A DNA stretch of 64,000 nucleotides, taken from the IMG/VR virus record IMGVR_UViG_2932480793_000001, positions 1 to 64,000 of that record; one strand, 5' to 3'. The translations under genes and the position numbers were made by a program. Shown here one piece after another: positions 1 through 64,000 of this stretch; positions within the stretch are counted from its first letter, which is position 1; every line of letters starts with the position of its first letter. The notes under the pieces were generated by a model, which saw only the letters and a list, made by a program, of their open reading frames with translations, had not been told where the DNA came from and ran no database searches. Source of the stretch: a virus (Duplodnaviria; Caudoviricetes).

Positions 1-2078
1 CTGGCCGCGACGTCGGTGATGCTGCCGTTGCTGAGCCCGAAGTAGCCGCCGCGGTATGAGGCGTCTGTGATGGGCCCGGTGGTCCAGGCAGCGTTGCCGA
101 GCCGGCGGGCTTCGATCGTGGTGGGGGTGACGTCGATCTGGATGGTCATGGACTGTCCGGCGACGGGTGCGTCGGTGGCGATGTCCGTGGCCCCGAGCTG
201 GATGCCGCCGGTCTGGGTGGTGACGTGCCGGTACAGGCGCAGGATCCCGTTGTGGCGGAGGATGAGGTGGTAGCCGTTGCTCGGGTTCAGCGTGTTGAAC
301 TCGTAGGGGTCGTCGGTTGCCTTCCCCAGGTAGAGGCCGCCGTGGACCGCAAGGTCCGCCGAGTTAATCTGGTCGTACTTCATCTCGATCTGGATGCGGT
401 ATCCGCCGGCCCCGGGGACGATTGGGCAGTACCGGCCGAGCCCGTAAGTGCCCCGGGACCGGTTGATGGACACCCACCCGCCGGTCTCGGAGAACTTGAG
501 CGCCGAGTCGGTGTTGTAGTCGGTCTGCGGGGTGCCACCGGATTCCTTGACCTGCTGGTCCCATCGGGATGCGGTGGCCTGTGCGGTGGTGCCGCGCACG
601 TACACCGGGTCCGACGACATGAGCCCGACCACCCCGTCGGCCTCCAGGGCGGCCCGCTGTGACCGGCGGTACACCGGCCAGCTGAAGACTGGCTTGCCGC
701 GGGCGACGATCTCCTTGCGGCGGGTGGACGACATGGACGTGGAGACGCCCCAGTAGTCGACCTGGGCGTCCTTGCCGTCGAGGACCGCGTTACTGGACCC
801 GTCATCGACGTAGCACCAGGTCCGGTACCCCTGCTGCTTGGGCCAGGTGAAGCTGGTGCCCACATGAGCCTTCCAGATCACCGACTGGTTCGCGTGCGGG
901 TACGACGTGGCCAGGAGGTTCTGGAGAGGGACGACGGCGTCGTTACCCTTGGGCTCGACGAAGAGCACGACCTTCCCGAGGTATTTGTCGAGCATCCGCC
1001 GGAGCGGCACCATCGGCTGATCCGTCCAGCCCTGCCCAAGCATCAACCTGCCGTTCGTGAGGACCCTGTTGGCGACTCCAGTGGACGGGTACGTGTTCAG
1101 CGCTCCCGTGCTGTAGGTCGTCCGGTCGAGCGTCAGGTCGTGGAGGCACCACAGCTGCCCCTCGCTGTCGACGTTGACGGACAGCTCCATGGCCTGGATG
1201 CCGTGGGCGATCGCATAGTCGTAGGCGGCTTCGGTGTGCTCCGGTGCGACCATGCCTGCGCCCCTGTGTCCGAAGACTTTCGTTCCGGTCTGGGCCATGA
1301 AGGCGTCGACCGTGAGCAGGGCCTTGGGGAGGTAGAGGCCAGCAGCCGCCAGCGCTGCGGCCGAAACTGCCGCCGACTGGGCGTTGCCTGCCTTCGTGGC
1401 CGCGTCCTGTGCTGCCGAGATGATCGCAGCGTCTCTGGCGGTAGCGGCCTTGGTGGCGGCATCGGAAGATGCAGCGTTGACTGCTGCTGTGAGCGCGGCT
1501 CCGGCTGAGCCGGCCGGGTCGTAGGCGGCATCAGCCCGCTGAACTTCGGCGGCCAGGCCTTCGCTGACTGCTTCGTCGGCGTATTCGTTGGCCGCGGTGA
1601 TGTCGCCGGGTGGGCCGACGAGGCTGGCAAGGAAGTCCGCTTCGTCGCCGTCGTTGCCTGCCCGCCGCCATGCGTCGTAGGCGGACTCCCCCGGGACGGC
1701 GAGATACTGGGCGAGGTCGGGGGCGAGCTGCTGAACAGCGCCGAGGTCGACCTCTTCCGCGTCGACGTCCACGGCGAAGTAGAAGTGGCGGGGCTGCTGG
1801 CCGTCGACCTGCTCGATGCCGAGCCACGCCCACACCGCCGGGTTGGCGCCGTCGACGTTGGTGGGGAGCAGGCGCACCTGATCGCCGGTCCCGTTGTCGA
1901 GCTGCCCGTCGACAAACCGGTAGGTGCCGCCACCGGTGAACACACCCTCGTGCCCGGGGATGCGGATCGCGGGCACGGTCGGCATCAGCTGGAGGGTGCC
2001 CTCCCCCGGGCCGCCGTCAGCCGGGGAGGTGATGCTGTAGCGGACAGGGACGGACGGTACGCCCTCGGGGAACGGCAT
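1..2078 (-). CDS. Tail appendage / receptor-binding protein with glycerophosphodiester phosphodiesterase (GDPD) domain; 3' end beyond window edge
   Basis: Manual translation from ATG 2078 (MPFPEGVPSVPVRYSITSP...) stays open to base 1, so the ORF track misses it. Contains VFGHRGAGMVAPEHTEAAYDYA...MELSV...LWCLHDLTLDRTT (GDPD signature) after an Ala-rich stalk, then a beta-rich C-terminus. Confidence 0.85.
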   Translation of the reverse strand, partial: MPFPEGVPSVPVRYSITSPADGGPGEGTLQLMPTVPAIRIPGHEGVFTGGGTYRFVDGQLDNGTGDQVRLLPTNVDGANPAVWAWLGIEQVDGQQPRHFYFAVDVDAEEVDLGAVQQLAPDLAQYLAVPGESAYDAWRRAGNDGDEADFLASLVGPPGDITAANEYADEAVSEGLAAEVQRADAAYDPAGSAGAALTAAVNAASSDAATKAATARDAAIISAAQDAATKAGNAQSAAVSAAALAAAGLYLPKALLTVDAFMAQTGTKVFGHRGAGMVAPEHTEAAYDYAIAHGIQAMELSVNVDSEGQLWCLHDLTLDRTTYSTGALNTYPSTGVANRVLTNGRLMLGQGWTDQPMVPLRRMLDKYLGKVVLFVEPKGNDAVVPLQNLLATSYPHANQSVIWKAHVGTSFTWPKQQGYRTWCYVDDGSSNAVLDGKDAQVDYWGVSTSMSSTRRKEIVARGKPVFSWPVYRRSQRAALEADGVVGLMSSDPVYVRGTTAQATASRWDQQVKESGGTPQTDYNTDSALKFSETGGWVSINRSRGTYGLGRYCPIVPGAGGYRIQIEMKYDQINSADLAVHGGLYLGKATDDPYEFNTLNPSNGYHLILRHNGILRLYRHVTTQTGGIQLGATDIATDAPVAGQSMTIQIDVTPTTIEARRLGNAAWTTGPITDASYRGGYFGLSNGSITDVAA

Positions 2079-2079
2079 C

Positions 2080-2442
2080 TCAGACTCCTGTCCTGTTGTA
2101 CTCGTCGACGAGAGGGTGGACCGGTTCGGGTTCGATGTTGGCGCGGTTCATTTGTCCGGCCCACCGGTCGACGGTCCAGGAGAACGCGCGCAGAAGTGCT
2201 TCGAGCCGGGCTTGCTTGCCGCGGAGCTGCCCGTTTTCCTCGTCGACCCTGGCGACTGTTGCTTGCAGTACCGCGAAGTCTTGGGCCTTGGCCTGGGGGG
2301 CTGCGTTGAGGCGGGCGATAGCTTCGTCTGCCGCCGCGGTGACCCTCTGGGCGCGGACTGTCGCCCTGGCCATGAAGATTCCGCCCCCGCCGAAGATGCC
2401 TAGAGCGGCGCTCGCCAGCGTCACAACCTCCGTGCTGTTCAC
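2080..2442 (-). CDS. Lysis-cassette membrane-anchored coiled-coil protein
   Basis: GTG start overlaps the upstream stop (GTGA). N-terminal TM segment (VVTLASAALGIFGGGG) followed by a coiled coil. Confidence 0.7.
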   Translation of the reverse strand: MNSTEVVTLASAALGIFGGGGIFMARATVRAQRVTAAADEAIARLNAAPQAKAQDFAVLQATVARVDEENGQLRGKQARLEALLRAFSWTVDRWAGQMNRANIEPEPVHPLVDEYNRTGV

Positions 2443-2882
2443 GGGGCCTTGCCTTTCCGGGCCTGCCGCGGGAGTGGAGGGACGGAGTGTTCCGGCACCG
2501 TGGCGGCCCACATGATGACCCCGACGTGACTCGTCAGGTACCAGAGCGCGACGGTGGTTCCGCGCGCGTATTCGCCGGTGAGGGCGGCGTATCCGTAGGC
2601 GAGTGCCCATACGGAGGGTGGTGCGAGGGCTGCAAGGAAGCCGAGGAAGTCTCGGCCGATGCGGAGGAATGCGCAGCTGATGCAGGCGAGCCCGGCGATG
2701 ATCCAGAGCCAGGCCCATGCGGCGAGGCTGCAGCGATCGGTGAGGAGTTGCAGTCCAGGGGCGGTCGTCACTGGTGTGACGATGAAGCCGACACCCCAGA
2801 AGACCTTCCCGACGCCGAAGATGAGGAGGATTTGCCCGCGGCGGCCCAGCCGTTTACGGAGCCGCCGGGCCGCCTGCCGCAT
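2439..2882 (-). CDS. Multi-pass membrane protein of the lysis cassette (holin-like)
   Basis: MRQAARRLRKRLG... with about four hydrophobic helices; coupled to both neighbours. Confidence 0.7.
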   Translation of the reverse strand: MRQAARRLRKRLGRRGQILLIFGVGKVFWGVGFIVTPVTTAPGLQLLTDRCSLAAWAWLWIIAGLACISCAFLRIGRDFLGFLAALAPPSVWALAYGYAALTGEYARGTTVALWYLTSHVGVIMWAATVPEHSVPPLPRQARKGKAP

Positions 2883-3196
2883 CAGCCGGCCGCCGGGGTC
2901 TTCGCCCCGATTTCCTGCGCTCGGGCCGAGACGCCGGTGGGCTTCCACAGGCCGAAGTGGGTGAGGACGCCGGTGGCGAAGCTGACGACCCACAGGACGA
3001 CCGCGGAGCCGACCTGGTAGTCGTCGCCGGGGTTGGCGAGTTCGACGAGGAACCCGTTCAGTGCGGTGAGGGCGAGGAGGAGGACGGCCTTGGTGCCGGC
3101 GCTGGTGACGCGGGTGGTGACGAGGCCGACGAGGACCGGGAGGACCACGCCGATGGCGAGGCCGAGCCAGTACGCGGTGTCGAGGTTGGGCTGCAT
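2882..3196 (-). CDS. Holin
   Basis: MQPNLDTAYWLGLAIGVVLPVLVGLVT...; 104 aa with three TM segments, directly downstream of the endolysin. Confidence 0.8.
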   Translation of the reverse strand: MQPNLDTAYWLGLAIGVVLPVLVGLVTTRVTSAGTKAVLLLALTALNGFLVELANPGDDYQVGSAVVLWVVSFATGVLTHFGLWKPTGVSARAQEIGAKTPAAG

Positions 3197-3222
3197 GACG
3201 ATTCCTTCAGGGTCGGGGTGGG

Positions 3223-4212
3223 TTAGGTGTTGGGGACCTGGAGCTTGTCCCAGGTGGTCTTGCCGGGCGGCCACTTGGCGGCGGTGCCGCTGTAGCCGCA
3301 CTTCCGCTGCCAGGCTTCGTAGGAATCGACATCGGCTTGGCCGAGTTCGGGGCCGGGGCCGACCTTGTACTTGCCGCAGCCGACGGCGACGAGGCGCTTC
3401 CCCATGGCGGTGAAGATCGGGGATCTCTTGCCAAGGGCGGGCCGGCTGCCGTTGAGAAAGAAGCTGGCCCCGGGGTAGGGCTCGTACTTCGCGGTGGGGG
3501 GCTTCGTGCCGGAGTCCGGCTTGCTGCTCGTGGGGACCTTGAGCTTCTGGCCGATGCTGATGGTGTTGGGGTTCTTGAGCCCGTTCAGCTTCGCCAGGTT
3601 GTCCACTGTGGTCTTGTGGGCGGTCGCGATGCTGGTGAGGGTGTCGCCCTTCTTCACGGTGTACGTGCCGCTCGACGCGGGGGGCTTGGTGCCGGACTCG
3701 TCGCTGCCGCCCGGGCGGGGTGCGCCCTTCTTGACCCAGGCGTAGAGGGGGCCGCCGGGGCAGGCGGTGGCGTATCCGTCGCGGTGCCCCTTGATCTCGT
3801 TGCCCGCTCCGTTGCCGCGGAGGAGGTCGATGCCGTCGCGGATCGCGGAGAGCATGGCATCCGGCGGCTCGGTGAGGCCGCTGCTGCCGACTAGTCCGAC
3901 GATGGCGTAGTGGGCGATGTTGAGCGCCTGGTTGCCGTTTGCTCCGGTGCGCTTCCGGAGGCCGCGCCCCTCCAGCAGGTAGCCGTGCGGGCAGGCGGCG
4001 TAGTTGTAGGCGACGTCGCTGTAGCCCTCGACCTTGTTCGCGAGGTGGCTGCGGCGGATGTCCTTCCACAGGGCGAGGCACTCGCCGTGGTCGCCGAGGA
4101 GCTTCACGCTGACGGGCGACCCGAGGTAGTGGACCTTGACGCCCTTGGCAGTGGATTGGGACGGGGCGGCGGAGGTGGGCCATCCGAGTTGGGCTCTGGT
4201 GACGAGCTTCAT
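3223..4212 (-). CDS. Endolysin: PGRP-like N-acetylmuramoyl-L-alanine amidase + LysM + C-terminal peptidoglycan-binding domain
   Basis: VKVHY...YSDVAYNY...LLEGRG...GHRD..ATACPG amidase motifs; [13 protein letters not shown]...[14 protein letters not shown] LysM. Confidence 0.93.
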
Positions 4213-4260
4213 GGGTGTCTCCTGCGGGGTGGCGGGGTACTGGCCCGCATCGACCGTTGG

Positions 4261-4307
4261 CCTTTGAATCATAGGCTTTTGAATCGCATATGCCTACGAT
4301 TCCAAGG
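4261..4307. promoter_or_regulatory. Paired 15-bp imperfect palindromes (consensus CCTTTGAwTCAAAGG) upstream of the lysis operon
   Basis: CCTTTGAATCATAGG at 4261-4275 and CCTACGATTCCAAGG at 4293-4307; the motif recurs at 26265-26279. Confidence 0.6.
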
Positions 4308-4355
4308 TTCAGGGGTTATGCTTCCCTCGGGTCGCCGCTTCACCGGTCCACCCAG

Positions 4356-4414
4356 CGGCGGGCTCCTTCTGGCAAGGGGCGAGCCCGCCGCCACCCTTGC
4401 CAACACCCTTGCCA
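4356..4414. promoter_or_regulatory. Hairpin plus CCCTTGCCA repeats upstream of the plus-strand cassette
   Basis: Perfect 10-bp stem CGGCGGGCTC/GAGCCCGCCG (4356-4365 / 4381-4390). CACCCTTGCCA occurs twice in tandem, with an inverted TGGCAAGGG at 4370-4378. Confidence 0.45.
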
Positions 4415-4425
4415 GGGAGTCACCC

Positions 4426-5052
4426 ATGACTGACCCAGCCCCCGCCGAAAAATCTCGCCCAGAGCTGACCGTCCTCGACATCAAGAGGACGCCACGCGGC
4501 GAGGCCGAGCACATCACCGTCTCGCTGGAGGATTCGACCCGTCCGGGCCTTCAAGTCCGGTTCGACTACGCGCTCATCGTCCGCCAGCTGAATGGACCGG
4601 TGGGCATCCACGTCGAGGGCGCGGCCGGGCAGGATGGGACGCTTCCCCGACTTGGTGTGGCGATACTGCGTGATCTGCCGATCGCACGCTGGGAGCGCGT
4701 AGCCCGCCTGGCGGCGACTGTGGGCCCCCTTGACGGCCTTACCTACTCGCACAACGTGAAAGCGGACGCCGAGCGGCTTGTTCGCTCCCTACACCCTGGA
4801 GTCGACCCGCGTTCAGGTAAAGCCGGGGCTCGCCGGTGGCGACGACTGACCAAGCTGGCCGAGGTGTCCTTGGCCTACTACCGGGCTCAGATGTCAGGCG
4901 TGCATCGGTACGCAGAAGCGGTTGCCGAGGAGCGGGATGTAGCTCCTGCGACCGTGCGGAGCTGGATCTTTCAGGCGCAGCGCGAAGGCATCACGACAGA
5001 AATCGTGTGGGCCTTCCTGTCCGCCCCCGCCCAGGCGGCCTCCAATGCCTGA
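4426..5052 (+). CDS. Putative regulator with C-terminal HTH (DUF6214-like)
   Basis: ATG after GGGAG; C-terminal AEAVAEERDVAPATVRSWIFQAQREGI is HTH-like. Confidence 0.6.
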   Translation: MTDPAPAEKSRPELTVLDIKRTPRGEAEHITVSLEDSTRPGLQVRFDYALIVRQLNGPVGIHVEGAAGQDGTLPRLGVAILRDLPIARWERVARLAATVGPLDGLTYSHNVKADAERLVRSLHPGVDPRSGKAGARRWRRLTKLAEVSLAYYRAQMSGVHRYAEAVAEERDVAPATVRSWIFQAQREGITTEIVWAFLSAPAQAASNA

Positions 5053-5372
5053 GCGGATCATTGGCCCCGCTGGGAGCGTTGCCGCCAAGAACGTGCGGCG
5101 CATCCGCGAATTGCGCGGCCTTACCAAGAAGGCGCTCGCGGAACGAACCGGCGCTGCCGGGTGTCCCATCCCGCCACTCGGAATCTCGCGCATCGAAAAG
5201 GGTGAGCGGCGTATCGACGTCGACGACCTTCTCGCACTGGCGCAGGCTCTCCAGGTTCCCTACGCACAACTGGTCGAGCCCCCGCCGCCGTGCACGTCCT
5301 GCCACGGGGCCCCACCCATCGGCTTCATGCCTCGCCTGCGGGGCCACTGCTGAAGGAGAGACAGGTGTCTGA
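5045..5372 (+). pseudogene. XRE-family HTH regulator with C-terminal Zn ribbon, apparently frameshifted near 5327
   Basis: NVRRIRELRGLTKKALAE...ISRIEKGERRIDVDDL is an XRE HTH. CTSCHGAPPIGF continues as CLACGATAEGETGV* only in another frame. Confidence 0.6.
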
Positions 5373-5898
5373 GCCCGATCTCATCACCAAGGACGACTAC
5401 GCGCGCGTCGCGGACGTGAGCCCCCGCACGATCGATCGCTGGGCCAAGCGAGGCATCGGCCCACAGCCCAGACGTCTGGGCCCTAGGCTCCTGCGCTACA
5501 ACCGAGCGGAAGTCCTCGCCTACGTCGGCGGTTCGGGCGCAAGCCCTCTGGCCCTGGGAGACGCCGTCTTCGAGGCGGGCACAGTCGCCGGAGGCCAGAT
5601 ACTCGACGGCATCAAGCGGAAGCTGGAGTCACGGGCGGCGACCTCCACCCGCCTCCCCCACGTGGTGATCCGGAACGCCGACGAACTGCGCCTCGCCAGC
5701 GGGGACACCACCGTTGTCACCGGCGGCCCCGACAGCACGCTCCTCATCGACGGCATCAAGTACGCCATATCCAACGAGGACCCCGTCGTCATCCGCCCCC
5801 ACGGCCCCGGCATCGACGGCGGCACGATCACCCTCACCCTCATCTGCGGCAGCATCCTCGGAGAGAACGAGCCCGAGCAGGAGGCCCCCGATGCCTGA
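5365..5898 (+). CDS. AlpA/excisionase-like HTH protein with tape-measure-like linker and C-terminal beta domain
   Basis: GTG after AAGGAG; LITKDDYARVADVSPRTIDRWAKRGIGPQPRRLGPRLLRY is an AlpA/Xis pattern. Confidence 0.75.
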   Translation: MSEPDLITKDDYARVADVSPRTIDRWAKRGIGPQPRRLGPRLLRYNRAEVLAYVGGSGASPLALGDAVFEAGTVAGGQILDGIKRKLESRAATSTRLPHVVIRNADELRLASGDTTVVTGGPDSTLLIDGIKYAISNEDPVVIRPHGPGIDGGTITLTLICGSILGENEPEQEAPDA

Positions 5899-6562
5899 CG
5901 TTCAGGGCCACTGCCCGGCGTGTGGTGCTGCCAGCCTGTTCCTCGGTGAGGGCGGGCACGTCACCTGCGCCCGCATCGAATGCCCCAACCCATGCGCCGC
6001 CGACGACCTGCTGCACGGGGGCGAAGCAGCGCTCGTGCAGGCCCTGGGCGGGGACCGAACCGCGCGGCTCATCGCCTACAACCTGCACTGCCACGGGCAC
6101 TCCCTCGCCGACGTGCGCCGCATGACCGACGACGAGTTCCGGGCCGTGCCCGGCATCGGAGACACATCCCTCGCGACCATCAGGCGGGCGTTCCCGGAGT
6201 GCACCACCGGAAGCGACGCGCGCCAGCAGCCGCCCGTTGTCGCGACTGCACGCGTTGCCCTCGATGTTGCCGTGACGGCAGCTGACTACGCCCTCGCGCG
6301 CGCGTCGGCCAAGCCGTCCGCCGCACGCGACCTGGCAAAGCTTCGGCGACACGCGGCGAGAGTCACGCAGAAGACCGACGCAACCGTCACCGTGGCCCCC
6401 TACGGCGAGGGGTACCAGGTCACCATCACCCGGGCAGGCGGTAAGACCCGCCATGGCGGATACGGCTTCGAGGCCGTCCAGGGCATGCTCCTTGGCGTCA
6501 TGGCAGCCGCGGACTACCGCCAGAAGCAAACTCCCCCAACCGAGGAGGCTCCGGATGCCTGA
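5891..6562 (+). CDS. Zn-finger (DUF6085-like) + RNA polymerase alpha-CTD-like helix-hairpin-helix protein
   Basis: CPACG...CARIECPNP, then SLADVRRMTDDEFRAVPGIGDTSLATIRRAF. Confidence 0.6.
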   Translation: MPDVQGHCPACGAASLFLGEGGHVTCARIECPNPCAADDLLHGGEAALVQALGGDRTARLIAYNLHCHGHSLADVRRMTDDEFRAVPGIGDTSLATIRRAFPECTTGSDARQQPPVVATARVALDVAVTAADYALARASAKPSAARDLAKLRRHAARVTQKTDATVTVAPYGEGYQVTITRAGGKTRHGGYGFEAVQGMLLGVMAAADYRQKQTPPTEEAPDA

Positions 6563-6710
6563 GCCGACCGACCCCATGACCGAGCTGGCCGCCGCAGCCG
6601 TGCAACTCCACGAAATGCACCAGGCGTATATCGAAGCTGGGTTCACCGAGCAGCAAGCGCTCGAACTGGTGAAGGCCGTCATCGTCGCCAGCATCGGAGG
6701 CGGGACGTGA
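6555..6710 (+). CDS. Small phage protein
   Basis: GAGGAGG RBS; LHEMHQAYIEAGFTEQQALELV; overlaps both neighbours. Confidence 0.7.
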   Translation: MPEPTDPMTELAAAAVQLHEMHQAYIEAGFTEQQALELVKAVIVASIGGGT

Positions 6711-7168
6711 GCCCGAAGAAGCTGGGGGCATGGGACGTCACGCCCAGACTGCACAAGCGGATCACTTACGAGATTGGGCTCCGCGAGCAGACCGCCCGTA
6801 GCCACCAGCAGGCCTGCGGAACGTGGGAGTACGACAACTGCGTGCGCGAAGTTCGAGACCAGCTCAACTCAGGAACCGTGGCCACGGTCTACCGCAACGG
6901 AACGGGCGACTTCCTGGCCCTCAACGATCCCGACGACGCCCTCCGCCGCTGCGCCGCCGACCGGAAGATCCTCGCGGCGCACCCGTACACCACCCAAGTC
7001 ATCAACCCCGGCTACGGGCCGCGCAGCGCCGGGTTCGGGTGCGAGACCTGCCACGACTGGGACGGCGTCCCCGAAGGGCGAGGCAACTGCCCCACCATCC
7101 TCGCCCTCGCCGAAGCCTACGGACTCGACGACGAAGACAACGCCGACGTGGAGGTCATCCGTGGCTAA
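6707..7168 (+). CDS. DUF6221-like phage protein
   Basis: LNDPDDALRRCAADRKILAAHP...CETC...CPTILALAEAY. Confidence 0.65.
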   Translation: MSPKKLGAWDVTPRLHKRITYEIGLREQTARSHQQACGTWEYDNCVREVRDQLNSGTVATVYRNGTGDFLALNDPDDALRRCAADRKILAAHPYTTQVINPGYGPRSAGFGCETCHDWDGVPEGRGNCPTILALAEAYGLDDEDNADVEVIRG

Positions 7169-7565
7169 CCTCGCCTGCCAGTTCCGCGTCTCCACCCGTG
7201 CCGCAGGGCCCCTCCGCCGCGTCGCGGTCCAGGTCTATGAAGACTTGGCGGAGCTTCGCGATGCGGCGACCCGGTACGTCGGTGCAGAGCCGCTCCATTT
7301 CGCGGAGGCGCTCGGCGTCTGCCACGCCTACACCGACGGCGGAACCACCGCCGCCCTCATCCGGCTCTGGAGACACCGCCTCGGTACCAGCATCGTCGTC
7401 CACGAAGTCACCCACGCCGCCATGGGCATCTACCGCACCGACTGGCAACCCGACCACGGCCACCCGAACGACAACCTCGACAACGAAGAGGTCCTCGCCT
7501 ACCTCGTCGGCAACCTCACCAGCCGCATAGTCGACCGCCTCCACCACCACGGGATGTACCCATGA
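7161..7565 (+). CDS. Small HExxH zinc metallopeptidase-like protein
   Basis: IVVHEVTHAAM...NEEVLAY; GTG after GGAGG. Confidence 0.6.
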   Translation: MANLACQFRVSTRAAGPLRRVAVQVYEDLAELRDAATRYVGAEPLHFAEALGVCHAYTDGGTTAALIRLWRHRLGTSIVVHEVTHAAMGIYRTDWQPDHGHPNDNLDNEEVLAYLVGNLTSRIVDRLHHHGMYP

Positions 7566-7954
7566 GCAGCACCTACTACGTCCTGTGCGTGTCCCACGAC
7601 CCGGCCACCCAGAGCACCGAGCATCACACCCCCGGGGACGCAGCCGACACCATCAAGACCGGAAGCGCCCTCCACCCCGGGTGCGACCTCGTCATCGAGC
7701 GGGTATCCGGCGGGCCGATCGAGATCGGCTGCCCGCCGGCTAGCTCCCGCGACGCAGGGCCTCGCTGCCACCACCGGGACGTGGAGTGGATGGAGGTCGA
7801 GTGGCTGCGGCTTCTGTCCCGGGCGTACACCTCGACCGACCCCAAGGTCGCCGACGCAGTACGCCAGGGGCGTTTCACCTGCTGGCCCCAAGAGCGCCTC
7901 CATCGGCTCCGAGGATCACTCGGCATCGAAGACGAAGCGAGGGAACGCCCGTGA
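7562..7954 (+). CDS. Hypothetical phage protein
   Basis: ATGA overlap; GC-rich third positions. Confidence 0.7.
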   Translation: MSSTYYVLCVSHDPATQSTEHHTPGDAADTIKTGSALHPGCDLVIERVSGGPIEIGCPPASSRDAGPRCHHRDVEWMEVEWLRLLSRAYTSTDPKVADAVRQGRFTCWPQERLHRLRGSLGIEDEARERP

Positions 7955-8205
7955 GCTACCGCCTGGGAGATCCCATTCAGTCGGCCATCCGCTGCCCCAA
8001 GCTTGACTGCCAACGCCTCCTGATCAACGGGCAGGCATGCGGCTGCACCTGGCGCGAGGAACCTGACCCGGACCCGCTCGTAGGGCGACTCGTCGCCCTC
8101 ACGGATCCGGACACCGTCGGAGTCCTCGCAGCAGGCAAGGTCACCGGCATGGACCGCGCCGACGACGGCATGACGCTCACCATCGCTCAGTACGACGCTG
8201 ATTAG
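7951..8205 (+). CDS. Small Cys-rich hypothetical protein
   Basis: GTGA overlap; CPKLDC...CGC; stop overlaps the end of the tail operon. Confidence 0.55.
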   Translation: MSYRLGDPIQSAIRCPKLDCQRLLINGQACGCTWREEPDPDPLVGRLVALTDPDTVGVLAAGKVTGMDRADDGMTLTIAQYDAD

Positions 8206-8489
8206 GCCGCTCGCCCCACAACCACGCCCAGCTCCTGCCCGTGGGCGGCCTGGAACTGGTCCGGCGTCCACGCCCGGCCCGCCGCGAGGAATACCGGATC
8301 CACCCGGGTGCCACCCACCGCCCCCTCGTCGGCGACCAGCACCCACCCCACCACCGGGCCGCCACCAGGCACCCCGGCCGTGTCCGTGCCTGGCGGGGCA
8401 GTCACCTCGACCCGCAACCCGTCGAATGCCGGAACCATACCCAGCACGCCACCCGGCTCGACCTGCCCCGCCTCAACCACGATCGGCAT
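8202..8489 (-). CDS. Small tail-associated protein
   Basis: GAGGAG RBS; last gene of the tail operon. Confidence 0.6.
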   Translation of the reverse strand: MPIVVEAGQVEPGGVLGMVPAFDGLRVEVTAPPGTDTAGVPGGGPVVGWVLVADEGAVGGTRVDPVFLAAGRAWTPDQFQAAHGQELGVVVGRAA

Positions 8490-8497
8490 GCCACTCC

Positions 8498-11140
8498 TCA
8501 CGTCATCAGCAGAGGCAGAAGCTTGCTGGCCACGTAGGCATGCCCAGCATCCGACAGGTGCACCAGATCCGAAGACCCCGCCGCCCCCGGGTTCGCCTGA
8601 TCACCCCAGTAACCCAACCCCTGCCAGTACGCGTAGTTGTTCTGACCCATCGGCCACAGGTTCACGAGCGCAGCCCCGTACTCCTCGGCGATGCCCCGCA
8701 TCCGAGCCCCGTACTGGGAGTAGATCGTGCCCGCGAAGTTGCCCCGATGCTGCATCACCAGGAGGAGATCGGTGGCCCCGGTGCCCGTGCCCTTGATGGT
8801 GTTCAGCGTCGAGTACACGTTCGCCGCCCACGCATCCAAGGTCACGTTCTGGTTCGCATCGTTCAGCCCCAGAGCGTAGATCACCAGGTCGGCAGGCTGC
8901 GACGTACCACCGTGCCACAGTGTGTTCCCGGTGCCCGCCACGAAGTAATGCGACGTCTGCGCCCCCGACCGGCCAGCGTTGTCGACGATGACACCCGTGT
9001 CCCGCTCCCCCGCCACACCGATCAGCTGGAGGCGAGAACCCCCCGACCCGTTGTACGAGATCACCACCGTGTGCGTCCCAGCCGACAGCCCCGTGACAGT
9101 CTGGGTGCGTACCGACGCCGAACTCAGCCCCGGGTCCGCCACCGCCACCGCAGCAGCCCCATCGATGCTGTACGTGTAGCCGGCGTTCGGGGTGTTGACC
9201 CCCGCCAGGGTGTAGATCTTCAGCGTGGAGCCGCGCACCGTGAACGTCGCCGTCGCCGCGGCCGTGGCGTAGATGCTGCTGATGCCCGGCCCGTACCAGA
9301 GAACCGTGTCGGTCCAGGTGCCCGTCGTGGTGGCGATGGACCCGTTGGCCTGCCACGCAGCGATCGCTTCCGGCTTGGCCCCGATGATCGCCGGTGTGCG
9401 GTTCACGGAGAACAGACCCGACCCGCCGTCCCCGTAGGCCGACTGAAGTGCCGTCCGGAGGATCCCGACGTAGTTCTTCGTGACGAGGTCGGAGCAGTAG
9501 TAGCCCTTCGTCACCGAGTCGCCCACCGCAATGATCCGGGCCTTGCCCGACTCTGCGGCGTCACGCTTCGCCCGCCAGAACTTCCCCCACCCGTCCGGCA
9601 CATACACACCCAGCTCCCCCGCCGAACGCGGCCGGGCAATGCGGGCAGCAACCGTCGTTGCCCCCCGCGCCGTGGTAATCGACGAACCCAGGCGCACCGT
9701 TCCGTTCGTCCCGTCATCAAACAGGCCGGCGGACGCGGCGTGCAGGTAGGCGTCGTCCAGGAGCACCGTCGACGCCCCCGACAGGCGCACCCCGTACTGG
9801 GGGCTGTTCGTCGACCCGCCACCATCGTCCACACCCGGGTAGCACGTCACCCCGTTCACCGTCACCGGCACCGTCGCCCCCACCACTGCCAAGCCGGCGA
9901 ACCCGCTGCCACCAGTGCCGCCGTTGCGGCCGTCGCGGCGCGTCATGAGCCCGGTGATGAGGATGGGGGTGTTGCCGGTGGCGTCCACGAACACCCCGTG
10001 CTGCCCGTTGCGGTCGGTGGAGCAGCCGGTCATCTGCATGCCGCCGGAGCCCTGCCAGTCGCCCCACGCCCCGGTGATGCGGTAGCCGTGGGATCCGTTC
10101 CATTCGGTGCGGCATGCAAGAAGTTGGGCGTTGGTGCAGTTGGTGAGGACGATGCCCTGCGCCCAGCAGCCGATGACCTGGACGTCGTCCAACGTGATGT
10201 CGGTGTTGCCGTTGATGAGGAGCCCGTTGGCGTGGCAGTTGTCGACCATGACGTGCCGGAGCCGCCAGGAGAACGGGAACACCCCGTCGGTTCTGCTCGC
10301 GGTGACGATGCCGTTGTTCGGCATCTGCCGGATGCACACGTCGTCGAGGACCACGTTCTGCACGTTGCCCTTGGCGAAGATCCCGTCGATGCTGCTGCCG
10401 GTCAGCTGCGACCCGTCGATCATCAGGTTCCGCAGGCGCTGCTCCCCGTTGATATCCGGATGGGCGCCGTCGTCGTCGCCGATGATCTGGATGACGCAGT
10501 CGCCGTCGAAGGCCGGGGCGGGCTGGATCCAGCACGCCGAGTCCTCATCAGTCATGCCAGGGCCGACCATCAGATTCGAGTGAGACCCCAGCAAGGTGAT
10601 ACCCATCGGCAGGTCGAGGGTCTCGGTGATCCGGTACACGCCGGCCGGGAAGTACACGACTCCGCCAACCGGGCAGGCGGCGATCGCCGCGAGGATCGCC
10701 GGGGTGTCGTCCGCAGCCCCGTCGCCCACCGCGCCGTGCGCTGCGACCGTCTGCCAGTCCAGCGCCCCCGACACCTGGCTCGGATTGATGCGGCCCCCGG
10801 AGTCCAAGGACGGCCACCCACCGGGCTGGTCGCGCTCCGCCAGGTGCTCCTGGAGTATCTGCCCGAGATCGACGGCCGCGGCGGCGTACCGGCGCCCGTA
10901 GCCGAAGTCCATGAACACGTTGGTGACCCCGTCGGGCCCGTAGAACGCGACCGCGCCATCGCCATCGGCGGTGACGGTAGTGATGGGTGTGCCGTCGAGG
11001 TCGGTCAGGTCGGTGAGCTGGGTGCCACCGGTCGCAGCGGTCCACACGGCACCGGTGGCACCGGGGCGGACGAGGAGCTGATTTCCGACGCGCTCCATGG
11101 CGTAGTCGGATGTGGATCCCCCGAAGAGTCGACGAGGCAT
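8498..11140 (-). CDS. Tail spike: pectin-lyase-like beta-helix + SGNH/GDSL esterase
   Basis: HGAVGDGAADDTPAILAAI...VYFPAGVYRI starts the beta-helix; AVGDSVT, ALGLND and DLVHLSDAGH are SGNH blocks. Confidence 0.85.
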   Translation of the reverse strand: MPRRLFGGSTSDYAMERVGNQLLVRPGATGAVWTAATGGTQLTDLTDLDGTPITTVTADGDGAVAFYGPDGVTNVFMDFGYGRRYAAAAVDLGQILQEHLAERDQPGGWPSLDSGGRINPSQVSGALDWQTVAAHGAVGDGAADDTPAILAAIAACPVGGVVYFPAGVYRITETLDLPMGITLLGSHSNLMVGPGMTDEDSACWIQPAPAFDGDCVIQIIGDDDGAHPDINGEQRLRNLMIDGSQLTGSSIDGIFAKGNVQNVVLDDVCIRQMPNNGIVTASRTDGVFPFSWRLRHVMVDNCHANGLLINGNTDITLDDVQVIGCWAQGIVLTNCTNAQLLACRTEWNGSHGYRITGAWGDWQGSGGMQMTGCSTDRNGQHGVFVDATGNTPILITGLMTRRDGRNGGTGGSGFAGLAVVGATVPVTVNGVTCYPGVDDGGGSTNSPQYGVRLSGASTVLLDDAYLHAASAGLFDDGTNGTVRLGSSITTARGATTVAARIARPRSAGELGVYVPDGWGKFWRAKRDAAESGKARIIAVGDSVTKGYYCSDLVTKNYVGILRTALQSAYGDGGSGLFSVNRTPAIIGAKPEAIAAWQANGSIATTTGTWTDTVLWYGPGISSIYATAAATATFTVRGSTLKIYTLAGVNTPNAGYTYSIDGAAAVAVADPGLSSASVRTQTVTGLSAGTHTVVISYNGSGGSRLQLIGVAGERDTGVIVDNAGRSGAQTSHYFVAGTGNTLWHGGTSQPADLVIYALGLNDANQNVTLDAWAANVYSTLNTIKGTGTGATDLLLVMQHRGNFAGTIYSQYGARMRGIAEEYGAALVNLWPMGQNNYAYWQGLGYWGDQANPGAAGSSDLVHLSDAGHAYVASKLLPLLMT

Positions 11141-11159
11141 GTGGTGTTCCTTTCGGGGG

Positions 11160-12173
11160 TCAGGCGAGCCAGTAGGAGCCGTCGATGGTCAAGATGTCGC
11201 CGGTGCGGATGTTCCACGGCTTGTTCGTGTACACGCTGAAGGCGTTTGGAGTAGCCGTGGAGGAGAGGCTGTTGCTCATGGCGTACCGCAGGCGGGCGAT
11301 CTTCGTGGTGGACGAGGTGGGGTAGATGACCGCTTGGCCGATGCCGCCGCCTTCGTCGTTGTTGCTGGTGTAAGCCCAGTTGAGGATGGCCCGGTGGTTG
11401 TAGGCGGCCGGGTAGCCGGGCGGCAGCGACACCATGATCGGCTCGGTGGATGCGGGAGGGTTCGCCGACGGAATCACGTGGATCACCAGGTCGACGCGCT
11501 TACCACGCACGGTGTACCGGCCGATGTTGGTAGCCGCTGTTCCCCAGTGGAAGTTGCTGCCGCCGACGCTCCACTGCGGGGTGTAGTAGTCCTCCTCGAC
11601 ACCGGGCGACATCAGCCACTGCCAGCTGGCCCCGTCGCCGACGTAGAGCTTGGTGCCCTCGACGAGGAGCTGCCCCTTCACGCTGGGCCGGCGGGCACCG
11701 GGAATGCCGGGGACCGCGCCACGGTCGGTGAACCAGCGCCGGTCGAGGACGTTCACTGCGGTCACAACGGAGGATCCCGCTGCGACGGTGCACTGAGCGA
11801 GCGGGATCTCGTAGACGCCTTCTTCGTCGGCGGCGAGCGTCGGGGCGCTGGTGCCGCCGGTCTTGTAGAAGGCACGGACGGTCTTGGCGCTCATGGAGGC
11901 ACGCAGGATGACCATGTCGACGCGGGCTGCCGACCCGGCGTTGGCTGTGACCGGGATTGTCTTCGTGGCGTCGTTCTTGTAGTAGAACCCGTTCACGAAG
12001 GCCTCGCCGACGGCGAGGGTGACGTTGCCAGACCCATTGCCGGTGACCTTCAGGGCGGTGTCGGCGGGGTCGGAGGCATGAACACCGTCGAGCCCCCACC
12101 GTCGAGCCTGCCGAGACCACTGGGACTGGGTGGCGATCGGGGAGCCGTCGAACGGCGCGGAGAACTCAGCCAT
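11160..12173 (-). CDS. Minor tail / baseplate protein
   Basis: MAEFSAPFDG...GEAFVNGFYY...RVDMVILR...YEIPLA; position in tail operon. Confidence 0.8.
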   Translation of the reverse strand: MAEFSAPFDGSPIATQSQWSRQARRWGLDGVHASDPADTALKVTGNGSGNVTLAVGEAFVNGFYYKNDATKTIPVTANAGSAARVDMVILRASMSAKTVRAFYKTGGTSAPTLAADEEGVYEIPLAQCTVAAGSSVVTAVNVLDRRWFTDRGAVPGIPGARRPSVKGQLLVEGTKLYVGDGASWQWLMSPGVEEDYYTPQWSVGGSNFHWGTAATNIGRYTVRGKRVDLVIHVIPSANPPASTEPIMVSLPPGYPAAYNHRAILNWAYTSNNDEGGGIGQAVIYPTSSTTKIARLRYAMSNSLSSTATPNAFSVYTNKPWNIRTGDILTIDGSYWLA

Positions 12174-12174
12174 C

Positions 12175-13347
12175 TCAGGCCGCCTTCCGGGTCTTGACTC
12201 TGCCCAGATCTCGTTTGAGCTGGGCGAGGAACTTGTAGATGCGGGCGACCGTGCCGTCGCCGTCACTGGAGCCGACGGCGGCCTTCACTGTGGTTCCTTC
12301 TCCGGCGGTGCAGGTGAGGGTGACTTCGCGGACGATGTCGGCCATCCACGAGTCGCGGACCATCGCGGACACGGTGTCGCCGACCTGGTAGTCGCGCCCG
12401 TAGCGGAGCTGCGGGATGTCGATGGGGCTGATCGCCAGCGAGCCCTGCCCGGCACCCGAGGTGAGGGCTTCCTCGGCGACCTGGTCCATCTGTGCGGCCA
12501 GGTCGACGGACGCGGTGTCCACAGAGGTCAGGTCGACGAACTGCTCGATGATCAGCCCAGGGAAGAGTGGGTCGACTCGGTCGTAGGTCTTGCACTGGCG
12601 GGGCGAGGACTGCCCGCCGGCGACGACGACCGCGCGGGTGCAGGTGGGTGGTGTGGTGGTGTAGTTGGCGTCGGTGAGGTTGCCCAGCCGGAACGCGAAC
12701 CGGGCGGTGCCGGACCGGTCGGTGGGTTCGTACACCTGGAACTGGAGGCCGCTGCCAACCTGGACGACGCGAAACCCGAGCCCGGCGGCGTTGGCGATGT
12801 CGGTGAGGACGGCGAGGAGGCTGTCGAACTGGTTGAGCTGCCGGGTGATCGTCGGCCCGCGGTTGCCGTTGGTGGCGAGGGTGAGGAGCGGGTTCTTGCG
12901 GGCGGCCAAGGCGCCGGGCCCGGCGTTCAGGTTGACGAGGGTCCGCATGGCCGTTTCCGCCACCACCGCACTGATCTTGTAGACGGCGTCTGCCTGCGAC
13001 CCGATGGCGCTGCCGGGAGCAGGCCAACAGGTGTAGCGGGCCAGCACCTCCGTGTCGGACACCCCGCCGACGGTCAGCTTCCCCTCGCCGGAGTCGTCCT
13101 TGGAGCGGGACCAGTCGACGGTGCGGATCGGCCCGGAGTCGACCAGCGTGCCGTCAGCGGTGCGGATGATGAGCCCGTTGCCCTCGGCCAGCAGGTTGGT
13201 CTTTCCGGAGTCGGCTGAGATCTCCAGGACGAAGGACCCGATGGCGTTGTAGCGGGGTATGACGGTGAGGCTGGTGTAGTCGTCGATCTGCCCGATGCGC
13301 TCCAGGGCGGCGTTGCGGACGTACACGCGAAGTGCGGTGCTGGGCAC
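12175..13347 (-). CDS. Minor tail protein (ReqiPepy6 Gp37-like / Tal)
   Basis: Follows Dit; YGRDYQVGDTVS motif. Confidence 0.85.
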   Translation of the reverse strand: MPSTALRVYVRNAALERIGQIDDYTSLTVIPRYNAIGSFVLEISADSGKTNLLAEGNGLIIRTADGTLVDSGPIRTVDWSRSKDDSGEGKLTVGGVSDTEVLARYTCWPAPGSAIGSQADAVYKISAVVAETAMRTLVNLNAGPGALAARKNPLLTLATNGNRGPTITRQLNQFDSLLAVLTDIANAAGLGFRVVQVGSGLQFQVYEPTDRSGTARFAFRLGNLTDANYTTTPPTCTRAVVVAGGQSSPRQCKTYDRVDPLFPGLIIEQFVDLTSVDTASVDLAAQMDQVAEEALTSGAGQGSLAISPIDIPQLRYGRDYQVGDTVSAMVRDSWMADIVREVTLTCTAGEGTTVKAAVGSSDGDGTVARIYKFLAQLKRDLGRVKTRKAA

Positions 13348-13360
13348 GGTGGTCCTCCTC

Positions 13361-14302
13361 TCAGGCGGCCAGGTAGCGGGGCTGGTACGCCATGCGGACA
13401 GAGGTGGCCGATGTGGATCCGGCCACGGTGAGGGTGAGCTCGTTGACGCCCGTTTCCAGGGGCCACAAGGCTGAGGCGTTGGACAGGTTCGGCCACAGGT
13501 TCGTGATCCCGTTGAGGAGGGCCGTCTGGCGGCGTTCCCGGGTGTCGATGACGATCGTGTCCGCGCCGGTGATCGTGCGGGTGAGGACGAGGGTCTGCCC
13601 GGTCGTGGTGTTGGTGAGGGTGACCGACGTGGCCGGGCCCTTGATCGTCCACACGGGAAAGGCGTCGTCGTCGCCGTCGTTGTCGACGGTCACTGACCCC
13701 AGCACCTGGGAGTCGCCCACCACGAGCGGCAGAACCGGGAAGAAGTCGCCGCCCGTGCTGTTCTTCCACTCCGTGGTGACCTCTCCCCCAGTCCAGTAAG
13801 GAGACGGGGCAGCGAAGGTGATCACGCCGATGCACCAGCGTCGGCCCGCGGCGTCGAGGGACTCGTCGCCTTCCATGCCGTCCTGATAGCGGACCCCGAT
13901 GCTGCGGGCGTCCCCGTCGGGCTGGGTGAGGGTCAGGGTGCCCTGCCCGCGCTTCGGGTTGAGAGAGCGGATGAAGGTGCGGCGGCGGGCCAGGTAGGCG
14001 GCTCTGCTGTCGTTGGCCCAGAACGCGATCGGGATGCTGATCGTTTTGCCCTGAGCGCGGATCTGGCGTACTTCGTAGCCGTCGATGCCGGGTGATTCGT
14101 CGGTGGCCATGGCGTAGTCGGGCATGTCGAGGCCCTTGATGCCGGGTTGCACCACCCAGCCGCGTTCCCAGTCCGTGAGGAGCGTCGTGGCACCGCCGGG
14201 GTCGGTGAAGGACACCAGGGGCATCTCGACGACGCGCTGCGGCCACTCCCACGGGGGCTGCTGCTCCTCGGGTGGGATCGATGAGGCGACCAGAATCGGC
14301 AT
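13361..14302 (-). CDS. Distal tail protein (Dit)
   Basis: Directly after the TMP; VDNDGDDDAFPVWTIKGP and LETGVNEL motifs. Confidence 0.85.
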   Translation of the reverse strand: MPILVASSIPPEEQQPPWEWPQRVVEMPLVSFTDPGGATTLLTDWERGWVVQPGIKGLDMPDYAMATDESPGIDGYEVRQIRAQGKTISIPIAFWANDSRAAYLARRRTFIRSLNPKRGQGTLTLTQPDGDARSIGVRYQDGMEGDESLDAAGRRWCIGVITFAAPSPYWTGGEVTTEWKNSTGGDFFPVLPLVVGDSQVLGSVTVDNDGDDDAFPVWTIKGPATSVTLTNTTTGQTLVLTRTITGADTIVIDTRERRQTALLNGITNLWPNLSNASALWPLETGVNELTLTVAGSTSATSVRMAYQPRYLAA

Positions 14303-17300
14303 CAGTTGGCTCCGCTCATGACCGGGCGGTGAAGCATGTCGTCCTGCGCCAGGGCATCGAGGATGCTGCGCTTCGAGGCGACCTCGGTGACCCGGGCGTT
14401 GTAGTTCAGGACCCGGTCGCCACTGGTGTTGTTGACCGAGCTGACCTCGGTGCGGGCAACGGTGGCCGCGGCAGTCGACCGAACGACGCGGGCCATGGAT
14501 GCTGCCGCAGCGGCGGCCTGCGGGATGGTGTCGCGGACACCACGGACGAACCCGAGCCCCGTGAACCGGCCGAGGCCGGCGAGAACCTGAGACGGAGACT
14601 TGATCTTCAGTTCGACCTTGATGGTCTTCTGGATCTTCTTCGCCAGGTCGGCCATCGCCTTCACGATCGCCTTCTCCTGCGCCACCAGCCCCGTCAGGAA
14701 GCCCTTCCCTGCCATGGATCCGGCGTCGTACATGGCGTCCGCAGCGGCGCTGCCGTAAGCGGAGGTGGCCTTCCCGATCTGGACCTGGGTCGCGTTGATC
14801 GACTTCAGCTGGGCGTCGGTCGCCTTCACCAACGCCGCGGCGTAGGGCGCGCCCTGGTCGGGGCCGGCGGCGATGATCTGCCCGATGAGAGCCTTCGACA
14901 GGCCGCGCTTGCCCAGGATTTCCAAGTTCTTCGAGAACGCGTTGAGCTGCCCGAGGCGCACCTGAAGGCCGTTGAGGATGCCATCCGCGCCGAAGGGCAG
15001 CCCACTGTTCGGGAGGCTGGTCAGGGATGCGAAGCTGGCCGCGTTGGTAGTCGTCTCGGCGGCAAAAGCCTTGGCTTGGCTGATCTTTGCGGCGATGGTG
15101 TCGCGCTGCTTCGCCAGGGACTGCAGCGTCTTGTTCTGGGTGGTGAGCTGCCGGACCAGCTTGTCGTCGAGGGTGGTCTTCACGCCCTTGAAAGCGTTCT
15201 TCACCGCGGTGGCGACCTGGGTCATGGCCTTGTCGATCGCGGACGCCGTCCCAGCCAGAGCCTTGAGGAAGTTCGCCCCGACGCTGGCCGCGATGGGCCC
15301 GGTGTCGATGCTCTTCCCGCCCACCCGGATGACACCACCCGTGGCGTAGCCGGAGCCCCGCCGGAACCCGGTGCTGATCTGTACCCCGCCGACGATGCCG
15401 CCTAGGGCGTAACCACCGGGCCGGTTGTACGCCGACGACAGGCTGCCGTAACGGGACAGGGCGTAGCGCATGGAGGCGTAGATGTTCGCCATCGGGTCGA
15501 CGCTGACCCCGTACAGCTTGGGCCCGGTCTTGCGGTACTTCCCGGCGTAGGCGTCGAACGTGGGCCGGATGACCTGCATCAGGCCGACGGACGGGGTGCC
15601 GTTGATCCAGTTGATGTCGTTGCGGTTGACCGCCTTGGGGTTACCGCCCGACTCCTGGTTCATGCGGCGCAGCGTCGTGTTCACCAGCGACAGGGACTGA
15701 CCGACCTGTCCCAGCGCCTGGGTGACGACGCCACGGAACCGCTCCACCCCGGCACCGCCACTGCCGCCGTCACCGCCTCCTTCGAGGTACCGCATGGGGT
15801 CGACGGTCTTGCCTTTGATGCGGGCTTCGAGATGCAGGTGGGGGCCGGTGGTGTTGCCGGTGGCGCCGACCCGTCCGATCTGCTGGCCGCGCTTCACCGT
15901 GTCCGACGCGCGCGCGAGCATCGCGGACATGTGCGCGTAGAGGGACGACAGGCCGCTGCCGTGGTTGATCTCGATGTGCTTGCCGTAGGGCCCCGAGTCG
16001 ATAGCCTGCCGGACGATGCCGGAGTCGACCGCCCGGATCGGCGTGCCGGTCTTCGCCGGGAAGTCCAACCCGGTGTGCCGGCCGCTGGACCACATGAGTC
16101 CCGGCTTGCCGAAGGGGGTGCCGTAGGGGGCGGACACGGGCTTGAGCCACTGTCCGGTGCCTTCGACGATGTCCTTGCCGCGGATGTAGTCGATGGCCTT
16201 GTTGATGAGCCCGATCGGGGCCTGTCCGATCATGCCGGGCCAGGTGCCCTTGTTCTTCCCGAGGGCTTTGGTGATGCCTTTCTTGACCGGGGAGAACGCG
16301 GACTCGGCGAGGTCGGCCAACCCGCCGCGGGCGACGTCGGCGCCCTTGGAAAGGACGTTGCCGACGGCGTTGGTGATGCCGTCGAAGATGCCGCCCTCGG
16401 CGAACCCGCGGAACGCCCGGAGGGACTGGCCGCGCATGGCAGCCTGGTTGACTGCGTGGAGCCGCGCCCGCTCGTAGGGGTCGCGCATGGCTTCGGAGAC
16501 GTACACGCCTTCGCCGCGGCGCATGGGCACGAGCTGGTCGTCGCCCTGACGCCACGTGCTGAACCCCGGCAAGATCCCGCCGCGGGCAAAGCCCTTCGGG
16601 AGGTTCATTTCCTTCAGCGGATCGATGCCAGGGATCTTCGCCGCGGTCTTGTTCCAGACGGAGACGATGCCCTTGTTGTAGACGACGTCGATCCAGAACT
16701 TGATCGGGGCTTTGACGAGGTCTTTCAGCCCGTCCCAGATCTTCCCGAGGTTCTTCTTCAGGGTGTTGAACGCCCCGGACAACTTCTCGGCGAAGTTGTC
16801 GAAGCCGCGGCGGACGGAGCCCCAGGCGTCGGACGCGGTGGTCTTGATGTTGTTCCACAGCCCGGACCAGGCGCCAGCGACCTTCTCCCGGATCCAGTTG
16901 AAGATCCGGATGGCCCCGTTGCGCAGGTCCGTGAACCAGCGGATGGCCCCGTTGACAATGTCGGGGATGACGGAGTGCCCGAGGAGGAAGTCATAGAGCC
17001 ACTCGAAGGCCCCCGCGATCTTCTCCGTGACCCACTTGATTGCGTCGACGGCCGGGCCCAGCTTCTCCCGCAGCGCGGTCATGTGCTCGATGAACTTCGT
17101 CATCGCCGGAACGACAATCCCGGTGATCACCATGACGGCGAGCTGAGTCAGCAGCGTCGAGAACTGGATCATCGGCGGCAGCAGCGGCAGCAGCGCAGGC
17201 AACAGCTCGACGATGAACATGGTGCTGAGCAGCAGCAACTGCGGCAACAGCGGGGCGAGGGCGAGCAGGATCTGCCCGATGGCCTGGCCGAGCTGGATGA

Positions 17301-20166
17301 ACGCCGGAATCAGCATCGGCAGGACCGGCAACAGTTGCTGGAGGAGGTTCAGGAACTGGGCGGCGAACTGCTGTGCCAGCTCGGATATGACCGCGGCCAG
17401 GCCCTCGATGATCGGTGTGAGGATCGGGCCGAGTTGGGCGGCGATCTGTGCGATGACCGGTGCCAGGGCGTTGAAGACGGTCACCAGCATGTTGAAGATC
17501 GGGGTGACCAGGGGCAGCAGGTCACCGATCAGCTTCCCGAGGACGGGGAGGAGCGGCGACACGGCCTTGACTAGGGCGATGATCGCCTGAGCGGCCACCA
17601 CCAGGACCGGGCCCAGCGCTTCCGCGACAGGGAGAAGCGCCTCCCCCAGGGTGGCGAAGAGGTCGCTGACGGCGGGGCCCAGGAGCTTCGCTACCTGCGT
17701 CACCGACGGGGCCAGCGCCGCCAGCACCGGCAGGACTGCTTGGATGGCGTCACCGAGCGCGCCGGCGATAAGCCCGGCAACGGCCTGAACAGCAGAGAAG
17801 ATCGCTGCCAGCGAGGCTTGCACCTCGGGCAGGGCGGTGACCCGGCGGATCTCCGCCAGGGCGGATCCGATGATGGCGAAGAAGTCGCCGCCCCCATCAG
17901 CGGCGGCCCCGAAGACGTTCTTGATGATGCCGCCGAGGTCTGCCAGCACCCCGCTGAACTGGACGGCAATGTCGAGGGCTGTGTTGATCGCCTCTTCGAG
18001 CCTGCCGTTCTCCAGTCCCTCGGCAAGCTTGGCCATGACCCGGTCCATGGCCTCACCCGCACCACGGGTGAGGCGGTCCCAGGCAGGGCCGGCTGCGATG
18101 GTGAGCTGGGACAGACCCGTGACGATCTGGCCCGGGACTTGGACGAGGTTCCCGAGCCCGTTGCGGATGACGTCGAACGTGCCTTTGAGCTGCCCGGTGC
18201 GTTCCAGGGTGTCGACAGCGGTAAGGGCGTTCTTCGCCATGTCTCTGAGCTCGCCAGCGGCTCCGACGAACCCGGCCCGGACGGTGGGCAGGATGCGCCC
18301 GCCGACGGCCTGGAGGCGGCTGCCGAGCCCGGCGAAGAGGGCGTCCTGCACGTCGAGCTTCATGGCCCGCCAGGCAGGTGCCATGGCCTGGAGGGTGCTT
18401 ACGAAGCCGCGGGCGTTCGGGCTGAGCTTCGAGATCGCGTCGTCGAGCTTCGTGGTCTGCGTGGCCGCAGTCTGCTGGGCGTCCGCAACAGCGCGGGTGG
18501 CGTCGGCGACAGCGCGGTGGGCGTCGACCAGACCACGCTGCTGCTCAGCGACCTGCTCGTTCGCCGACCGGATACGTTCCTGCGCCTGCACCACCGCGTC
18601 GGAGCCGGCGACCCCGGCCCGGTTCGCGGCGGCGGTGTCGACTTGGAGGCGCTTCTGCTGCCGGGACTGCTCTTCGGCCGCCGCCCGGGCCCGCTCCAGT
18701 GCAAGGTCGGCCTGCTGGATCTGCAACTGGGTGGCGGTCGGGTCGGAGCGGGTTTTCGCGAGGTCGAGTTCGGCCTGCTCGATGTCGAGTGCGGCCTGCT
18801 TCTGGTCGAGTGCGCCTTGGCGGAGGCGCTGGTTCATGTCCTCCAGGTCGCGGGCGGCTTGCCTGCGGGCGGCGGACAGTTCCTGCTGCGCCTGCCGGGC
18901 GGTGCGCTGGGCCTGGGACAGGTTGCGTTCGGCGTCGGCAACACCGCGCTGCGCGTTAGCAAGGGACCGCTGGGCGGTTTCGACCTGCCGGGTCGCTGTG
19001 ACTGCGGCCTTCGCTTCGGCCGGCGCCGGGTTGAACGCGGCTTTGATGGCGTCGCCGACCCCGGACGTGCCCAGCTTGATGGCGCCGAACGCGGTGGCGA
19101 GTGTGAGGATGCCGGGGGCTGCGACAGCAGCGAGGGGCCCCATCTGGGCGATTGCCTGCCCCATCGCGGACAGTTGGGGTGTGGCGAGGAGCGCCGCGGC
19201 GGCGAGCTTCGCTATGCGTCCGGTGAGGATCCCGGCCTGGGCGGATGCGCTGCCGCCGCTTCCACCGAAGCTGCCGAGGGCTGAGGTGATTCCGGCGAGA
19301 CCGAACAGGCGTGTGCGGATGTTGACGGTGCGGTCGCGGGCAACGTGGTTGAGGGCGGTGTTCGCTGCGGCGGTGTCGGCTCGAGCTGCGACGCGGACGG
19401 TGCGCCGGCGGGTGAGGTTGCTGATGTCGTCGGCGGCGACCCGGGTGTCGACGTCGACACCGACACGGACGCGCTGCCGTTGGGTAAGGCCGCGGAGTTC
19501 GTTAGCAGCCACTCGGGTGTCGAGGGTGGCGCGGATTTGAACGAAGCGGTCGGCGGTGAGTTTATCGAGGGCCTTCTCAACGCGCTTGTACGCCGCATCG
19601 TTGATCTTGGCGACGATGTCGACGGTGGTCTGCCCGAACCCGGCGAGCTTCGCTTTGGCGGCGGTGTCGTCGACCTGCGCCGTGATCTTCACTGTGCGGT
19701 CGGCGCTCAGCTTCCCGAGCGCCGCCTTCGCCGCCGTGTCGTCGAGTTGGGCAGTGATCTTCACGGTGCGCTGGTCCGTGAGCCTGCCCAGCCCGGCGCG
19801 CGCCGCGGTGTCGTCCAGTTCGGCTCGGACCTTCACCGTGCGGTCCCGAGTCAGGCGGGTCAGTGCAGTGGTGGCCGCCTTGTCGTCCAACTCGGCGGTG
19901 ATCTTGACCGTGCGCGTCTTGGTCAGCTTGGTGAGCTTGGCCTCAGCCACGGTGGTCATCAGGTCGACACCGACGCGCACGGTGGGTGTGGCGGCTGCGA
20001 GCTTCCGTCGGATCCCGTCGAGGATCTGGTCTCCGGCGACTTCCCCGGCGAGCTTGGCGGGCTGGCGGATCGCGGAGGGCAGCTCGACACGGAGCCGGTC
20101 GCCGAACTGGGTCGTGTCCGGGATGAGGCTCACCCGGGTGGATCCGACGAGTGTCGGCTCGGCCAT
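14302..20166 (-). CDS. Tape measure protein with M23 peptidase and lytic transglycosylase domains
   Basis: 1954 aa, helical and repetitive; HTGLDF...YAHMS...GPHLHLE (M23); ESGGNP...GLMQVI (SLT). Confidence 0.95.
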   Translation of the reverse strand: MAEPTLVGSTRVSLIPDTTQFGDRLRVELPSAIRQPAKLAGEVAGDQILDGIRRKLAAATPTVRVGVDLMTTVAEAKLTKLTKTRTVKITAELDDKAATTALTRLTRDRTVKVRAELDDTAARAGLGRLTDQRTVKITAQLDDTAAKAALGKLSADRTVKITAQVDDTAAKAKLAGFGQTTVDIVAKINDAAYKRVEKALDKLTADRFVQIRATLDTRVAANELRGLTQRQRVRVGVDVDTRVAADDISNLTRRRTVRVAARADTAAANTALNHVARDRTVNIRTRLFGLAGITSALGSFGGSGGSASAQAGILTGRIAKLAAAALLATPQLSAMGQAIAQMGPLAAVAAPGILTLATAFGAIKLGTSGVGDAIKAAFNPAPAEAKAAVTATRQVETAQRSLANAQRGVADAERNLSQAQRTARQAQQELSAARRQAARDLEDMNQRLRQGALDQKQAALDIEQAELDLAKTRSDPTATQLQIQQADLALERARAAAEEQSRQQKRLQVDTAAANRAGVAGSDAVVQAQERIRSANEQVAEQQRGLVDAHRAVADATRAVADAQQTAATQTTKLDDAISKLSPNARGFVSTLQAMAPAWRAMKLDVQDALFAGLGSRLQAVGGRILPTVRAGFVGAAGELRDMAKNALTAVDTLERTGQLKGTFDVIRNGLGNLVQVPGQIVTGLSQLTIAAGPAWDRLTRGAGEAMDRVMAKLAEGLENGRLEEAINTALDIAVQFSGVLADLGGIIKNVFGAAADGGGDFFAIIGSALAEIRRVTALPEVQASLAAIFSAVQAVAGLIAGALGDAIQAVLPVLAALAPSVTQVAKLLGPAVSDLFATLGEALLPVAEALGPVLVVAAQAIIALVKAVSPLLPVLGKLIGDLLPLVTPIFNMLVTVFNALAPVIAQIAAQLGPILTPIIEGLAAVISELAQQFAAQFLNLLQQLLPVLPMLIPAFIQLGQAIGQILLALAPLLPQLLLLSTMFIVELLPALLPLLPPMIQFSTLLTQLAVMVITGIVVPAMTKFIEHMTALREKLGPAVDAIKWVTEKIAGAFEWLYDFLLGHSVIPDIVNGAIRWFTDLRNGAIRIFNWIREKVAGAWSGLWNNIKTTASDAWGSVRRGFDNFAEKLSGAFNTLKKNLGKIWDGLKDLVKAPIKFWIDVVYNKGIVSVWNKTAAKIPGIDPLKEMNLPKGFARGGILPGFSTWRQGDDQLVPMRRGEGVYVSEAMRDPYERARLHAVNQAAMRGQSLRAFRGFAEGGIFDGITNAVGNVLSKGADVARGGLADLAESAFSPVKKGITKALGKNKGTWPGMIGQAPIGLINKAIDYIRGKDIVEGTGQWLKPVSAPYGTPFGKPGLMWSSGRHTGLDFPAKTGTPIRAVDSGIVRQAIDSGPYGKHIEINHGSGLSSLYAHMSAMLARASDTVKRGQQIGRVGATGNTTGPHLHLEARIKGKTVDPMRYLEGGGDGGSGGAGVERFRGVVTQALGQVGQSLSLVNTTLRRMNQESGGNPKAVNRNDINWINGTPSVGLMQVIRPTFDAYAGKYRKTGPKLYGVSVDPMANIYASMRYALSRYGSLSSAYNRPGGYALGGIVGGVQISTGFRRGSGYATGGVIRVGGKSIDTGPIAASVGANFLKALAGTASAIDKAMTQVATAVKNAFKGVKTTLDDKLVRQLTTQNKTLQSLAKQRDTIAAKISQAKAFAAETTTNAASFASLTSLPNSGLPFGADGILNGLQVRLGQLNAFSKNLEILGKRGLSKALIGQIIAAGPDQGAPYAAALVKATDAQLKSINATQVQIGKATSAYGSAAADAMYDAGSMAGKGFLTGLVAQEKAIVKAMADLAKKIQKTIKVELKIKSPSQVLAGLGRFTGLGFVRGVRDTIPQAAAAAASMARVVRSTAAATVARTEVSSVNNTSGDRVLNYNARVTEVASKRSILDALAQDDMLHRPVMSGAN
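19665..19920 (-). repeat. 24-aa (72-bp) tandem repeats near the TMP N-terminus
   Basis: RTVKITAELDDKAA / RTVKVRAELDDTAA / RTVKITAQLDDTAA / RTVKITAQVDDTAA. Confidence 0.8.
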
Positions 20167-20180
20167 GCTGCCCTCCCCTC

Positions 20181-20675
20181 CTACGGTGCTGCTTCGAGTT
20201 CGCGGAGCTTGCTGGCCCAGTGGTCGATCTCCGCTTGATCGGTCTGGGTGCCGGGTGAGAACTGGTTGAGGACTGCCTCGGAGTAGGCGACTCCGGCGGC
20301 TTCAAGTTCGGCCTGCCGCTCGTCGACCTCGGTGGCCGGCGACTCAACAGGTGGCATGTCCGGCGGGTCGCCCTTGAGGTGGGCGGCCCACAGGACCCGG
20401 ATCATGAGGAGGAGCGCGTTGTACTGGGCTGCTTGCAGGTAGGTGTCCTGCGTCCAGCGGCGACCCTCCAAGTCCCCGGCGGTGGCCGCTTTCGTCGCGG
20501 AGTCCTCCGGGAGGTGTTGGACCAGGTCGCGGAGTTCGGCCCAGTTCATGGACCCCTCACCCCAGGACATGGCCCAGAACTCTTCTAGGCGGCGGCCGGG
20601 GTAGTACCGCTGGAGGTCGGCGCGGACGGCTCCGGGGTGCTCTCGGAGGAGCTGGAGGAGCCAGAGCCTTCCCCC
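20181..20675 (-). CDS. Tail assembly chaperone, frameshifted C-terminal part (G-T fusion)
   Basis: The -1 frame from GGGGGAA (20669-20675) is open to 20181: RLWLLQLLREHPGAVRADLQRYY...MSWGEGSMNW. Confidence 0.8.
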   Translation of the reverse strand, partial: GGRLWLLQLLREHPGAVRADLQRYYPGRRLEEFWAMSWGEGSMNWAELRDLVQHLPEDSATKAATAGDLEGRRWTQDTYLQAAQYNALLLMIRVLWAAHLKGDPPDMPPVESPATEVDERQAELEAAGVAYSEAVLNQFSPGTQTDQAEIDHWASKLRELEAAP

Positions 20676-20998
20676 TGGGTGGTGCCCGCCTCCTCGTTCA
20701 TCTCGTCGAGGATGTCCTTCAGTTCACCGAGGGTGAGCTTGGCGACGGACACCAGCCGGTCGAAGGCGTCCTTGGGTCGGGCGATCTCGCGGAGGACGTT
20801 GAGGTTGGCGTTGCCGCCCTTCTCCTCGACCTCCTCGATGACCTCCAGCGGCCAGTTGTCCTGCACGGGGAACGAGCAGGTCTCTTCGACGCCGTCGGTG
20901 TTCTCGAAGACGACGTCGAGGAACTGGACCTTGGCAGCGGAGGCGCGCTGGGCGCGCATCTGCTGCAGCCGGATGACCTTGCGGTTGGGCTTGGACAT
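20585..20998 (-). CDS. Tail assembly chaperone (G)
   Basis: Between tail tube and TMP; low-complexity Ser/Pro tail after the slippery site. Confidence 0.85.
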   Translation of the reverse strand: MSKPNRKVIRLQQMRAQRASAAKVQFLDVVFENTDGVEETCSFPVQDNWPLEVIEEVEEKGGNANLNVLREIARPKDAFDRLVSVAKLTLGELKDILDEMNEEAGTTQGEGSGSSSSSESTPEPSAPTSSGTTPAAA

Positions 20999-21100
20999 GG
21001 TGTGGCTTCCTTACTTGGGCAGGGGCAGGCGGGGGCTTGCAGGTGGCCCGTCGTGCCGCCCCCGCCCAGGGATTGAGCGCGACGGACCACCAGTCGGGGG

Positions 21101-21691
21101 TTAGTCCTCGGGGAGCGCCACGTCGGTGATCTGGTGCTGGACGGACTGGGCACCACCCGGGGCACTGAGCGCGGTGAAGGTCAGCTCGTAGTTCGAGGAG
21201 TCGTCCGCGCTGTGCTTGCGGGCGCCACGGTCCGACACACCACAGCGGGCGATCATGATGCGGTGACGCTTCCCGCCGTAGATGACGTCCAGGCCCAGGG
21301 CGATCTCGACCGTGTCCTGGGTGCTGCCAGACCCGAAGGAGATGAACTGCTTCTTCGCCGGCGGACCCACCGCCGCCGCGGTGCTTGTCATGTTCGAGAG
21401 CTGCACCTGGTAGTACAGGGACAGCAGTTGGGCGGTGGTCTCGCGGAACGTGAGCTTGAACGTCTGGGTGCGCTTCTTCGCGAGGTCGACGACGGGCGCG
21501 TCTTCGCCCCAGGCGTCGAGCTGGGTGCGCTCCTCGGCCATGGCCTCTTCGAGGCCGTCGGGGGTGATGAAGCCCATGTCGACGAAGTCGGTGCCCCAGG
21601 CGAGTTCGGGGCCGAGGGGGAAGGTGGAGCCGACGGGGGCGGCGTAGGCCTTGCCCGCCGTACCGACGATGATGTTCGCAGAGTCGCCCAC
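21101..21691 (-). CDS. Major tail (tube) protein
   Basis: DMGFITPDGL...LDAWG...YELTFTAL pattern and position. Confidence 0.88.
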   Translation of the reverse strand: MGDSANIIVGTAGKAYAAPVGSTFPLGPELAWGTDFVDMGFITPDGLEEAMAEERTQLDAWGEDAPVVDLAKKRTQTFKLTFRETTAQLLSLYYQVQLSNMTSTAAAVGPPAKKQFISFGSGSTQDTVEIALGLDVIYGGKRHRIMIARCGVSDRGARKHSADDSSNYELTFTALSAPGGAQSVQHQITDVALPED

Positions 21692-21701
21692 GACGGGCCT
21701 C

Positions 21702-22130
21702 CTAGCTGTTCGGGAGGGGTGGGCGGACGCTCATCCCCAGGATCATGCCGACACGGGCGACACCCGTGTTGGGCTCTTCTGGTCGGTCTTGCGGGCCGGT
21801 CTCCTCGGAGATTCCGGCGACGATCCCGTCTGCGGTGGACCGGCCGGGTAGCAGCTCCCACTCGGCCCGCACTCGCAGCGCGAGGCGCATGGCCGCGCCT
21901 TCGGTGGTGTCGTAGCAGTCGACGGAGAACCGGGGCCGATCTCGCGTGGCTGGGTCGGACCAGCCGCGCATGTCGCTGGTCCCGCCGACCCGGAGCACCC
22001 TGACGAGCGGGAGCGCGGCGTCGAACGCCTTGCCCTCGGGGAGCTTCGAGGCCACCCGCACGCCGGGCATGGCGGCGGTGAGCAGGTCGACGGCGATCTG
22101 CTTGGCGTCGGGTAGGACCAATGCGGCCAT
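21702..22130 (-). CDS. Tail terminator
   Basis: LPLVRVLRVGG...DRPRFSVDCY; precedes the tube gene. Confidence 0.8.
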   Translation of the reverse strand: MAALVLPDAKQIAVDLLTAAMPGVRVASKLPEGKAFDAALPLVRVLRVGGTSDMRGWSDPATRDRPRFSVDCYDTTEGAAMRLALRVRAEWELLPGRSTADGIVAGISEETGPQDRPEEPNTGVARVGMILGMSVRPPLPNS

Positions 22131-22132
22131 GG

Positions 22133-22345
22133 CTACTTGCCTGCGGCCTTCTGCGGCTGACTGCCGGTCGTCGGGTTCTTCTCCCCTGCGGTCTTCGCGG
22201 CGTCGTCGGCCTTCTTGTCGTCGATCGGCTCGGCGTAGCCCTTCCAGCGGTGGACCTCGTCGGCGGGGACGTCGACGGTGTCGCCGGGCTGCTTGTCGCC
22301 ACGCCAGAACGTGAGCTTCATCTTCACGGTGCTGGGGTCAGACAT
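22133..22345 (-). CDS. Small virion-region protein
   Basis: MSDPSTVKMKLTFWRGDKQPGDTVDV; GGAGG RBS. Confidence 0.65.
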   Translation of the reverse strand: MSDPSTVKMKLTFWRGDKQPGDTVDVPADEVHRWKGYAEPIDDKKADDAAKTAGEKNPTTGSQPQKAAGK

Positions 22346-22670
22346 GGTGGTCGCCTCCTGCGGCGTCGAGAGCGTTGCCGAGCGTGTGGTTCGGCAGATG
22401 GATACGGCGGCCGTGGCGATCGGTCTGCCGGGTGCCGAGTTCCACGTAGATGGAGTGGTCGGCGTCGGCGTCCACGTGACGGGTGCCGTCCAGATCGGGG
22501 CGCTCCACAATGTGGATCTTCGAGCGGTACTCGCCGGTGTCGACCGGAGCCGTCAGCTGCGCCACGCCGACGACCCGACCCATCCGCGCACCAAGGTCGG
22601 CCTGCACATCGGGGTGCATGACCAGTCCGGCGATCGCGTCCTCGTCGAGGTCGATACGGATGTCGTTCAT
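22338..22670 (-). CDS. HK97 gp10-like neck protein
   Basis: APVDTGEYRSKI...YVELGT motif. Confidence 0.85.
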   Translation of the reverse strand: MNDIRIDLDEDAIAGLVMHPDVQADLGARMGRVVGVAQLTAPVDTGEYRSKIHIVERPDLDGTRHVDADADHSIYVELGTRQTDRHGRRIHLPNHTLGNALDAAGGDHHV

Positions 22671-23005
22671 CCGGCCACCTCCAGCAGCCGCACCGTCTGC
22701 CCCGACAGCGGACCGGCCTCCTGAACATCGCGCGGAACCCCGTCGACCTCCCAGGTGCGCCCGTCCCACTCGACGCGCTGCCACTCCGAGACCTTCGGGG
22801 CGCGGCGAGGCATGAACAGCTGGGCGACAGTGGCCGTCTGATCCTTGGCTTCCTTCGACTCCGAGGAAGACGAGTAGTCGACGGTGCACCCGTACACCGG
22901 GGTTCGGGTGGCGTGAGCCCAGTCCCGCACCTTGGCGTTGTAGTCCCCGTCGACCAGAGGTGCGTCGACGAGCACGACGGTTTGGCGTCCGATGTGGCCC
23001 GGCAT
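22667..23005 (-). CDS. Head-to-tail stopper
   Basis: RVEWDGRTWEVDGVP; position. Confidence 0.8.
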   Translation of the reverse strand: MPGHIGRQTVVLVDAPLVDGDYNAKVRDWAHATRTPVYGCTVDYSSSSESKEAKDQTATVAQLFMPRRAPKVSEWQRVEWDGRTWEVDGVPRDVQEAGPLSGQTVRLLEVAG

Positions 23006-23376
23006 CAGCCCACCACCAGCGGATCGAAACGGAAGAGACCGCAGGTGCGCAGCAGATCCGCCACGGATGCGGCGAGCTTCTGCGGCTGCTCCCCGTCCCG
23101 CAGCGGGCGCTTCGAGAACGACCTGATCCCCGTCGACATCGACTGCAGGTCCGACTGAGCCTCAGTCTCGTCACCGCGGTCCAGCATCCAATGCACCTGC
23201 TGGACCGTCGCCTGCCGCAACACCTCCACAACCTCGGCGTCATCGCGGTCGTACCACGCCCCCAGCAGGGCACGGTCGACACGCTGCGACGCCAACGTCA
23301 GCAAGCGCACAGCGTTCGGCGGGGCCGGCTCGGGGGCCAGCCACGCTGCGAGATCGGGGACAGTCGCGTAGGGCAC
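23005..23376 (-). CDS. Head-to-tail adaptor
   Basis: YATVPDLAAW...LLTLASQRVD...ATVQQV. Confidence 0.8.
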   Translation of the reverse strand: MPYATVPDLAAWLAPEPAPPNAVRLLTLASQRVDRALLGAWYDRDDAEVVEVLRQATVQQVHWMLDRGDETEAQSDLQSMSTGIRSFSKRPLRDGEQPQKLAASVADLLRTCGLFRFDPLVVG

Positions 23377-23379
23377 CGG

Positions 23380-24057
23380 CTACTCCTGGCCCTCAGGGTC
23401 GCGGGCGTCCTCGACGACCTGGGCGTAGTCCTGGCACTCCTGCTTAGTGGCGTCCTTCGCCTCGTCCGGGTCCATGCCCAGGGCGACGGCGTACTCCCGC
23501 CACGTATCGACCTTGGCGTTCGCCGCCGGCTTCTTCGGCAGATCGGCCGTCGGCTCGTCACCGTCGTCTTCGGTCGACGCCTCGGACTTCCGGGGCTCCG
23601 ACTTCGGGTGCACGTCGCCGCGCGCTTCGCTGGGGCGACCGTCGACGCTCGCATGCTCCGGGCCGCGGGTGCCCTCGCCTGCGTCACCGACGACACCGGT
23701 ATCGGTGCCCTCAACGGCGTCGACCCACTCCATCAGCTGCTGGTGAGACATGGTGGACGCCTTCGTGGCGAGGAGCCCAAGGCGCACCGCATAGGTGGCC
23801 CACGCCCCCGTGTGGTCACCCGGCTCCGGCTTCTCCGCCGCCCCATGCACGTTCTTCCCGACCCGGGTGGCTGCGGGGGCGTCCGCACCGTGCTGGATAA
23901 CCTGCGGCAACACCTTCTGGTCCGGGTCCAGCAGCGGATCACCGTCCTCCGCCAGGCGCAGCTCACCCCGGTGGACCTGGGCGGCCATCATCGGGTCGAG
24001 CGGCTCGTCAAGCAGGACCCGCATGCCACCCGCGCCGACATACTCGCGGGCTGCCAT
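23380..24057 (-). CDS. Acidic head-region protein with two copies of a small helical module
   Basis: KPEPGDHTGAWATYAVRLG and KPAANAKVDTWREYAVALG. Confidence 0.65.
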   Translation of the reverse strand: MAAREYVGAGGMRVLLDEPLDPMMAAQVHRGELRLAEDGDPLLDPDQKVLPQVIQHGADAPAATRVGKNVHGAAEKPEPGDHTGAWATYAVRLGLLATKASTMSHQQLMEWVDAVEGTDTGVVGDAGEGTRGPEHASVDGRPSEARGDVHPKSEPRKSEASTEDDGDEPTADLPKKPAANAKVDTWREYAVALGMDPDEAKDATKQECQDYAQVVEDARDPEGQE

Positions 24058-24431
24058 CACAGGCTCCGGGCGAGCTTGAACGCGGTGACAGTGCCGGTGA
24101 AACCGGACTCGAAGTCGATGTTCAGCTTCCCGCCGTGCTGCAGGTAGCGGGCCTCGGAGAACGGGCCGATCCACCGGGTTCCGGAGGCGCCGACGGACAC
24201 CTCGGTGTCGCCCTGGGTGCGCATCCAGGCCGGGCCGTCCTTGCTGCCGGCGCGGACGGTGACCTTCTTCGCGGAGCCAGCCGAGTTCGCAACGCGCAGC
24301 ACGGTGCGGGACGGGTCGGCGGTGTTGATGACGACGCCATTCGTCACGAGCGTCGAGTCGATCGCAGTGCCGGTCGGGTCGGCGACATCGGTGACGCCGA
24401 GGTTGGTCGGGGTGAGAGCAGTGCGCGGCAT
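24057..24431 (-). CDS. Putative capsid decoration protein
   Basis: 124-aa beta-rich protein immediately after the major capsid gene. Confidence 0.6.
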   Translation of the reverse strand: MPRTALTPTNLGVTDVADPTGTAIDSTLVTNGVVINTADPSRTVLRVANSAGSAKKVTVRAGSKDGPAWMRTQGDTEVSVGASGTRWIGPFSEARYLQHGGKLNIDFESGFTGTVTAFKLARSL

Positions 24432-24471
24432 GATTCCTCCAGAGAGAACGCCGACGAGGTGGTGGGAGGGA

Positions 24472-25332
24472 TCAGGCGGACGGGTCGACGTATGCGACGG
24501 CGATGCCCTCGGGGCGGATCAGCTTCGCGCCGTACACGTGGAGGCCTCGGACGGCGTCGGCGATCGTCGACTCCAGGCGGAGCGCCTCGGTCTCCAGGAT
24601 CTGGTCGACGAACGTCAGGGCCCCGGGGTAGCCGGCCTGGATGACCTGGGTGTCCGAGGACGGGTTCGGGGTGACGTTGGACTCCAGGACGTCGAAGCCG
24701 GCGGCGCGGCCGACGATGCCGTTGCGCAGGCCCTGCTCGTTGCCGGAGGCGTCGACGCGGACGAACCGGTCGTCCTGGAGGAGCGCCCCGGTGAACTCGG
24801 GGGACACGACGACGTACCGGTCCATGCCGGGGACGTTGGCCCGGTTGAGCTTGGTGCGGAGCGGGATGAGGACCTTGTCCCACGCATCCTTGGGGTTGGA
24901 CGCGATGTTGACCGGGGAGCCGGAGGATCCGACGACGTTGGACGGGGCGACCCCGGTGTACAGGGAGGCGACGTACCGGTCGGCCTGGGCGGCGAGCTTC
25001 CGGGCGGCGCGCTGGGTGGTCTTCGCCATCGGGTTGAGGGCGACCTGCGCCTTGTCGACGTCATCCAATTTGAAAGCGAACGCGTCGCCCTGGTCGATGG
25101 GCAGGTCCAGCCCGGCGGTGTCGATGTCTTCGTAGTTGATCGTGTCGCCGGACTTGTAGGGGAAGATCGACGGGTCCCCGATGGTGACGATCCGCACCGA
25201 CTGGCCCTGCGAGGTGATCTCACCCTCGTAGTCGCGGTTGACGATCTGGGGCTGCGCGTAGACGAGTGCCTCGTCCAGCCCGGCCAGGATCTGGGCGGAC
25301 CAGATCTGGGGCTTGAACAGCGCGACGGACAT
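24472..25332 (-). CDS. Major capsid protein
   Basis: FKPQIWSAQIL...VNRDYEGEI...GQSVRI...DAVRGLHVYGAKLIRPE. Confidence 0.92.
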   Translation of the reverse strand: MSVALFKPQIWSAQILAGLDEALVYAQPQIVNRDYEGEITSQGQSVRIVTIGDPSIFPYKSGDTINYEDIDTAGLDLPIDQGDAFAFKLDDVDKAQVALNPMAKTTQRAARKLAAQADRYVASLYTGVAPSNVVGSSGSPVNIASNPKDAWDKVLIPLRTKLNRANVPGMDRYVVVSPEFTGALLQDDRFVRVDASGNEQGLRNGIVGRAAGFDVLESNVTPNPSSDTQVIQAGYPGALTFVDQILETEALRLESTIADAVRGLHVYGAKLIRPEGIAVAYVDPSA

Positions 25333-25341
25333 GGTGGGTCC

Positions 25342-26142
25342 TTATCCGGCCCTGCCCAGGTAGCGGTCGAGCCGCCCTTCGGCCATGGCCTCGTTGATCT
25401 GCTTGGGAGTCATGCGAGATACATCCGCCTCACCCAGCTGCTTCTTGCTCCCACCGGCCCCGTCCATCGGTGCGCCACCTGCGGGGGTGGGCTCCGGCTC
25501 CTTCGGCTCGGGCGCCTTGGCCGCGAGCTTCTTGTTGGAGTCGACTGCCGTCTTCACTGCCTTGCCGACCTGCTCGTCGAAGTTGGCCGCTGTCGGGTCG
25601 AGCTTCGAGATGGCGTTGGCGAAGGAGCGCGAGTCGAGCAGTGCGTCGGGGTCGCCGCCGTGCTTCCCGGCCGTCTTGTAGACGGCGAGCTCCACCTGCG
25701 TCTGGCGGGCCTGCGCGCGGGACTCCTTGGTCTCTCCGCGGGCCTCTTCCAGCTGCTTGGCGAGCTCTTCGGGGGTGGGCGGCTTCTCCTCGTCGGTCTG
25801 GACACCGAAGAGTCCGGCCAGCTTCTTCATGAAGTTGGCCTGCTCGTCGGCAGCCTTCTGCTTGTCCTCCGCACGCTTCTGCTTCTGCTCGTCGACAGCC
25901 TCGCGGAGGTTCTCGATCGCTCGCATGGCGCGCTCGGGGTCGAAGGGGCCATCGAACTTGGGCGCCTTGGCCTTGGGTTCGTTGGGCTTCGGCTCGGTGA
26001 CCGGCTCGGAGGGGGTGGTGGGTGCGGCCGACTCTGGCTGGGCCGGTGCAGTTGGTGCGGCCGGGGGTGTGGGCGGGTTGGCCGACTGGGTGCCGGGGTC
26101 TGCCGTGGTTCCCTCGGGTGCTGCGGGGGCGGGGGTCGTCAT
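25342..26142 (-). CDS. Capsid scaffolding protein
   Basis: GGAGG RBS; Pro-rich N-terminus, charged coiled coil, ALLDSRSF; upstream of the major capsid gene. Confidence 0.85.
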   Translation of the reverse strand: MTTPAPAAPEGTTADPGTQSANPPTPPAAPTAPAQPESAAPTTPSEPVTEPKPNEPKAKAPKFDGPFDPERAMRAIENLREAVDEQKQKRAEDKQKAADEQANFMKKLAGLFGVQTDEEKPPTPEELAKQLEEARGETKESRAQARQTQVELAVYKTAGKHGGDPDALLDSRSFANAISKLDPTAANFDEQVGKAVKTAVDSNKKLAAKAPEPKEPEPTPAGGAPMDGAGGSKKQLGEADVSRMTPKQINEAMAEGRLDRYLGRAG

Positions 26143-26233
26143 CTCGGTGCCTCCTTGGGCGGCCTGCACGCTGGTGCGACACCTTGTTCGCTGGCGTGTT
26201 AGCCCAGATGTTAACCCTGAACCCACCACAATG

Positions 26234-26279
26234 CTGCACAATCAAAGGTCATAGCGCAAGATATCCTTTGAATCCAAGG
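26234..26279. promoter_or_regulatory. 15-bp palindrome plus half-site in the divergent head/packaging promoter region
   Basis: CCTTTGAATCCAAGG at 26265-26279; half-site ATCAAAGG ending at 26248. Confidence 0.6.
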
Positions 26280-26297
26280 ATCAAGGGGGTGGTGAGG

Positions 26298-27167
26298 GTG
26301 GTCAGCAGCAACCGGATAGCCGACGCGGCACGGCAACTCCCCGCCGCGCTCCGCCGCATCGAGCATCAAGCCGCCCACGACGCCGCCCAACCCCTCGCCC
26401 AAGCCCTCGCCGACGCCCAGCGAACAGCGACCCGGCAGTGGCTCCACGCCACCGACCGACAGGCCTCTCCGGCGCCCGGCGCCCTCGACCGACTCGTCGC
26501 AGCCATCAAGCAGCTGCTCGCCGACGCGTTCCGCGGCAAAGGCAAGCTCGCCGCAGACAGCATCCGGATCGCCGCGTTCAACTCGGCCCAGCTCAGCGCC
26601 AGGCAGGCCTCCGCGCTCGCCGCGGCGATGAGCGGGGAACCCGTCCCACCGGTGCAGCCCGTCATCGGGCCAGAAGCTGCCGCCACGGCGGACGCCGTAC
26701 CCGCCGCGGTTGAGGAAGAGCACCACCGGGCCCTGGCGCTCCTCACGGCGGCGAGCGTCACCGCCCTCGGATTCGCCGGTGTCACCGGGGTGTTCAACCG
26801 GGCCTGGCGTGCCGTCACCCGCATCGCCCGTCACGCGGCCGTCGCCGTCACCAGCGCCGCCGCACACGCCGCCACAGCGGTCGCCCGCACCATCGGGCCG
26901 ACCACCCGACTCCTGTGGGTCGCCGAACCCGGGGCATGCCCGGCCTGCGCCGCCTACGCAGGGCGCAGCGTCGTCGCCGGCCGACGGTTCCCCGCCGCAC
27001 TCAGCCTCGACCCGCGGCGCACCGTGTTCGCCACTGCCCCGCTGGGGCCCCCGCTGCATCCGCACTGCCGGTGCTGGACCATCCCCTACTCCCCCACCTG
27101 GCCCGTCGACGGCACACCACTACCCGCCCTGCTGCGCCGGGCCGCACGAACCGAACGGAGGGCCTGA
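26298..27167 (+). CDS. MuF-like minor head morphogenesis protein
   Basis: LLWVAEPGACPACAAYAG...PPLHPHCRC. Confidence 0.8.
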   Translation: MVSSNRIADAARQLPAALRRIEHQAAHDAAQPLAQALADAQRTATRQWLHATDRQASPAPGALDRLVAAIKQLLADAFRGKGKLAADSIRIAAFNSAQLSARQASALAAAMSGEPVPPVQPVIGPEAAATADAVPAAVEEEHHRALALLTAASVTALGFAGVTGVFNRAWRAVTRIARHAAVAVTSAAAHAATAVARTIGPTTRLLWVAEPGACPACAAYAGRSVVAGRRFPAALSLDPRRTVFATAPLGPPLHPHCRCWTIPYSPTWPVDGTPLPALLRRAARTERRA

Positions 27168-27703
27168 TGCCTCACGGGACCATGGGCGAGGACAAGTTCG
27201 AGGAGTTTCTCGAACTCCACACGCAAGGGCTCGGCCGCAACGCGATCTGCCGCAAGATGGGGCTCACCGCGGCGGTCGTGTCGCGTACCGCAGAGCATCT
27301 CGGCGTGTCCTTCGACCGGTCGAGAATTCAGGCTGCCACCACTGCGCGTCTCGCTGACCTAGCCGAGCGGCGCAGCCTTCTCGCCGTCCAGTTCACCGAG
27401 GTTGCCGAAGATTCCCTGGACCGGATTCACAAGCCGACGACGGTGTACGCGTTCGGCGGGTCGATGAACACCTTCGCCGAGCACACCTTCGACGAGGCGC
27501 CGGCCGCGGAGCGGCGGGCTCTGGTTGCCGCTGCGGGTGCGGCGACGGACCGGTCATTGAAGCTGGCACCGGCTGAGGCTGCGTCGAACCTGGACGGGGC
27601 GAAGTCGATGCTGGGGAATCTGGGGACCCTGCTGTCTGCGTACTCGCAGGAGATGGACGAGCAGGACGCCGAGGCTGAGGCCGAGTCCACGGACCGGGCG
27701 TAG
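27167..27703 (+). CDS. terS: Terminase small subunit (N-terminal HTH)
   Basis: LELHTQGLGRNAICRKMG HTH; immediately upstream of terL. Confidence 0.7.
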   Translation: MPHGTMGEDKFEEFLELHTQGLGRNAICRKMGLTAAVVSRTAEHLGVSFDRSRIQAATTARLADLAERRSLLAVQFTEVAEDSLDRIHKPTTVYAFGGSMNTFAEHTFDEAPAAERRALVAAAGAATDRSLKLAPAEAASNLDGAKSMLGNLGTLLSAYSQEMDEQDAEAEAESTDRA

Positions 27704-27706
27704 CCG

Positions 27707-28957
27707 ATGTTGGACACCCTCCCCTTGTCGCGGAAGCAGATCAGGTCGGTCGCTGAGTCGACGACGAAGATCTCGTGCTGGGAGGGTGCCATTCGGTCGG
27801 GGAAGACGATCGCTTCGCTGCTGAAGTGGTTGATATTCGTGGCGAATGCGCCGTCGACGGGTGAACTCGTCATGATCGGCAAGACGTCGCAGACGATCCA
27901 TAGGAACCTGTTCCTGCCCATGCAGGACCCTGCCCTGTTCGGGGAGATCGCCCACCACATCCACTACACCCCAGGCGCGCCGACAGCCAGGATCCTTGGC
28001 CGAGTTGTACACGTCATCGGCGCCAACGACGCCAAGTCGGAGCCGAAGATCCGCGGTATGACGGTGTGCGGGGCCTACGTCGACGAAGTGACGCTGGTGC
28101 CGCAGATCTTCTTCGAGCAGCTCTACGGCCGCATGTCCGTGCACGGCGCCCAGCTGTTCTGCACGACGAACCCCGACAACCCGGCGCACTGGTTCATGCG
28201 GGACTGGCTGGCCCACGTCGGAACGAAGCCGGTGAGGCGGTTCTCGTTCACGATCGACGACAACCCCTTCTTGGATCCCGAGTACGTCGCCGACATGAAG
28301 GCCTCTCACGAGGGTCTGTTCTACCGCCGGTTCATCCTCGGCGAGTGGGTGGCCGCCGAGGGCGCCATCTACGACTCGTGGGACCGTCAACGCCACATCG
28401 TCACCGCCCTGCCCCGCGAGGGCATCCACCGGTGGATCAGCCTGGGTGTGGACTACGGAACGAGCAACCCGTTCCACGCTGTGCTCCTCGGCCTCGGCCG
28501 GGACCGCCGGCTCTACGCCGCCGCGGAGTGGCGGTACGAGGCGCGGCAGACGAAGAAGCAGCTCACCGACGCCGAATACTCGCAGCGGATGCGGGCGTGG
28601 CTCACGGACGTGCCGGGGATCGGCCCGGTGCGCCCCCAGTTCGTGACCGTCGACCCCTCCGCGGCATCGTTCAGCGCCCAGCTGCGCCGGGACCGGATGA
28701 CGCCGACCGCGGCGAAGAACGACGTCATGGACGGCATTCGCACCGTCTCCTCCCTGCTGGCCGCCAACCGGCTGCTCGTGCACGCCTCCTGCAAGGACCT
28801 CATCACCGAGATCGGCGGCTACTCCTGGGACGACAAGGCCGCCCTCCGCGGCGAGGAGCGCCCCATCAAGGTTGCCGACCACGGCGTCGACGCCCTCCGC
28901 TACGCGATCTTCACTACTCGTGCCCTGTGGCAGCGCCAGCTCGCCCTGGCCGCCTGA
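27707..28957 (+). CDS. terL: Terminase large subunit (PBSX-like)
   Basis: EGAIRSGKT Walker A, YVDE Walker B, TTNPD, GVDYG, DHGVDALRY nuclease motifs. Confidence 0.96.
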   Translation: MLDTLPLSRKQIRSVAESTTKISCWEGAIRSGKTIASLLKWLIFVANAPSTGELVMIGKTSQTIHRNLFLPMQDPALFGEIAHHIHYTPGAPTARILGRVVHVIGANDAKSEPKIRGMTVCGAYVDEVTLVPQIFFEQLYGRMSVHGAQLFCTTNPDNPAHWFMRDWLAHVGTKPVRRFSFTIDDNPFLDPEYVADMKASHEGLFYRRFILGEWVAAEGAIYDSWDRQRHIVTALPREGIHRWISLGVDYGTSNPFHAVLLGLGRDRRLYAAAEWRYEARQTKKQLTDAEYSQRMRAWLTDVPGIGPVRPQFVTVDPSAASFSAQLRRDRMTPTAAKNDVMDGIRTVSSLLAANRLLVHASCKDLITEIGGYSWDDKAALRGEERPIKVADHGVDALRYAIFTTRALWQRQLALAA

Positions 28958-28972
28958 CCGAAAGGACTCGTC

Positions 28973-30667
28973 ATGCCGCTGCCTCCGTCTGGGAACACCT
29001 CGTGGCCGCCGCCTCGCTTGGAGATTCCGCATGCCGACATGGACATGTGGCGGGCCTGGTACGCGGGTGACACCGGGCATTTGGCTCAGGTGTACGGCGG
29101 GCCGGCCGCGTACACGCGGAACGGTGTGGCGCGCGCTTTCTTCGACGTGGACCGGCGGCGGGCGGTGGGCGGTGATGAGCTGCGGATGTTCTGGGGTCAG
29201 GATCCGTCGCCGGGACAGCAGGCGGCGAAGTTGCATGTGCCGATCGGAGGGGACATTGCGGAGATGTCCGCGAACCTGCTGTGGGCTGAGGTGCCGCAGG
29301 TGACCGTCGACGTGGACTCGACGAAGAGCGACCTTGCGCAGTCGACGCAGGCACAGATCGGCCGGTACCTCGATGACCGGGGGCACGCGAAGTTCCGTGA
29401 GGCCGCCGAGCTGGCCGCCGGGTTGTCGAACGTGTACCTGCGGGTGGTGTGGGATGTGGAGCTTCGGCCGCGCCCGTGGCTGGACGTCATCCCGGCAACC
29501 GCGGTGGTCCCGGAGTGGCGGTGGGGCATGCTCGCCGCGGCGACGGTGTGGCGGGAGCTGGAGCCCCTCGCGGAAGGCGGGGATGTGTGGCGGCTCCTGG
29601 AGTACCACACCCCGGGATTCATCGAGTACGGGGTGTACCGGGGCGACAACAGCACCCTCGGCATGCTGATGGGGTTCGACGACCACCACGAGACCGAGTT
29701 CCTGGTGAAACGCACCGACGCCCACGGCCGTCAGGCAACGGGCGTCGACCGCCTGCTGATCACGCACATGCCGAACGTGTTGCCCAACAGAATCTGGGAC
29801 GGTGTGCCGGACACGGCACCGCTGGGGCGCTCCGACTACGCGGGCATCGAGCCGATGATGGACGCCCTGGACGAGTCGTGGTCGTCGTGGATGCGGGACC
29901 TACGGCTCGGCAAGGCCCGGGTGGTCGTTCCGCAGGAGATGCTCGACACGGACGGCCCCGGTTCTGGAGGATCCTTCGACCTGGACCGGGAGCTGCTCGT
30001 CTCGGTGAGCGGCTTCCTCGGTGACGAGAAGTCCATGAAGGACTCGATCACCGATGTCCAGTTCAAGATCCGGGTCGAGGAGCACGAGCGGACGACGAAG
30101 GAGCTGCGTCGGCAGATCCTCTCCTCGGCCGGCTACTCGGCTCAGTCGTTCGGCGAGCAGGGCACGGTCGCGGTGACGGCCACGGAGATCGCGGCCCGTA
30201 AGGAGGAGTCGCTGACAACCCGGGGCTTGAAGATCCTGTACCAGCGTCCGGCGTTGTTGGAGGTGCTGACGACGATGATGTGGGTCGACGTGAAGCACTG
30301 CGGGGCGAAGAAGGTGGATCCGGCGGCGGAGCTGACGGCGTCGTGGCCTCAGGCGGTGCAGCCGGATCCGGAGGCCACCGCGCGCACCCTGTCGCTGCTG
30401 GAGTCGGCGGGGGCGATCAGCACGTACATGAAGGTGAAGATGCGGGAGCCGGCCTGGGATCACGCCGAGGTGATGGAGGAGGTGCGGCGTATCCGGGACG
30501 ACAAGACGCAGGAGACGCCGGCCGGGGATCCGTTCAACACTCGCGACGTAGATCCGAACGAGGAGCAGCCGGACGACGATGTTGAGCCGGGCTTCGATGA
30601 GGGCCAGGGCGAGGAGCTCGACGAGGAGCCGGTGGGCGGGGGCTCGCGGCCTACGTTGGCGGCTTAG
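28973..30667 (+). CDS. Portal protein
   Basis: Follows terL; LGRSDY...MDALDESWSSWMRDLRLG...TATEI. Confidence 0.92.
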   Translation: MPLPPSGNTSWPPPRLEIPHADMDMWRAWYAGDTGHLAQVYGGPAAYTRNGVARAFFDVDRRRAVGGDELRMFWGQDPSPGQQAAKLHVPIGGDIAEMSANLLWAEVPQVTVDVDSTKSDLAQSTQAQIGRYLDDRGHAKFREAAELAAGLSNVYLRVVWDVELRPRPWLDVIPATAVVPEWRWGMLAAATVWRELEPLAEGGDVWRLLEYHTPGFIEYGVYRGDNSTLGMLMGFDDHHETEFLVKRTDAHGRQATGVDRLLITHMPNVLPNRIWDGVPDTAPLGRSDYAGIEPMMDALDESWSSWMRDLRLGKARVVVPQEMLDTDGPGSGGSFDLDRELLVSVSGFLGDEKSMKDSITDVQFKIRVEEHERTTKELRRQILSSAGYSAQSFGEQGTVAVTATEIAARKEESLTTRGLKILYQRPALLEVLTTMMWVDVKHCGAKKVDPAAELTASWPQAVQPDPEATARTLSLLESAGAISTYMKVKMREPAWDHAEVMEEVRRIRDDKTQETPAGDPFNTRDVDPNEEQPDDDVEPGFDEGQGEELDEEPVGGGSRPTLAA

Positions 30668-30828
30668 CGGCGGCGGGTGCCTCGCCGGGCGGGGAGTGTG
30701 CGGTAGCCGGTGGTCTTGCCGTAGCTGCGCTTCCGGGCTCGGGCCCACCTGTGTGCGAAGCGCTGCTTGGTGGCGAAGGCCCAGCGCCACTGCGCCTGGG
30801 AGCGGACCTTGCCGCGTTGTCTGGCCAT
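30664..30828 (-). CDS. Very basic 54-aa protein
   Basis: MARQRGKVRSQAQWRWAFATKQRFAHRWAR...; GGAG RBS. Confidence 0.7.
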   Translation of the reverse strand: MARQRGKVRSQAQWRWAFATKQRFAHRWARARKRSYGKTTGYRTLPARRGTRRR

Positions 30829-30890
30829 GGGGTTCTCCGTTCGTTGACCTGCCTGGAGTGTTCCCGCCGACCGCTGTGGCACAACGCCTC

Positions 30891-30919
30891 GGGCCCGCCT
30901 GATGGTTCAGGGCGGGCCC
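30891..30919. terminator. GC hairpin
   Basis: GGGCCCGCC...GGCGGGCCC. Confidence 0.5.
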
Positions 30920-31066
30920 GATGGTGGCTTCTGTGTGCTCCCGGCAAGGTTCCACAGAAGCCGGGGTGCGCTCACGCGCTGGAAGCACTTCGAGTATGAG
31001 AGAAGGCGCGGTGCCCGTCCAGCGCTCTGGGACGAAATGCCCCGTCGCGGGTCTGTCCGGGCTGGA

Positions 31067-31474
31067 TCATCGCGGGGGCTCCTGGGTGGGCAGCGGGTTG
31101 ACCTCGGGGTGGGTGTATCGGATCGGTTTGCCGAGGGATGTGGCGTATCGGATTTCCGCGCGGGTGCTGTCGCCGATGTAGTCGCCGACCACGAGGACCT
31201 CGTCAGCAAGGCGGATCTTCGCCCGGTGCAGAGCGTCGAGGCTGGCCTTGAGCGGCTCGGCCTGCTCGGGGGTGCCCCACAGGGCGTGGGGTTCCTTCAT
31301 GTTGCAGCCCGGGGCGACGACGATGTGGCCGGCGGCGGTCTCCTGGAGGTTCGCCTCCTGCATGTCGGCCATGAACCGGGTGCTGCCGCAGATGACAACA
31401 ATGCGGGGGATGTCGAGGGTCTGCTTGGCCTGGGCGAGTTTCTCCTCGGCGGTGAGGAGCTGCGGGTACGACAT
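31067..31474 (-). CDS. Nucleoside 2-deoxyribosyltransferase-like protein
   Basis: IVVICGSTRF...HRAKIRLADEVLVVGDYIGDSTRAEIRYATSLGKPI. Confidence 0.7.
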   Translation of the reverse strand: MSYPQLLTAEEKLAQAKQTLDIPRIVVICGSTRFMADMQEANLQETAAGHIVVAPGCNMKEPHALWGTPEQAEPLKASLDALHRAKIRLADEVLVVGDYIGDSTRAEIRYATSLGKPIRYTHPEVNPLPTQEPPR

Positions 31475-31528
31475 GGGTCTCCTTCGGGATCGCGGGCCGC
31501 CGTGCCGTACACAGCAGCCCGGGGGCGG

Positions 31529-31903
31529 TCAGGTGGTGGGTGCGGGAAGCAGCGGCTCCCAGACGGCGCGCATGGTGTTGGCGCACTCGGTGAGCCAGGC
31601 GCGGACAGCCGACTCGTCAGCCGTAGTGATCGGCATCTCGGCGGAGCAGGCGATGGCCCTGCGCTGGAGGATGAAGAACAGCTTCAGCGTCTCAGCGTCG
31701 CCCTCAGGGTCGCCGCTGGCCTTCTCCCAGTCCCAGCGGTACAGGAGATTCATGTCGCGGTCGCCCCGGAAGAACAGAGTCTCGGTGAAGTCGGCCCAGG
31801 ACTCGAAGAGGTTGTGCATGCCGGGCTTATAGAAGTTGCCCTCGGCGGCGTAGTACGGGTGGTCGGTCTCCCAGAGCGGGACAACGGTCTCGGGCGTGGT
31901 CAC
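31529..31903 (-). CDS. Hypothetical phage protein
   Basis: GGAGG RBS, GTGA overlap; LWETDHPYY...DMNLLYRWDW. Confidence 0.75.
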   Translation of the reverse strand: MTTPETVVPLWETDHPYYAAEGNFYKPGMHNLFESWADFTETLFFRGDRDMNLLYRWDWEKASGDPEGDAETLKLFFILQRRAIACSAEMPITTADESAVRAWLTECANTMRAVWEPLLPAPTT

Positions 31904-32175
31904 CGGGCCTCCTCGGGTGTGGTGGGCCAGGCGGCGAGGAGGTCCCGGCCGCAGTCGGGGTGGACGCAGATCCCGCCGTCGTCGAGGTCATCCGCGCCGA
32001 CCTCGCGGAAGTCGGCGTACCGGGACACGGGGGCGGGCTTGTGGGCGAGGCAGTGGTGCAGCCGCCCCTTGTTCTGCCGGTAGCCGACAATCCCGGTCGC
32101 GGCGGCCCTGGCGATCTCCCGATCCGAGGCGAGTTCCGTCGCACCCACCCAGGTGTGCTCATCTCGTGCGCTCAT
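31900..32175 (-). CDS. Hypothetical Cys-containing protein
   Basis: GAGGAG RBS before ATG 32175; CLAH...CVHPDCG. Confidence 0.65.
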   Translation of the reverse strand: MSARDEHTWVGATELASDREIARAAATGIVGYRQNKGRLHHCLAHKPAPVSRYADFREVGADDLDDGGICVHPDCGRDLLAAWPTTPEEAR

Positions 32176-32292
32176 CGGTCTACTCCTCGTTGTCGTTGTC
32201 ATAGTCCCGCTCCCACCATTCGCGGTCACGGCGGGCCACCTCGGCCAGGGTGTCCTCCCACGGCGGCAACGGGGCCGGGGCAGGCGGCGGGG

Positions 32293-32778
32293 TCACGGGG
32301 TGGGCTCGCCGTCAGGATGGGCGAACGCCCGGACTTCCACGGCCAGCCAGGCGGCGACCTCGTCGCGGGTGAGTTCCCCGCCGTGGACGGTGCCAGTCGG
32401 GTCGGCGTGAACGGCGTCAACCACGGCTTCACGCAGCGCGTCCGGGGGCGGCTCGTGCGCGGACCAGTCGACCGGGTACCCGGCACGGACCAACCAAGCA
32501 GCCGCCTCGGACAGGGCCCTCCGTAGTCGGTCGACCTCGGCCAGCAGCTCCGGAACTGACTGCCGAGCGCTGGCGATGAACTGCACGTCCGCCTCGGACG
32601 CCCCGTCAGCGGACAAAAGCACTCGGGCTCCTGTCCGCCCGTCGCGCAAGGTCTCAACGTAGACCACCGGGCGACCGCCGCTTCCGTCAGCGACAAGCCA
32701 CGGCCCGTCGGTGACCTCATCGAGGTTGCGGTTCTGGATCTGCGACAGGCGGTCCGGGGTCATCGGGGTGTCGGTCAT
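32293..32778 (-). CDS. Ead/Ea22-like phage protein
   Basis: TDGPW...ADVQFIASARQSVPELLAEVDRLR. Confidence 0.65.
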   Translation of the reverse strand: MTDTPMTPDRLSQIQNRNLDEVTDGPWLVADGSGGRPVVYVETLRDGRTGARVLLSADGASEADVQFIASARQSVPELLAEVDRLRRALSEAAAWLVRAGYPVDWSAHEPPPDALREAVVDAVHADPTGTVHGGELTRDEVAAWLAVEVRAFAHPDGEPTP

Positions 32779-33143
32779 CGGGGTCCTTCCAGAGACAGGG
32801 CGGGGGTCAGGCGCTGCATCTGCTCGTCGATCAGGTCAGTCAGCCAGTCGGGCCGAATGACGTACCCGCGCGCGCCGTCGACGCGACTCTTGTTCCAGCT
32901 GGCGGTGGTGATCGGCTGGCCGGGCTCGCCGGACTTCAAGCGGCGCGGACCGATGACAGCGACGTAAAGCCAGGTGCGGTCGTTCTCGCTGCCCTCTATG
33001 CGCTTGACGACAATCTCCACTTGGGCGGGGATAACGACGCGTCCGGTCGACGGGTCGGTCAGGTCGGGGCGTCCGGATACGGGCACGACCACTGTCGTCT
33101 CGGTGGCGCGGGTGAACGCGTCGGGCAGGAAGTGAATGGGCAT
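32775..33143 (-). CDS. Hypothetical phage protein
   Basis: GAGG RBS; GPRRLKSG motif; ATGA overlap. Confidence 0.7.
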   Translation of the reverse strand: MPIHFLPDAFTRATETTVVVPVSGRPDLTDPSTGRVVIPAQVEIVVKRIEGSENDRTWLYVAVIGPRRLKSGEPGQPITTASWNKSRVDGARGYVIRPDWLTDLIDEQMQRLTPALSLEGPR

Positions 33144-33173
33144 AGCCCAGTCCTCTCGTTGTATTGGCGAGGG

Positions 33174-33512
33174 TTAGGCCGCGAGTGCGAGCTTGGCAGC
33201 GACGAGGCGGTAAGCGGGCTTGCGCGCCTTGTAGTTGGCGGCGATGACCGCCACCTGGGCGCGGGTGAAGCGGAGGCAGTTCCGCATGTGGCGGCCGGCG
33301 TGGGCACGGCCTGCGGTTCCGAGGATGCCGAGCTTCGCGGCGACCTTGCGGAGGGTGCTGGCGACGGAGGTGGCGTCGCGGTGGGACAGGCCCTGGGCCA
33401 TGGCGTGGGCGGCGAGGGTGCCGACGCCGTTTCGGCGGATGCGTGCGGCGGCCCGGTTGGCGGTCTGGCGGGCCTTCAGGGTGGCGCGGCGGGTTCGGTT
33501 GCTGGCGATCAC
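33174..33512 (-). CDS. Basic putative DNA-binding protein
   Basis: Arg/Ala-rich 112 aa; first gene after a leftward promoter. Confidence 0.7.
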   Translation of the reverse strand: MIASNRTRRATLKARQTANRAAARIRRNGVGTLAAHAMAQGLSHRDATSVASTLRKVAAKLGILGTAGRAHAGRHMRNCLRFTRAQVAVIAANYKARKPAYRLVAAKLALAA

Positions 33513-33579
33513 GAGTCCCCCTCGGGTGGTTCTTGCTGTTCACCCTCGCGCCCCACTAGCGATCATGTGTTGCGCTGGC

Positions 33580-33641
33580 GATGACTCAGACAGTACGCCT
33601 GAGGCATGGCCACCGCAAGTGGGTTGCGATAGATTGGTGCC
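33580..33641. promoter_or_regulatory. Divergent promoter/operator
   Basis: Minus strand TTGCGG-N17-TACTGT; plus strand TAGATT 6 nt before ATG 33642 (leaderless); CGCAA-N5-TTGCG palindrome between them. Confidence 0.55.
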
Positions 33642-33932
33642 ATGAATCCGACCCCGCCCCCCGAGTCCCCGACCCTGGAGGACATCGCCGCAGCAGGCGC
33701 CCGCCGAGTCCGCGACGCCGACCGGCTCAAGAAGTCCAGCGACGAACTCAAAGAACTCGTCCTCGCCGCCCTCAGGGCCGGAACCCACAAGCCCACCGAG
33801 GTCGCCAAGAAGTCCGGGTGGACCGGCGCCCACGTCAGGAAAATGGCGAGGGAAGCAGGTATCGAAGCCGACGATCGGTACAAGGAGCGGGCCGAACGGC
33901 TCCGCAAGGCGCAGACCGAGGGGCCCTCATGA
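33642..33932 (+). CDS. Small HTH regulator
   Basis: ALRAGTHKPTEVAKKSGWTGAHVRKMAREAGI. Confidence 0.75.
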   Translation: MNPTPPPESPTLEDIAAAGARRVRDADRLKKSSDELKELVLAALRAGTHKPTEVAKKSGWTGAHVRKMAREAGIEADDRYKERAERLRKAQTEGPS

Positions 33933-34334
33933 CCGACGCCTTGGTGGCCTTCCTGAAGGCCCGGTTCGACGACGATGAGCGGGTGGCGCGGGCCTGCGCC
34001 GGTGACGGGACGTGGACCGTCGAGGACCTGGAGGTCTACGCGCCCGACCTGTCGGACGATGTCCGCACCCAAGCAGCCCGCCAGGACCCGGCCCGCACCC
34101 TGCGGGAAGTCGAAGCGAAACGGGCCGTGCTCGCCGCATACTGCGCAGCTGCCAGCGCGCGCGGAGTCGGCTCGCCTGGCCCAGAAAGCACGCACCAACG
34201 GATGGGACACGATCATGGCCGAGCTTGAGGAAGCCTCAGCCATCCACAAGCGGGACGCCCTTCACGAGGTACTGCGCCTCCTCGCCCTCCCGTACAGCGA
34301 CCACCCCGAGTACGAGGAAGCGTGGCGGCCGTGA
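33929..34334 (+). pseudogene. DUF6221-like gene split by a frameshift near 34155
   Basis: MTDALVAFLKARFDDDE...DPARTLREVEAKR lies in one frame, LRLLALPYSDHPEYEEAWRP in another. Confidence 0.75.
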
Positions 34335-34579
34335 CCCCGGACGAGGAGGCCCGGTTCTTCGCGCAGATCATCGGTGACGCGAAGCGCACCGTCCTGTGCG
34401 AACCACACCGGGTGGCCGAGATCCAGGACGTCGTCAACCGGCTCGGCATGGCGGGCATCGTGACGGTGACGGCCAGCCAGGTCTGCCCGGAAGGGAAGCT
34501 CCTGGTCATCGATGAGCAGGCCATGGAAGCGGCCTGTCGGCAGGGCGCGTCAAGGCCGATCCGGTTCCACGGAGGCTGA
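34331..34579 (+). CDS. Hypothetical protein
   Basis: GTGA overlap; GDAKRTVLCEP. Confidence 0.65.
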   Translation: MTPDEEARFFAQIIGDAKRTVLCEPHRVAEIQDVVNRLGMAGIVTVTASQVCPEGKLLVIDEQAMEAACRQGASRPIRFHGG

Positions 34580-34630
34580 CCTTCCCCCGTTCCTCCCCCG
34601 CCATCCCTACTCTCCCGGCAGAATGCCCCC

Positions 34631-34813
34631 ATGGCGAGGTTCACGGTCCACGGTGCGACCCAACGCGAGTGCCAGGACGCCCTGGATGAGCTGCTGGCCG
34701 CCATGCCCGTGACCGTGGCCCTCCGCCCCGTCCGCTCCGCCACCGGGGCCTGGATCGCCCGCGCAACACGCAAGGCCCCGGACCAGCAGGTCAGGGGCTT
34801 TGCGGTGCGGTGA
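34631..34813 (+). CDS. Small hypothetical protein
   Basis: 60 aa; possible leaderless start after CAGAAT. Confidence 0.55.
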   Translation: MARFTVHGATQRECQDALDELLAAMPVTVALRPVRSATGAWIARATRKAPDQQVRGFAVR

Positions 34814-35014
34814 GCCGGAAGTAAACGCCTTGAGGTAGGGCGAGGTTTCGGGCGTTCACCCCATGGGGTGGTCCGCCGCGTTTTGGGTCCTCAAACGCTT
34901 ACGGGTGTCGTTGATTCATCTGGAGCGCTATCGCGCTTTACGGTCGCGTCACCCCCGCCCTCACAGCCGGCACAGCAGAGCGGGTGGGGGTGACGCCTCA
35001 CAGAGGGATCAGCT

Positions 35015-35278
35015 ATGAACCATTCCCCTGCGGACCAGGGGTCTATCCCTGGCCGCGACCCGGCAGCGCCTGGTCGCAGTTCTCATCCGGCCACCGACTC
35101 GGCGCTGGTCGTGGTGGGCGGCGCATCGTTCATCGAGCTTGTCGCCGTGGAGGGGTTGGAGCCCTGGTTGGCGATCGGGCCGGCTGTGACGTTGGTTGCG
35201 TGCTTGAAGCTCGCGGTGTATGCCCCGGCTGGTGTCGGGTTGTTGCGGGACAAGGTTCTGCGGTTCATCCGTTCCTGA
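35015..35278 (+). CDS. Possible small membrane protein (moron)
   Basis: GAGGG RBS, two hydrophobic stretches, atypical codon usage. Confidence 0.4.
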   Translation: MNHSPADQGSIPGRDPAAPGRSSHPATDSALVVVGGASFIELVAVEGLEPWLAIGPAVTLVACLKLAVYAPAGVGLLRDKVLRFIRS

Positions 35279-35509
35279 CCTCCTCCCCGTGCTGCGCCCC
35301 GGTTCGCCAGTTGCTCGCTGGCGTGCCGGGGCGTTTCGCTTGTACACGCTAAGTCAACGGCTATGAGGAATCACAGTTCTTGAATTTAGGACGGTGTCAC
35401 TCGTTTGGAGGATCTGATGCTGTGAGGCTAGTTACGACCCGCTGGGCTCTGACTATGCCTGGGGCATATGCCGGGAGTGGAATGGGGTCCACGGCGCCAC
35501 GAGCGCACT

Positions 35510-35539
35510 GAGGCCCCGGAGCGGGTGCCCCGGGGCCTC
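35510..35539. terminator. Hairpin closing the leftward transfer operon
   Basis: GAGGCCCCGG...CCGGGGCCTC. Confidence 0.6.
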
Positions 35540-35553
35540 GGTACGCGGGCGAT

Positions 35554-35739
35554 CTAGTAGTCGTCGCGGCCTTCGCCGAGCCGCACCTTCAACTCCTTGA
35601 TCTTCCCGCTGGTGCTGAGCTCCGCGTACACGTTCCTGTCCCCCTGCACGTTCCCCTCCCGCGCCTGCTTCACGAACTCTTCGAGCTCGTCGAACGTCAT
35701 GTCCTTGCCTTCACCCGTGAAGTTCAAGCTGAGTGCCAT
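35554..35739 (-). CDS. Small hypothetical protein
   Basis: MALSLNFTGEGKDMTFDELEEFV... Confidence 0.6.
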   Translation of the reverse strand: MALSLNFTGEGKDMTFDELEEFVKQAREGNVQGDRNVYAELSTSGKIKELKVRLGEGRDDY

Positions 35740-35789
35740 GCGGTCATATTGGCGGGCCGACGGGAGTTGCGCTGCCGGTTCGACGAAGG

Positions 35790-36314
35790 TCACTTCGGCA
35801 GCTGGTTCCGGTTGTTGGCGATGACGCCGCGGGTGGTGCTGGTGACGGTGCGCTCGTCGTGGTGGACGTTGCCGTGGAAGTGGTTGGTGACCGGGGCCGG
35901 GGCAGCCTCAGCGGCATCCTTGACGCCCTTCATCAGCCCCTTCAGCGCCAGCACGGGCAGGGTGAGGGCGACGGGCACTCCAACGATCCCGCCGCAGATC
36001 CAGGCGATGACCGTCTCGTTAGCGTGTCCGGAGGTCCAGAGGATGAGGCTGACGGCCCCTCCGGCGGCGGCGGTGAGGATGCTGCTGGTGAGGATGGTCG
36101 TGTTGCGGTCGACAGCCCGCTGGCTCATGGCGGCCCGGCCAGGCTGCTCGACGGGCGGCGCCGTACCGACGACGGGAAGCGGGGTGTCGTCGCGGTGGTA
36201 CGTCTTCGCCATCTCCTTAAGGAGGACGGTCTCGACGGCGTCGGCAAGCTTGAGGACTTCGGCACGGTCGGCGGGGTCGGGCTGCCCGGCGACGGGCTGC
36301 TCGGGCAGCTGCAT
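35790..36314 (-). CDS. Spd-like two-TM spread/transfer protein
   Basis: DDTPLPVVGTAPPVEQPGRAAMSQRAVD followed by two TM helices; lies in the traB operon. Confidence 0.6.
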   Translation of the reverse strand: MQLPEQPVAGQPDPADRAEVLKLADAVETVLLKEMAKTYHRDDTPLPVVGTAPPVEQPGRAAMSQRAVDRNTTILTSSILTAAAGGAVSLILWTSGHANETVIAWICGGIVGVPVALTLPVLALKGLMKGVKDAAEAAPAPVTNHFHGNVHHDERTVTSTTRGVIANNRNQLPK

Positions 36315-36347
36315 GAGAGGGCTCCTAGTTGTTGAGGTGGTCTTCAG

Positions 36348-36533
36348 TTACCGGTCGAGCCGTCGAGTCATGACGACGCCGCCGCCGACGACAACGGCGA
36401 GATAGACGACGAGTCCGATGAGCATGCGGGCGGTGCTCGGATCGCCAGGTAGTGCGATGAGAGCGAGGGCGACCAAGCCGAGAACGGCGGGGCCAATGAT
36501 CGACACGAAGTAGAGGGAGTGGTAGCGCTCCAT
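36348..36533 (-). CDS. Small two-TM protein
   Basis: 61 aa, two hydrophobic helices. Confidence 0.65.
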   Translation of the reverse strand: MERYHSLYFVSIIGPAVLGLVALALIALPGDPSTARMLIGLVVYLAVVVGGGVVMTRRLDR

Positions 36534-36541
36534 GGCGGGTC

Positions 36542-37327
36542 CTAGCTGGTTGAGGCGGCAGCGGGTTTACCCGTGCCGCGGCAGATGGGGCAGACGGTGG
36601 TGATGCGCTCGCCGCCGAACGCGGAGTAGAGGGCGCCTTGGCCGCCGCAGCAGTAGCAGAGCCCCTTCTTTTCGGCGGCGGCTGGGGAGAGTGGGGTGTT
36701 CTGGGCTTCCCATTCGGTGTCGGTCATGGACGTGCTGGTGTCGGTCTTCGTGACCGACACACTTGCGGTGACGGGCTTGGGTTCGGTGGCCGGCTGGTCG
36801 ACGGCTTGCCCGTACCAGGCGCCGCCGACGGACTTCCCGCCGTGCTTCTTCTTCTCGTGGTCGCGGAGTGCCTTCGTGGCCTCCTTGGCGTCCCGGAACT
36901 TCGGCTTCTCCTTCTTGCCACAGGGGCAGGTCCAGCCGACGAGCCCGGTGCGCTTGTCGGGGCTGAACCGGGCGGCGAGGGCGACCTTGACCCGGCTGGC
37001 CTTCGCCTTGGTCGGTTTGGCGGGGCAGGGCTTGGATCCGCTGAATGCGCCGGTCTTCTTGTCCTTGGTGAAGATCTGCCCGTTGCCGTGGCAGGTGGGG
37101 CACCCTTCGTGGGTCATGCGGAGGATCGCCGCGTCCTTGCGGGTCATGACGGTGGTCTTGTGGGCGTCCATCTGGGAGGCGGCGATCAGGGCCATGCGCA
37201 TGCCGAGCCGGGCGTGAAGCGGCACCGTTTTCGGAACCTTGAGGCCTTTACCGATGCGGGCGCGCGGGACGGGCTTCCGGCGGCGGGCGACCGGCTTCCG
37301 GGTGGCGGTGGTGGTCTTCGCGGGCAT
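36542..37327 (-). CDS. Basic DnaJ-type Zn-finger protein
   Basis: CPTCHGNG, CPCG, CYCCGGQG, CPICRGTG; Lys/Arg-rich. Confidence 0.75.
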   Translation of the reverse strand: MPAKTTTATRKPVARRRKPVPRARIGKGLKVPKTVPLHARLGMRMALIAASQMDAHKTTVMTRKDAAILRMTHEGCPTCHGNGQIFTKDKKTGAFSGSKPCPAKPTKAKASRVKVALAARFSPDKRTGLVGWTCPCGKKEKPKFRDAKEATKALRDHEKKKHGGKSVGGAWYGQAVDQPATEPKPVTASVSVTKTDTSTSMTDTEWEAQNTPLSPAAAEKKGLCYCCGGQGALYSAFGGERITTVCPICRGTGKPAAASTS

Positions 37328-37371
37328 GATCGGCGGATCCTTCCGGGTGATCGCTTTGCGATGGTTTGCGA

Positions 37372-37526
37372 GGTGCTCACGGGGTGCTCAGTGCTGCTCC
37401 GTTGCAGGTCAGGGCCGCTCAGTCGGCTGCTCACGGGGTGCTCACGATCTTGTTGAGCAGGTGGTTGAGCAGGATGTTGAGCGGCTCTGACCTGCGGTTG
37501 AGCAGTCGTGAGCACCCCTTGAGCAG
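37372..37526. repeat. clt-like mirror-symmetric array of 12 TGCTCA/TGAGCA hexamers
   Basis: TGCTCA-type at 37374, 37385, 37395, 37416, 37428, 37439; TGAGCA-type at 37454, 37466, 37478, 37499, 37509, 37520; directly 3' of traB. Confidence 0.8.
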
Positions 37527-37534
37527 GGGGCAAA

Positions 37535-39553
37535 TCAGGAGATAGCGGTCAACGCTTCGAGCTTGTAGCCGCGCGGATTCTTCATCCCGTCCAGCGCCCC
37601 GAGGGTGACCGCCGACCCCGCCCCGGCGTCACGCAGCAGGCCTTGCAGATCACCGACCTCCAACAGCCCGTAGACCTCCGGGTCATGCCGCTTGAGGGCG
37701 TCGGCGAGGACCTCGCTACGCATCCGGTCGACCTCGGCGTTCGCCATCACCGCGATGGCGTCCGCGACCACCTGACTGCCGGTTACGACCCGCTCGCTCC
37801 CCCCGTCGGCCAGGTGCAGAAGCCCGGCGGCAGCAAGGGTGTCCCGATCGAACCACGGGCGGCCCGCGGCCTTGCGGTCGGCGACGGCCTGCTTGATCCC
37901 GTTGTTGCTGTGCTCGTTCCACCCATACAGCAGCGGGCGGGTGAGGCCGGGGCCCTTGATGTACGACTGGCCGGCGTCGTTCTTGAGCTCCTTCGTCTGG
38001 GCCGGGACGAGCCGGTCGGGGCGGAACCCTTCGGCGATCGCGCCGCGCCCCAGGACGAGGGGGATGTCGTCCCAGCGGGCGGCGAGCATGATGCTCAACG
38101 TGAACGTGTCGGCGATGGCGTCGCCCATGGCGTCGGAAGTGGCGTCCTGCCCGGCGGCGATGGGGTAGATCCCGGACTGCTTACCGAGGCGGATCAGCTC
38201 GATGAAGGACTCCTTGGCCTTGGGGCTGAGGTAGATGAACTCGTCGGCGAACACGAAGATCGCGGGACGTTCGCGGGTGGCGATCCAGGTGTCGCCCATG
38301 TTCAGCCGGTTCCGCACCGTCTGGCGGGCGCGGGCCATCTTGACGAGGTTGTCGAGCCACTTCTCGCAGTCCTTGTTGCCGCGGATCGGAGGAGCGGCCA
38401 TGACCCCTTCGAACTCGCGAAGCCCGTCCTTGACCGGGTCCATCTCGATGGCGATGGCGTTGTGGCAGGCGGTGATGACCTCGGCGAGGTCACGGAGGAC
38501 ACCGGTAGTCTTCGCCGCCCCGGACACTCCGATCGCGAGAATGCGGAGGCCTTCGAGGACGAGGGTGAGGGGGCTGCCGTCCATGCACCGGCCGAACGTG
38601 TGGGGGTCGGAGATGTCCAGGGAGTTCGGGGCGTGGGGGGTGGGCTTGGGCATGTTGTCGAACGGGTTGGCCTGCACGAGTCGCAGCACGAGGTGCGCGG
38701 ATTCTTGCGGGTCGGGGTCGATGAGGGTGCCGCCCTGCTTGATGTTGAAGTGGGCGTCGAGTTCTTTGACCGAGGCGTTGACCTTGCCGACGGTGGACCC
38801 CTTGAGGACGACGTCGACTTCCCAGCCCCACGCCTGGTGGCTGATGACGCGGACGGTGCGGGTGCCGATATTCTCGGCGGCCAGGGCGCGGGACACGCAC
38901 TCTTCGACGCGTTCACCGTCCACGCAGTAGGACAGGGGGAAGGGCTCGTCGCTGTTCGGGTCGTCGTACTCGGCGACAACGTCGTCGGTGCCGATCGCGG
39001 GCGCGTTGAGCCGGTACCGGCCGTAGAGGGCGGTGGCGGTGGCCGCTATGGCCGCAGTGATGGCTGGGGGGATCATCCACGAGTAGTCGAGGGCGGTCAT
39101 GCCTGCGCCGGCGACGAGGGCGATCCATCCGGCGACGTTGAGGGCGGCGGTGACGCCGGCTGCGTAGCCGAGGAACCGCCACCGGGACCGGCGGACTTGC
39201 TGGACCTTATTCCAGTCGGCGGACTTGTTCATCCCGCCGAGGACTTCCTGAAGGTCCCGGGCACGAACGTACCGGTAGCCGAGGTACGTCCCGGCTTTGA
39301 GCCCGGCCCAGAACCACCCGCCGGCGACGAGGGATCCGTAGGCGGTGAGGCCGACGGCCCGCCCGGTGACGGAGGCGACAACCATGGCCGCCGACCCGGC
39401 CTTCGACAGGACCGGGGTGCGGTCCGGGAACGGGATCAGAACCCCGGGGGCGATGTCGTCGACGGTGCCGTCAGCGTTGTGGATGAGCTGCCCGGGGATG
39501 ACGTGCTCGGTCCACTCGGCGGGGACGGTCAGCGGCTCGGCTTCGGTGCTCAC
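37535..39553 (-). CDS. traB: TraB-type FtsK/SpoIIIE conjugative DNA translocase
   Basis: N-terminal TM helices, Walker A GVSGAAKT, Walker B IFVFADE, RLGKQSGI, and a C-terminal winged-helix-like domain ending NPRGY. Confidence 0.8.
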   Translation of the reverse strand: MSTEAEPLTVPAEWTEHVIPGQLIHNADGTVDDIAPGVLIPFPDRTPVLSKAGSAAMVVASVTGRAVGLTAYGSLVAGGWFWAGLKAGTYLGYRYVRARDLQEVLGGMNKSADWNKVQQVRRSRWRFLGYAAGVTAALNVAGWIALVAGAGMTALDYSWMIPPAITAAIAATATALYGRYRLNAPAIGTDDVVAEYDDPNSDEPFPLSYCVDGERVEECVSRALAAENIGTRTVRVISHQAWGWEVDVVLKGSTVGKVNASVKELDAHFNIKQGGTLIDPDPQESAHLVLRLVQANPFDNMPKPTPHAPNSLDISDPHTFGRCMDGSPLTLVLEGLRILAIGVSGAAKTTGVLRDLAEVITACHNAIAIEMDPVKDGLREFEGVMAAPPIRGNKDCEKWLDNLVKMARARQTVRNRLNMGDTWIATRERPAIFVFADEFIYLSPKAKESFIELIRLGKQSGIYPIAAGQDATSDAMGDAIADTFTLSIMLAARWDDIPLVLGRGAIAEGFRPDRLVPAQTKELKNDAGQSYIKGPGLTRPLLYGWNEHSNNGIKQAVADRKAAGRPWFDRDTLAAAGLLHLADGGSERVVTGSQVVADAIAVMANAEVDRMRSEVLADALKRHDPEVYGLLEVGDLQGLLRDAGAGSAVTLGALDGMKNPRGYKLEALTAIS

Positions 39554-40848
39554 TTCTGCTCCTCGGTGGAGGTCCGTTCGATGCGTGCCTGGTTGCGTGC
39601 GAGGGGGCTGGGGGGCGGTGCGTCACCGGCCCGGCGGCGGGGCGGCACTCCCCCGTTTCCGCGGCGCCCGTCGGGGGTGTTCGGGTCCTTCTTCGGCTTG
39701 GGGGGTCGATGGGAATTGATCAGCGAAAACTCTCCGAAAACCGGGGTCTTCGTAGCGGCCTGCATCCGGGCCTCTGCACCGCGTGACTGCGCCTCGATTT
39801 CGGGGGTGATCCCGACGGTCTTCGAGCCGGTGACACGACCCCACGCCTCGGTCCAGATCTGCTCGGTGACGTACTGCGAGCCGCGTGCCGAGCGGATCGC
39901 TTCGGCGACCTCCCACACCTTCGGGTGGCCGCTCTTCCGGTCGGCGTCGCGCCTCTTCTGCTCTTCCTTCGCGCGGGACTCGGCGAGCTGCCGGTCGGCC
40001 TCTGCCGCGTGCTCCGCGTCGCGCTGTGCCTGCTGCTCCTTCTTGAGCGCGGCGGCGGCTTCGGACTGGGCCCGCGCAACGGCGCGGCGTTCCCGCCAGG
40101 AGGGGATGCCGTCGGCCTTCTGCGCCATGCCGTGCTCGTAGGCCATGAGGACGAGCGGCCCGCCGAGGGATGCGATGGCACCGATGAGGCCGGCGTTCAG
40201 GCCGATGCGTTCGTCGGAGATCCCGCCGTGGAGGTTGACGACCGCGGCGATGACCGCGCCGACCATGATCCCGATGCGGTAGGGGGCGACGTCTCGCCGG
40301 TTGGCGACCGCCCATGCGGCACCGAACGCGAGGACGAGGGCAAAGCCTTCGAGGAGGGCGGGAGCGGCGACGAGGAAGGGGTGCTCGGGATCCCAGAAGT
40401 GCATGAACTGAACCGGCCCAGCAATGATCATTCCGATGGCGTAGATGGCGCGGGCGCCCCACTTCCACCAGAGCTCGGATCGCACCTGCTCCGCCTCCCG
40501 CTTGGCCTCTGCAGCCTCACGGTCGGCTTCGGCCCTCTCCGCCTTCTCCTTCTCGGCGTTCGCCTTGGCGGTTTCGGCAGCCTTCTTGGCGACGTAGTTG
40601 TCGTGGTCGACCTGCTTGCGTTCCTGGGTCAGCCGGGCGCGCTCGTTCGCGATGCGGAGCTTCTCGGCCTCCTCGGCGGCAAGGGTGCGGGCCGCGTCGG
40701 CTTCACCCTTGGCCTTGACGCGCAGGGCTTCGGCTTGGGCTTCGGCCCTGATGCGAACGGCGTCCGCCTCGGCGAGCGCAACCGGGTCGAACCGGGGCTC
40801 GGAGGTGGGCCGCTTGTGGCCGTTCACCTGGGGCGGGCTGGTCGTCAC
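39550..40848 (-). CDS. SpdB2/DUF2637-like four-TM coiled-coil transfer protein
   Basis: Coiled coil, four TM helices, coiled coil; GTGA-coupled to traB. Confidence 0.7.
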   Translation of the reverse strand: MTTSPPQVNGHKRPTSEPRFDPVALAEADAVRIRAEAQAEALRVKAKGEADAARTLAAEEAEKLRIANERARLTQERKQVDHDNYVAKKAAETAKANAEKEKAERAEADREAAEAKREAEQVRSELWWKWGARAIYAIGMIIAGPVQFMHFWDPEHPFLVAAPALLEGFALVLAFGAAWAVANRRDVAPYRIGIMVGAVIAAVVNLHGGISDERIGLNAGLIGAIASLGGPLVLMAYEHGMAQKADGIPSWRERRAVARAQSEAAAALKKEQQAQRDAEHAAEADRQLAESRAKEEQKRRDADRKSGHPKVWEVAEAIRSARGSQYVTEQIWTEAWGRVTGSKTVGITPEIEAQSRGAEARMQAATKTPVFGEFSLINSHRPPKPKKDPNTPDGRRGNGGVPPRRRAGDAPPPSPLARNQARIERTSTEEQK

Positions 40849-40869
40849 GGCGGTCGGTGTCCTTTCGGG

Positions 40870-41271
40870 TCAGGCGTTGCGGGTGGGGGTGATGCCCTTG
40901 AGCCACGTCTCGACGTCGGCGGCAAACCCGCCGCCATCCGCCGGCTCGTCCGGCTCGGTGTCGTCGTCTTCGTCGTCGGGGCCGTCGCCGCAGCACTGGC
41001 ACTCCAGGTCCGACCAGAGCCGGCCCGACTGCCACAGCCCGTGCGCGAGGGCTCCGATCACGTCGAGCACCCAGGACGGCCCGGCCACGAGTACCGCGGC
41101 GGCGAACAGATGGTGGCCGCCAGGGATCACAGTCGATACGGCAGCTGCGGCGGCGATAAAGCCGGCGCTCGTCCACCGGTGGTGCCCCCGGTTCAGGAGC
41201 ACCATCCGCGGATGAGAGACGATGTCTCGCCCCAGGCAGATGAGGTCGGCGACGGGGCGAGGCAGGTTCAC
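40870..41271 (-). CDS. Membrane protein with C-terminal CxCC
   Basis: GTGA overlap; two hydrophobic segments; LECQCCGDG. Confidence 0.6.
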   Translation of the reverse strand: MNLPRPVADLICLGRDIVSHPRMVLLNRGHHRWTSAGFIAAAAAVSTVIPGGHHLFAAAVLVAGPSWVLDVIGALAHGLWQSGRLWSDLECQCCGDGPDDEDDDTEPDEPADGGGFAADVETWLKGITPTRNA

Positions 41272-41576
41272 GAGGGGCTCCCAGCAGTAGCGTGTTGGCG
41301 GGCGCGGTGGAACTCGCGGACGAACTCGTCGGTGATACCGGCCCCGACGAACCCGCTGACCGGGGGCCGGCCCAAGCGTTGGGCGGCCCACAGTTCGAGG
41401 AAAATCAGGCGGGTGGCCAGGTAGTTGACGACCGGACGGACGCAGCGGACGGTCAGGACCACCGCGCCCAGCACGGCCATCACCAGCAGGGCCAGGAGTC
41501 GGAGAGTCCACACCCGCACCCAGGAGGTTGCGCGCCGGAACCAGCCGGGCTTCGCGGTGATCAGGTACGGATGCAC
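41268..41576 (-). CDS. Small membrane protein
   Basis: GGAGG RBS; one TM helix. Confidence 0.65.
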   Translation of the reverse strand: MHPYLITAKPGWFRRATSWVRVWTLRLLALLVMAVLGAVVLTVRCVRPVVNYLATRLIFLELWAAQRLGRPPVSGFVGAGITDEFVREFHRARQHATAGSPS

Positions 41577-41585
41577 ACGAACCTC

Positions 41586-41786
41586 CTATCGCCTGGTGCC
41601 GCCGTGCCACCAGGACACCCGCGCTGCGGCGTCGTTCGCGGCGGCATTCAGCCGCTGGTAGTCGGGGGTCTCGTCGAAGATTCCGGCCCGGCTCTCCCAG
41701 TCGGTGTTGTCGTTGAGGGCCTGATCGGCGGCCTTCATGTCGGCAATGGCCTGCTTCTCTTCGACGGACTTACGGAACAGCCCCAT
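41586..41786 (-). CDS. Small hypothetical protein
   Basis: GAGGAGG RBS; MGLFRKS...ETPDYQRLN...VSWW. Confidence 0.7.
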   Translation of the reverse strand: MGLFRKSVEEKQAIADMKAADQALNDNTDWESRAGIFDETPDYQRLNAAANDAAARVSWWHGGTRR

Positions 41787-41880
41787 GCGGGCCTCCTCGG
41801 TTGGGTGTTGGGTCCGGGTGGCTCCCGGGCCACTCCGCCGCCACCAACACGGGGTTGGGGGCGACAGGGCAGGCCGGGGG

Positions 41881-42183
41881 TCAGGCGGCAGCCGGCGTCG
41901 ACAGGCCGTCCAACTCGTCGAGCTCATCCAGCAGCCGCGGGCCGAACGGCTGTCCCGCGTCGTGCTCGGCCGCCAGGGTCCGCAGCCAGTGCTGGGTGCC
42001 GTAGTCACTGCGGGCCGCCACATACCGGGTGACGATCTCCCCCGGCGACAGGCCCTCCGCCTCCTCCCACGTCACCTGCACGTCGGAGGTGAGGAGCGCC
42101 GCCCGCAGGTTGTGGATCTCGGCGGACACGGTGGCGAGGTCGCCGGAGAACAGGTCGGTCACGGTGGAAACGAACGGAGACAT
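41881..42183 (-). CDS. Hypothetical protein
   Basis: 100-aa ORF with GC3 bias in the leftward operon. Confidence 0.65.
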   Translation of the reverse strand: MSPFVSTVTDLFSGDLATVSAEIHNLRAALLTSDVQVTWEEAEGLSPGEIVTRYVAARSDYGTQHWLRTLAAEHDAGQPFGPRLLDELDELDGLSTPAAA

Positions 42184-42370
42184 GGAGGTGCCCTTCGGTT
42201 GGGTGGTGGGGTGAAAGAAGAGGTGGGGGTGGGAAGCCGCTCCCGCCCGGGACGGGGGTCGGACACCGGGCAGGAGCGGCGGACTAGGGGGTGCTACTTG
42301 CCGCTGTTGTTGCGGCTGCGCCGGTTGGCATCGGCGACCTTGCGGGAGAGCGCCTCGCGCTCAGCCTCAG

Positions 42371-42568
42371 TCACGGCCGCCAGCCCTCAGAGGGCTGAAC
42401 AGCATGGGCGGCGGCCGTCTCGAACGCCGCCCGGGCGGACTCCTGGTACAGGTGGAGCGAGCCGGCCGACGGGTGGTCGGGAGTGGTCGTAATTTCCTGG
42501 GCGCGGGCTGCGAGACCCTCGGCCCGGTGCTGCTCGTCGAACGCGAACGCCGGAGCCAGCACGATCAC
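42371..42568 (-). CDS. Small hypothetical protein
   Basis: GTGA-coupled to 42565-42732. Confidence 0.5.
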   Translation of the reverse strand: MIVLAPAFAFDEQHRAEGLAARAQEITTTPDHPSAGSLHLYQESARAAFETAAAHAVQPSEGWRP

Positions 42569-42732
42569 CACCCCCGCTGCGCAATGAACCGGCGGCGAGC
42601 AGCCGGTTCCGCGGGCGGAGTCGGAGAGTCCTGGGAGACCTGGGCCGGGCGGCGGACGTGGGACGCTGCTCGGTGCGCAGCCTCATCCGCCGGAGAGAGC
42701 TCGTTCGGTGCGGTGGGGGTCAGAGCCTTCAT
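42565..42732 (-). CDS. Small hypothetical protein
   Basis: GGAGG RBS; MKALTPTAPNELSP...RRRFIAQRGW. Confidence 0.5.
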   Translation of the reverse strand: MKALTPTAPNELSPADEAAHRAASHVRRPAQVSQDSPTPPAEPAARRRFIAQRGW

Positions 42733-42734
42733 GG

Positions 42735-42965
42735 TCAAGCCACCTCCGTGGGGGCAACGAGGGAGTCGTCGAAGTACGCCGTCACGGCGGCCTCCGGGAT
42801 GCGGATTGCTCCCCCACGCCTGACGTCTCCGTCCGGACGGGGCTTCCCGTATCGGACGGCGGGCAGGTCCCCGCTTGCGATCCAGCGGTAGATCGTCGGC
42901 TTGGAGACGCGCAGCACTGCTGCGGCCTCTTGCACGGTCAGCAGTTTCGGGCTGGCAGGCAGCAT
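42735..42965 (-). CDS. Excisionase-family HTH protein
   Basis: LLTVQEAAAVLRVSKPTIYRWIASGDLPAVR...IRIP. Confidence 0.85.
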   Translation of the reverse strand: MLPASPKLLTVQEAAAVLRVSKPTIYRWIASGDLPAVRYGKPRPDGDVRRGGAIRIPEAAVTAYFDDSLVAPTEVA

Positions 42966-43009
42966 TCGGCGCTCCAATCCAGGAGTAGGGGGTGGTCGGG
43001 CTTGCTTCT

Positions 43010-43040
43010 CAACTGTAGGTGGAGTCTTGAGAGGTCGCAA
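43010..43040 (-). promoter_or_regulatory. Promoter of the xis-spd-traB operon
   Basis: TTGCGA-N17-TACAGT on the minus strand; near-copy at 44534-44564. Confidence 0.65.
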
Positions 43041-43154
43041 GCTTCTCGCCCGCCCGGAGCGGTCTCATCTGCCCACGGCCCTGCACTGAGCTGGGCTTAT
43101 GGTGGATAAATTGATAGATCCCTCAAGAGGTGTCTTGAACTGGAGGAGTCGCGA

Positions 43155-43688
43155 GTGACTGAAGGGCAGTGGAGCGGTTCGTCAACGCCCTACCTGGGCG
43201 CTGATCAGGGAGACGTCTGGGGGAAGGAGGCCGCCGCGAAGGGCAAGCTGGGCACCCAGCGACTCCTCGGCGTGGGGCGTCAGATCCCAAACGGCGACAT
43301 TGCTCGGCACTTGCAAGTCCAGGCTGGCGGGGAAGTCGTCGAGCGGCAGCGGCTGATCCTGCTGGACGAGGAACCAGTCGAGATCGCGACGTCCTACTGG
43401 CCTGTCATCCTCGCGGGCGACACGCCGCTAGCTCGCCCCGCCAAGATCCGGGGCGGCGCGGTCTCGCTCCTGGCATCCCTCGGGTACACGCCAGGCAGCA
43501 TCGACGAAGAGATCGCAACGAGGCCCCCCACTGGCAGCGAAGCTGAAGCCCTCGGGCTCACCGCAGGGGAATGGGTACTCATCCTCACCCGCATCATCCG
43601 TGCCGCTACCGGGGAGCCCTACGAGGTCTCAGTCATGGTCAGCCCCGGCCGCATTGGGCGGCTCCACTACTCGATGAAGGTTGGCTGA
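43155..43688 (+). CDS. Stand-alone UTRA domain protein
   Basis: VVERQRLILLDEEPVEIATSYWP...KIRGG...EEIATRPPT...EPYEV; no N-terminal HTH. Confidence 0.8.
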   Translation: MTEGQWSGSSTPYLGADQGDVWGKEAAAKGKLGTQRLLGVGRQIPNGDIARHLQVQAGGEVVERQRLILLDEEPVEIATSYWPVILAGDTPLARPAKIRGGAVSLLASLGYTPGSIDEEIATRPPTGSEAEALGLTAGEWVLILTRIIRAATGEPYEVSVMVSPGRIGRLHYSMKVG

Positions 43689-43689
43689 C

Positions 43690-44463
43690 ATGACGAAAGA
43701 ACTCGACGAAGAGAGCGTCTGGCCCGTCCAGGACCAGATCGCCTCCTACCTACGCGAGAGAATCCTCGACGGCGACATCGAACCGGACGGCAGAGTGCCA
43801 TCGAGCCGCCAGCTGTACGAGCTGTTCGGCGCGGCAGCCCAGACCATCAAGAACGCCGTGGCGATCCTGGAGAAGGAAGGGCTCGTCTATACGAAGCGCG
43901 GCTCTGGGGTCTACGCCAGGCAGCACCGCCAGCGCACGATGACGCCGGCCGAGTTCAAGAATCCGCCGACGGACGGCGGCAAGTACCAGTGGATCAGCGC
44001 CGCCGAACGCAAAGGCATGTCGGCACGGTCAGAGCTCTTGGACGTCGAGGAGGTGGAGCCCCCCGCCCTGGTGCGTAATGCACTAAACCTCGGCGACGGC
44101 GAGAAGGCGATCTTGCGGCGCCAAGTCCTTCACCTGACAGAGGGAGGACGCGACGAGCCATGCGAACTGGTTGAGGTCTACATCCCTCTGACGTTGGCCG
44201 AGGGGACGCCGATCGCTGAAGCACGCAAGATCAAGGGGGGTACTGGCCGAGTCCTCCTGGAGGCCGGACTCCCGCCTCTTCGGTGCGTTGACAAGGTGGC
44301 GGCGCGCTGGCCAACACCTCGTCAGGCGAGGGCGCTTCGGATGCCCACGAAGCTGCCCGTACTGCGTCAGTTCCGGGTGACGTACAGCGTGAACGACCGC
44401 CCCATCCAGGCCGAGTTCATGGTCAAGGCAGGCCACCTCTATGAGCTGGAGTACGACTTCTAG
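43690..44463 (+). CDS. GntR/HutC-family repressor (KorSA/TraR-like)
   Basis: QIASYLRERILDG...VPSSRQL...EGLVYTKRGSGVY plus UTRA; divergent from the tra operon. Confidence 0.9.
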   Translation: MTKELDEESVWPVQDQIASYLRERILDGDIEPDGRVPSSRQLYELFGAAAQTIKNAVAILEKEGLVYTKRGSGVYARQHRQRTMTPAEFKNPPTDGGKYQWISAAERKGMSARSELLDVEEVEPPALVRNALNLGDGEKAILRRQVLHLTEGGRDEPCELVEVYIPLTLAEGTPIAEARKIKGGTGRVLLEAGLPPLRCVDKVAARWPTPRQARALRMPTKLPVLRQFRVTYSVNDRPIQAEFMVKAGHLYELEYDF

Positions 44464-44475
44464 ACCGGCATCCCG

Positions 44476-44511
44476 ACGGGAGCCCCGGCGTGCATTCGCC
44501 GGGGCTCCCGT
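44476..44511 (+). terminator. Hairpin terminator
   Basis: ACGGGAGCCCCGGCG-N6-CGCCGGGGCTCCCGT, perfect 15-bp stem. Confidence 0.75.
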
Positions 44512-44533
44512 GCGTCCGAGACAAACGAGAGGA

Positions 44534-44564
44534 TTGCAACTTCTCAACGACCCTCCTACAGTTG
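44534..44564 (+). promoter_or_regulatory. Promoter of the GIY-YIG-GntR gene
   Basis: TTGCAA-N17-TACAGT. Confidence 0.65.
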
Positions 44565-44603
44565 CTCTCGTGAGTTGCCCCCGCACACTTAGTTAGGAGC
44601 GGC

Positions 44604-45158
44604 ATGCCCACGCCCCCCGAGCCCACCGCGCTCTACCGCCTCTACAACGCCGACGACCGTCTGCTCTACATCGGAATCTCGCGCGAGCCGGAAGCCCGGC
44701 TGCGAGACCACAGATGGGCCCCTCATCACGGGAAGTGGGCCAAGCTGATTGAGCGCCGCGAGATCACGTGGCACTCCAGTCGCGCGGCTGCCCTGACGGC
44801 GGAGGCCGCCGCCATCCGCGAGGAAAGACCAGCCCACAACGGTTCGCACAACTATCCGCACGCCCCCTTCAACCCCGCACACTGGCCCCGGATCGCAGCG
44901 GCGCGCGGCATGTCGGCGCAGCTTGCACTCCTCGTGCTCGCAGAGATCGAATCCGGCAGATGGCAGCCGGGCATGAAACTCCCCTCATGCAGTGAGCTCG
45001 GCCGAGCCACCGGCATGAGCAAGTCGGCCGCCACCAGCGCCATCCGAAAGCTCTGCGCAGAGAATCAACTGACGCAGATCCAGGGAGTCGGCGTCTTCGT
45101 CTACAGCGAGACCGGAATCGAGCGGGCCAACCAGGCCAGACGACGCCCTGCCACGTAG
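44604..45158 (+). CDS. GIY-YIG nuclease fused to a C-terminal GntR winged HTH
   Basis: ALYRLY...LLYIGIS...RLRDH...AEAAAIREERPAHN; EIESGRWQPGMKLPS..EL...GVGVFV. Confidence 0.82.
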   Translation: MPTPPEPTALYRLYNADDRLLYIGISREPEARLRDHRWAPHHGKWAKLIERREITWHSSRAAALTAEAAAIREERPAHNGSHNYPHAPFNPAHWPRIAAARGMSAQLALLVLAEIESGRWQPGMKLPSCSELGRATGMSKSAATSAIRKLCAENQLTQIQGVGVFVYSETGIERANQARRRPAT

Positions 45159-45877
45159 CTCTCGCAGGACGCACACCATCACCCAGATGCACTTTCCAGC
45201 CACATAGCCGAGAGAGTCGGAATAGTACAGCAATGGGAATCGGTGAGCGTTACATCCCACTTGAGCCCGTTAGGAACACCTCCGATTCAACCGAACCCCC
45301 TGCGCCGCCTGACCTCGGGCCCGTTTCGCCCGATGCGCGCCGGGCCGGTTTCCAACGCCACCCTCGGCCGCCCCGCCTAGGTTCGTGTCAGCGGCCGGCC
45401 GCCTCATACACACCTCCTCCGCACGGGGTTGCGGATGTGTGTGATGGTCGGTCTCGGCTTCGGGGCTTGCCGGGGAGTCGGTCGCCCGCCTGCCGACGAC
45501 GTCGTTTTCCGGTCGGTTTTGGCGGGGCCGGGAAGCTACATACTGAAATCCAATTAGGCAACGGAGTGGGTTCGAAAGCTGGAGGTCAGGGGCTCGGCGA
45601 GGGGGATAATTAACCTCCTGACCTGCGCGTTTCTGTCAAGTGTGACTTGTCAAAGTTGCAGGTTGAGATGGCTGGTCCGGATCTCCACCGTCTTACGGAT
45701 CTTGTGGCCTGATCTAGCGTTCGTTCTGCATAAGCGTCGTCGATCGACGTGATGTTACGTCGGGGCTCATCACCCCGGTCATGCAAGAGGCCCAGGCGCG
45801 TATCAGGCGCCTGGGCCGGGACCAGCCGCATCACCAGCTGGTCTTCAACCATCCCCTGCTAGGAAGAAGGTCTCGTC

Positions 45878-46411
45878 ATGATGGTATCGGACAGCGACAC
45901 CAAGAAGCTTGCAGCAGATCAGGGCCACCCCGCCTCTCCCCCGGTCCTGTCGGCCCCGGTTCCCCCTCCGCCGCCGGCCCCCACCGCCGCCTCGTCACCG
46001 GATCCGCGTCGTTGGTCGTTCGTCGACCGCCGCTCGGGCCGCCGCTTGGAGGTGACGTGTATGCGCGGCTGCGACGCCGACCACAGCCTGGATGCGTCGA
46101 CTCCGTCGGATCCGTCCGACATCTGGTGCCAGGTCGACTCGACGGTCGTGTGCCTGCCGATCAACTCGAACGGCACGCCGGAGAACATGCGGGTCCTGTC
46201 GGCGACTCTGAACATGCTGCCGTTCTCGGACAGCATCGCCTTGCGTGCCCCGCACGTGTCGGTGGAGGTCGTCCAGGACGAGTGGATCGAGGGCCTGGAC
46301 CCGGACGGTCTGGCCACGGTCATCGGGACCCTGCGGGAGCGGCTGGTGCATCTGGAGGAGATGCATGGCCGCCTGGAGGTTGCGCGGGCGGAGTGGCGGG
46401 CCGGCCGCTGA
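45878..46411 (+). CDS. DUF6907-like protein
   Basis: CMRGCDADH...DIWC...LDPDGLATVI. Confidence 0.65.
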   Translation: MMVSDSDTKKLAADQGHPASPPVLSAPVPPPPPAPTAASSPDPRRWSFVDRRSGRRLEVTCMRGCDADHSLDASTPSDPSDIWCQVDSTVVCLPINSNGTPENMRVLSATLNMLPFSDSIALRAPHVSVEVVQDEWIEGLDPDGLATVIGTLRERLVHLEEMHGRLEVARAEWRAGR

Positions 46412-46426
46412 CGTAGCGGTTCTTTC

Positions 46427-46456
46427 ACGGCCGGGCAGCACCAGCTGCCCGGCCGT
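46427..46456. terminator. Hairpin
   Basis: ACGGCCGGGCAGC-N4-GCTGCCCGGCCGT followed by TT. Confidence 0.65.
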
Positions 46457-46541
46457 TTCCAGATCGGCGGGCGGGTCCCGCGTTCCCTCAGGAGTGCTGT
46501 GTTTGTGCTGCTCGGCGTTGGTCGGCGCGGTGGAGGTTGTG

Positions 46542-47666
46542 ATGAGTAGCGAGCTGCGCCGCCAGTTGCGTGAGGCGTTGGGGCCGGAGATCAAGGGTTT
46601 GCAGCGGGCTGTGGCGTTGGAGATCGCGGATGACGCCCGGTACGACGACGAGTGGCGGTTCGACGCGGCTCGGGGTCGGCGCAGCAAGGTGCGCTTGGCG
46701 GACTTGGTGCGGTGGACGGGGGCGAAGGATGAGCTGAGCGTCCGGGAGATGCTGCGCCGGCTTGCGGTGGCGGGCTGGGAGTTCCGGTTGCCGATCGGTA
46801 CGGGCCGGGATGGTCGTCCGTTGTATGCGGTGCCGGGTGTGGCGATGCAGTTCCGGGTGCCGGATTTCGAAGCCCAAACCACCGTTGGGCCTTGTGATCC
46901 GGAAGGGCCAACCACGGTTGGGCCTTTGGCCTCTGAAGGCCCAACCGTGGTTGCGGAAGGCCCAACCACAGTGGGCGAAGGGCCAACCGTGGTTGGGCCC
47001 CATTCTCCTCCTCTTCTCCTTGCTTCTCCTCAAGACTCTCCCTCCTCCTCCGGCCTGTTGCCGTCTGCGGGTGATGAGTCGGCTGGCCAGGGAGGAGGGG
47101 GAGGTGATTCCCTTCATCAAGACCAGGACAGAGGTGCCGCCACCGGTACGCCGGAGCTCCACCCTCAGGCCGAGCCCTTCGTGGCCGCCCTGGACTTCCG
47201 GGGCCGTCCGCCGGGGTCGAAGCAACTTGGTCGGCTGGTCGCCCTTGCTGCTGACGCTTTGGACGCCGGCTGGGTGGAGCAGGACTTGAAGACGTACCTG
47301 GATCTCGGTGGTGCGGCGGTGAACTCTGCTGCGGCGGTGTACGCGCACCGCCTGGCCGCGGATGAGCTCCCGGACCCGGCGACGTTCCGCGAGGCTGCCA
47401 GGCGCCCTCTGGAGGGCACGGACGCGGTCGTGGACGGGTGGATGCAGCTTGCTGGGCGTTCGGGCCCACACAGGCCGTATCAGGACCCGTGGCGGCGCCT
47501 GGAGGAGGAGGGCCGGAACGGGTCGAGGCCGCAGGGGTGGGAGCGGGTGCCGCACTGCGGTGACCCGGACTGCGACCAGGTGACCCGCCGGCGGGATGCC
47601 CTCGGGCATGACGGGTTGCCGACGACGACGTTGTGCCAGCGGTGTCACCCTGCGATGCGGTTCTGA
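46542..47666 (+). CDS. Putative replication initiator with internal iterons (Rep 2)
   Basis: N-terminal HTH-like region, central GPTTV/GPTVV repeats, helical C-domain, terminal CGDPDC...CQRCHP; GGAGG RBS. Confidence 0.65.
   Translation: MSSELRRQLREALGPEIKGLQRAVALEIADDARYDDEWRFDAARGRRSKVRLADLVRWTGAKDELSVREMLRRLAVAGWEFRLPIGTGRDGRPLYAVPGVAMQFRVPDFEAQTTVGPCDPEGPTTVGPLASEGPTVVAEGPTTVGEGPTVVGPHSPPLLLASPQDSPSSSGLLPSAGDESAGQGGGGGDSLHQDQDRGAATGTPELHPQAEPFVAALDFRGRPPGSKQLGRLVALAADALDAGWVEQDLKTYLDLGGAAVNSAAAVYAHRLAADELPDPATFREAARRPLEGTDAVVDGWMQLAGRSGPHRPYQDPWRRLEEEGRNGSRPQGWERVPHCGDPDCDQVTRRRDALGHDGLPTTTLCQRCHPAMRF
46869..47000. repeat. Five iterons (GAAGGSCCAACCRYGGTTG) within Rep 2
   Basis: Starts at 46869, 46902, 46935, 46956, 46977 (spacing 33, 33, 21, 21), followed by a pyrimidine tract. 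Confidence 0.75.
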
Positions 47667-47747
47667 GGGGAAGGTCTCCGAAGCCGGGACACAGACGTCA
47701 AACTCAGGACAACATCGATGCCAGAGTTCGCATCCACGGAGGTCTGC

Positions 47748-48410
47748 ATGGCCAAACAGCTCACGACTCAGAACGCGACGATTACCACCGCCGCGGTCGA
47801 GGTGAAGACGCTCACCATCAGCGGCAAGCAAGTTACGCAAGCAGTCTTTAAGCAGATGGAAGTCGAGAACATCATCCAGCCTCTGGATGCCGAGTTGGCA
47901 GGCGAACCATGGGGCAGGGTCAACTACCACCCCGACAAGTGCGCAGATGAGCGGGAGCACCTCCATGTCGTATGGAACAAGGAGGGGGAGCTGCGTCGGG
48001 CGACCGTGTACGAGCCAACAGTGGCCGGACATAAGCACCTTCAGGCGGGGTTGTACGTCGAAGCTCTGATCGCAGAGGGCCTGGATAGCAGCGATCCGCG
48101 GACGAAGGCCAACGCCGACAGGTCAAACCGAGTGCAGGTGACTCGCGGCAGTAAGGACGGGGATCCTGGCGTGGCGCGCTTCACCCATCAGGGCGTTGCC
48201 TTCCAAGGTCCAGTCCGCGCGAGCTTTCTCAGCGTCTTCCGGAACGTCTATTTTCGAAAGGACATGGAAGAGGGCCTGTGGCATGAGCTGAAAAACGTTG
48301 CCGGACCCGAGGCCACTTCGGCGAGCATCGCTGATCGTCTCCCCGCTCTCAACTACACGACATCATGGCGCCACTTGAAGGAGTTGCCGCAGTTGTTCAT
48401 CGCAGTCTGA
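47748..48410 (+). CDS. Hypothetical phage protein
   Basis: GGAGG RBS; VEVKTLTISGKQVT...PWGRVNYHPD...LPQLFIAV. Confidence 0.75.
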   Translation: MAKQLTTQNATITTAAVEVKTLTISGKQVTQAVFKQMEVENIIQPLDAELAGEPWGRVNYHPDKCADEREHLHVVWNKEGELRRATVYEPTVAGHKHLQAGLYVEALIAEGLDSSDPRTKANADRSNRVQVTRGSKDGDPGVARFTHQGVAFQGPVRASFLSVFRNVYFRKDMEEGLWHELKNVAGPEATSASIADRLPALNYTTSWRHLKELPQLFIAV

Positions 48411-48420
48411 CCCGCACCAC

Positions 48421-48455
48421 GGCCGCCCCCGCGGGATTCGGGGGCGGCCTTCTTC
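48421..48455 (+). terminator. Hairpin terminator between convergent genes
   Basis: GGCCGCCCCC...GGGGGCGGCC followed by TTCTTC. Confidence 0.65.
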
Positions 48456-48488
48456 AGCTAACCACGGCCGCAAGCGATGACCGCGCAG

Positions 48489-49409
48489 TCACGCCCCTGC
48501 CTGCCCCGGTACGGGTACAACGGTGACGGCTTGCGGCGCTGCTGGCGGTTGCGGCCCGGCGACCATGGCCTGCACGAGGGCGGACAGGATCTCCCCGCGC
48601 TGCTCCTGGGTGAGGTCTCCGTCGGCAACCAACCGTTCGGCGGCGAGGTAGCGGGAGAGTTCGAGGGGTTGGTCGAAGTAGGACCGGAGGTGGGTGGCGG
48701 CGGCTTCCTGGGAGCGGATGAAGGTTTTGGCGACGTATCCGGCGAGGGCTGCGGACACGGCGCCGAGCCCGCCGGCGACGATCGCGACGGCGGTGGTGCT
48801 GGCCCAGAGGGCGATGCAGGCGAAGAGGATCAGGAGCAGGAAGCCGGCGCCCATGGCGATCTGGGCGTTGCGGAACGACGTCTTGGCCTGGCCGGTGGCG
48901 ATCTGGTGGTATAGGTCGAGGCGGGCGTGGGTGGCTTCCCAGAGTTCGGGGAGGCCGAGGGTGCCTCGGCGTCCGGCTTCACCGGCGGAAGGCGGGTCGG
49001 GTTCTTGATCTTCTTCTTCCGGTAGTTGCCACGCTGTTCGGTCGCTGCTGTGTGTGAGGCTGCCGCCGAAGGTGGTGCCTGTTGGCATGGTGTATTCGCG
49101 GCGGATAGCTTCGGCTAGTGCGTCTTCGGCCCGTGTGAGGCGTTGCCGGCTCTCGTCTTCTTCGGGGCTGGCGTTATTGGGTGCTGAGCGTCCTACGAGT
49201 AGGCCGGTTGCCAGGACGCCGCCGATTATTAGGCTTTGCGTGACGGCGTTGCCGTGCAGGATGGCCTTGGCTACGTCGTCGCCGTATCTGTTGGCGAGCA
49301 CGATTCCCGCGACGAGGGCGCCTGAGAGCGTGACGGCGACGAGTGCGCGTGGCCAGGTGATTTTGTGTTGGCGCGGGCGTTCGTTGGAGGGTTGGTCGCT
49401 GGACGGCAT
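48489..49409 (-). CDS. Membrane protein with TRADD-N-associated 2TM-like domain
   Basis: LYHQIATGQAKTSFRNAQIAMGAGFLLL...AALAGYVAKTF...HLRSYF, plus two N-terminal TM helices. Confidence 0.7.
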   Translation of the reverse strand: MPSSDQPSNERPRQHKITWPRALVAVTLSGALVAGIVLANRYGDDVAKAILHGNAVTQSLIIGGVLATGLLVGRSAPNNASPEEDESRQRLTRAEDALAEAIRREYTMPTGTTFGGSLTHSSDRTAWQLPEEEDQEPDPPSAGEAGRRGTLGLPELWEATHARLDLYHQIATGQAKTSFRNAQIAMGAGFLLLILFACIALWASTTAVAIVAGGLGAVSAALAGYVAKTFIRSQEAAATHLRSYFDQPLELSRYLAAERLVADGDLTQEQRGEILSALVQAMVAGPQPPAAPQAVTVVPVPGQAGA

Positions 49410-49555
49410 GGATCAAGAGGATGCCGAGCCGATGCCGGGCCGTCCACCGGTTCCGGTGAACCGGGCGTGGTGGGGTGTCCGCGGCCCGAGATGCGGGGTT
49501 CGTGGTCTGGGGTGAGCCTGGGTGGAGGCTTCGTTCCTCTACTGCTTGGAGCGTC

Positions 49556-49801
49556 ATGATCGTCAAGATGTTGCATGACAAGGGCCTCAAGGCTGAGCAC
49601 GCCTACACGGCGGCGTTCGTGTCGATCGGGTTGTCGGTCGCGTCGTGGTGCGGGTCGATGAAGGTTGAACCGGCGGGGGTGGCGCGTGCTGACCGGTGGG
49701 GGATTTTCATTGGCGAGTGGGCGCCGACGTTCTTCGGGCTCGGCCTGGCGTTGGCGCACTACGAGCATGACGAGGACACCCTGCACTCGGTGACGCACTG
49801 A
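49556..49801 (+). CDS. Small membrane protein
   Basis: AAFVSIGLSVASW...ADRWGIFIGEWAPTFFGLG. Confidence 0.75.
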   Translation: MIVKMLHDKGLKAEHAYTAAFVSIGLSVASWCGSMKVEPAGVARADRWGIFIGEWAPTFFGLGLALAHYEHDEDTLHSVTH

Positions 49802-49822
49802 CGGCGCTCCTGCAGCACAGCA

Positions 49823-49855
49823 GAGCCCCCGCCCGGTTCGCCGGCGGGGGCTTTG
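49823..49855 (+). terminator. Hairpin terminator
   Basis: GCCCCCGCC...GGCGGGGGC followed by TTT. Confidence 0.65.
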
Positions 49856-49939
49856 TCGTGCCAGCGGCGTCACCTGGCGATGCGGTTCCGAGGGGCCTGG
49901 ACGAATGGCGTGCGCGAGGACTCCAGCGCGCACACGTAT

Positions 49940-49955
49940 TCGAACATGTGATCGA
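49940..49955. promoter_or_regulatory. LexA (SOS) box-like site
   Basis: TCGAACATGTGATCGA; one mismatch to the actinobacterial TCGAAC-N4-GTTCGA consensus. Confidence 0.55.
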
Positions 49956-50117
49956 TGCGTCACGGGTTGTCCAGACCTTCACCCTGCCTCTTACCGCTGT
50001 CAGTGGTTGTCGCTACGGTGGGCTGACTGGGGGATGTGCCGTCCTGCCCGTAGACCCGCCGAGTCGCACCCGGAGAGGACTCATCTACGGTGAGGATCAG
50101 GCACCAGAGGGGACACC

Positions 50118-50576
50118 ATGACAGCGAACGTTCAGGACGTGGCCGCGTACATACTGCGCAAGGACAGTCCGATGTCCGCGATGAAGCTGCAGAAGCTCTG
50201 CTACTTCGCCTATGGGTACCACTTGGCGTGGGAGGACCGACAGCTGTTCCCGGAGCGCTTCGAGGCGTGGGCGAACGGCCCGGTGGTGTACGAGCTGTAC
50301 GCGCAGCACCGCGGCCAGTACCGGCTGGAGAGCGGCGACATCCACGGCGATCCGTCCAAGCTGGATGCCGGCGAAGTTGAGTCGATCGACGCCGTACTGG
50401 AGAGTTTCAAGGCGTTCTCGGCCCATGAGCTGTCCGCGATGACGCACCGGCCGGGACCGTGGCTGGATGCTCGTCGGCGGGCCGGCCTGGAGGACGACCT
50501 GCAGCGCAGCAACGAGGAGCTGCGGGACGAGGAGATCGCCGACTTCTTCGGCGCGTTGGCGGGCCGCGAAGACTGA
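50118..50576 (+). CDS. Panacea (SocA/DUF4065) domain antitoxin
   Basis: MSAMKLQKLCYFAYG...LFPERFEAWANGPV...LSAMTH..GPW. Confidence 0.9.
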   Translation: MTANVQDVAAYILRKDSPMSAMKLQKLCYFAYGYHLAWEDRQLFPERFEAWANGPVVYELYAQHRGQYRLESGDIHGDPSKLDAGEVESIDAVLESFKAFSAHELSAMTHRPGPWLDARRRAGLEDDLQRSNEELRDEEIADFFGALAGRED

Positions 50577-51037
50577 TGGGCAAAGGGGGGAAGGGGAAGA
50601 AGGTCAGCGTCCCGCCCGGTTCCATCGCGGACGAGAAGCGAACAGGCGATCCGAAGTCCCTACTGCCAAGCAGTGGGACTTCGGAGGAGCGGGTGTGCTG
50701 GCGGTTCAGTCACCTCGACCTGGGCGGCCCATGGGGGCTCGTGTCGCTTGACCATGAACGGTTGATGGTGCTGCTCACGGACATGGCGAAGTTCGAAAGC
50801 CAAACCGTTAACGAGCTCTTTCATCAAGGCGAGTGGCCTGGCAAGTGCCATGACGTTCACACTCTGCCGAATAGGGCCGCACTGGCACGCCTCGACGAGA
50901 TCGGCCTATCCGACATGACGAAGATTTGGAAGCTCCGCATTGGGGGCCCTGGCCGGCTCTGGGGTTTCCTGGTCGGGAACGTTTTCCATGTCGTTTGGTG
51001 GGATCCGCGGCATGAGGTCTGGCCCTCGAAGCGCTGA
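50576..51037 (+). CDS. Putative cognate toxin (RelE/Gp49-like RNase fold)
   Basis: TGATG-coupled to the Panacea gene; IWKLRIGGPGRLWGFLVGNVFHVVWWDPRHEVWPS. Confidence 0.7.
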   Translation: MGKGGKGKKVSVPPGSIADEKRTGDPKSLLPSSGTSEERVCWRFSHLDLGGPWGLVSLDHERLMVLLTDMAKFESQTVNELFHQGEWPGKCHDVHTLPNRAALARLDEIGLSDMTKIWKLRIGGPGRLWGFLVGNVFHVVWWDPRHEVWPSKR

Positions 51038-51160
51038 CGGCGCCTGGCGAACCGCCGTGTCGTGCGGGACGGACACCGCGGAGGACGGGCGCAGGGTCTG
51101 GGCGGTCCTCGACCTGTAGGTGCGGCGTGTCCTGAACCTCGCCCTGCCCGTTGAACCAGC

Positions 51161-51334
51161 ATGGACTCCCCCACCGGCTCGTACCCGGCAGCACCCCGTC
51201 TCTCGCTGGTCACGTTGGAGGAGGCGCGGGAGGCGGTTCGCCTGTTGCAGCACTTCGCCGATGACAGCCCGGAGGGGCAGGCCGCCGACGCCTGGGTGGC
51301 TGAGGTGGCGTTGCGGTTGCCAGCCGACGACTGA
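51161..51334 (+). CDS. Small acidic protein
   Basis: Manual translation: MDSPTGSYPAAPRLSLVTLEEAREAVRLLQHFADD...VALRLPADD*. Confidence 0.5.
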   Translation: MDSPTGSYPAAPRLSLVTLEEAREAVRLLQHFADDSPEGQAADAWVAEVALRLPADD

Positions 51335-51386
51335 GCACGCGAAGCGGCCCATACCCGCCCGGGTGGGGGCCGCGGTGTGTCCGGGT

Positions 51387-51683
51387 TCAGTCGTCCGGTA
51401 GCTGCCCTTGGTCTGGCCCGTAGGCGTAACGAACCCCCGGTTGTCCCCACCGGTAGGCGCGGCCGTAGCCGCTCATGCCTTCGAAGGCGATGTCGACGTG
51501 GTAGGTGACGTGGCCGTCGTGGTGGGTGTCGCGGGAGGTGACGGTGGCCCGGTGCCATTGGCCTTTGTGGCGGATGTAGAGGCCGGGTTGTCGGAGGCGC
51601 GGGTAGATGTGCATTTCGGGTTCTGGCCCGTCGCCTTCGTTCCAGGGTGGTTCCTCTACCGCATCCGGAATCTGTTCGTTCAC
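51387..51683 (-). CDS. Small SH3-like protein, leaderless, possibly SOS-regulated
   Basis: TACAAT 7 nt upstream of the GTG; GQWHRATVTSR...YHVDI. Confidence 0.7.
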   Translation of the reverse strand: MNEQIPDAVEEPPWNEGDGPEPEMHIYPRLRQPGLYIRHKGQWHRATVTSRDTHHDGHVTYHVDIAFEGMSGYGRAYRWGQPGVRYAYGPDQGQLPDD

Positions 51684-51696
51684 TTGTTCGATTGTA
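51676..51696 (-). promoter_or_regulatory. -10 box overlapped by a LexA-like box
   Basis: Minus strand TACAATCGAACAAGTGAACGA; two mismatches to the LexA consensus. Confidence 0.5.
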
Positions 51697-51744
51697 CGGG
51701 TAGTGGAACGCCCTCACCAGCCGAAACAGCCAGTGAGGGCACGG

Positions 51745-52182
51745 TCACGCCTGGCCCCCGTTGAGTCGTTCACGGACCCACTGGGCGTCGGATTCGGCGA
51801 CGTGCGCGCCTCCGCTGCGCCCGACGTGGACGGTGGTGGGCTGCCCGTCACCGTCCCGCTCCGGGCCGACGTAGGCACCCCAGGGCTGGGAGCCACCGTC
51901 GGGCGGGGTGTGCCCGTCGGGGCAGTGCGGGCAGGTGCGGTCCGCGTTGTCCCAGCCGATCGGGGCGGGGTCGTCCCACACGATGGCGGTGTGCCCGCCG
52001 TGCCCGTGGATGGCCTCGGCGTCCTTGATGCGGTCCCAGTTGACGGTCGAAGCCCGCTCGCCGCGCCACCGGAGCGTGGCCGTGCCGTCCGGCCACAGAA
52101 CCCCGTCTGCGACACGGCCGGTCCCGGACGCTCCGGTCACGTCAACGTTGCGCTGGAGATGAAAGCGGCGGGGCTCGCTCAT
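51745..52182 (-). CDS. Hypothetical phage protein
   Basis: RRFHLQRNVDVTGASGTGRVADGVLWPDG...HGHGG. Confidence 0.75.
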   Translation of the reverse strand: MSEPRRFHLQRNVDVTGASGTGRVADGVLWPDGTATLRWRGERASTVNWDRIKDAEAIHGHGGHTAIVWDDPAPIGWDNADRTCPHCPDGHTPPDGGSQPWGAYVGPERDGDGQPTTVHVGRSGGAHVAESDAQWVRERLNGGQA

Positions 52183-52571
52183 GCGGGGTCTCCCTGCTGC
52201 TGGTCGCCGAACGAATCGGTGTCGATGAGGTGCTGGATGCGGGCGGCGAACCGTTCCCCGAACTCGGGGCCGATGCGGTTGGCCAGGGCCATCAGTTCGG
52301 TGACGATCGCGGCTGCCCCGTCCTCGTTCATCAGGTACAGGTTCCGCGCCCGGTCGGGACTCTTGTTGATGCGCCCTTCGAGGAGCACCGCAAGGACGGG
52401 TCCGCCGCTGCGGGTTTCGACGAGGGTCACGGTGGAGTGGTCGAGAAGGACGGCGTTGCGGTCGTCGAGGATGACGCCATGCCGGTCCTGGGGGCCTCCG
52501 GGGCCGACGATGTCGCCACCGGACTTGCGGGGGTCGCCGCTGGTTCGGCGGCCGTTCTTCCTGCTGCTCAT
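52179..52571 (-). CDS. Hypothetical phage protein
   Basis: ATGA overlaps; LEGRINKSPDR. Confidence 0.7.
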   Translation of the reverse strand: MSSRKNGRRTSGDPRKSGGDIVGPGGPQDRHGVILDDRNAVLLDHSTVTLVETRSGGPVLAVLLEGRINKSPDRARNLYLMNEDGAAAIVTELMALANRIGPEFGERFAARIQHLIDTDSFGDQQQGDPA

Positions 52572-52732
52572 CGGTTCTTCTTCCTGGCTGCTCGCCGCGT
52601 GGCCCGGTTGGCCCGCGGTTGGGGTTGGCCGTCGGGGACGTGCTGTTCGCCGGTGGGTTGGAGGACGGTTTCCCACCTGGCCCCGGGGCGGCCGGCGTGC
52701 TCGCCCCGGGGTGTGGTGGACGGCCGGCTCAT
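52568..52732 (-). CDS. Small basic protein
   Basis: ATGA overlaps at both ends; ends NRATRRAARKKNR. Confidence 0.55.
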   Translation of the reverse strand: MSRPSTTPRGEHAGRPGARWETVLQPTGEQHVPDGQPQPRANRATRRAARKKNR

Positions 52733-52893
52733 GGCCGCCTCGGCTTGACGTTGCCCGCCGCATCGAGGTGCCCGTCGGCGGTCGCGAGAAGCCGCACCGC
52801 CCTAGCCAGGACGGTGGCCGGGGACTGGCCGCGGTACAGGCGCAGCAGGCGTGACGTCTCCGGGGTGAGGAGGACGGTGAGCGGGCGGATCAT
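52729..52893 (-). CDS. Small hypothetical protein
   Basis: AAGGAG RBS; MIRPLTVLLTPETSRLL... Confidence 0.6.
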   Translation of the reverse strand: MIRPLTVLLTPETSRLLRLYRGQSPATVLARAVRLLATADGHLDAAGNVKPRRP

Positions 52894-52917
52894 GCGTGTC
52901 TCCTTCGGTTGGCGGGG

Positions 52918-53145
52918 TCAGGCGGTGGCTGCGCGCCCAGTGGCGCGGGCGGCGCGGCATCGGGGGTACGGGCAGCCGGCCACCGGGGGCAGGTGGTGCG
53001 CGTTGCAGACGGCGAGTTGGTCGGTGCACTGGGCGGCAACGAGGTGCCCGACGAGTTCGCGGAGCCGGGCGGCTTCCTCGGGGAGGAGTACGCCGCGTTC
53101 GGCGCGGTCGAGGAGGTGGTCGAGTTCGTCCGGCTGGCCGGTCAC
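52918..53145 (-). CDS. Small Cys-containing protein
   Basis: GTGA overlap; LDHLLDRAERGVLLPEEAARLR. Confidence 0.6.
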   Translation of the reverse strand: MTGQPDELDHLLDRAERGVLLPEEAARLRELVGHLVAAQCTDQLAVCNAHHLPPVAGCPYPRCRAARATGRAATA

Positions 53146-53309
53146 CGGGCCCCCTCGGGCTGGCCGCACGTGTTCTCGTGGCGGCGCAGCTCGGCTTCGC
53201 GGGTGCCTGGGGGCTTGCGGTCTCCGCAGCGGCCGCATTCCCAGACGGGGCAGCCGTTGACGTAGATGGACCGGTAGCGGGCGGGGCGTCGCGGCATGGT
53301 CGGGGTCAT
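53142..53309 (-). CDS. Small Zn-finger-like protein
   Basis: WECGRCG...RRHENTC. Confidence 0.5.
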   Translation of the reverse strand: MTPTMPRRPARYRSIYVNGCPVWECGRCGDRKPPGTREAELRRHENTCGQPEGAR

Positions 53310-53728
53310 CGGGCCCCCTCGGTGTGGAACGTCCACCAGCCGTCGTAGCCCTCGGGCATTGCCGGGTAGTTGGCGAGCATCGGCTCCAGGAGCGTCAGGT
53401 GCAGGGCCTGCTCGAACGGCTTCTGCGACCCCCAGTACCGCTCGCCGTCCCAGCGTCCGTGAGGGTCGCCGCCGTACCGGCTGTCGAGGTCGTTGCCGAG
53501 GATCGCCTCGGGGCTGGAAACGTCCGGCTCCTCCCGGAGCCAGTGGGCCCACAAGTTCAGGGATCCGAGGCAGGCGTAGGTGGTGCCGTTCTTGCGCCGG
53601 AACCAGACCGCCTGGCAGTTCCCGGACAGCCAGTAGGCGTCGTGCTGGTGGGTGGTTTCGATGGTGACGGTGGACAGGTCGATGGCGAACGGTTTGCGGC
53701 TGATGAGGAAGCGGTCGGTGCGGCGCAC
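53306..53728 (-). CDS. Hypothetical protein
   Basis: AAGGA RBS; aromatic-rich 140 aa. Confidence 0.7.
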   Translation of the reverse strand: MRRTDRFLISRKPFAIDLSTVTIETTHQHDAYWLSGNCQAVWFRRKNGTTYACLGSLNLWAHWLREEPDVSSPEAILGNDLDSRYGGDPHGRWDGERYWGSQKPFEQALHLTLLEPMLANYPAMPEGYDGWWTFHTEGAR

Positions 53729-53787
53729 GGGTGGTCCTTCCGGGTTGGGGTGGCCGCCCCACCCGGGGCGGCCACACAGCAGGGGCG

Positions 53788-54159
53788 TCAGGCGGCGGGG
53801 CGGTTGGCGAGGTCGAGGAGGACGGCGGCGTGGCAGTGGTCCGGCTCGCCGGGCGCGGGGAGCGGGCAGTAGCAGGCGAGGTTCTTGCCGCGCAGCTCGT
53901 GCAGCCCGTCCAGCAGCCGCTTGCGGGTGGCGGCGGCCTCGGGGCCCATCCACCACTGGTCGGAGCCGCGCACCCAGGACCGGAACGCCATGTGGCACGC
54001 CTCGCGGGCCTGCTCGGGCGTCTCAGCTCCCAGCCACTCGGTGGCCCCGGCGAGGGTGAACGGGTTCCCGAACCGGCTGGGCCTGGTGACGATCACGGTG
54101 TTGTCGGGCTTGCGCCATCCCTTGGTGCGGCGGCGCTGGATGCGGGTGGGCGTGGTCAT
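53788..54159 (-). CDS. DUF4326 domain protein
   Basis: RIQRRRTKGWRKP...RPSRFGNPF...ELRGKNLACYC...CHAAVLL. Confidence 0.85.
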   Translation of the reverse strand: MTTPTRIQRRRTKGWRKPDNTVIVTRPSRFGNPFTLAGATEWLGAETPEQAREACHMAFRSWVRGSDQWWMGPEAAATRKRLLDGLHELRGKNLACYCPLPAPGEPDHCHAAVLLDLANRPAA

Positions 54160-54452
54160 CGTGTGGGCTCCTCGGGCGCTCGGGTGCGGGCGGTGAACGT
54201 AAGGGCGGGGCCGCGTGCCGGGGGCGGGTCGTTCCGGTGTTTCCACGCGTCCCAGCCCTGCACCGGGTGGGCGATCAGCCAGCCGATGTTCTCGGCGGAC
54301 AGGACGGCGTACACGGCCCAGCGGCGGGGCCCGGTGGGGCGTTTCCCGTACCGGTGCCAGTTCGCCCAGTCGGAGACGCGGTGGAGGGGCTTGTAGCGGC
54401 CGAGCCCGTATCCGGCGGTGAGCGCGGCCAGCACGGCGGCAAGGGCGGTCAC
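54156..54452 (-). CDS. Small membrane-anchored protein
   Basis: VTALAAVLAALTAGYGLGR; overlaps both neighbours. Confidence 0.6.
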   Translation of the reverse strand: MTALAAVLAALTAGYGLGRYKPLHRVSDWANWHRYGKRPTGPRRWAVYAVLSAENIGWLIAHPVQGWDAWKHRNDPPPARGPALTFTARTRAPEEPTR

Positions 54453-55660
54453 TGGGTCTCCTCGGGCGCGGCAGGGGCAGCGGGCGGGGTGGCTCGGCCG
54501 TAGTCCCAGGCGCGGTTCCAGTCGGCGTGTGATCCGGTGTGCCCGGGGTCCAGTTGGCAGGTGGACTCGTCGTACTGGTCGCCGCAGACGGGAGCGTCCG
54601 CCTCCCTGGTGGGCGGCTGCACCCCGGCGGCAGCGTCGGCGGCCTCGTGGTCGCACAGTTCGTGGTCGCCCTCGGCGTGGGCCATCAGCCGCTCGTGCGT
54701 CGTGCACGGCTCCCCGCCCGGCTCGCACGCTCCGACGCTGCACGGGGTGGCCACGTACTCGGCTTCGTCGACCAGCGCGCGGAGGCGGTCGGCCTGCTCG
54801 GTCAGTTCCCGGGCGGCGAACGACTCCTCGCCGTAGTCGGAGCTGGACAGGTCCTTCAGCACTGCGGCCCGACCGTCGAGAGTGGCGGCGACCCAGCGGA
54901 GCACGGCGGCCCGGTCGGCAGGCGCGGGCGGGGCGGCGGCAGGGCGCGCGTCCAGGCAGCGCGTGTCAGAGCCGGGGCTGTGGATCCACCCGGGCCCGTC
55001 GGGGTGGGTCATCCACTCGATCGGGTCTCCGCAGACGCACCGGCGGTCGCCCTCGGCCGCGCTGGTGCCGAGGAGCTGCCGTCCGCAGCGGGCCCCCTTC
55101 AGCCACTCCCGGACGTCCCCGGTCGTGACCGGGCGCTGCTCGCGGTCGGCGATGTCGCAGCACTCCCCGACGAACGCCAACGCGTCCTGCGCCCGGTACA
55201 GCTGGGTGGCGAGGTCGTTGGCCTGGTCGCGCGCCTCCTCGGCGGTGAGGAGCGGGCAGGGGCCGCCGTTGCACGCCCCGCTGGTCCCGCACTCGGGGCA
55301 GGCCGCGCTGGTGCCGAGGAGCTGCCGGGCCACCGTGGCGGCGACCGCCGCGATGTTGCGCGGGTCGTCGATGGTCACGCTGATCTCGGGGTGCTTGTCG
55401 CACTGCTCGTACACGGCGGCGGCCATCGCCTCCATCAGCGAGTCACCGTCGACCCAGACGGCGGCGGGGGCGGGCTCCGGTGTCGGCGCGTGCTCGGCGG
55501 CCAGGTGCTCGCGGACGATCCGCGCCCGGCTGTCGGCGTACTTGTCCGGCACCCCGTGGCACGCCCAGTGGCAGCCCGGCTCGGTGCAGCGGATCGGGGT
55601 GATCGGGCCGAGCGGACCCTCGGCGGGGCGGTCAGCGGGGGTGGGGGTGGTGTCGGTCAT
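54449..55660 (-). CDS. Mosaic multi-module Cys/His-rich phage protein
   Basis: MTDTTPTPAD start; several Cys/His-rich modules; RQLLGTSAA occurs twice. Confidence 0.7.
   Translation of the reverse strand: MTDTTPTPADRPAEGPLGPITPIRCTEPGCHWACHGVPDKYADSRARIVREHLAAEHAPTPEPAPAAVWVDGDSLMEAMAAAVYEQCDKHPEISVTIDDPRNIAAVAATVARQLLGTSAACPECGTSGACNGGPCPLLTAEEARDQANDLATQLYRAQDALAFVGECCDIADREQRPVTTGDVREWLKGARCGRQLLGTSAAEGDRRCVCGDPIEWMTHPDGPGWIHSPGSDTRCLDARPAAAPPAPADRAAVLRWVAATLDGRAAVLKDLSSSDYGEESFAARELTEQADRLRALVDEAEYVATPCSVGACEPGGEPCTTHERLMAHAEGDHELCDHEAADAAAGVQPPTREADAPVCGDQYDESTCQLDPGHTGSHADWNRAWDYGRATPPAAPAAPEETQ
55055..55327. repeat. 27-bp perfect direct repeat, 246 bp apart and in frame
   Basis: GGCCGCGCTGGTGCCGAGGAGCTGCCG at 55055-55081 and 55301-55327. 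Confidence 0.85.
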
Positions 55661-55740
55661 CGGGGGCTCCAGGTGAGTGCGGGTACGGTGGGCGGGCCGG
55701 CTGCCCCCGGGTCCAACGGGGGCAGCCGGTCGTGCGTGGG

Positions 55741-56715
55741 TCATGCGGCGGTGAGGTGAAGCTGCGAGCGGGCCGCAGCGCGGAGGGCGGCGAACCCGGC
55801 CTCGGCCTGAAGGGTCACCACGCTGTTCCCAGCCCGCTTGATCTGCTGCGGGCGCGGCATGTCCGCGTGGTCGGTGATCAGGCCGGTGTCGATGCCCATC
55901 ACCCACTCGGCGAAGCGCGGGCAGATCCGCAGATTGCCCCGGGTGTCGAGGGACGTCGGCGCCGGTGCGGACCGGCCGAGGACGGTTTCCCAGCGGCGGA
56001 TCGCCGGACCGTAGTCGTGGCCCAACTCCGGTGCCCGCCAGTGCTCGTCAAGGCGGACGGCAACCCCGGGGAGGTAGTAGTTGCCCTGCCCGTCCCGCTG
56101 GTTCGGGCCGCCGTTCGGGCCGTCGGAAGCCTTCGGGGTGGGCAGGAGGCGGGCGACCGGGTCGACCGTGGGCGCCGGAGCCGGAACCTCGACCGCGACG
56201 CCCACGCCGGGGACGGCGTAGCCGAGCCACCGGGGCCGGCCATGCGGGGCACCAACCGACGACGCGTAGGTGATCGTCCAGTACAGGTCGTAGCCCAGCC
56301 GGTTCAGGTGATCGGCCACCACGTCCAAGCCCCGGCGCTTCAACGCCGCCACGTTCTCCAGGAACACCTCGGCCGGGCGGATCACGTCGATCGCCTGGGC
56401 CACGTTCCGCCACAGCCCAGAGCGCGGGTCGTCCAGGCCGAGGCGGTGTCCGTTGTTGCTGATCCCCTGGCACGGCCACCCGGCGATCAGGGTGGACAGG
56501 TCCGGGTAGGAGGCGGCGACGTCCGCGTAGTTGATCTCGTCGATGGCCCCGAGGTTCATCACCCCCGGCAGCAGGCCGGCCATCACCTGGGCGGCCCACA
56601 GGTCCTTCTCCGCGTAGACGGCGGTCGCCGCGCCCGTCAGGTGTTCCACCGCCTTGTCGAGGGCGCCGACACCCGAGCACAGACTGATCGCGGTCGGGGT
56701 TGCGGATGGGTTCAT
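55741..56715 (-). CDS. DNA (cytosine-5) methyltransferase
   Basis: SLCSGVG (I), AGWPCQGIS (IV), LENV (VI), GAPHGRPR (VIII), AGNSVV (X). Confidence 0.92.
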   Translation of the reverse strand: MNPSATPTAISLCSGVGALDKAVEHLTGAATAVYAEKDLWAAQVMAGLLPGVMNLGAIDEINYADVAASYPDLSTLIAGWPCQGISNNGHRLGLDDPRSGLWRNVAQAIDVIRPAEVFLENVAALKRRGLDVVADHLNRLGYDLYWTITYASSVGAPHGRPRWLGYAVPGVGVAVEVPAPAPTVDPVARLLPTPKASDGPNGGPNQRDGQGNYYLPGVAVRLDEHWRAPELGHDYGPAIRRWETVLGRSAPAPTSLDTRGNLRICPRFAEWVMGIDTGLITDHADMPRPQQIKRAGNSVVTLQAEAGFAALRAAARSQLHLTAA

Positions 56716-56963
56716 CAGAGGCTCCAAAGGGTCGGTTGAACGAATCTGAGCGGGAGGGCGGTCTGCCCGGGGATGGGTTCTGGGGTCGGATCGGCCCGCT
56801 GGGCGTCTCCCTGACGTTCTCCGCCCCGCTGGGACTCCCGGACGCCGGAAGCCCGTTCGGCCGCGAGAGACCCCGTTCTGGCCCGCGACGGGGATGCTGC
56901 GGCCTCGCGCCCGCGCCCCGATTCAGGACCGGTCCCCCGCGAGTCGGAGTTCAACGTGCGCAT
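56715..56963 (-). CDS. Hypothetical protein
   Basis: TGATG coupling at both ends; PIPGQTALPL. Confidence 0.45.
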   Translation of the reverse strand: MRTLNSDSRGTGPESGRGREAAASPSRARTGSLAAERASGVRESQRGGERQGDAQRADPTPEPIPGQTALPLRFVQPTLWSL

Positions 56964-57118
56964 CACGCCGCCTCCCCATACGCCCGCAGGTCCCGGTTCG
57001 TCGACCACGTCTCCCCGCAGTTAGGGCAGCGGTACAGGTGGCTGACCTGCGTGTTATCCCGATGCTCGGCGATGGGTTGCACGCGTTCCCGAGGGCAGCT
57101 CGGGCAGTTGTCGGTCAC
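56963..57118 (-). CDS. Small Zn-ribbon protein
   Basis: CPSC...YRCPNCGETW; GTGA overlap with dnaB. Confidence 0.65.
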   Translation of the reverse strand: MTDNCPSCPRERVQPIAEHRDNTQVSHLYRCPNCGETWSTNRDLRAYGEAA

Positions 57119-58488
57119 GTGTGCGCCATGTCGACGAACCGGCTGTAGTGCAGCTGGGCGGCGACTGTGATGACCGCGGTGGGCCCGTTGCGGTGCTTGT
57201 CGACGATGAGGTCGACTTCGCCGGCGCGGGCGGAGTCCTTCTCGTAGGCGTCTTCGCGGTGGAGGAGGATCACGACGTCGGCGTCCTGCTCCAGGGATCC
57301 GGACTCGCGGAGGTCGGACTTGGTGGGCTTCTTGTCCTGCCGCTGTTCGGGCCCGCGGTTGAGCTGGGCGAGGACGACGACAGGGACTTCGAGGTCTTTG
57401 GCCATGAGCTTGATTGCGCGGCTCATGTCGGAGACTTCCTGCTGCCGGTTCTCGGCGCGGCGCCCGTTGCCGGAGCTGACGAGTTGCAGGTAGTCGATGA
57501 CGATGAGGGCGAGCCCGGACCGTTGCTTGATCTTCCGGGCGCGGGCTTTGATCTGCGTCATCGTCAGCGTCGACGTGGCGTCGATGGTGATGGGGGCGGC
57601 GGTGACGTCGGGGAGCCGCTGGGCAAAACGGGCCCAGTCGGAGTCGGTCATGTTCCCGCCGCGGATGTGGTGCAGGGCGATGCGGGCTTCGGCGGACATG
57701 ATGCGGTGCTGGACTTCCCGCCGGCTCATTTCGAGGCTGAACAGCACGGACGGCTGCTGGTGCTTGATGGAGCAGGAGCGGAGGAAGTCGACGGCGAGCG
57801 TGGACTTTCCCATGGCGGGCCGGGCGGCGATGATCACCATCTGGCCGGGGTGCAGCCCCTTGAGGAGTTCGTCGAGGTCGGCAAACCCGGTGGGGACGCC
57901 CATCGCGGCCCCGTTCTTCTCCAGCTCGACGAGCTCGTCGACCATCTGGTCGAAGTCGTCGCCGATGGGTGCGGAGTCGGGGTCTTCGCTGGCCTGGATG
58001 GCGTTGTTGAGTTCGGTCTGGGCGGCGTCCGCGGTTTCGTCGGGGTCTCCCCCGGCGTACCCGAGCTGGGTGATGCGGGTTCCGGCCTGGGTGATCCGCC
58101 GGAGTTTCGCAGCGCCGTGGACGATGTCGGCGTAGTAGCCGGCGTGCGCGGCACTGGGGGTCTGCTGCACCAGGTCGGAGGCCGCGGTGATGCCTCCGAC
58201 CCGGTCGAGGAGCCCGGCTTCGCGGAGTTCGTTGGTGACGGTGATCGGGTCGACGGGCTCGCCCTTGGCGTACAGGGCGGTGATGGCGCCGTAAACGATG
58301 GCGTGGGCGGGCCGGTAGAAGTCGTCGGCTTCGAGGGGCCCGTCGAGGACTTCGCCGATGGCGTGGGGGTGGAGCATCATCCCGCCGAGGACGGACACTT
58401 CGGCGTCCAGGTTGGCGGGCGGCATCCGCTCGAAGTCCGCCGCGGGTGCGGTGTCGGCGGGGGTCCAGAGGTCGGTGTCGATGCTCAT
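57115..58488 (-). CDS. dnaB: Replicative DNA helicase
   Basis: AARPAMGKST, FSLEM, IVIDYLQL, AQLNR, DLRESGSLEQDAD, KHRNG. Confidence 0.97.
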   Translation of the reverse strand: MSIDTDLWTPADTAPAADFERMPPANLDAEVSVLGGMMLHPHAIGEVLDGPLEADDFYRPAHAIVYGAITALYAKGEPVDPITVTNELREAGLLDRVGGITAASDLVQQTPSAAHAGYYADIVHGAAKLRRITQAGTRITQLGYAGGDPDETADAAQTELNNAIQASEDPDSAPIGDDFDQMVDELVELEKNGAAMGVPTGFADLDELLKGLHPGQMVIIAARPAMGKSTLAVDFLRSCSIKHQQPSVLFSLEMSRREVQHRIMSAEARIALHHIRGGNMTDSDWARFAQRLPDVTAAPITIDATSTLTMTQIKARARKIKQRSGLALIVIDYLQLVSSGNGRRAENRQQEVSDMSRAIKLMAKDLEVPVVVLAQLNRGPEQRQDKKPTKSDLRESGSLEQDADVVILLHREDAYEKDSARAGEVDLIVDKHRNGPTAVITVAAQLHYSRFVDMAHT

Positions 58489-59195
58489 GCGGCCTGCCCC
58501 CTGCGGCGGTCGGGGCCGGTGATGACGACGCGCTGACACATCTCGTTGAGCCGGGACGCGACCCGGTCACCTAGGCGGCCGGCGAGCTCCTTGGGTGCGA
58601 CGTTCGACGTGAGCAGGGTGGGCAGCTTGTTCTCGTACCGGTGGTTGATGAGCCGGAAGTTGATGTCTTCGGTGAACTCGCTGACCTTCGCAGCGCCAAT
58701 GTCGTCGAGGAGGAGAACGGTGGCGTTCACGTACTTGGCGAACTCGGCTTCGGTGTCGACGCCGTGCCGGACCCGGAGCTTCGCGTAGAGGTCGGCTGCG
58801 GTGGTGACGGTCCACCGGGCAACGACACCGGTGACGGCAAGTTCCCGGATCGCGGCATGCGCCTCGTAGGTCTTCCCGACCCCGGTGGGGCCGAGGAGCA
58901 GCAGCGAGGGGCCGCGGACGACGCTGGGGACGGGGGCGTTGCGTTCGGCCTGGACCTTGCGGGCCTGGTCGGCGAGCGCGGTGATCCACTGGCTGATCTC
59001 GGGGCGTTCGGACACGGCCCGCTGGTAGATGAACGGGATGTTCTTGGCGGTGGTGTGTGCGGACCAGCGGGCGATGTTCGGCTCGCTGAACGGGTCGCCG
59101 TTGTCGGTGGTGAACCAGTCGGCGGTACGGCCCTGGCGGGCGAGCAGCGGCAGCAGGCCGTGCTTGGCGGGGTCGTAGGGCGGGATCAGGTCCAT
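58485..59195 (-). CDS. DnaC/IstB-like helicase loader ATPase
   Basis: GPTGVGKT, LLLDDIG, INHRYENKLPTLLTSN, GDRVASRL. Confidence 0.92.
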   Translation of the reverse strand: MDLIPPYDPAKHGLLPLLARQGRTADWFTTDNGDPFSEPNIARWSAHTTAKNIPFIYQRAVSERPEISQWITALADQARKVQAERNAPVPSVVRGPSLLLLGPTGVGKTYEAHAAIRELAVTGVVARWTVTTAADLYAKLRVRHGVDTEAEFAKYVNATVLLLDDIGAAKVSEFTEDINFRLINHRYENKLPTLLTSNVAPKELAGRLGDRVASRLNEMCQRVVITGPDRRRGQAA

Positions 59196-59198
59196 GGG

Positions 59199-60167
59199 TT
59201 AGAGCTCCTCGTAGTAGCTGGAGTGGTCTTCGGGGTTGCGCCAGGGCTGGTAGTCGCCGACGGCTCGGAGGTGGGGGCGGCCGGGCTGGTCGGGTTCGTC
59301 GTCGTAGCAGCCCTTGTTGAGCCAGGTGGCCGGGTACTTCGTGTACTTGGGGTCCTCGTTGGCTCGCTCGCGGGCGTAGCCGGCGGCGGCGGTGACGATG
59401 TGCTGGGGGTCGGCTCCGCGGCCGAGGGCAGCAACCCAGGCCTTGCGGGCTTCCTCGCGGGCCTTCTTCTTCGGGTAGTTCAGCCAGAAGGCTCCGAAGG
59501 CTTTGCTGTGCTCGTCCTGGGCCGGTTTGGCAGCGCGCGGCTTGCTGGCGGGCTTGGCCTCTTCCGGGGCTGCTGCGGCGTCTTGCTGAGCCGGAGGCGA
59601 AGAAGAGTCTTTATGTAGTTGGTTGACTGGTGGTTGTTGGTGGTTAGGGCGGCGTTGAGTGCGTGACGGCTGGGCGTTAAGTGCGTGACGGCTGGGCGCA
59701 GAGTCTGTGACATCGCCTGTCACGGACTCTGCGTCCGTGACAGTCACAGGCTTTGAGTCCGTGACGGTCACAGACTCTGCGCCTGTGACACCCCTCGATC
59801 GGGACCGCCGCTTCCGCTCCGCAGCCGCCGCCCTGTACTCGTTCTCCTCGCGCTCCAGATCCGTCCAGTCCGACGCCGGGCGCACCATCTCCATGGCCAG
59901 CTGCCACCGCGTCCGGCTGTCGACCGAACCGTCCCGGCGGATCAGCCCGGCCTTCTCCAGCCGTCGCAGTGCCCGCTGCACCGTCGTCCGGTCGTAGCCG
60001 GTCCGGTATTGGATCCGAAGCACCGAGGGGTGGGTGTTGGTGCCCGCCGGGTTGGCGTACTCGGCGAGCACCTGAAGGACGTGCCGGCCCGTGGTGTCGG
60101 GCTTGCCCTTCTCGGTGCGCGGCATGGGCGCCTTGTCCATGGCCCAGTCGACTGCCTCGGTGCTCAC
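59199..60167 (-). CDS. Phage replication initiator (HTH, lambda O-like organisation; Rep 1)
   Basis: HTH (HPSVLRIQYRTGYDRTTVQRALRRLEKAGLI); central repeats; FWLNYPKK...YPATWLN C-domain; upstream of the loader and helicase. Confidence 0.88.
   Translation of the reverse strand: MSTEAVDWAMDKAPMPRTEKGKPDTTGRHVLQVLAEYANPAGTNTHPSVLRIQYRTGYDRTTVQRALRRLEKAGLIRRDGSVDSRTRWQLAMEMVRPASDWTDLEREENEYRAAAAERKRRSRSRGVTGAESVTVTDSKPVTVTDAESVTGDVTDSAPSRHALNAQPSRTQRRPNHQQPPVNQLHKDSSSPPAQQDAAAAPEEAKPASKPRAAKPAQDEHSKAFGAFWLNYPKKKAREEARKAWVAALGRGADPQHIVTAAAGYARERANEDPKYTKYPATWLNKGCYDDEPDQPGRPHLRAVGDYQPWRNPEDHSSYYEEL
59658..59789. repeat. Iteron array (putative origin) inside Rep 1
   Basis: 19-bp AGTGCGTGACGGCTGGGCG twice (59658, 59680); three 23-bp GTCAC...GTGAC palindromic units at 59719, 59743, 59767. 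Confidence 0.8.
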
Positions 60168-60259
60168 GGGTTCTTCTTCCTGGCGGTGTGGATAGGTACG
60201 GGCGGGGGCGGTGTGGGGCCCGCGGTCGGGTCAGGTGGGGGCGGGGTCCGGGCGGGGCG

Positions 60260-61303
60260 TCACGCGGCGGCCAGCTGGTGTGCGGGCTGGGTGATGCCGG
60301 CGGCGTGGAGTAGGTCGGCGGCGAAGGGGACGGGTACGGCGTTGCCGACTTGGAGGTGCTGGGAGCCGGCGAGGCCGTGGAACTTGAGGTCGGGGCGGAA
60401 GCCTTGGAGGGCGGCGCATTCGGCGACGGTCGGGCGGAGGTTCGGCTTCGGCGTCTTGCCGGCGGCGAGTTCCTTGGCGGTGGGTTTGCGGAGCGGGACG
60501 TCGCGGTCGCGCCAGAGCGGCTTGCCGTTGTCGTCGACCATGCCCATGGCCTTGGCCATCGCCTGCCGTGTCCCGTTGCCGAAAGGTTCGGCTCCCCCGG
60601 TCGCGGTGCCTCCCCCCGTGACGGTTGGCGCGGGCCGCTGGGTGTAGCCCCAGCCGACAACGTCGGCCATAGCGACGAGCGGGGGCTGGCCGAGTCCGCC
60701 GTGGGTGCGCGGGGGCAGGGCGACTTCCTGGGTGCGGGAGGCGAGGAGGACGGCGCGGGGCCGGTGCTGCCCGAGTCCGCGGTGGGCGGGGTCGAGGACG
60801 CCGGTGGCGGTGCTGTATCCCCAGCGGGTGAGGATTTCGGCGTACTGCTCCCAGACAGGGAGGACGGACGGGACCTGCTCCATGGCGATGGCTTCGGGCT
60901 GGAGGTCGTAGTGCCAGCGCATGGGTTCGGCGGTGAGGATGGACCGCCAGTCGAGGCAGGCGGCCCCGATGGCAGCCCGGGTGTCCATACCGCGGGAGAG
61001 GTCTTCGATGGCCTGGTGGACGCGGGGCAGGTCGCGGAGGCCGAGTTGTTTGCCGGACCTCCCGAACCCGGGGCAGGGCGGGCTGTCGACCTTGTTGATG
61101 CGCCGGCCCTTGAAGGGGTACGTCGGGAAGGTAGTGACGTCCCAGCGGATCGTGTCGTGACCTGCGTTGATGCGGGTGCGGCAGGTGTCGGTGTTGAACT
61201 CAAGGCCGATCTCGTCTGCGGGGAGGGCTTCGGACCAGCCGATACCTGCGAAGCCGTGGACGTTCAGGACGTTGGAGGCTGCCGTGAACATTGCTCCGGT
61301 CAT
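60260..61303 (-). CDS. Second DNA (cytosine-5) methyltransferase
   Basis: HGFAGIG (I), SPPCPGF (IV), MEQV (VI variant), QHRPR (VIII), ALQGF...QVGNAVP (IX/X). Confidence 0.88.
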   Translation of the reverse strand: MTGAMFTAASNVLNVHGFAGIGWSEALPADEIGLEFNTDTCRTRINAGHDTIRWDVTTFPTYPFKGRRINKVDSPPCPGFGRSGKQLGLRDLPRVHQAIEDLSRGMDTRAAIGAACLDWRSILTAEPMRWHYDLQPEAIAMEQVPSVLPVWEQYAEILTRWGYSTATGVLDPAHRGLGQHRPRAVLLASRTQEVALPPRTHGGLGQPPLVAMADVVGWGYTQRPAPTVTGGGTATGGAEPFGNGTRQAMAKAMGMVDDNGKPLWRDRDVPLRKPTAKELAAGKTPKPNLRPTVAECAALQGFRPDLKFHGLAGSQHLQVGNAVPVPFAADLLHAAGITQPAHQLAAA

Positions 61304-61370
61304 GCAATTCACCTCGTGGGCAGGGATTTGGGCGCGCGACGGCATTGGCAATTCGTCGCCGAGTTCGACA

Positions 61371-61415
61371 ACTTCATGTACATCATAGCGCTCAACGCGC
61401 TGATGTACATGAAGT
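61371..61415. promoter_or_regulatory. Perfect 15-bp inverted repeat operator with two ATGTACAT cores
   Basis: ACTTCATGTACATCA-N15-TGATGTACATGAAGT. Confidence 0.8.
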
Positions 61416-61435
61416 CCGTGAGGTACAGTACAGAC

Positions 61436-61711
61436 ATGACCGCGCCCAAGAAGGAGCACCAGAGCAAGATCGCGGACGCGCGCAACGCGCTCGCCGACGC
61501 CATCGAGAAGGCCCGCTACTACGACGAGACGACCGTGCTCACCTCCCGCGGGAAGCGCGTCGCCGTCCTCGTCGGCATGGACTTCTACGAACGCGCCCTG
61601 GAAGCCCTCGGTGAGACGCGCGAACTGGTCGAGCCTGAGCCGGAGAAGAAGCGCACCGTGAAGGTCCCGAAGGGCACGCTCGACCGCGCCCGCGGCGCCG
61701 ACTCGGACTGA
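61436..61711 (+). CDS. Solitary Phd/YefM-family antitoxin-like protein (leaderless)
   Basis: IADARNALADAIEKA...TVLTSRGKRVAVLVGMDFYE; TACAGT 6 nt before the ATG. Confidence 0.85.
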   Translation: MTAPKKEHQSKIADARNALADAIEKARYYDETTVLTSRGKRVAVLVGMDFYERALEALGETRELVEPEPEKKRTVKVPKGTLDRARGADSD

Positions 61712-61791
61712 CATCACTTCCCCTCCTCCCTCCCCCGCCCCGGCGGGGTTGTTGTGCGTGTGGGCGGGCCACGTGTGGTGGCCCGCCCTTG

Positions 61792-62019
61792 TCATGCGGC
61801 CTGCTGGTTCATGCGTCGGCGTTGGTTGCGGGTGGTGCCGCCCCAGATGCCGTGGTCTTCGGGTGCGGTGAGCGCGTGGTCAAGGCAGCGGCGGCGGACC
61901 GGGCAGCCCTTACAGACCTTGATGGCGGCCAGGGGTGCCCCGGATTCCGGGAAGAACAGCTCCGGATCGGTGGTCTGGCAGATGCCTTCTTCGTGCCACG
62001 ACGTGTCGAGGTCGCTCAT
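61792..62019 (-). CDS. WhiB-family transcriptional regulator
   Basis: W...GIC..TDPELFFP...CKGCPVRRRCL...GIWGGTT. Confidence 0.93.
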   Translation of the reverse strand: MSDLDTSWHEEGICQTTDPELFFPESGAPLAAIKVCKGCPVRRRCLDHALTAPEDHGIWGGTTRNQRRRMNQQAA

Positions 62020-62891
62020 GCCGCCGCCTTCGTCCGGTCCCGACGTTCCCCGGCGCGGAGCTCGGTGAGGATGCCCTTGACGGTGGACTCGGCGATGCCC
62101 AGGCGGTGGGCGATCTCGTCCGGAGACACACCAAACTGGTAGAGGTGTTCGACGTCCGCACGGCGGGCAGCTGCGAGTTCGTTTCGGCGGACGGTGCCGT
62201 CGGTTGCCGGTTCGAAGTTGGGGTTGTCGAAGTCGTCGGCATCCCAGTACGCGGACCCGGCCCAGCCCTGTCTCACGGCACGGTTTCGCGCTGTCTTGAT
62301 CTGCCGGGCGGGAAGGTTGTGGTCCTCCGGCCTTTGCCCTGCGAGTTCCTGGTGGAGGAGGCGGACGGCTTCGGCGGTGAACAGGCGGACGACGTCGTTG
62401 CCTTCGCCGCGGGTGAGGTAGCTGACGTAGCCGTCGCCGGTTCCGAGGCGCCGTGTGAGCTCGGTGGCGGGCCATCCGTCGGCGATGAGGGACTGGAGTC
62501 GACGGCGGGTACCGAGCCGGGGGACGTGCGCCCCGTTGCGGGTGGGTTCTCCTCTGTTCTCGGGGATGGGGACGTTGAAGATGCGGGTGGCGGTGGAGTG
62601 GAGGACTGCGGTGTTGTCGCGGATGATCTGGTAGATGTGTGAGGGGCCGAGCTTCGCCGCTGCCTGGATTTCTCCGTCGGTCATGCCGGCCGCGCGGAGT
62701 CGCCAGATCCTGGCGATGACTTTCTCCGGGGGGACGAAGCCGCTGCGGCCGTTGTCGCGGAGGTACTGCCATTTGCGGGCGTCGGCGGTGGCTGCGCTGG
62801 TGCAGGCGGGGAGGCGGCATCCGCGGCGGTAGCAGAGGGTGGTGCCGTGTTCGGCGGGCTTGGGCTTGCGGCCGGGCTTGGTGGCGGTCAT
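62016..62891 (-). CDS. Multi-HTH DNA-binding protein with N-terminal Zn motif
   Basis: HGT..CY..GCRLPAC; GTRRRLQSLIADGW; C-terminal GVSPDEIAHRLGI. Confidence 0.8.
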   Translation of the reverse strand: MTATKPGRKPKPAEHGTTLCYRRGCRLPACTSAATADARKWQYLRDNGRSGFVPPEKVIARIWRLRAAGMTDGEIQAAAKLGPSHIYQIIRDNTAVLHSTATRIFNVPIPENRGEPTRNGAHVPRLGTRRRLQSLIADGWPATELTRRLGTGDGYVSYLTRGEGNDVVRLFTAEAVRLLHQELAGQRPEDHNLPARQIKTARNRAVRQGWAGSAYWDADDFDNPNFEPATDGTVRRNELAAARRADVEHLYQFGVSPDEIAHRLGIAESTVKGILTELRAGERRDRTKAAA

Positions 62892-63229
62892 CGTTCTTCC
62901 CCCTCGTTGGCGAGGTCTGGGGTGGTGTCGTACTTGTTGTCGAGGTACTCGTTGACGGTGTTGTCGCCGAGCGCCATGACGGCGTCGGCACTGTCGGCAA
63001 CACGGCAGAGCCGGAACGCGCGTGCGGTGTACGCGCGTCGGTCGGCCCGGTCCTGGACCGCCTGGTGGTACCGGTCGGCGGCCCACGCGCACACCCGGAA
63101 CGCGGCGATGGTGGCGGTGAGGGCCAGTACACCGGGGCCGTAGAACAGGGCGGCGTTGATGACCTGGTCGACCGCGGTGTGGACCGCGGCGAGCGCTTGG
63201 CCGGCGGCGAGGAGGGTGTCGATGCTCAC
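62888..63229 (-). CDS. Membrane-associated hypothetical protein
   Basis: Overlapping start/stop; one TM helix. Confidence 0.6.
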   Translation of the reverse strand: MSIDTLLAAGQALAAVHTAVDQVINAALFYGPGVLALTATIAAFRVCAWAADRYHQAVQDRADRRAYTARAFRLCRVADSADAVMALGDNTVNEYLDNKYDTTPDLANEGEER

Positions 63230-63408
63230 GTGACCCTCCGCTGCGACCGTTCATTGCGGATCTGGCGGCGGATGCCGCGCTCGAACGCCCACACGTCGCC
63301 CTGATTCACGCCTACTCGGGTGAGCTGCCAACAGATTTCTGTCTTGGCTCGGCCTTGGCGTATACGAGCCTCCAGTTGGCGCAGCAGCTGCTGCCGGACG
63401 GCGCTCAT
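63226..63408 (-). CDS. Small basic protein
   Basis: ATGA overlap; MSAVRQQLLRQLE... Confidence 0.55.
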   Translation of the reverse strand: MSAVRQQLLRQLEARIRQGRAKTEICWQLTRVGVNQGDVWAFERGIRRQIRNERSQRRVT

Positions 63409-63743
63409 GCGGCTGCCTCCCGTCGTGCCGCCGCGGTGCCTTTCCAGGTGCGGACTCCGCTGTGGTGGGTGGTGGGCCGGTCGGAGCAGGCCCATCCGGC
63501 GGTGCGGATGTAGCCCTCGTCGCGGAGGAGCGTGATCAACCTGCCCCAGTGCGCCTGCGGGTTCGGCGGGTTCGGGAGCTTCTTAGCGTCGGCCACCGAG
63601 TAGCAGGTGAAGGTCTTGCCGGTTGCCGCGGCGGCTATGAAGGCGGGCCAGACGATGGCCAGCCACGTCTCGTAGTCGGCGGACTGCTGCTGTGCCGGGT
63701 CGGGGAACGTGCCGTCGAGGAGGGGCTGAATCGGTGTCGTCAT
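63405..63743 (-). CDS. Hypothetical winged-helix-like protein
   Basis: MTTPIQPLLDG...LPNPPNPQAHWGRL...VRTWKGT. Confidence 0.7.
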   Translation of the reverse strand: MTTPIQPLLDGTFPDPAQQQSADYETWLAIVWPAFIAAAATGKTFTCYSVADAKKLPNPPNPQAHWGRLITLLRDEGYIRTAGWACSDRPTTHHSGVRTWKGTAAARREAAA

Positions 63744-63880
63744 GCCCTCTTGCTTACGGTCCGGCACGGACAGATTTGGTTTCACGGCACGTTTCACGAT
63801 CTTGGTCACGGTCTTCCTCCTGCTCAGGCGAGGTGGCCTCGTCCGGCGAACCCGGTCACGCGGCTGTGATCTGCTGGTGG

Positions 63881-63916
63881 TGGGGCAGCCCCGCATTTCG
63901 GGTACGGGGCTGCCCC
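63881..63916. terminator. GC hairpin
   Basis: GGGGCAGCCCCG...CGGGGCTGCCCC. Confidence 0.6.
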
Positions 63917-63930
63917 GAAGTGCGGGTGGG

Positions 63931-64000
63931 CTAGAACGGGACGTCGGCGGGGTCCGGGCCGAGGGTGAGGTCCGTGATGTGCTGCTTGATGGGGTCGCTG
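63931..64000 (-). CDS. 3' end of a gene entering from the right edge
   Basis: ...SDPIKQHITDLTLGPDPADVPF*. Confidence 0.45.
   Translation of the reverse strand, partial: SDPIKQHITDLTLGPDPADVPF

What the first reader, a model, noticed from the sequence alone, without database searches (positions are those of the whole stretch)
5575..5625. Tape-measure N-terminal motif copied inside an AlpA/excisionase-like DNA-binding protein
Seen: residues 71-87 of the 5365-5898 protein (AGTVAGGQILDGIKRKL) match TMP residues 40-56 (AGEVAGDQILDGIRRKL, 20049-19999) at 14 of 17 positions. Several identical residues use different codons (ATA/ATC, GGC/GGG, CTG/CTC), which suggests the peptide rather than the DNA is conserved. 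The motif links the HTH to a separate C-terminal beta domain. Inference: a TMP mimic could bind tail chaperones, the terminator or TMP oligomers. It could then couple tail assembly to transcription, block tail assembly of related phages, or decoy a TMP-sensing defence. I know of no described system with this architecture.
Basis: partly seen in the sequence, partly recalled or inferred. Interest (0 to 1): 0.75.

Follow-up and report, generated by a model that had tools for sequence, protein, structure and literature searches.

The report
Tape-measure-like helix in a phage regulator
A small accessory DNA-binding protein of a Streptomyces phage joins its two folded domains with a short helix that closely resembles the start of the phage's own tail tape-measure protein; the resemblance is real, but whether it does anything for the tail is untested.

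Summary
Residues 71-87 of the 177-aa protein at 5365-5898 match tape-measure protein (TMP) residues 40-56 at 14 of 17 positions.

Chance is unlikely but not excluded. With BLOSUM62, 19 of 345 shuffled proteomes reach the score. With a short-match matrix, 0 of 398 do. In 4 of 4 whole Streptomyces genomes that carry a close TMP, the TMP N-terminus is the segment's best genome-wide hit.

The protein has three parts: a BldC/Xis-type HTH, a ~35-residue helical connector holding the motif, and a small beta domain. The connector shuffles as its own unit among three architectures.

The gene is accessory. Six of 7 related viral records with the same TMP lack it. In the one paired relative the TMP motif changed (D to N) and the connector did not.

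The best reading is an old TMP-derived or TMP-like segment kept as an inter-domain helix. Earlier scan notes describe a similar TMP-motif copy in P1-like phages on other DNA. Interest is moderate.

The parts
5365..5898 (+). Gene for P0001, 177 aa, GTG start with a GGAG a few bases upstream. It is a three-module accessory DNA-binding protein.
   Evidence: Homologues of 177-179 aa start at the same position.
5365..5532 (+). Residues 1-56: BldC/Xis-type winged helix-turn-helix.
   Evidence: AF2 pLDDT is 92-97 for residues 1-50. Foldseek matches BldC 6ama/6amk, Pukovnik Xis 4j2n, RdfS 8dgl and the GIsul2 excisionase 8c3t, with TM by target 0.67-0.84. phmmer against PDB finds BldC at E 2.2e-4. phrog_66 'excisionase and transcriptional regulator' E 2.8e-7. 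Pfam HTH_17 and MerR score below their cut-offs.
5536..5643 (+). Residues 58-93: connector module, predicted as a helix, that shuffles as its own unit.
   Evidence: The same segment occurs in HTH+connector+beta domain (P0001, P0004-7), HTH+connector+other C-terminus (P0012, L001/L002) and other N-terminus+connector+other C-terminus (P0013). P0008-11 have the beta domain without it. Helix 61-91 has pLDDT 42-69.
5575..5625 (+). Residues 71-87: the TMP-like core, the stretch named in the finding.
5662..5844 (+). Residues 100-160: small all-beta domain with no Pfam family. It also ends many other mosaic Streptomyces prophage proteins.
   Evidence: AF2 pLDDT is 92-95 for residues 101-150 and 85 for 151-160. 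Related proteins are, with no Pfam hit on this part. There is a weak LptA/OstA-like structural lead only, TM 0.51-0.56.
14302..20166 (-). Tail tape-measure protein, 1954 aa, with M23 peptidase and SLT domains.
   Evidence: phrog_4197 matches the N-terminus.
19999..20049 (-). TMP residues 40-56: the N-terminal motif matched by the connector.
   Evidence: Only A40 and G41 (invariant) and G45 and I48 (nearly invariant) hold across 30 TMPs of 59-91% identity. The exact form occurs only in the closest clade.
14686..14748 (-). TMP residues 1807-1827: a second, C-terminal motif of the same pattern, weakly matched by connector residues 63-83.
   Evidence: The surrounding region is conserved in TMPs of 74 phage records, including Listeria A118 and Streptomyces GoblinVoyage, and in the staphylococcal 80alpha TMP 6v8i.
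5045..5353 (+). Upstream Cro/CI-type HTH gene (HTH_3) on the same strand.
5891..6562 (+). Downstream gene (DUF6085-like N-terminus). Its ATG overlaps the P0001 stop in GATGCCTGA.
20181..20998 (-). Two tail assembly chaperone ORFs just upstream of the TMP.
   Evidence: phrog_8595, phrog_3656 and others.

Best explanation
P0001 is an accessory, mosaic DNA-binding protein of a temperate Streptomyces siphovirus. It consists of a BldC/Xis-type winged HTH, a ~35-residue helical connector and a small beta domain of unknown function. The connector is a real, non-random look-alike of the N-terminal helix of the phage's own TMP. It also resembles, more loosely, a second motif near the TMP C-terminus.

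Most likely a short piece of TMP coding sequence, or a TMP-type helix, was captured long ago by illegitimate recombination within this phage lineage. It has since been kept as the helix that joins and spaces the two domains, and it moves as its own unit when modules are swapped.

Shown: the similarity, its conservation, the independence of the module, the fold of the two domains, and the sporadic distribution. Inferred: the TMP as donor (the skeleton is old in TMPs, while the connector family is small and young), the role as a connector, and the lack of any role in tail assembly.
For: Similarity beyond chance:
- PAM30 gives 45.6 bits against 30.3 for the next pair, and 0 of 398 shuffles reach it.
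- The connector profile scores the TMP N-terminus at 24.1 bits, against a maximum of 13.5 in 1,500 shuffled proteomes.
- The TMP N-terminus is the top genome-wide hit in 4 of 4 Streptomyces genomes with a close TMP, and the only P0001-like match in 6 related viral records.

Old rather than recent: codon identity is 9, against 7.6 +/- 1.7 expected.

TMP as the likely source: the AG..AG..I skeleton is conserved across TMPs down to about 50% identity. The connector family has only about 9 clusters, all close to one another.

Independent module: three architectures share it. Window-to-L001 DNA identity is 83 of 90 in the connector against 143 of 180 in the HTH.

Linker position: helix 61-91 lies between two domains with pLDDT above 90.

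Accessory: the gene is absent from 6 of 7 related viral records and from 5 of 5 Streptomyces genomes searched.
Against: - With BLOSUM62 the match is marginal: 19 of 345 shuffles reach it, and hhalign gives only 34% probability.
- Residue shuffles ignore the local structure of real proteins.
- This finding was picked from a very large scan, so some chance matches of this strength are expected somewhere.
- A plain connector does not explain why the core QILDGIKRKL is as invariant as the cores of the folded domains. It is one of the four longest invariant runs.
- The helix shows no significant amphipathic or heptad pattern: 28% of shuffles reach its hydrophobic moment. A self-association role therefore has no support.
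- The helix has low model confidence.
- No DNA remnant of the transfer exists, so the donor and the direction are inferred only.
Confidence: 0.5

Rival explanations
1. Chance or convergent resemblance. Two unrelated Ala/Gly-rich helices in a high-GC proteome happen to agree at 14 of 17 positions, and each is conserved for its own reasons.
For: In BLOSUM62 all-vs-all searches, 19 of 345 shuffled proteomes reach 30 bits. hhalign gives P = 4e-4 for one pair among roughly 2,700 possible pairs, with probability 34%. Codon identity is not above expectation. The finding was selected from a scan of very many windows. Only A40, G41, G45 and I48 are deeply conserved in TMPs.
Against: With PAM30, 0 of 398 shuffles reach 45.6 bits, and the shuffle maximum is 36.3. 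The profile score of 24.1 compares with a shuffle maximum of 13.5. Five real Streptomyces genomes give no background hit above 14.5 bits, while the TMP gives 19.9-21.8. The connector matches the derived form found in its own phage lineage. The second-best hit in the whole proteome is again in the TMP.
Confidence: 0.2
2. Functional TMP mimic. The connector presents the TMP N-terminal helix to a TMP partner (chaperone, terminator, TMP trimer) or to a host TMP sensor. It would then act as an exclusion factor against related phages, as a decoy against a TMP-sensing defence, or as a link between tail assembly and transcription.
For: - The core motif is invariant in 7 of 7 carriers and as conserved as the domain cores.
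- The gene is accessory, mosaic and co-oriented with a Cro/CI-type regulator. This is typical of exclusion or counter-defence genes (the typicality is my inference).
- TMP-binding defences exist: SNIPE (PMC13190303, passages read) and an Avs family activated by TMP (PMC12803255, passages read).
- The TMP N-terminus is essential in TP901-1 and is thought to contact the terminator or connector (PMC5099701, passages read).
- Unchecked scan notes describe TMP-motif copies in SimA-like proteins of P1-like phages.
Against: - No interaction evidence of any kind was obtained.
- There is no co-variation in the one testable pair: the TMP changed D to N and the connector did not.
- K84 in the connector against R53 in the TMP is a fixed difference in all carriers seen.
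- Most phages with this TMP lack the gene.
- By inspection P0001 has no signal peptide, unlike the known TMP-directed exclusion proteins. Its motif sits between two domains rather than on a free tail.
Confidence: 0.12
3. DNA-level recombination joint. The connector sequence is kept mainly because it is a shared stretch at which homologous recombination swaps the flanking modules, in the same way as the conserved start/stop junctions of this cassette.
For: Module breakpoints lie on both sides of the connector. Window-to-L001 DNA identity is higher in the connector (83 of 90) than in the HTH (143 of 180). A conserved GATGCCTGA stop/start overlap recurs at 5890 and 6554, against 0.41 expected, and many relatives end in ...DA and start with MP.
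Against: Only two DNA sequences of the family could be compared, so the identity difference is anecdotal. Of the 5 change events I count in the connector from the alignment, 3 are non-synonymous, so the DNA is not frozen. This reading does not explain the likeness to the TMP.
Confidence: 0.1

Closest known systems
BldC of Streptomyces (PDB 6ama, 6amk) and small phage/ICE excisionases (Pukovnik Xis 4j2n, RdfS 8dgl, GIsul2 excisionase 8c3t)
   Same: The N-terminal 56 residues have the same winged-helix fold (TM by target 0.67-0.84, rmsd 1.3-3.9 A). They show detectable sequence similarity to BldC (E 2.2e-4). phrog_66 'excisionase and transcriptional regulator' matches at E 2.8e-7.
   Different: Those proteins are single-domain proteins of 52-72 residues. 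P0001 adds a 35-residue helix and a beta domain. No integrase was found in the record. Pfam HTH_17 scores below its cut-off (20.2 against 27 bits).
MerR-family regulators with a C-terminal effector domain (BrlR 5xql/5xbt, CadR, SoxR, MerR)
   Same: The order of parts is the same: winged HTH, long helix, C-terminal domain. BrlR chains are ranks 1 and 4 in Foldseek by E-value, and several other MerR-family chains are listed. Pfam MerR and MerR_1 give weak hits.
   Different: TM-scores are only 0.21-0.30 by query. The Pfam scores are below the cut-offs. The helix shows no heptad or amphipathic signal. The C-terminal domain is unrelated.
Conserved terminal motifs of siphovirus tape-measure proteins (this TMP family; Listeria A118, Streptomyces GoblinVoyage, staphylococcal 80alpha gp57 6v8i)
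   Same: The pattern A-G-x-x-A/S-G-x-x-x-h-x-G-h occurs in the connector, in the TMP N-terminus and in the TMP C-terminal region. It occurs nowhere else in the 17,357-aa proteome, against 0.028 expected; the pattern was designed after the fact. The C-terminal region is conserved in 74 phage records.
   Different: P0001 is not a TMP. It has 177 aa, lies in a regulator cassette and shares only 17-25 residues with the TMP.
SimA-like secreted proteins of P1-like phages that carry a copy of a motif from the Sit tape-measure protein
   Same: An accessory prophage protein carries a short, conserved copy of a motif from the phage's own tape-measure protein.
   Different: Those proteins are exported, carry the motif on a flexible tail and sit at a known superimmunity locus. 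P0001 is a cytoplasmic HTH protein with the motif between two domains. I did not test those notes.

Membership tests
Xis/AlpA/BldC-type HTH (Pfam HTH_17, PF12728) | Sequence match to the family profile above the curated cut-off | tested here: not met
   HTH_17 scores 20.2 bits against a cut-off of 27. The homologue P0005 carries a precomputed PF12728 hit.
Xis/AlpA/BldC-type HTH (Pfam HTH_17, PF12728) | Winged-helix fold of BldC and Xis | tested here: met
   Foldseek gives probability 1.00 and TM by target 0.74-0.84 to BldC, Pukovnik Xis and the GIsul2 excisionase, and 0.67 to RdfS. phmmer finds BldC at E 2.2e-4.
Recombination directionality factor (excisionase) | Works with an integrase encoded in the same element | tested here: not met
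   No PF00589 or PF00239 match in the 72,492-nt record. The record is 92% complete by CheckV, so an integrase could lie in the missing part.
Recombination directionality factor (excisionase) | Small single-domain protein (about 50-80 aa) | tested here: not met
   P0001 has 177 aa and three modules.
MerR family | Profile match above the cut-off | tested here: not met
   MerR scores 19.8 against 28.2 bits. MerR_1 scores 16.3 against 21.6 bits.
MerR family | Long antiparallel coiled-coil dimerisation helix after the HTH | tested here: inconclusive
   A 31-residue helix is predicted, but at low confidence. It has no amphipathic or heptad signal. Dimer prediction was not possible.
Tape-measure protein | Long, mostly helical protein encoded after the tail chaperones, with length matched to the tail | tested here: not met
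   P0001 has 177 aa, lies on the opposite strand about 14 kb from the tail chaperones, and shares only 17-25 residues with the TMP.
TMP-motif mimic or decoy (no established family; scan notes on P1 SimA/Sit) | Motif copy co-varies with, or binds partners of, the cognate TMP | tested here: inconclusive
   In the one paired relative the TMP has D to N and the connector is unchanged. Binding is not testable here.

The most novel reading that the evidence does not exclude
P0001 is a prophage-encoded molecular mimic. Its connector displays the N-terminal helix of the tape-measure protein in the cytoplasm. There it could titrate a TMP partner (chaperone, terminator or TMP trimer) of superinfecting relatives, or blunt a host sensor that recognises a short TMP motif. 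Its DNA-binding domain might tie this to transcription. It would be the Gram-positive, cytoplasmic counterpart of the TMP-motif copies that this scan noted in P1-like phages.
Probability: 0.12. Interest if true: 0.8.

Novelty: new variant of a known kind. Interest (0 to 1): 0.4.

Why it matters
If the connector is only a captured helix, this is a clear small example of how phage mosaicism can reuse about 100 nt of a structural gene as a linker in a regulator. That is of interest mainly to people who study phage genome evolution.

If the helix keeps TMP-like binding, it would be a new kind of phage-encoded interference or counter-defence acting through tape-measure mimicry. This comes at a time when TMP-sensing defences have just been described: SNIPE (PMC13190303) and a TMP-activated Avs family (PMC12803255).

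The system is small and easy to test, because it needs only one 177-aa protein and one 17-residue motif.

Tried and rejected
- Known phages: tblastn of P0001 and of the TMP N-terminus against 50,697 phage records gave no match.
- Species-representative genomes: the connector/HTH family was not found. 493 pattern matches were made, and none was a relative.
- First AF2 run with 11 sequences: unusable, pLDDT 45. It was replaced by a 150-sequence run.
- Coiled-coil or dimerisation helix idea: the hydrophobic moment and heptad occupancy are no better than in shuffles. I dropped this as a claim.
- Recent DNA copy or gene conversion: rejected by the codon test.
- Excisionase role: no integrase in the record.
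- Beta domain function: no Pfam family. The Atlas gives only a weak LptA/OstA-like structural lead. Foldseek found nothing for that domain.
- Third word-index protein search: not run, because its E-value ceiling of 10 cannot list 20-30-bit motif hits.
- Genus-wide background search: not run. After I searched 5 genomes by handle instead.
- Supplementary files of the three papers were not opened. They may hold TMP regions bound by SNIPE or Avs that bear on the decoy idea.
Full report
WHAT IS THERE. The window is the first 64,000 nt of a 72,492-nt linear virus record estimated to be 92% complete. It has 68% G+C. Its protein relatives are all from Streptomyces.

The gene at 5365-5898 (+) encodes a 177-aa protein, P0001. 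It follows a Cro/CI-type HTH gene at 5045-5353. It is followed by a DUF6085-like gene whose ATG overlaps its stop codon. An endolysin gene lies at 3223-4272 on the minus strand.

The 1954-aa protein at 14302-20166 (-) is the tape-measure protein (TMP). It carries M23 peptidase and SLT domains. Its N-terminus matches phrog_4197. It sits directly after two tail-assembly-chaperone ORFs and a major tail protein gene.

THE OBSERVATION. Residues 71-87 of P0001 and 40-56 of the TMP agree at 14 of 17 positions, at the stated coordinates. BLASTP gives 30.0 bits and a pairwise E of 1e-4. A second, weaker hit joins P0001 63-83 to TMP 1807-1827 (9 of 21 identical, E 0.055). With a short-match matrix the alignment extends to 25 columns, 18 identical with one 2-residue gap.

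Of the 14 identical residues, 9 share a codon, against 7.6 +/- 1.7 expected from the record's own codon usage. The DNA therefore carries no trace of a recent copy.

IS IT CHANCE? I asked this in five ways.
1. BLOSUM62 all-vs-all over 74 predicted proteins (17,357 aa). The hit is the second-best non-self pair, behind a true paralogue pair, and the next pair scores 27.3 bits. However, 19 of 345 residue-shuffled proteomes produce a non-self pair of at least 30 bits (1 of 45, 18 of 300). By this test the match is marginal.
2. PAM30 (blastp-short), which suits short near-identical matches. The hit scores 45.6 bits against 30.3 for the next pair. None of 398 shuffled proteomes reaches it; their maximum is 36.3, and 5 reach 35.
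3. A profile HMM of the connector (residues 58-93) built from 7 homologues. It scores the TMP N-terminus at 24.1 bits. The next-best hit in the whole proteome is the TMP C-terminal motif at 2.3 bits, and everything else scores 0.5 or below. In 1,500 shuffled proteomes the maximum was 13.5 bits.
4. Profile against profile (hhalign). This gives P = 4e-4, probability 34%, over 27 columns (61-87 against 30-56). That is weak once the number of possible pairs is considered.
5. Real sequence as the null. Four whole Streptomyces genomes (7-9.6 Mb) hold a close TMP (N-terminus 81-93% identical). In all four, the best six-frame hit of the 42-residue connector genome-wide is that TMP N-terminus (19.9-21.8 bits). 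Nothing else exceeds 14.5 bits. A fifth genome, whose TMP N-terminus is only 51% identical, gives nothing above 13.1 bits.

Taken together, the likeness is unlikely to be chance within one phage genome. Two cautions remain. Shuffles are a lenient null. This case was also picked out of a very large scan, in which a few chance matches of this strength are expected. I put chance or convergence at about 0.2.

WHAT THE PROTEIN IS. With a 150-sequence alignment, AlphaFold2 gives two confident domains. Residues 1-50 have pLDDT 92-97, and residues 101-150 have pLDDT 92-95 (85 for 151-160). They are joined by a long helix, 61-91, of low confidence (pLDDT 42-69).

The first domain has the fold of BldC, mycobacteriophage Pukovnik Xis, RdfS and the GIsul2 excisionase (TM by target 0.67-0.84). 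It is detectably similar in sequence to BldC (E 2.2e-4) and to phrog_66. Pfam HTH_17 and MerR both score below their cut-offs. No tyrosine or serine recombinase was found in the record. I therefore call it a BldC/Xis-type DNA-binding domain and not an excisionase.

The beta domain has no Pfam family. It has only a weak LptA/OstA-like structural lead.

An exhaustive HMMER search found 209 proteins at E <= 1e-3. Nearly all match either residues 1-60 or residues 95-170 alone. The beta domain ends many mosaic Streptomyces proteins that begin with other modules, such as a Zn-ribbon/DUF6085 module or a helix-hairpin-helix-like stretch.

THE CONNECTOR IS ITS OWN MODULE. Only about 9 clusters carry any part of the P0001 arrangement. 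They fall into four groups:
- Five are full-length (79-85% identical).
- P0012 and the viral loci L001/L002 have the HTH and the connector followed by an unrelated C-terminus.
- P0013 has another N-terminus, the connector and that same other C-terminus.
- P0008-P0011 have the beta domain behind other N-termini and no connector.

The core QILDGIKRKL is invariant in 7 of 7 carriers. Among the 5 full-length proteins, 113 of 177 columns are invariant. The 10-residue core is one of the four longest invariant runs (14, 13, 10, 10). It is therefore as constrained as the domain cores, although the family is shallow.

At the DNA level, the window and L001 are 83 of 90 identical in the connector against 143 of 180 in the HTH. 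Similarity ends abruptly after the connector.

THE TMP SIDE. I listed 120 TMP relatives, out of 132 found among 990 candidates. All share a conserved N-terminus. The exact QILDGIRRKL form is limited to the closest clade. More distant TMPs keep only the skeleton.

Among seven viral relatives the peptide is kept through many synonymous changes. This indicates selection on the peptide.

A pattern that I designed after the fact hits exactly three places in the proteome: the connector, the TMP N-terminus and the TMP C-terminal region. The expectation from shuffles is 0.028. Of the 120 TMPs, 48 have both N- and C-terminal hits, 62 have the C-terminal hit only, 2 have the N-terminal hit only and 8 have none.

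The C-terminal region is conserved in TMPs of 74 phage records, including Listeria A118 and Streptomyces GoblinVoyage. It is also conserved in staphylococcal phage 80alpha gp57 (6v8i, E 2.2e-4). The connector therefore resembles a recurrent TMP feature, and most closely the version in its own phage lineage.

DISTRIBUTION AND CO-VARIATION. Seven viral records hold a TMP N-terminus 89-96% identical to this one. Only one of them (G001, also reached as L001) has a P0001 relative. In the other six the only P0001-like sequence is the TMP motif itself (E about 3e-4 per record). None of the five Streptomyces genomes searched has the connector. The neighbouring DUF6085-like gene is itself present in only 3 of 5 of these records. 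The cassette is therefore variable.

In G001 the TMP motif reads QILNGIRRKL while the connector keeps QILDGIKRKL. This is one data point against co-variation.

HOW IT MOST LIKELY WORKS. My best reading (confidence 0.5) is as follows. A short TMP-derived or TMP-type helix was captured long ago. It now serves as the helix that links a BldC/Xis-type DNA-binding domain to a beta domain in an accessory, fast-shuffling regulator.

What is shown: the likeness, its age (no codon signal), the module's independence, the folds and the sporadic distribution. What is inferred: the donor, the connector role and the lack of any tail function.

I considered a MerR-like dimerisation helix. I do not claim it.

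The mimic, decoy or exclusion reading (0.12) stays open. Three things keep it worth a bench test: the conservation of the core, the gene's accessory and mosaic nature, and newly described TMP-binding defences. Those defences are SNIPE (PMC13190303, passages read) and a TMP-activated Avs family (PMC12803255, passages read). In TP901-1 the TMP N-terminal 154 residues are essential, and the N-terminus is thought to contact the terminator or connector (PMC5099701, passages read).

A DNA-level recombination-joint reading (0.1) fits the breakpoints and the conserved GATGCCTGA junctions. It does not explain the TMP likeness.

COMPARISON AND NOVELTY. Each part is familiar: a BldC/Xis fold, mosaic prophage cassettes and TMP terminal motifs. 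The combination of a TMP-like helix between an HTH and a beta domain was not found in my three full-text searches. Their terms were:
- 'tape measure protein', mimic, Streptomyces, prophage (at least 3 of the 4 terms);
- 'tape measure protein', 'superinfection exclusion', target;
- 'tape measure protein', 'tail assembly chaperone', N-terminus, 'tail terminator'.

Earlier unchecked notes of this scan describe an analogous TMP-motif copy in secreted SimA-like proteins of P1-like phages on other DNA. I did not test them. They raise my prior that such copies recur. I rate this a new variant of a known kind, with interest 0.4.

Noticed in passing
window 5890-5898 and 6554-6562: Two successive genes end and the next begins in the same 9-nt stop/start overlap, GATGCCTGA. 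There are 2 matches against 0.41 expected, and 4 of 100 shuffles reach 2. Many related mosaic proteins end in ...DA and begin with MP. This could be a conserved translational-coupling junction that also serves as a recombination joint.
   Followed up: partly
window ~19300-19920 (-), TMP residues ~84-290: Directly after its N-terminal motif the TMP has about nine tandem repeats of roughly 23 residues, of the type RTVKITAELDD..A...L.RLT (read by eye). No repeat tool was run.
   Followed up: no
window 5662-5844 (+) and proteins P0134-P0225: The C-terminal beta domain of P0001 has no Pfam family. It recurs at the end of many mosaic Streptomyces prophage proteins behind Zn-ribbon/DUF6085 and other modules. 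There is only a weak LptA/OstA-like structural lead.
   Followed up: partly
window 43155-43688 and 43681-44463 (+): These adjacent genes are paralogous (62 bits, 29% identity over 157 residues). They are the strongest non-self pair in the record. Other scan notes call them a GntR/UTRA set.
   Followed up: no
whole record (72,492 nt): No tyrosine or serine recombinase profile match was found in a record rated 92% complete. Other first-reader notes call the phage integrative. The integrase may lie in the missing part, or the element may be maintained in another way.
   Followed up: partly
L001 10001-10540 (viral record G001): A relative carries the HTH and connector fused to a different C-terminal module rich in Cys/His (…CMSSHCVEGDHF…). 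The same module is seen in P0012 and P0013. Its function is unknown.
   Followed up: no

Follow-up and report, generated by a model that had tools for sequence, protein, structure and literature searches.

In an undescribed lineage of temperate Streptomyces siphophages, the gene for a translocase of the FtsK/TraB type is followed by a two-armed array of short repeats that is conserved and, as comparison of its sequences indicates, maintained by selection as a series of phased sites for protein. We consider the array to be probably a clt-like recognition and loading site of this translocase, P0001, and thus most likely the place where the membrane DNA pump that the phage itself encodes would dock. 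A strict mirror design combined with ~11-bp phasing, an inner GCAGGTCA element common to phage and plasmids, and exchangeable cassettes that pair the wing of the translocase with its array are each new relative to the described clt loci. The two-armed, 11-bp-phased design, which is common to plasmid relatives, suggests how such pumps orient on circular DNA, and a docking site of this sort suggests that the phage family, too, can move DNA between cells as Streptomyces plasmids do.

The array lies in the window, the 64-kb stretch of DNA analysed here, with which a virus record of 72.5 kb begins (Table 1). The original prediction described six hexamers followed by six inverted hexamers at defined spacings, and every detail was matched by the sequence and by pattern searches. 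Exact TGCTCA occurs on the plus strand at 37374, 37385, 37428 and 37439, and exact TGAGCA (that is, TGCTCA on the minus strand) at 37454, 37466, 37499, 37509 and 37520. Reading of the sequence adds the one-mismatch hexamers that complete the series (TGCTCC at 37395, CGCTCA at 37416 and TGAGCG at 37478), giving 9 of 12 exact hexamers and 3 of 12 with one mismatch. Start-to-start spacings are 11, 10, 21, 12 and 11 bp in the arm distal to the translocase gene and 12, 12, 21, 10 and 11 bp in the arm on the stop-codon side, with the centre of the array between 37444 and 37454. The 21-bp gaps are inverted copies of each other, again as predicted, with the 18-mers at 37404–37421 and 37478–37495 differing at one position. 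The neighbouring genes were also as described: a 672-aa FtsK/TraB-like ORF ends at 37535 and the gene for a 261-aa basic zinc-ribbon protein starts at 37327. The array starts 9 bp past the translocase stop codon and occupies the 207-bp gap upstream of the start of the Zn-ribbon gene.

Table 1 Features of the array and of the surrounding gene block (window coordinates)
Feature	Coordinates	Strand	Remarks
Two-armed array	37374..37525	.	Six TGCTCA-type hexamers (+), then six (-); 152 bp
Arm distal to the translocase gene	37374..37444	+	Hexamers at 37374, 37385, 37395, 37416, 37428, 37439
Arm adjoining the translocase stop codon	37454..37525	-	Hexamers at 37454, 37466, 37478, 37499, 37509, 37520
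Inner conserved element	37404..37421	+	GCAGGTCA core, running into the fourth hexamer; inverted copy of 37478–37495
Second inner GCAGGTCA element	37478..37495	-	One mismatch to the first copy
Conserved untranslated stretch, CAAACC...CAAA..GATCA type	37345..37373	-	Separates the array from the ribosome-binding site of the Zn-ribbon gene
P0002, 261-aa basic protein	36542..37327	-	CxxCxGxG zinc-ribbon motifs; next to the array in 25/25 loci
P0001, 672-aa membrane FtsK/TraB-type dsDNA translocase	37535..39553	-	Assigned by PHROG, profile and AlphaFold2/Foldseek
C-terminal winged-helix domain of P0001, ~residues 590–672	37538..37786	-	Candidate hexamer reader; helix 633–642, wing from T650
P0003, 432-aa coiled-coil and membrane protein	39550..40848	-	Upstream of the translocase; possibly SpdB2-like
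Small HTH_17 DNA-binding gene	42735..42965	-	Heads the leftward block with P0003, P0001 and P0002; E 1.2e-16
UTRA and GntR-UTRA regulator genes	43155..44463	+	Divergent from the HTH_17/P0003/P0001/P0002 block

The concentration of the hexamer at this locus is far above chance. Of the 32 exact copies that the 72,492-bp genome holds on both strands, nine fall within the 152-bp array, against a Poisson expectation of 0.067 exact copies (P = 7e-17). Across the genome the hexamer is not enriched, with 31 copies in the window compared with 24.4 ± 5.0 in shuffled sequences, and dispersal with strand bias of the KOPS kind was not found, 9 of the 31 copies in the window being gathered in the one 152-bp locus.

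To place the array in a wider context, we analysed loci from four collection scans, which yielded 24 loci with true relatives of the translocase (23 distinct when taken with the window; L011 is identical to L018 and L012 to L019). A spurious 18-residue match in a Bdellovibrionota contig, L007, was excluded before all counts. A two-armed array stands between the translocase stop codon and a basic Zn-ribbon gene in 25/25 rows (the window plus 24). Nineteen rows (17 distinct), here called group A, share the C-terminal domain and the array architecture of the window. Their 17 arrays align nearly without gaps: fifteen measure 152 bp and two measure 153 bp, and the TGCT/AGCA core columns are 97% identical compared with 59% for the spacers. 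Hexamer positions 5–6 differ between elements and are uniform inside each, reading CA, CG or A. The untranslated stretch that follows the array is conserved in the 17 group-A loci whatever their hexamer class. In the remaining six rows (group B), an unrelated C-terminal domain is accompanied by unrelated motifs, of the CGTCTA type, a CGTCTA/CGGCTA mix or the CCGGCG type. In both arms these repeats recur at intervals of exactly 11 bp, with a single GCAGG(T) at the centre of the array; they number 2–6 per arm, some arms being unequal (2–3 versus 4–5).

Several lines of evidence identify P0001 as a divergent dsDNA translocase. It matches the FtsK/SpoIIIE-like family phrog_12531 (E 5.6e-67), and residues ~195–572 share 33–37% identity with the protein named 'FtsK-like DNA translocase' in 89 Streptomyces phage records and 31–35% with ORFs from 45 plasmids of Streptomyces or Kitasatospora. 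A profile built from 54 diverse relatives matches the FtsK motor structure 2iut (E 1.5e-19); across these relatives K348 and E438 never vary and D437 hardly does. In a Foldseek search, the AlphaFold2 model (pLDDT 84.8 overall and >93 over residues 200–580) matches FtsK motors best (E 1e-15; target-normalised TM 0.66–0.69), followed by TcpA and EccC. P0001 thus has the RecA-like motor, Walker A lysine and Walker B acidic residues that define the FtsK/SpoIIIE-type dsDNA translocase superfamily. Long helices at 55–97, 111–149 and 162–183 are predicted in the model over a hydrophobic N-terminal sequence. Because hydrophobic N-terminal helices and an FtsK motor are combined with a winged-helix C terminus, P0001 appears, on the model, to have the architecture described for TraB: a predicted membrane anchor, an FtsK motor and a C-terminal winged helix.

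The name traB, given to the gene in the original prediction, needs correction: P0001 is a divergent member of the FtsK/TraB superfamily and falls short of the plasmid TraB equivalog, for which the NCBIfam model plasmid_TraB (NF041214) gives P0001 16.5 bits (E 0.0024) against a cut-off of 800 bits. Relatives of P0001 score 25–44 bits on the same model. Pfam returned no match for P0001, whole or in pieces, and a single-sequence search of the PDB gave one chance-level row (E 0.32); two relatives, P0240 and P0252, pass Pfam FtsK_SpoIIIE. At least 304 translocase relatives are found at E <= 1e-5, nearly all of them annotated as hypothetical proteins.

The C-terminal domain of P0001 is modelled in helix-strand-helix-helix-wing order (pLDDT 87.5) behind a low-confidence linker. 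Its similarity to known structures is that of a generic winged helix. The top-listed fold matches are predominantly winged helices, mostly DNA-binding, none of them significant: Foldseek gave no match at E <= 0.001 (best E >= 0.3), and the best VIA-align match had a Z of 5.9, with none standing out. FtsK gamma is not among the fold matches listed by either program.

Co-variation of hexamer and winged helix across homologues, which the original prediction had proposed as a check, was found at a single residue of the wing. Residue 650, the position after the conserved G-x-G-x-x-V and a threonine in the window protein, tracks hexamer positions 5–6 in 27/27 distinct loci (from 35 rows): T accompanies TGCTCA in 8 loci, P accompanies TGCTCG in 15, S accompanies TGCTCG in 1 and Q accompanies TGCTA in 3. 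The rule was stated from 17 loci, after which 10 new metagenome loci were fetched. Nine of the ten fit the rule, one has S, which lies outside it, and none contradicts it; one array is truncated by the contig end. The recognition helix is nearly identical in all three hexamer classes, pointing to the wing as the discriminating part. Another pairing, of Q637 in the recognition helix with A and of R with G at hexamer position 6, fitted the first six loci and failed on loci of the L010 type, in which R occurs with TGCTCA. Because wing and motif co-vary, we infer that the winged helix reads the hexamers. The number of independent switches behind the co-variation is small: group A has about four wing types, and the C-terminal domain of group B goes with three motif types.

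The hexamer classes are also mosaic with respect to the rest of the locus. A maximum-likelihood tree of the motor domain (23 rows) mixes them, requiring 4 changes for TGCTCA and 6 for TGCTCG. In three mosaic pairs of loci, DNA similarity is lost inside the translocase gene and returns 193–211 bp past its stop codon, before the Zn-ribbon gene; in one of these, L006/L026, the exchanged piece consists of only the last 279 bp of the translocase gene and the array. As the motif follows neither the motor phylogeny nor that of the Zn-ribbon protein, and as the breakpoints flank both, the C-terminal domain and the array behave as one swapping cassette. The C-terminal coding region adjoins the array, so their co-inheritance could partly reflect linkage.

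In contrast to the hexamers, the inner element is constant. Its columns are 90% identical over the 17 arrays regardless of hexamer class, and the GCAGGTCA core is also present in the arrays of four plasmids. It further occurs in promoter-like intergenic places, at 45619 in the window, beside a TTGACA hexamer, and at several intergenic sites in pFP1. A variable reader does not explain this element, because the reader varies and the element does not; it is probably read by something equally conserved. Candidates are a host factor, a part of the translocase that does not vary, and the Zn-ribbon protein P0002, which could still bind the invariant GCAGGTCA element. SpdA and its sps site offer a possible model by analogy: a short DNA word that is constant across otherwise dissimilar plasmids is bound by a conserved Spd protein (PMC4170104). 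Identity of the inner element with the sps palindrome was considered and rejected, as the sequences differ; sps is described there as a different, 12-bp palindrome, located inside spdA, that affects stability and not transfer (PMC4170104).

Arrays of this kind are shared with plasmids. All four Streptomyces plasmids with an array comparison (pFP1, pSLUN2, the NBC_00285 plasmid and an S. olivoreticuli plasmid) have one beside the translocase homologue. In pFP1, pSLUN2 and the NBC_00285 plasmid, a two-armed CTCTAC/GTAGAG array comes after the homologous ORF. Two GCAGGTCAGCGGCC-type elements in inverted orientation flank this array, and a basic protein with an identical zinc-ribbon motif is encoded next. 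The S. olivoreticuli plasmid has a different two-armed array with one core copy; the inverted repeats of a fifth, CP108176, differ in kind and also include one core copy. In pFP1 a DUF2637 protein precedes the homologue, and the operon that holds the homologue diverges from a GntR gene and is distant from the MobF/rep-like gene. This is a layout of the tra/spd type, and that of the phage block is comparable. In the lytic phage NootNoot (BE cluster), the homologous gene is present and the array is absent, indicating that the translocase can function without an array.

The winged helix of FtsK, the gamma domain at the C terminus of the motor, reads a short oriented word, KOPS, that sets the place and direction of loading. 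KOPS are dispersed over the chromosome with a strand skew, whereas the phage word is concentrated at a single locus without enrichment across the genome. TraB has itself been likened to FtsK/SpoIIIE (PMC4447253). TraB uses its C-terminal winged helix to assemble as hexamers on the 8-bp TRS repeats of clt (PMC4447253, PMC3583192), and the known clt loci contain direct and/or inverted repeats (PMC3583192). The phage array, too, is a non-coding locus of short repeats beside the 3' end of a tra-type gene. TraB of pSVH1, which P0001 as modelled resembles, is a hexameric FtsK-like pump of the membrane whose C-terminal winged helix recognises short motifs repeated near its own gene, with a GntR regulator and Spd membrane proteins nearby (PMC4447253, PMC4170104, PMC3583192). 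The two differ in that TRS are described as direct 8-bp repeats read by helix alpha-3, whereas the phage has hexamers in two opposed arms and a wing that appears to discriminate between them.

Similar to the array, too, is the clt of pWTY27, which by experiment consists of the last 16 bp of traA and the next 159 bp (PMC3583192). This ~175-bp non-coding locus runs from the last tra codons and contains 7-bp direct repeats together with inverted repeats; TraA, an FtsK-like membrane protein of the Tra kind, footprints it, and transfer requires it in cis (PMC3583192). pWTY27 differs in being a plasmid, and its repeats are not described as a strict mirror of phased sites (PMC3583192). Plasmid-phages that conjugate and form particles exist in Streptomyces (PMC3583192); pZL12 and pFP4 are plasmids, but the phage studied here carries an integrase and its relatives are integrated in chromosomes. 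The Streptomyces phage papers that were found note FtsK/SpoIIIE-like genes and give neither a function nor a DNA site for them. Our literature search, with most subscription papers outside its coverage, returned no description of a clt-like array in a phage.

These comparisons suggest how the array may work. P0001 would be an FtsK-type dsDNA pump, with its N-terminal helices in the membrane and its winged helix on a flexible C-terminal linker; we infer the hexameric state and the membrane anchor, and the fold is that of the model. Each DNA hexamer would be taken by one winged helix, whose recognition helix would read TGCT, the invariant core; positions 5–6 would fall to the wing, at T650 and adjacent residues. 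Six sites per arm at ~11 bp fall on one face of the DNA, so that up to six winged helices per ring could engage. The opposed arms would seat translocase assemblies in opposite orientations. Because the plasmid homologues sit in tra/spd-type operons, the pump may be expected to move the excised or replicating phage genome as dsDNA across hyphal cross-walls or between hyphae, without virions. If this is correct, prophages of a large and so far uncharacterised lineage in Streptomyces carry a module for DNA transfer in the manner of plasmids, and a second, virion-free route of spread may therefore exist in a multicellular host. The loci also form a natural specificity series, in which wing residues T, P or Q go with hexamer endings CA, CG or A and domain swaps bring in unrelated motifs, so that the code by which TraB-like winged helices recognise DNA can be tested directly.

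A bolder version, which we hold to be speculative and rather doubtful, takes the array as a bipolar loader. One P0001 hexamer would load on each arm, in opposed orientation, and the circular excised genome would be reeled in as a loop starting at the array, both of its flanks passing through paired membrane pores. The phage would then spread free of virions from compartment to compartment and from hypha to hypha, like an actinomycete conjugative element, and the exchangeable wing-plus-array cassettes would stop co-resident relatives from mobilising each other. Were this true, the array would be a sequence-level answer to how a ring pump handles endless circular dsDNA in Streptomyces conjugation, for which monodirectional versus bidirectional transfer and loop extrusion are still discussed as scenarios (PMC11571958).

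Other readings of the array were weighed against loading of the translocase. A transcriptional role, with the array as an operator or regulatory platform for the Zn-ribbon and downstream genes (bound by the winged helix of the translocase, by HTH_17 or by GntR), would fit its position, as it fills the gap just before the start of the next gene and is followed by the conserved untranslated stretch, and would fit the presence of GCAGGTCA at promoter-like places elsewhere in the window and in pFP1; the co-variation would be accommodated as well if the translocase regulates itself. We nevertheless consider it unlikely, given that twelve sites over 152 bp are far above the usual number for an operator, that the array of the plasmid relatives lies inside a tra/spd-type operon and that no sigma-70-type promoter was found in 36900–37900, by a scan that covers Streptomyces promoters poorly. 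The original prediction had offered two functions, loading of a TraB-like translocase and a centromere-like site for the adjacent Zn-finger protein. Conservation and winged-helix co-variation favour the former. An accessory or centromere-like role of the hexamers for P0002 draws on a protein that is basic, carries zinc-ribbon motifs and is never separated from the array in the loci analysed, with a weakly similar protein at the matching position in pFP1 (E 7e-5 in a single comparison); it is very unlikely, because near-identical Zn-ribbon proteins adjoin different motifs. P0002 of the window is 82% identical to that of L022, where the motifs are CGTCTA/CGGCTA rather than TGCTCA, and 75% identical to that of L005, where the motif is shared. 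Zn-ribbon alleles likewise fail to track the motif in the pairs L016/L024, L006/L026 and L014/L017, and recombination breakpoints part P0002 from the array and not the array from the translocase C terminus.

The palindrome might instead act as a nucleic-acid structure, either an RNA hairpin (in termination, processing or stability) or a DNA cruciform. As RNA, the region folds to -109 kcal/mol (z -9.9), a repeat search finds array arms of 86 nt that are 71% complementary, and 73.6% of the alignment cells pair, compared with 24–45% in slid controls. However, mirror complementarity is 82–100% at the hexamers and 77% in the inner element and falls to 27% (92/340), the chance level, in the spacers, where many pairs are unpaired in 10–17 of the 17 sequences. 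This argues that no hairpin has been selected and that the symmetry is one of motifs, as for protein sites. The two-sided changes amount to a single switch of class, A/G, which recurs at the sixth position throughout the hexamers in the same sequences; no U-tract terminator was found, Rfam gave only sub-threshold matches to generic hairpins (best 41.7 versus 268 bits), and the arms of group-B arrays can be unequal. A structural role is accordingly highly improbable, and we judge an iteron-type replication origin or a packaging (pac/cos) site to be just as improbable. Iterons and terminase-binding boxes are phased short repeats of ~11 bp, which the array recalls. Yet the initiator-like HTH_36 gene (59199–60167) lies with DnaC/DnaB in a segment spanning 57115–60167, ~20 kb from the array, so that the repeats do not adjoin an initiator gene as those of an iteron origin do, and the terminase and portal genes (27707–30667) are on the strand opposite to the gene block of the array. 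Arrays of this type also occur in plasmids without phage genes, in a tra-type operon distant from the MobF/rep-like gene, and the specificity of the motif follows the translocase C terminus. We therefore retain recognition by the translocase as the preferred reading.

The element that carries the array is a temperate Streptomyces siphophage of an undescribed lineage and not a plasmid. PHROG and Pfam assign an endolysin, tail proteins, a 1954-aa tape measure, a major tail protein and head-tail connectors, together with the major capsid protein, large terminase and portal, and also DnaB and DnaC-like proteins, methyltransferases, RecT/YqaJ and an HTH_17 protein. A 423-aa ORF at the right end matches the phage-integrase N-terminal domain at the cut-off, and relatives are integrated in Streptomyces chromosomes. 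No close DNA or protein relative was found among deposited phages: a megablast of 35500–40900 gave no match to them, and the portal protein is at most 40% identical to that of any deposited phage.

Upstream of the translocase, P0003 has as its nearest named ESM Atlas cluster a 'putative SpdB2 protein' (0.87), which we take as a lead only, and one of its 120 listed relatives carries the UniRef name DUF2637. Further searches lent no support to a SpdB2/DUF2637 assignment of P0003: Pfam was empty even at E 10, and BLASTP against a plasmid DUF2637 protein gave no meaningful match. The layout of the regulators beside this block resembles that of pFP1, in which a GntR gene stands beside the tra operon.

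The stretch separating the array from the Zn-ribbon gene's ribosome-binding site (window 37345-37373), of the type CAAACC-N4-CAAA-N-GATCA, was kept in all of the loci whose translocase has the window-type C-terminal domain (17 of 17), independent of hexamer class. Three metagenome loci (L035, L036 and L038), which represent one sequence, carry an element with Gln at wing residue 650 and a TGCTA-type left arm, and several units of the right arm read CAGCAG in place of TAGCA. The two arms may not always be built from identical words. In the lytic BE-cluster Streptomyces phage NootNoot, the next gene comes directly after the FtsK-like gene (L032:2063-4100), with neither a repeat array nor a GCAGGTCA element downstream of the latter. 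Because this gene of a lytic phage lacks both, the array may be restricted to temperate and plasmid lifestyles.

Parts of the array also recur elsewhere. A third exact copy of GCAGGTCAGAGCC, the 13-nt inner element, was found outside the window at genome 72448-72460 (L008:12448-12460), 44 nt past an integrase-like ORF and close to where the record ends. A third inner-element copy is likewise present in the related record G004, 52 nt from the end of that record, and in the other four records searched copies occurred in the array only, with no third one. There may be a link between this third copy and the attachment or integrase region. Copies of GCAGGTCA also lie outside the array, including in promoter-like intergenic positions; plasmid pFP1 has 10 copies, several of which are in non-coding stretches. 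The element could be a site for a conserved regulator, and those copies that fall within genes may simply reflect a common GAC-CTG codon pair.

Features of the phage record and of related plasmids
Feature	Position	Strand	Context or remark
GCAGGTCA	window 45619-45626	-	intergenic, promoter-like; just after a TTGACA hexamer
GCAGGTCA	window 57043-57050	-	outside the array; intergenic, promoter-like
GCAGGTCA	L049 (pFP1) at 84, 14393, 15423, 16027, 30709		intergenic, promoter-like places
Small 'RRQRL motif-containing zinc-binding protein'	L029:933-1301		plasmid; between DUF2637 gene and translocase gene
Small 'RRQRL motif-containing zinc-binding protein'	L030:1043-1411		plasmid; between DUF2637 gene and translocase gene
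184-aa ORF	window 44604-45158	+	GIY-YIG nuclease domain joined with GntR-type helix-turn-helix
ORF with SocA/Panacea antitoxin-like domain	window 50118-50576	+	E 1e-16
tRNA-Tyr, 94 nt	L008:4942-5035	+	ARAGORN; within RecT gene region, opposite strand
Gene blocks	window 3223-25332 and 31067-42965	-	together: capsid, tail, lysis genes and early or transfer-like genes

The tabulated ARAGORN tRNA-Tyr is probably a false call. The genes for the large terminase and portal (window 27707-30667) lie on the plus strand, flanked by two long minus-strand gene blocks, an arrangement that is unusual in a siphophage.
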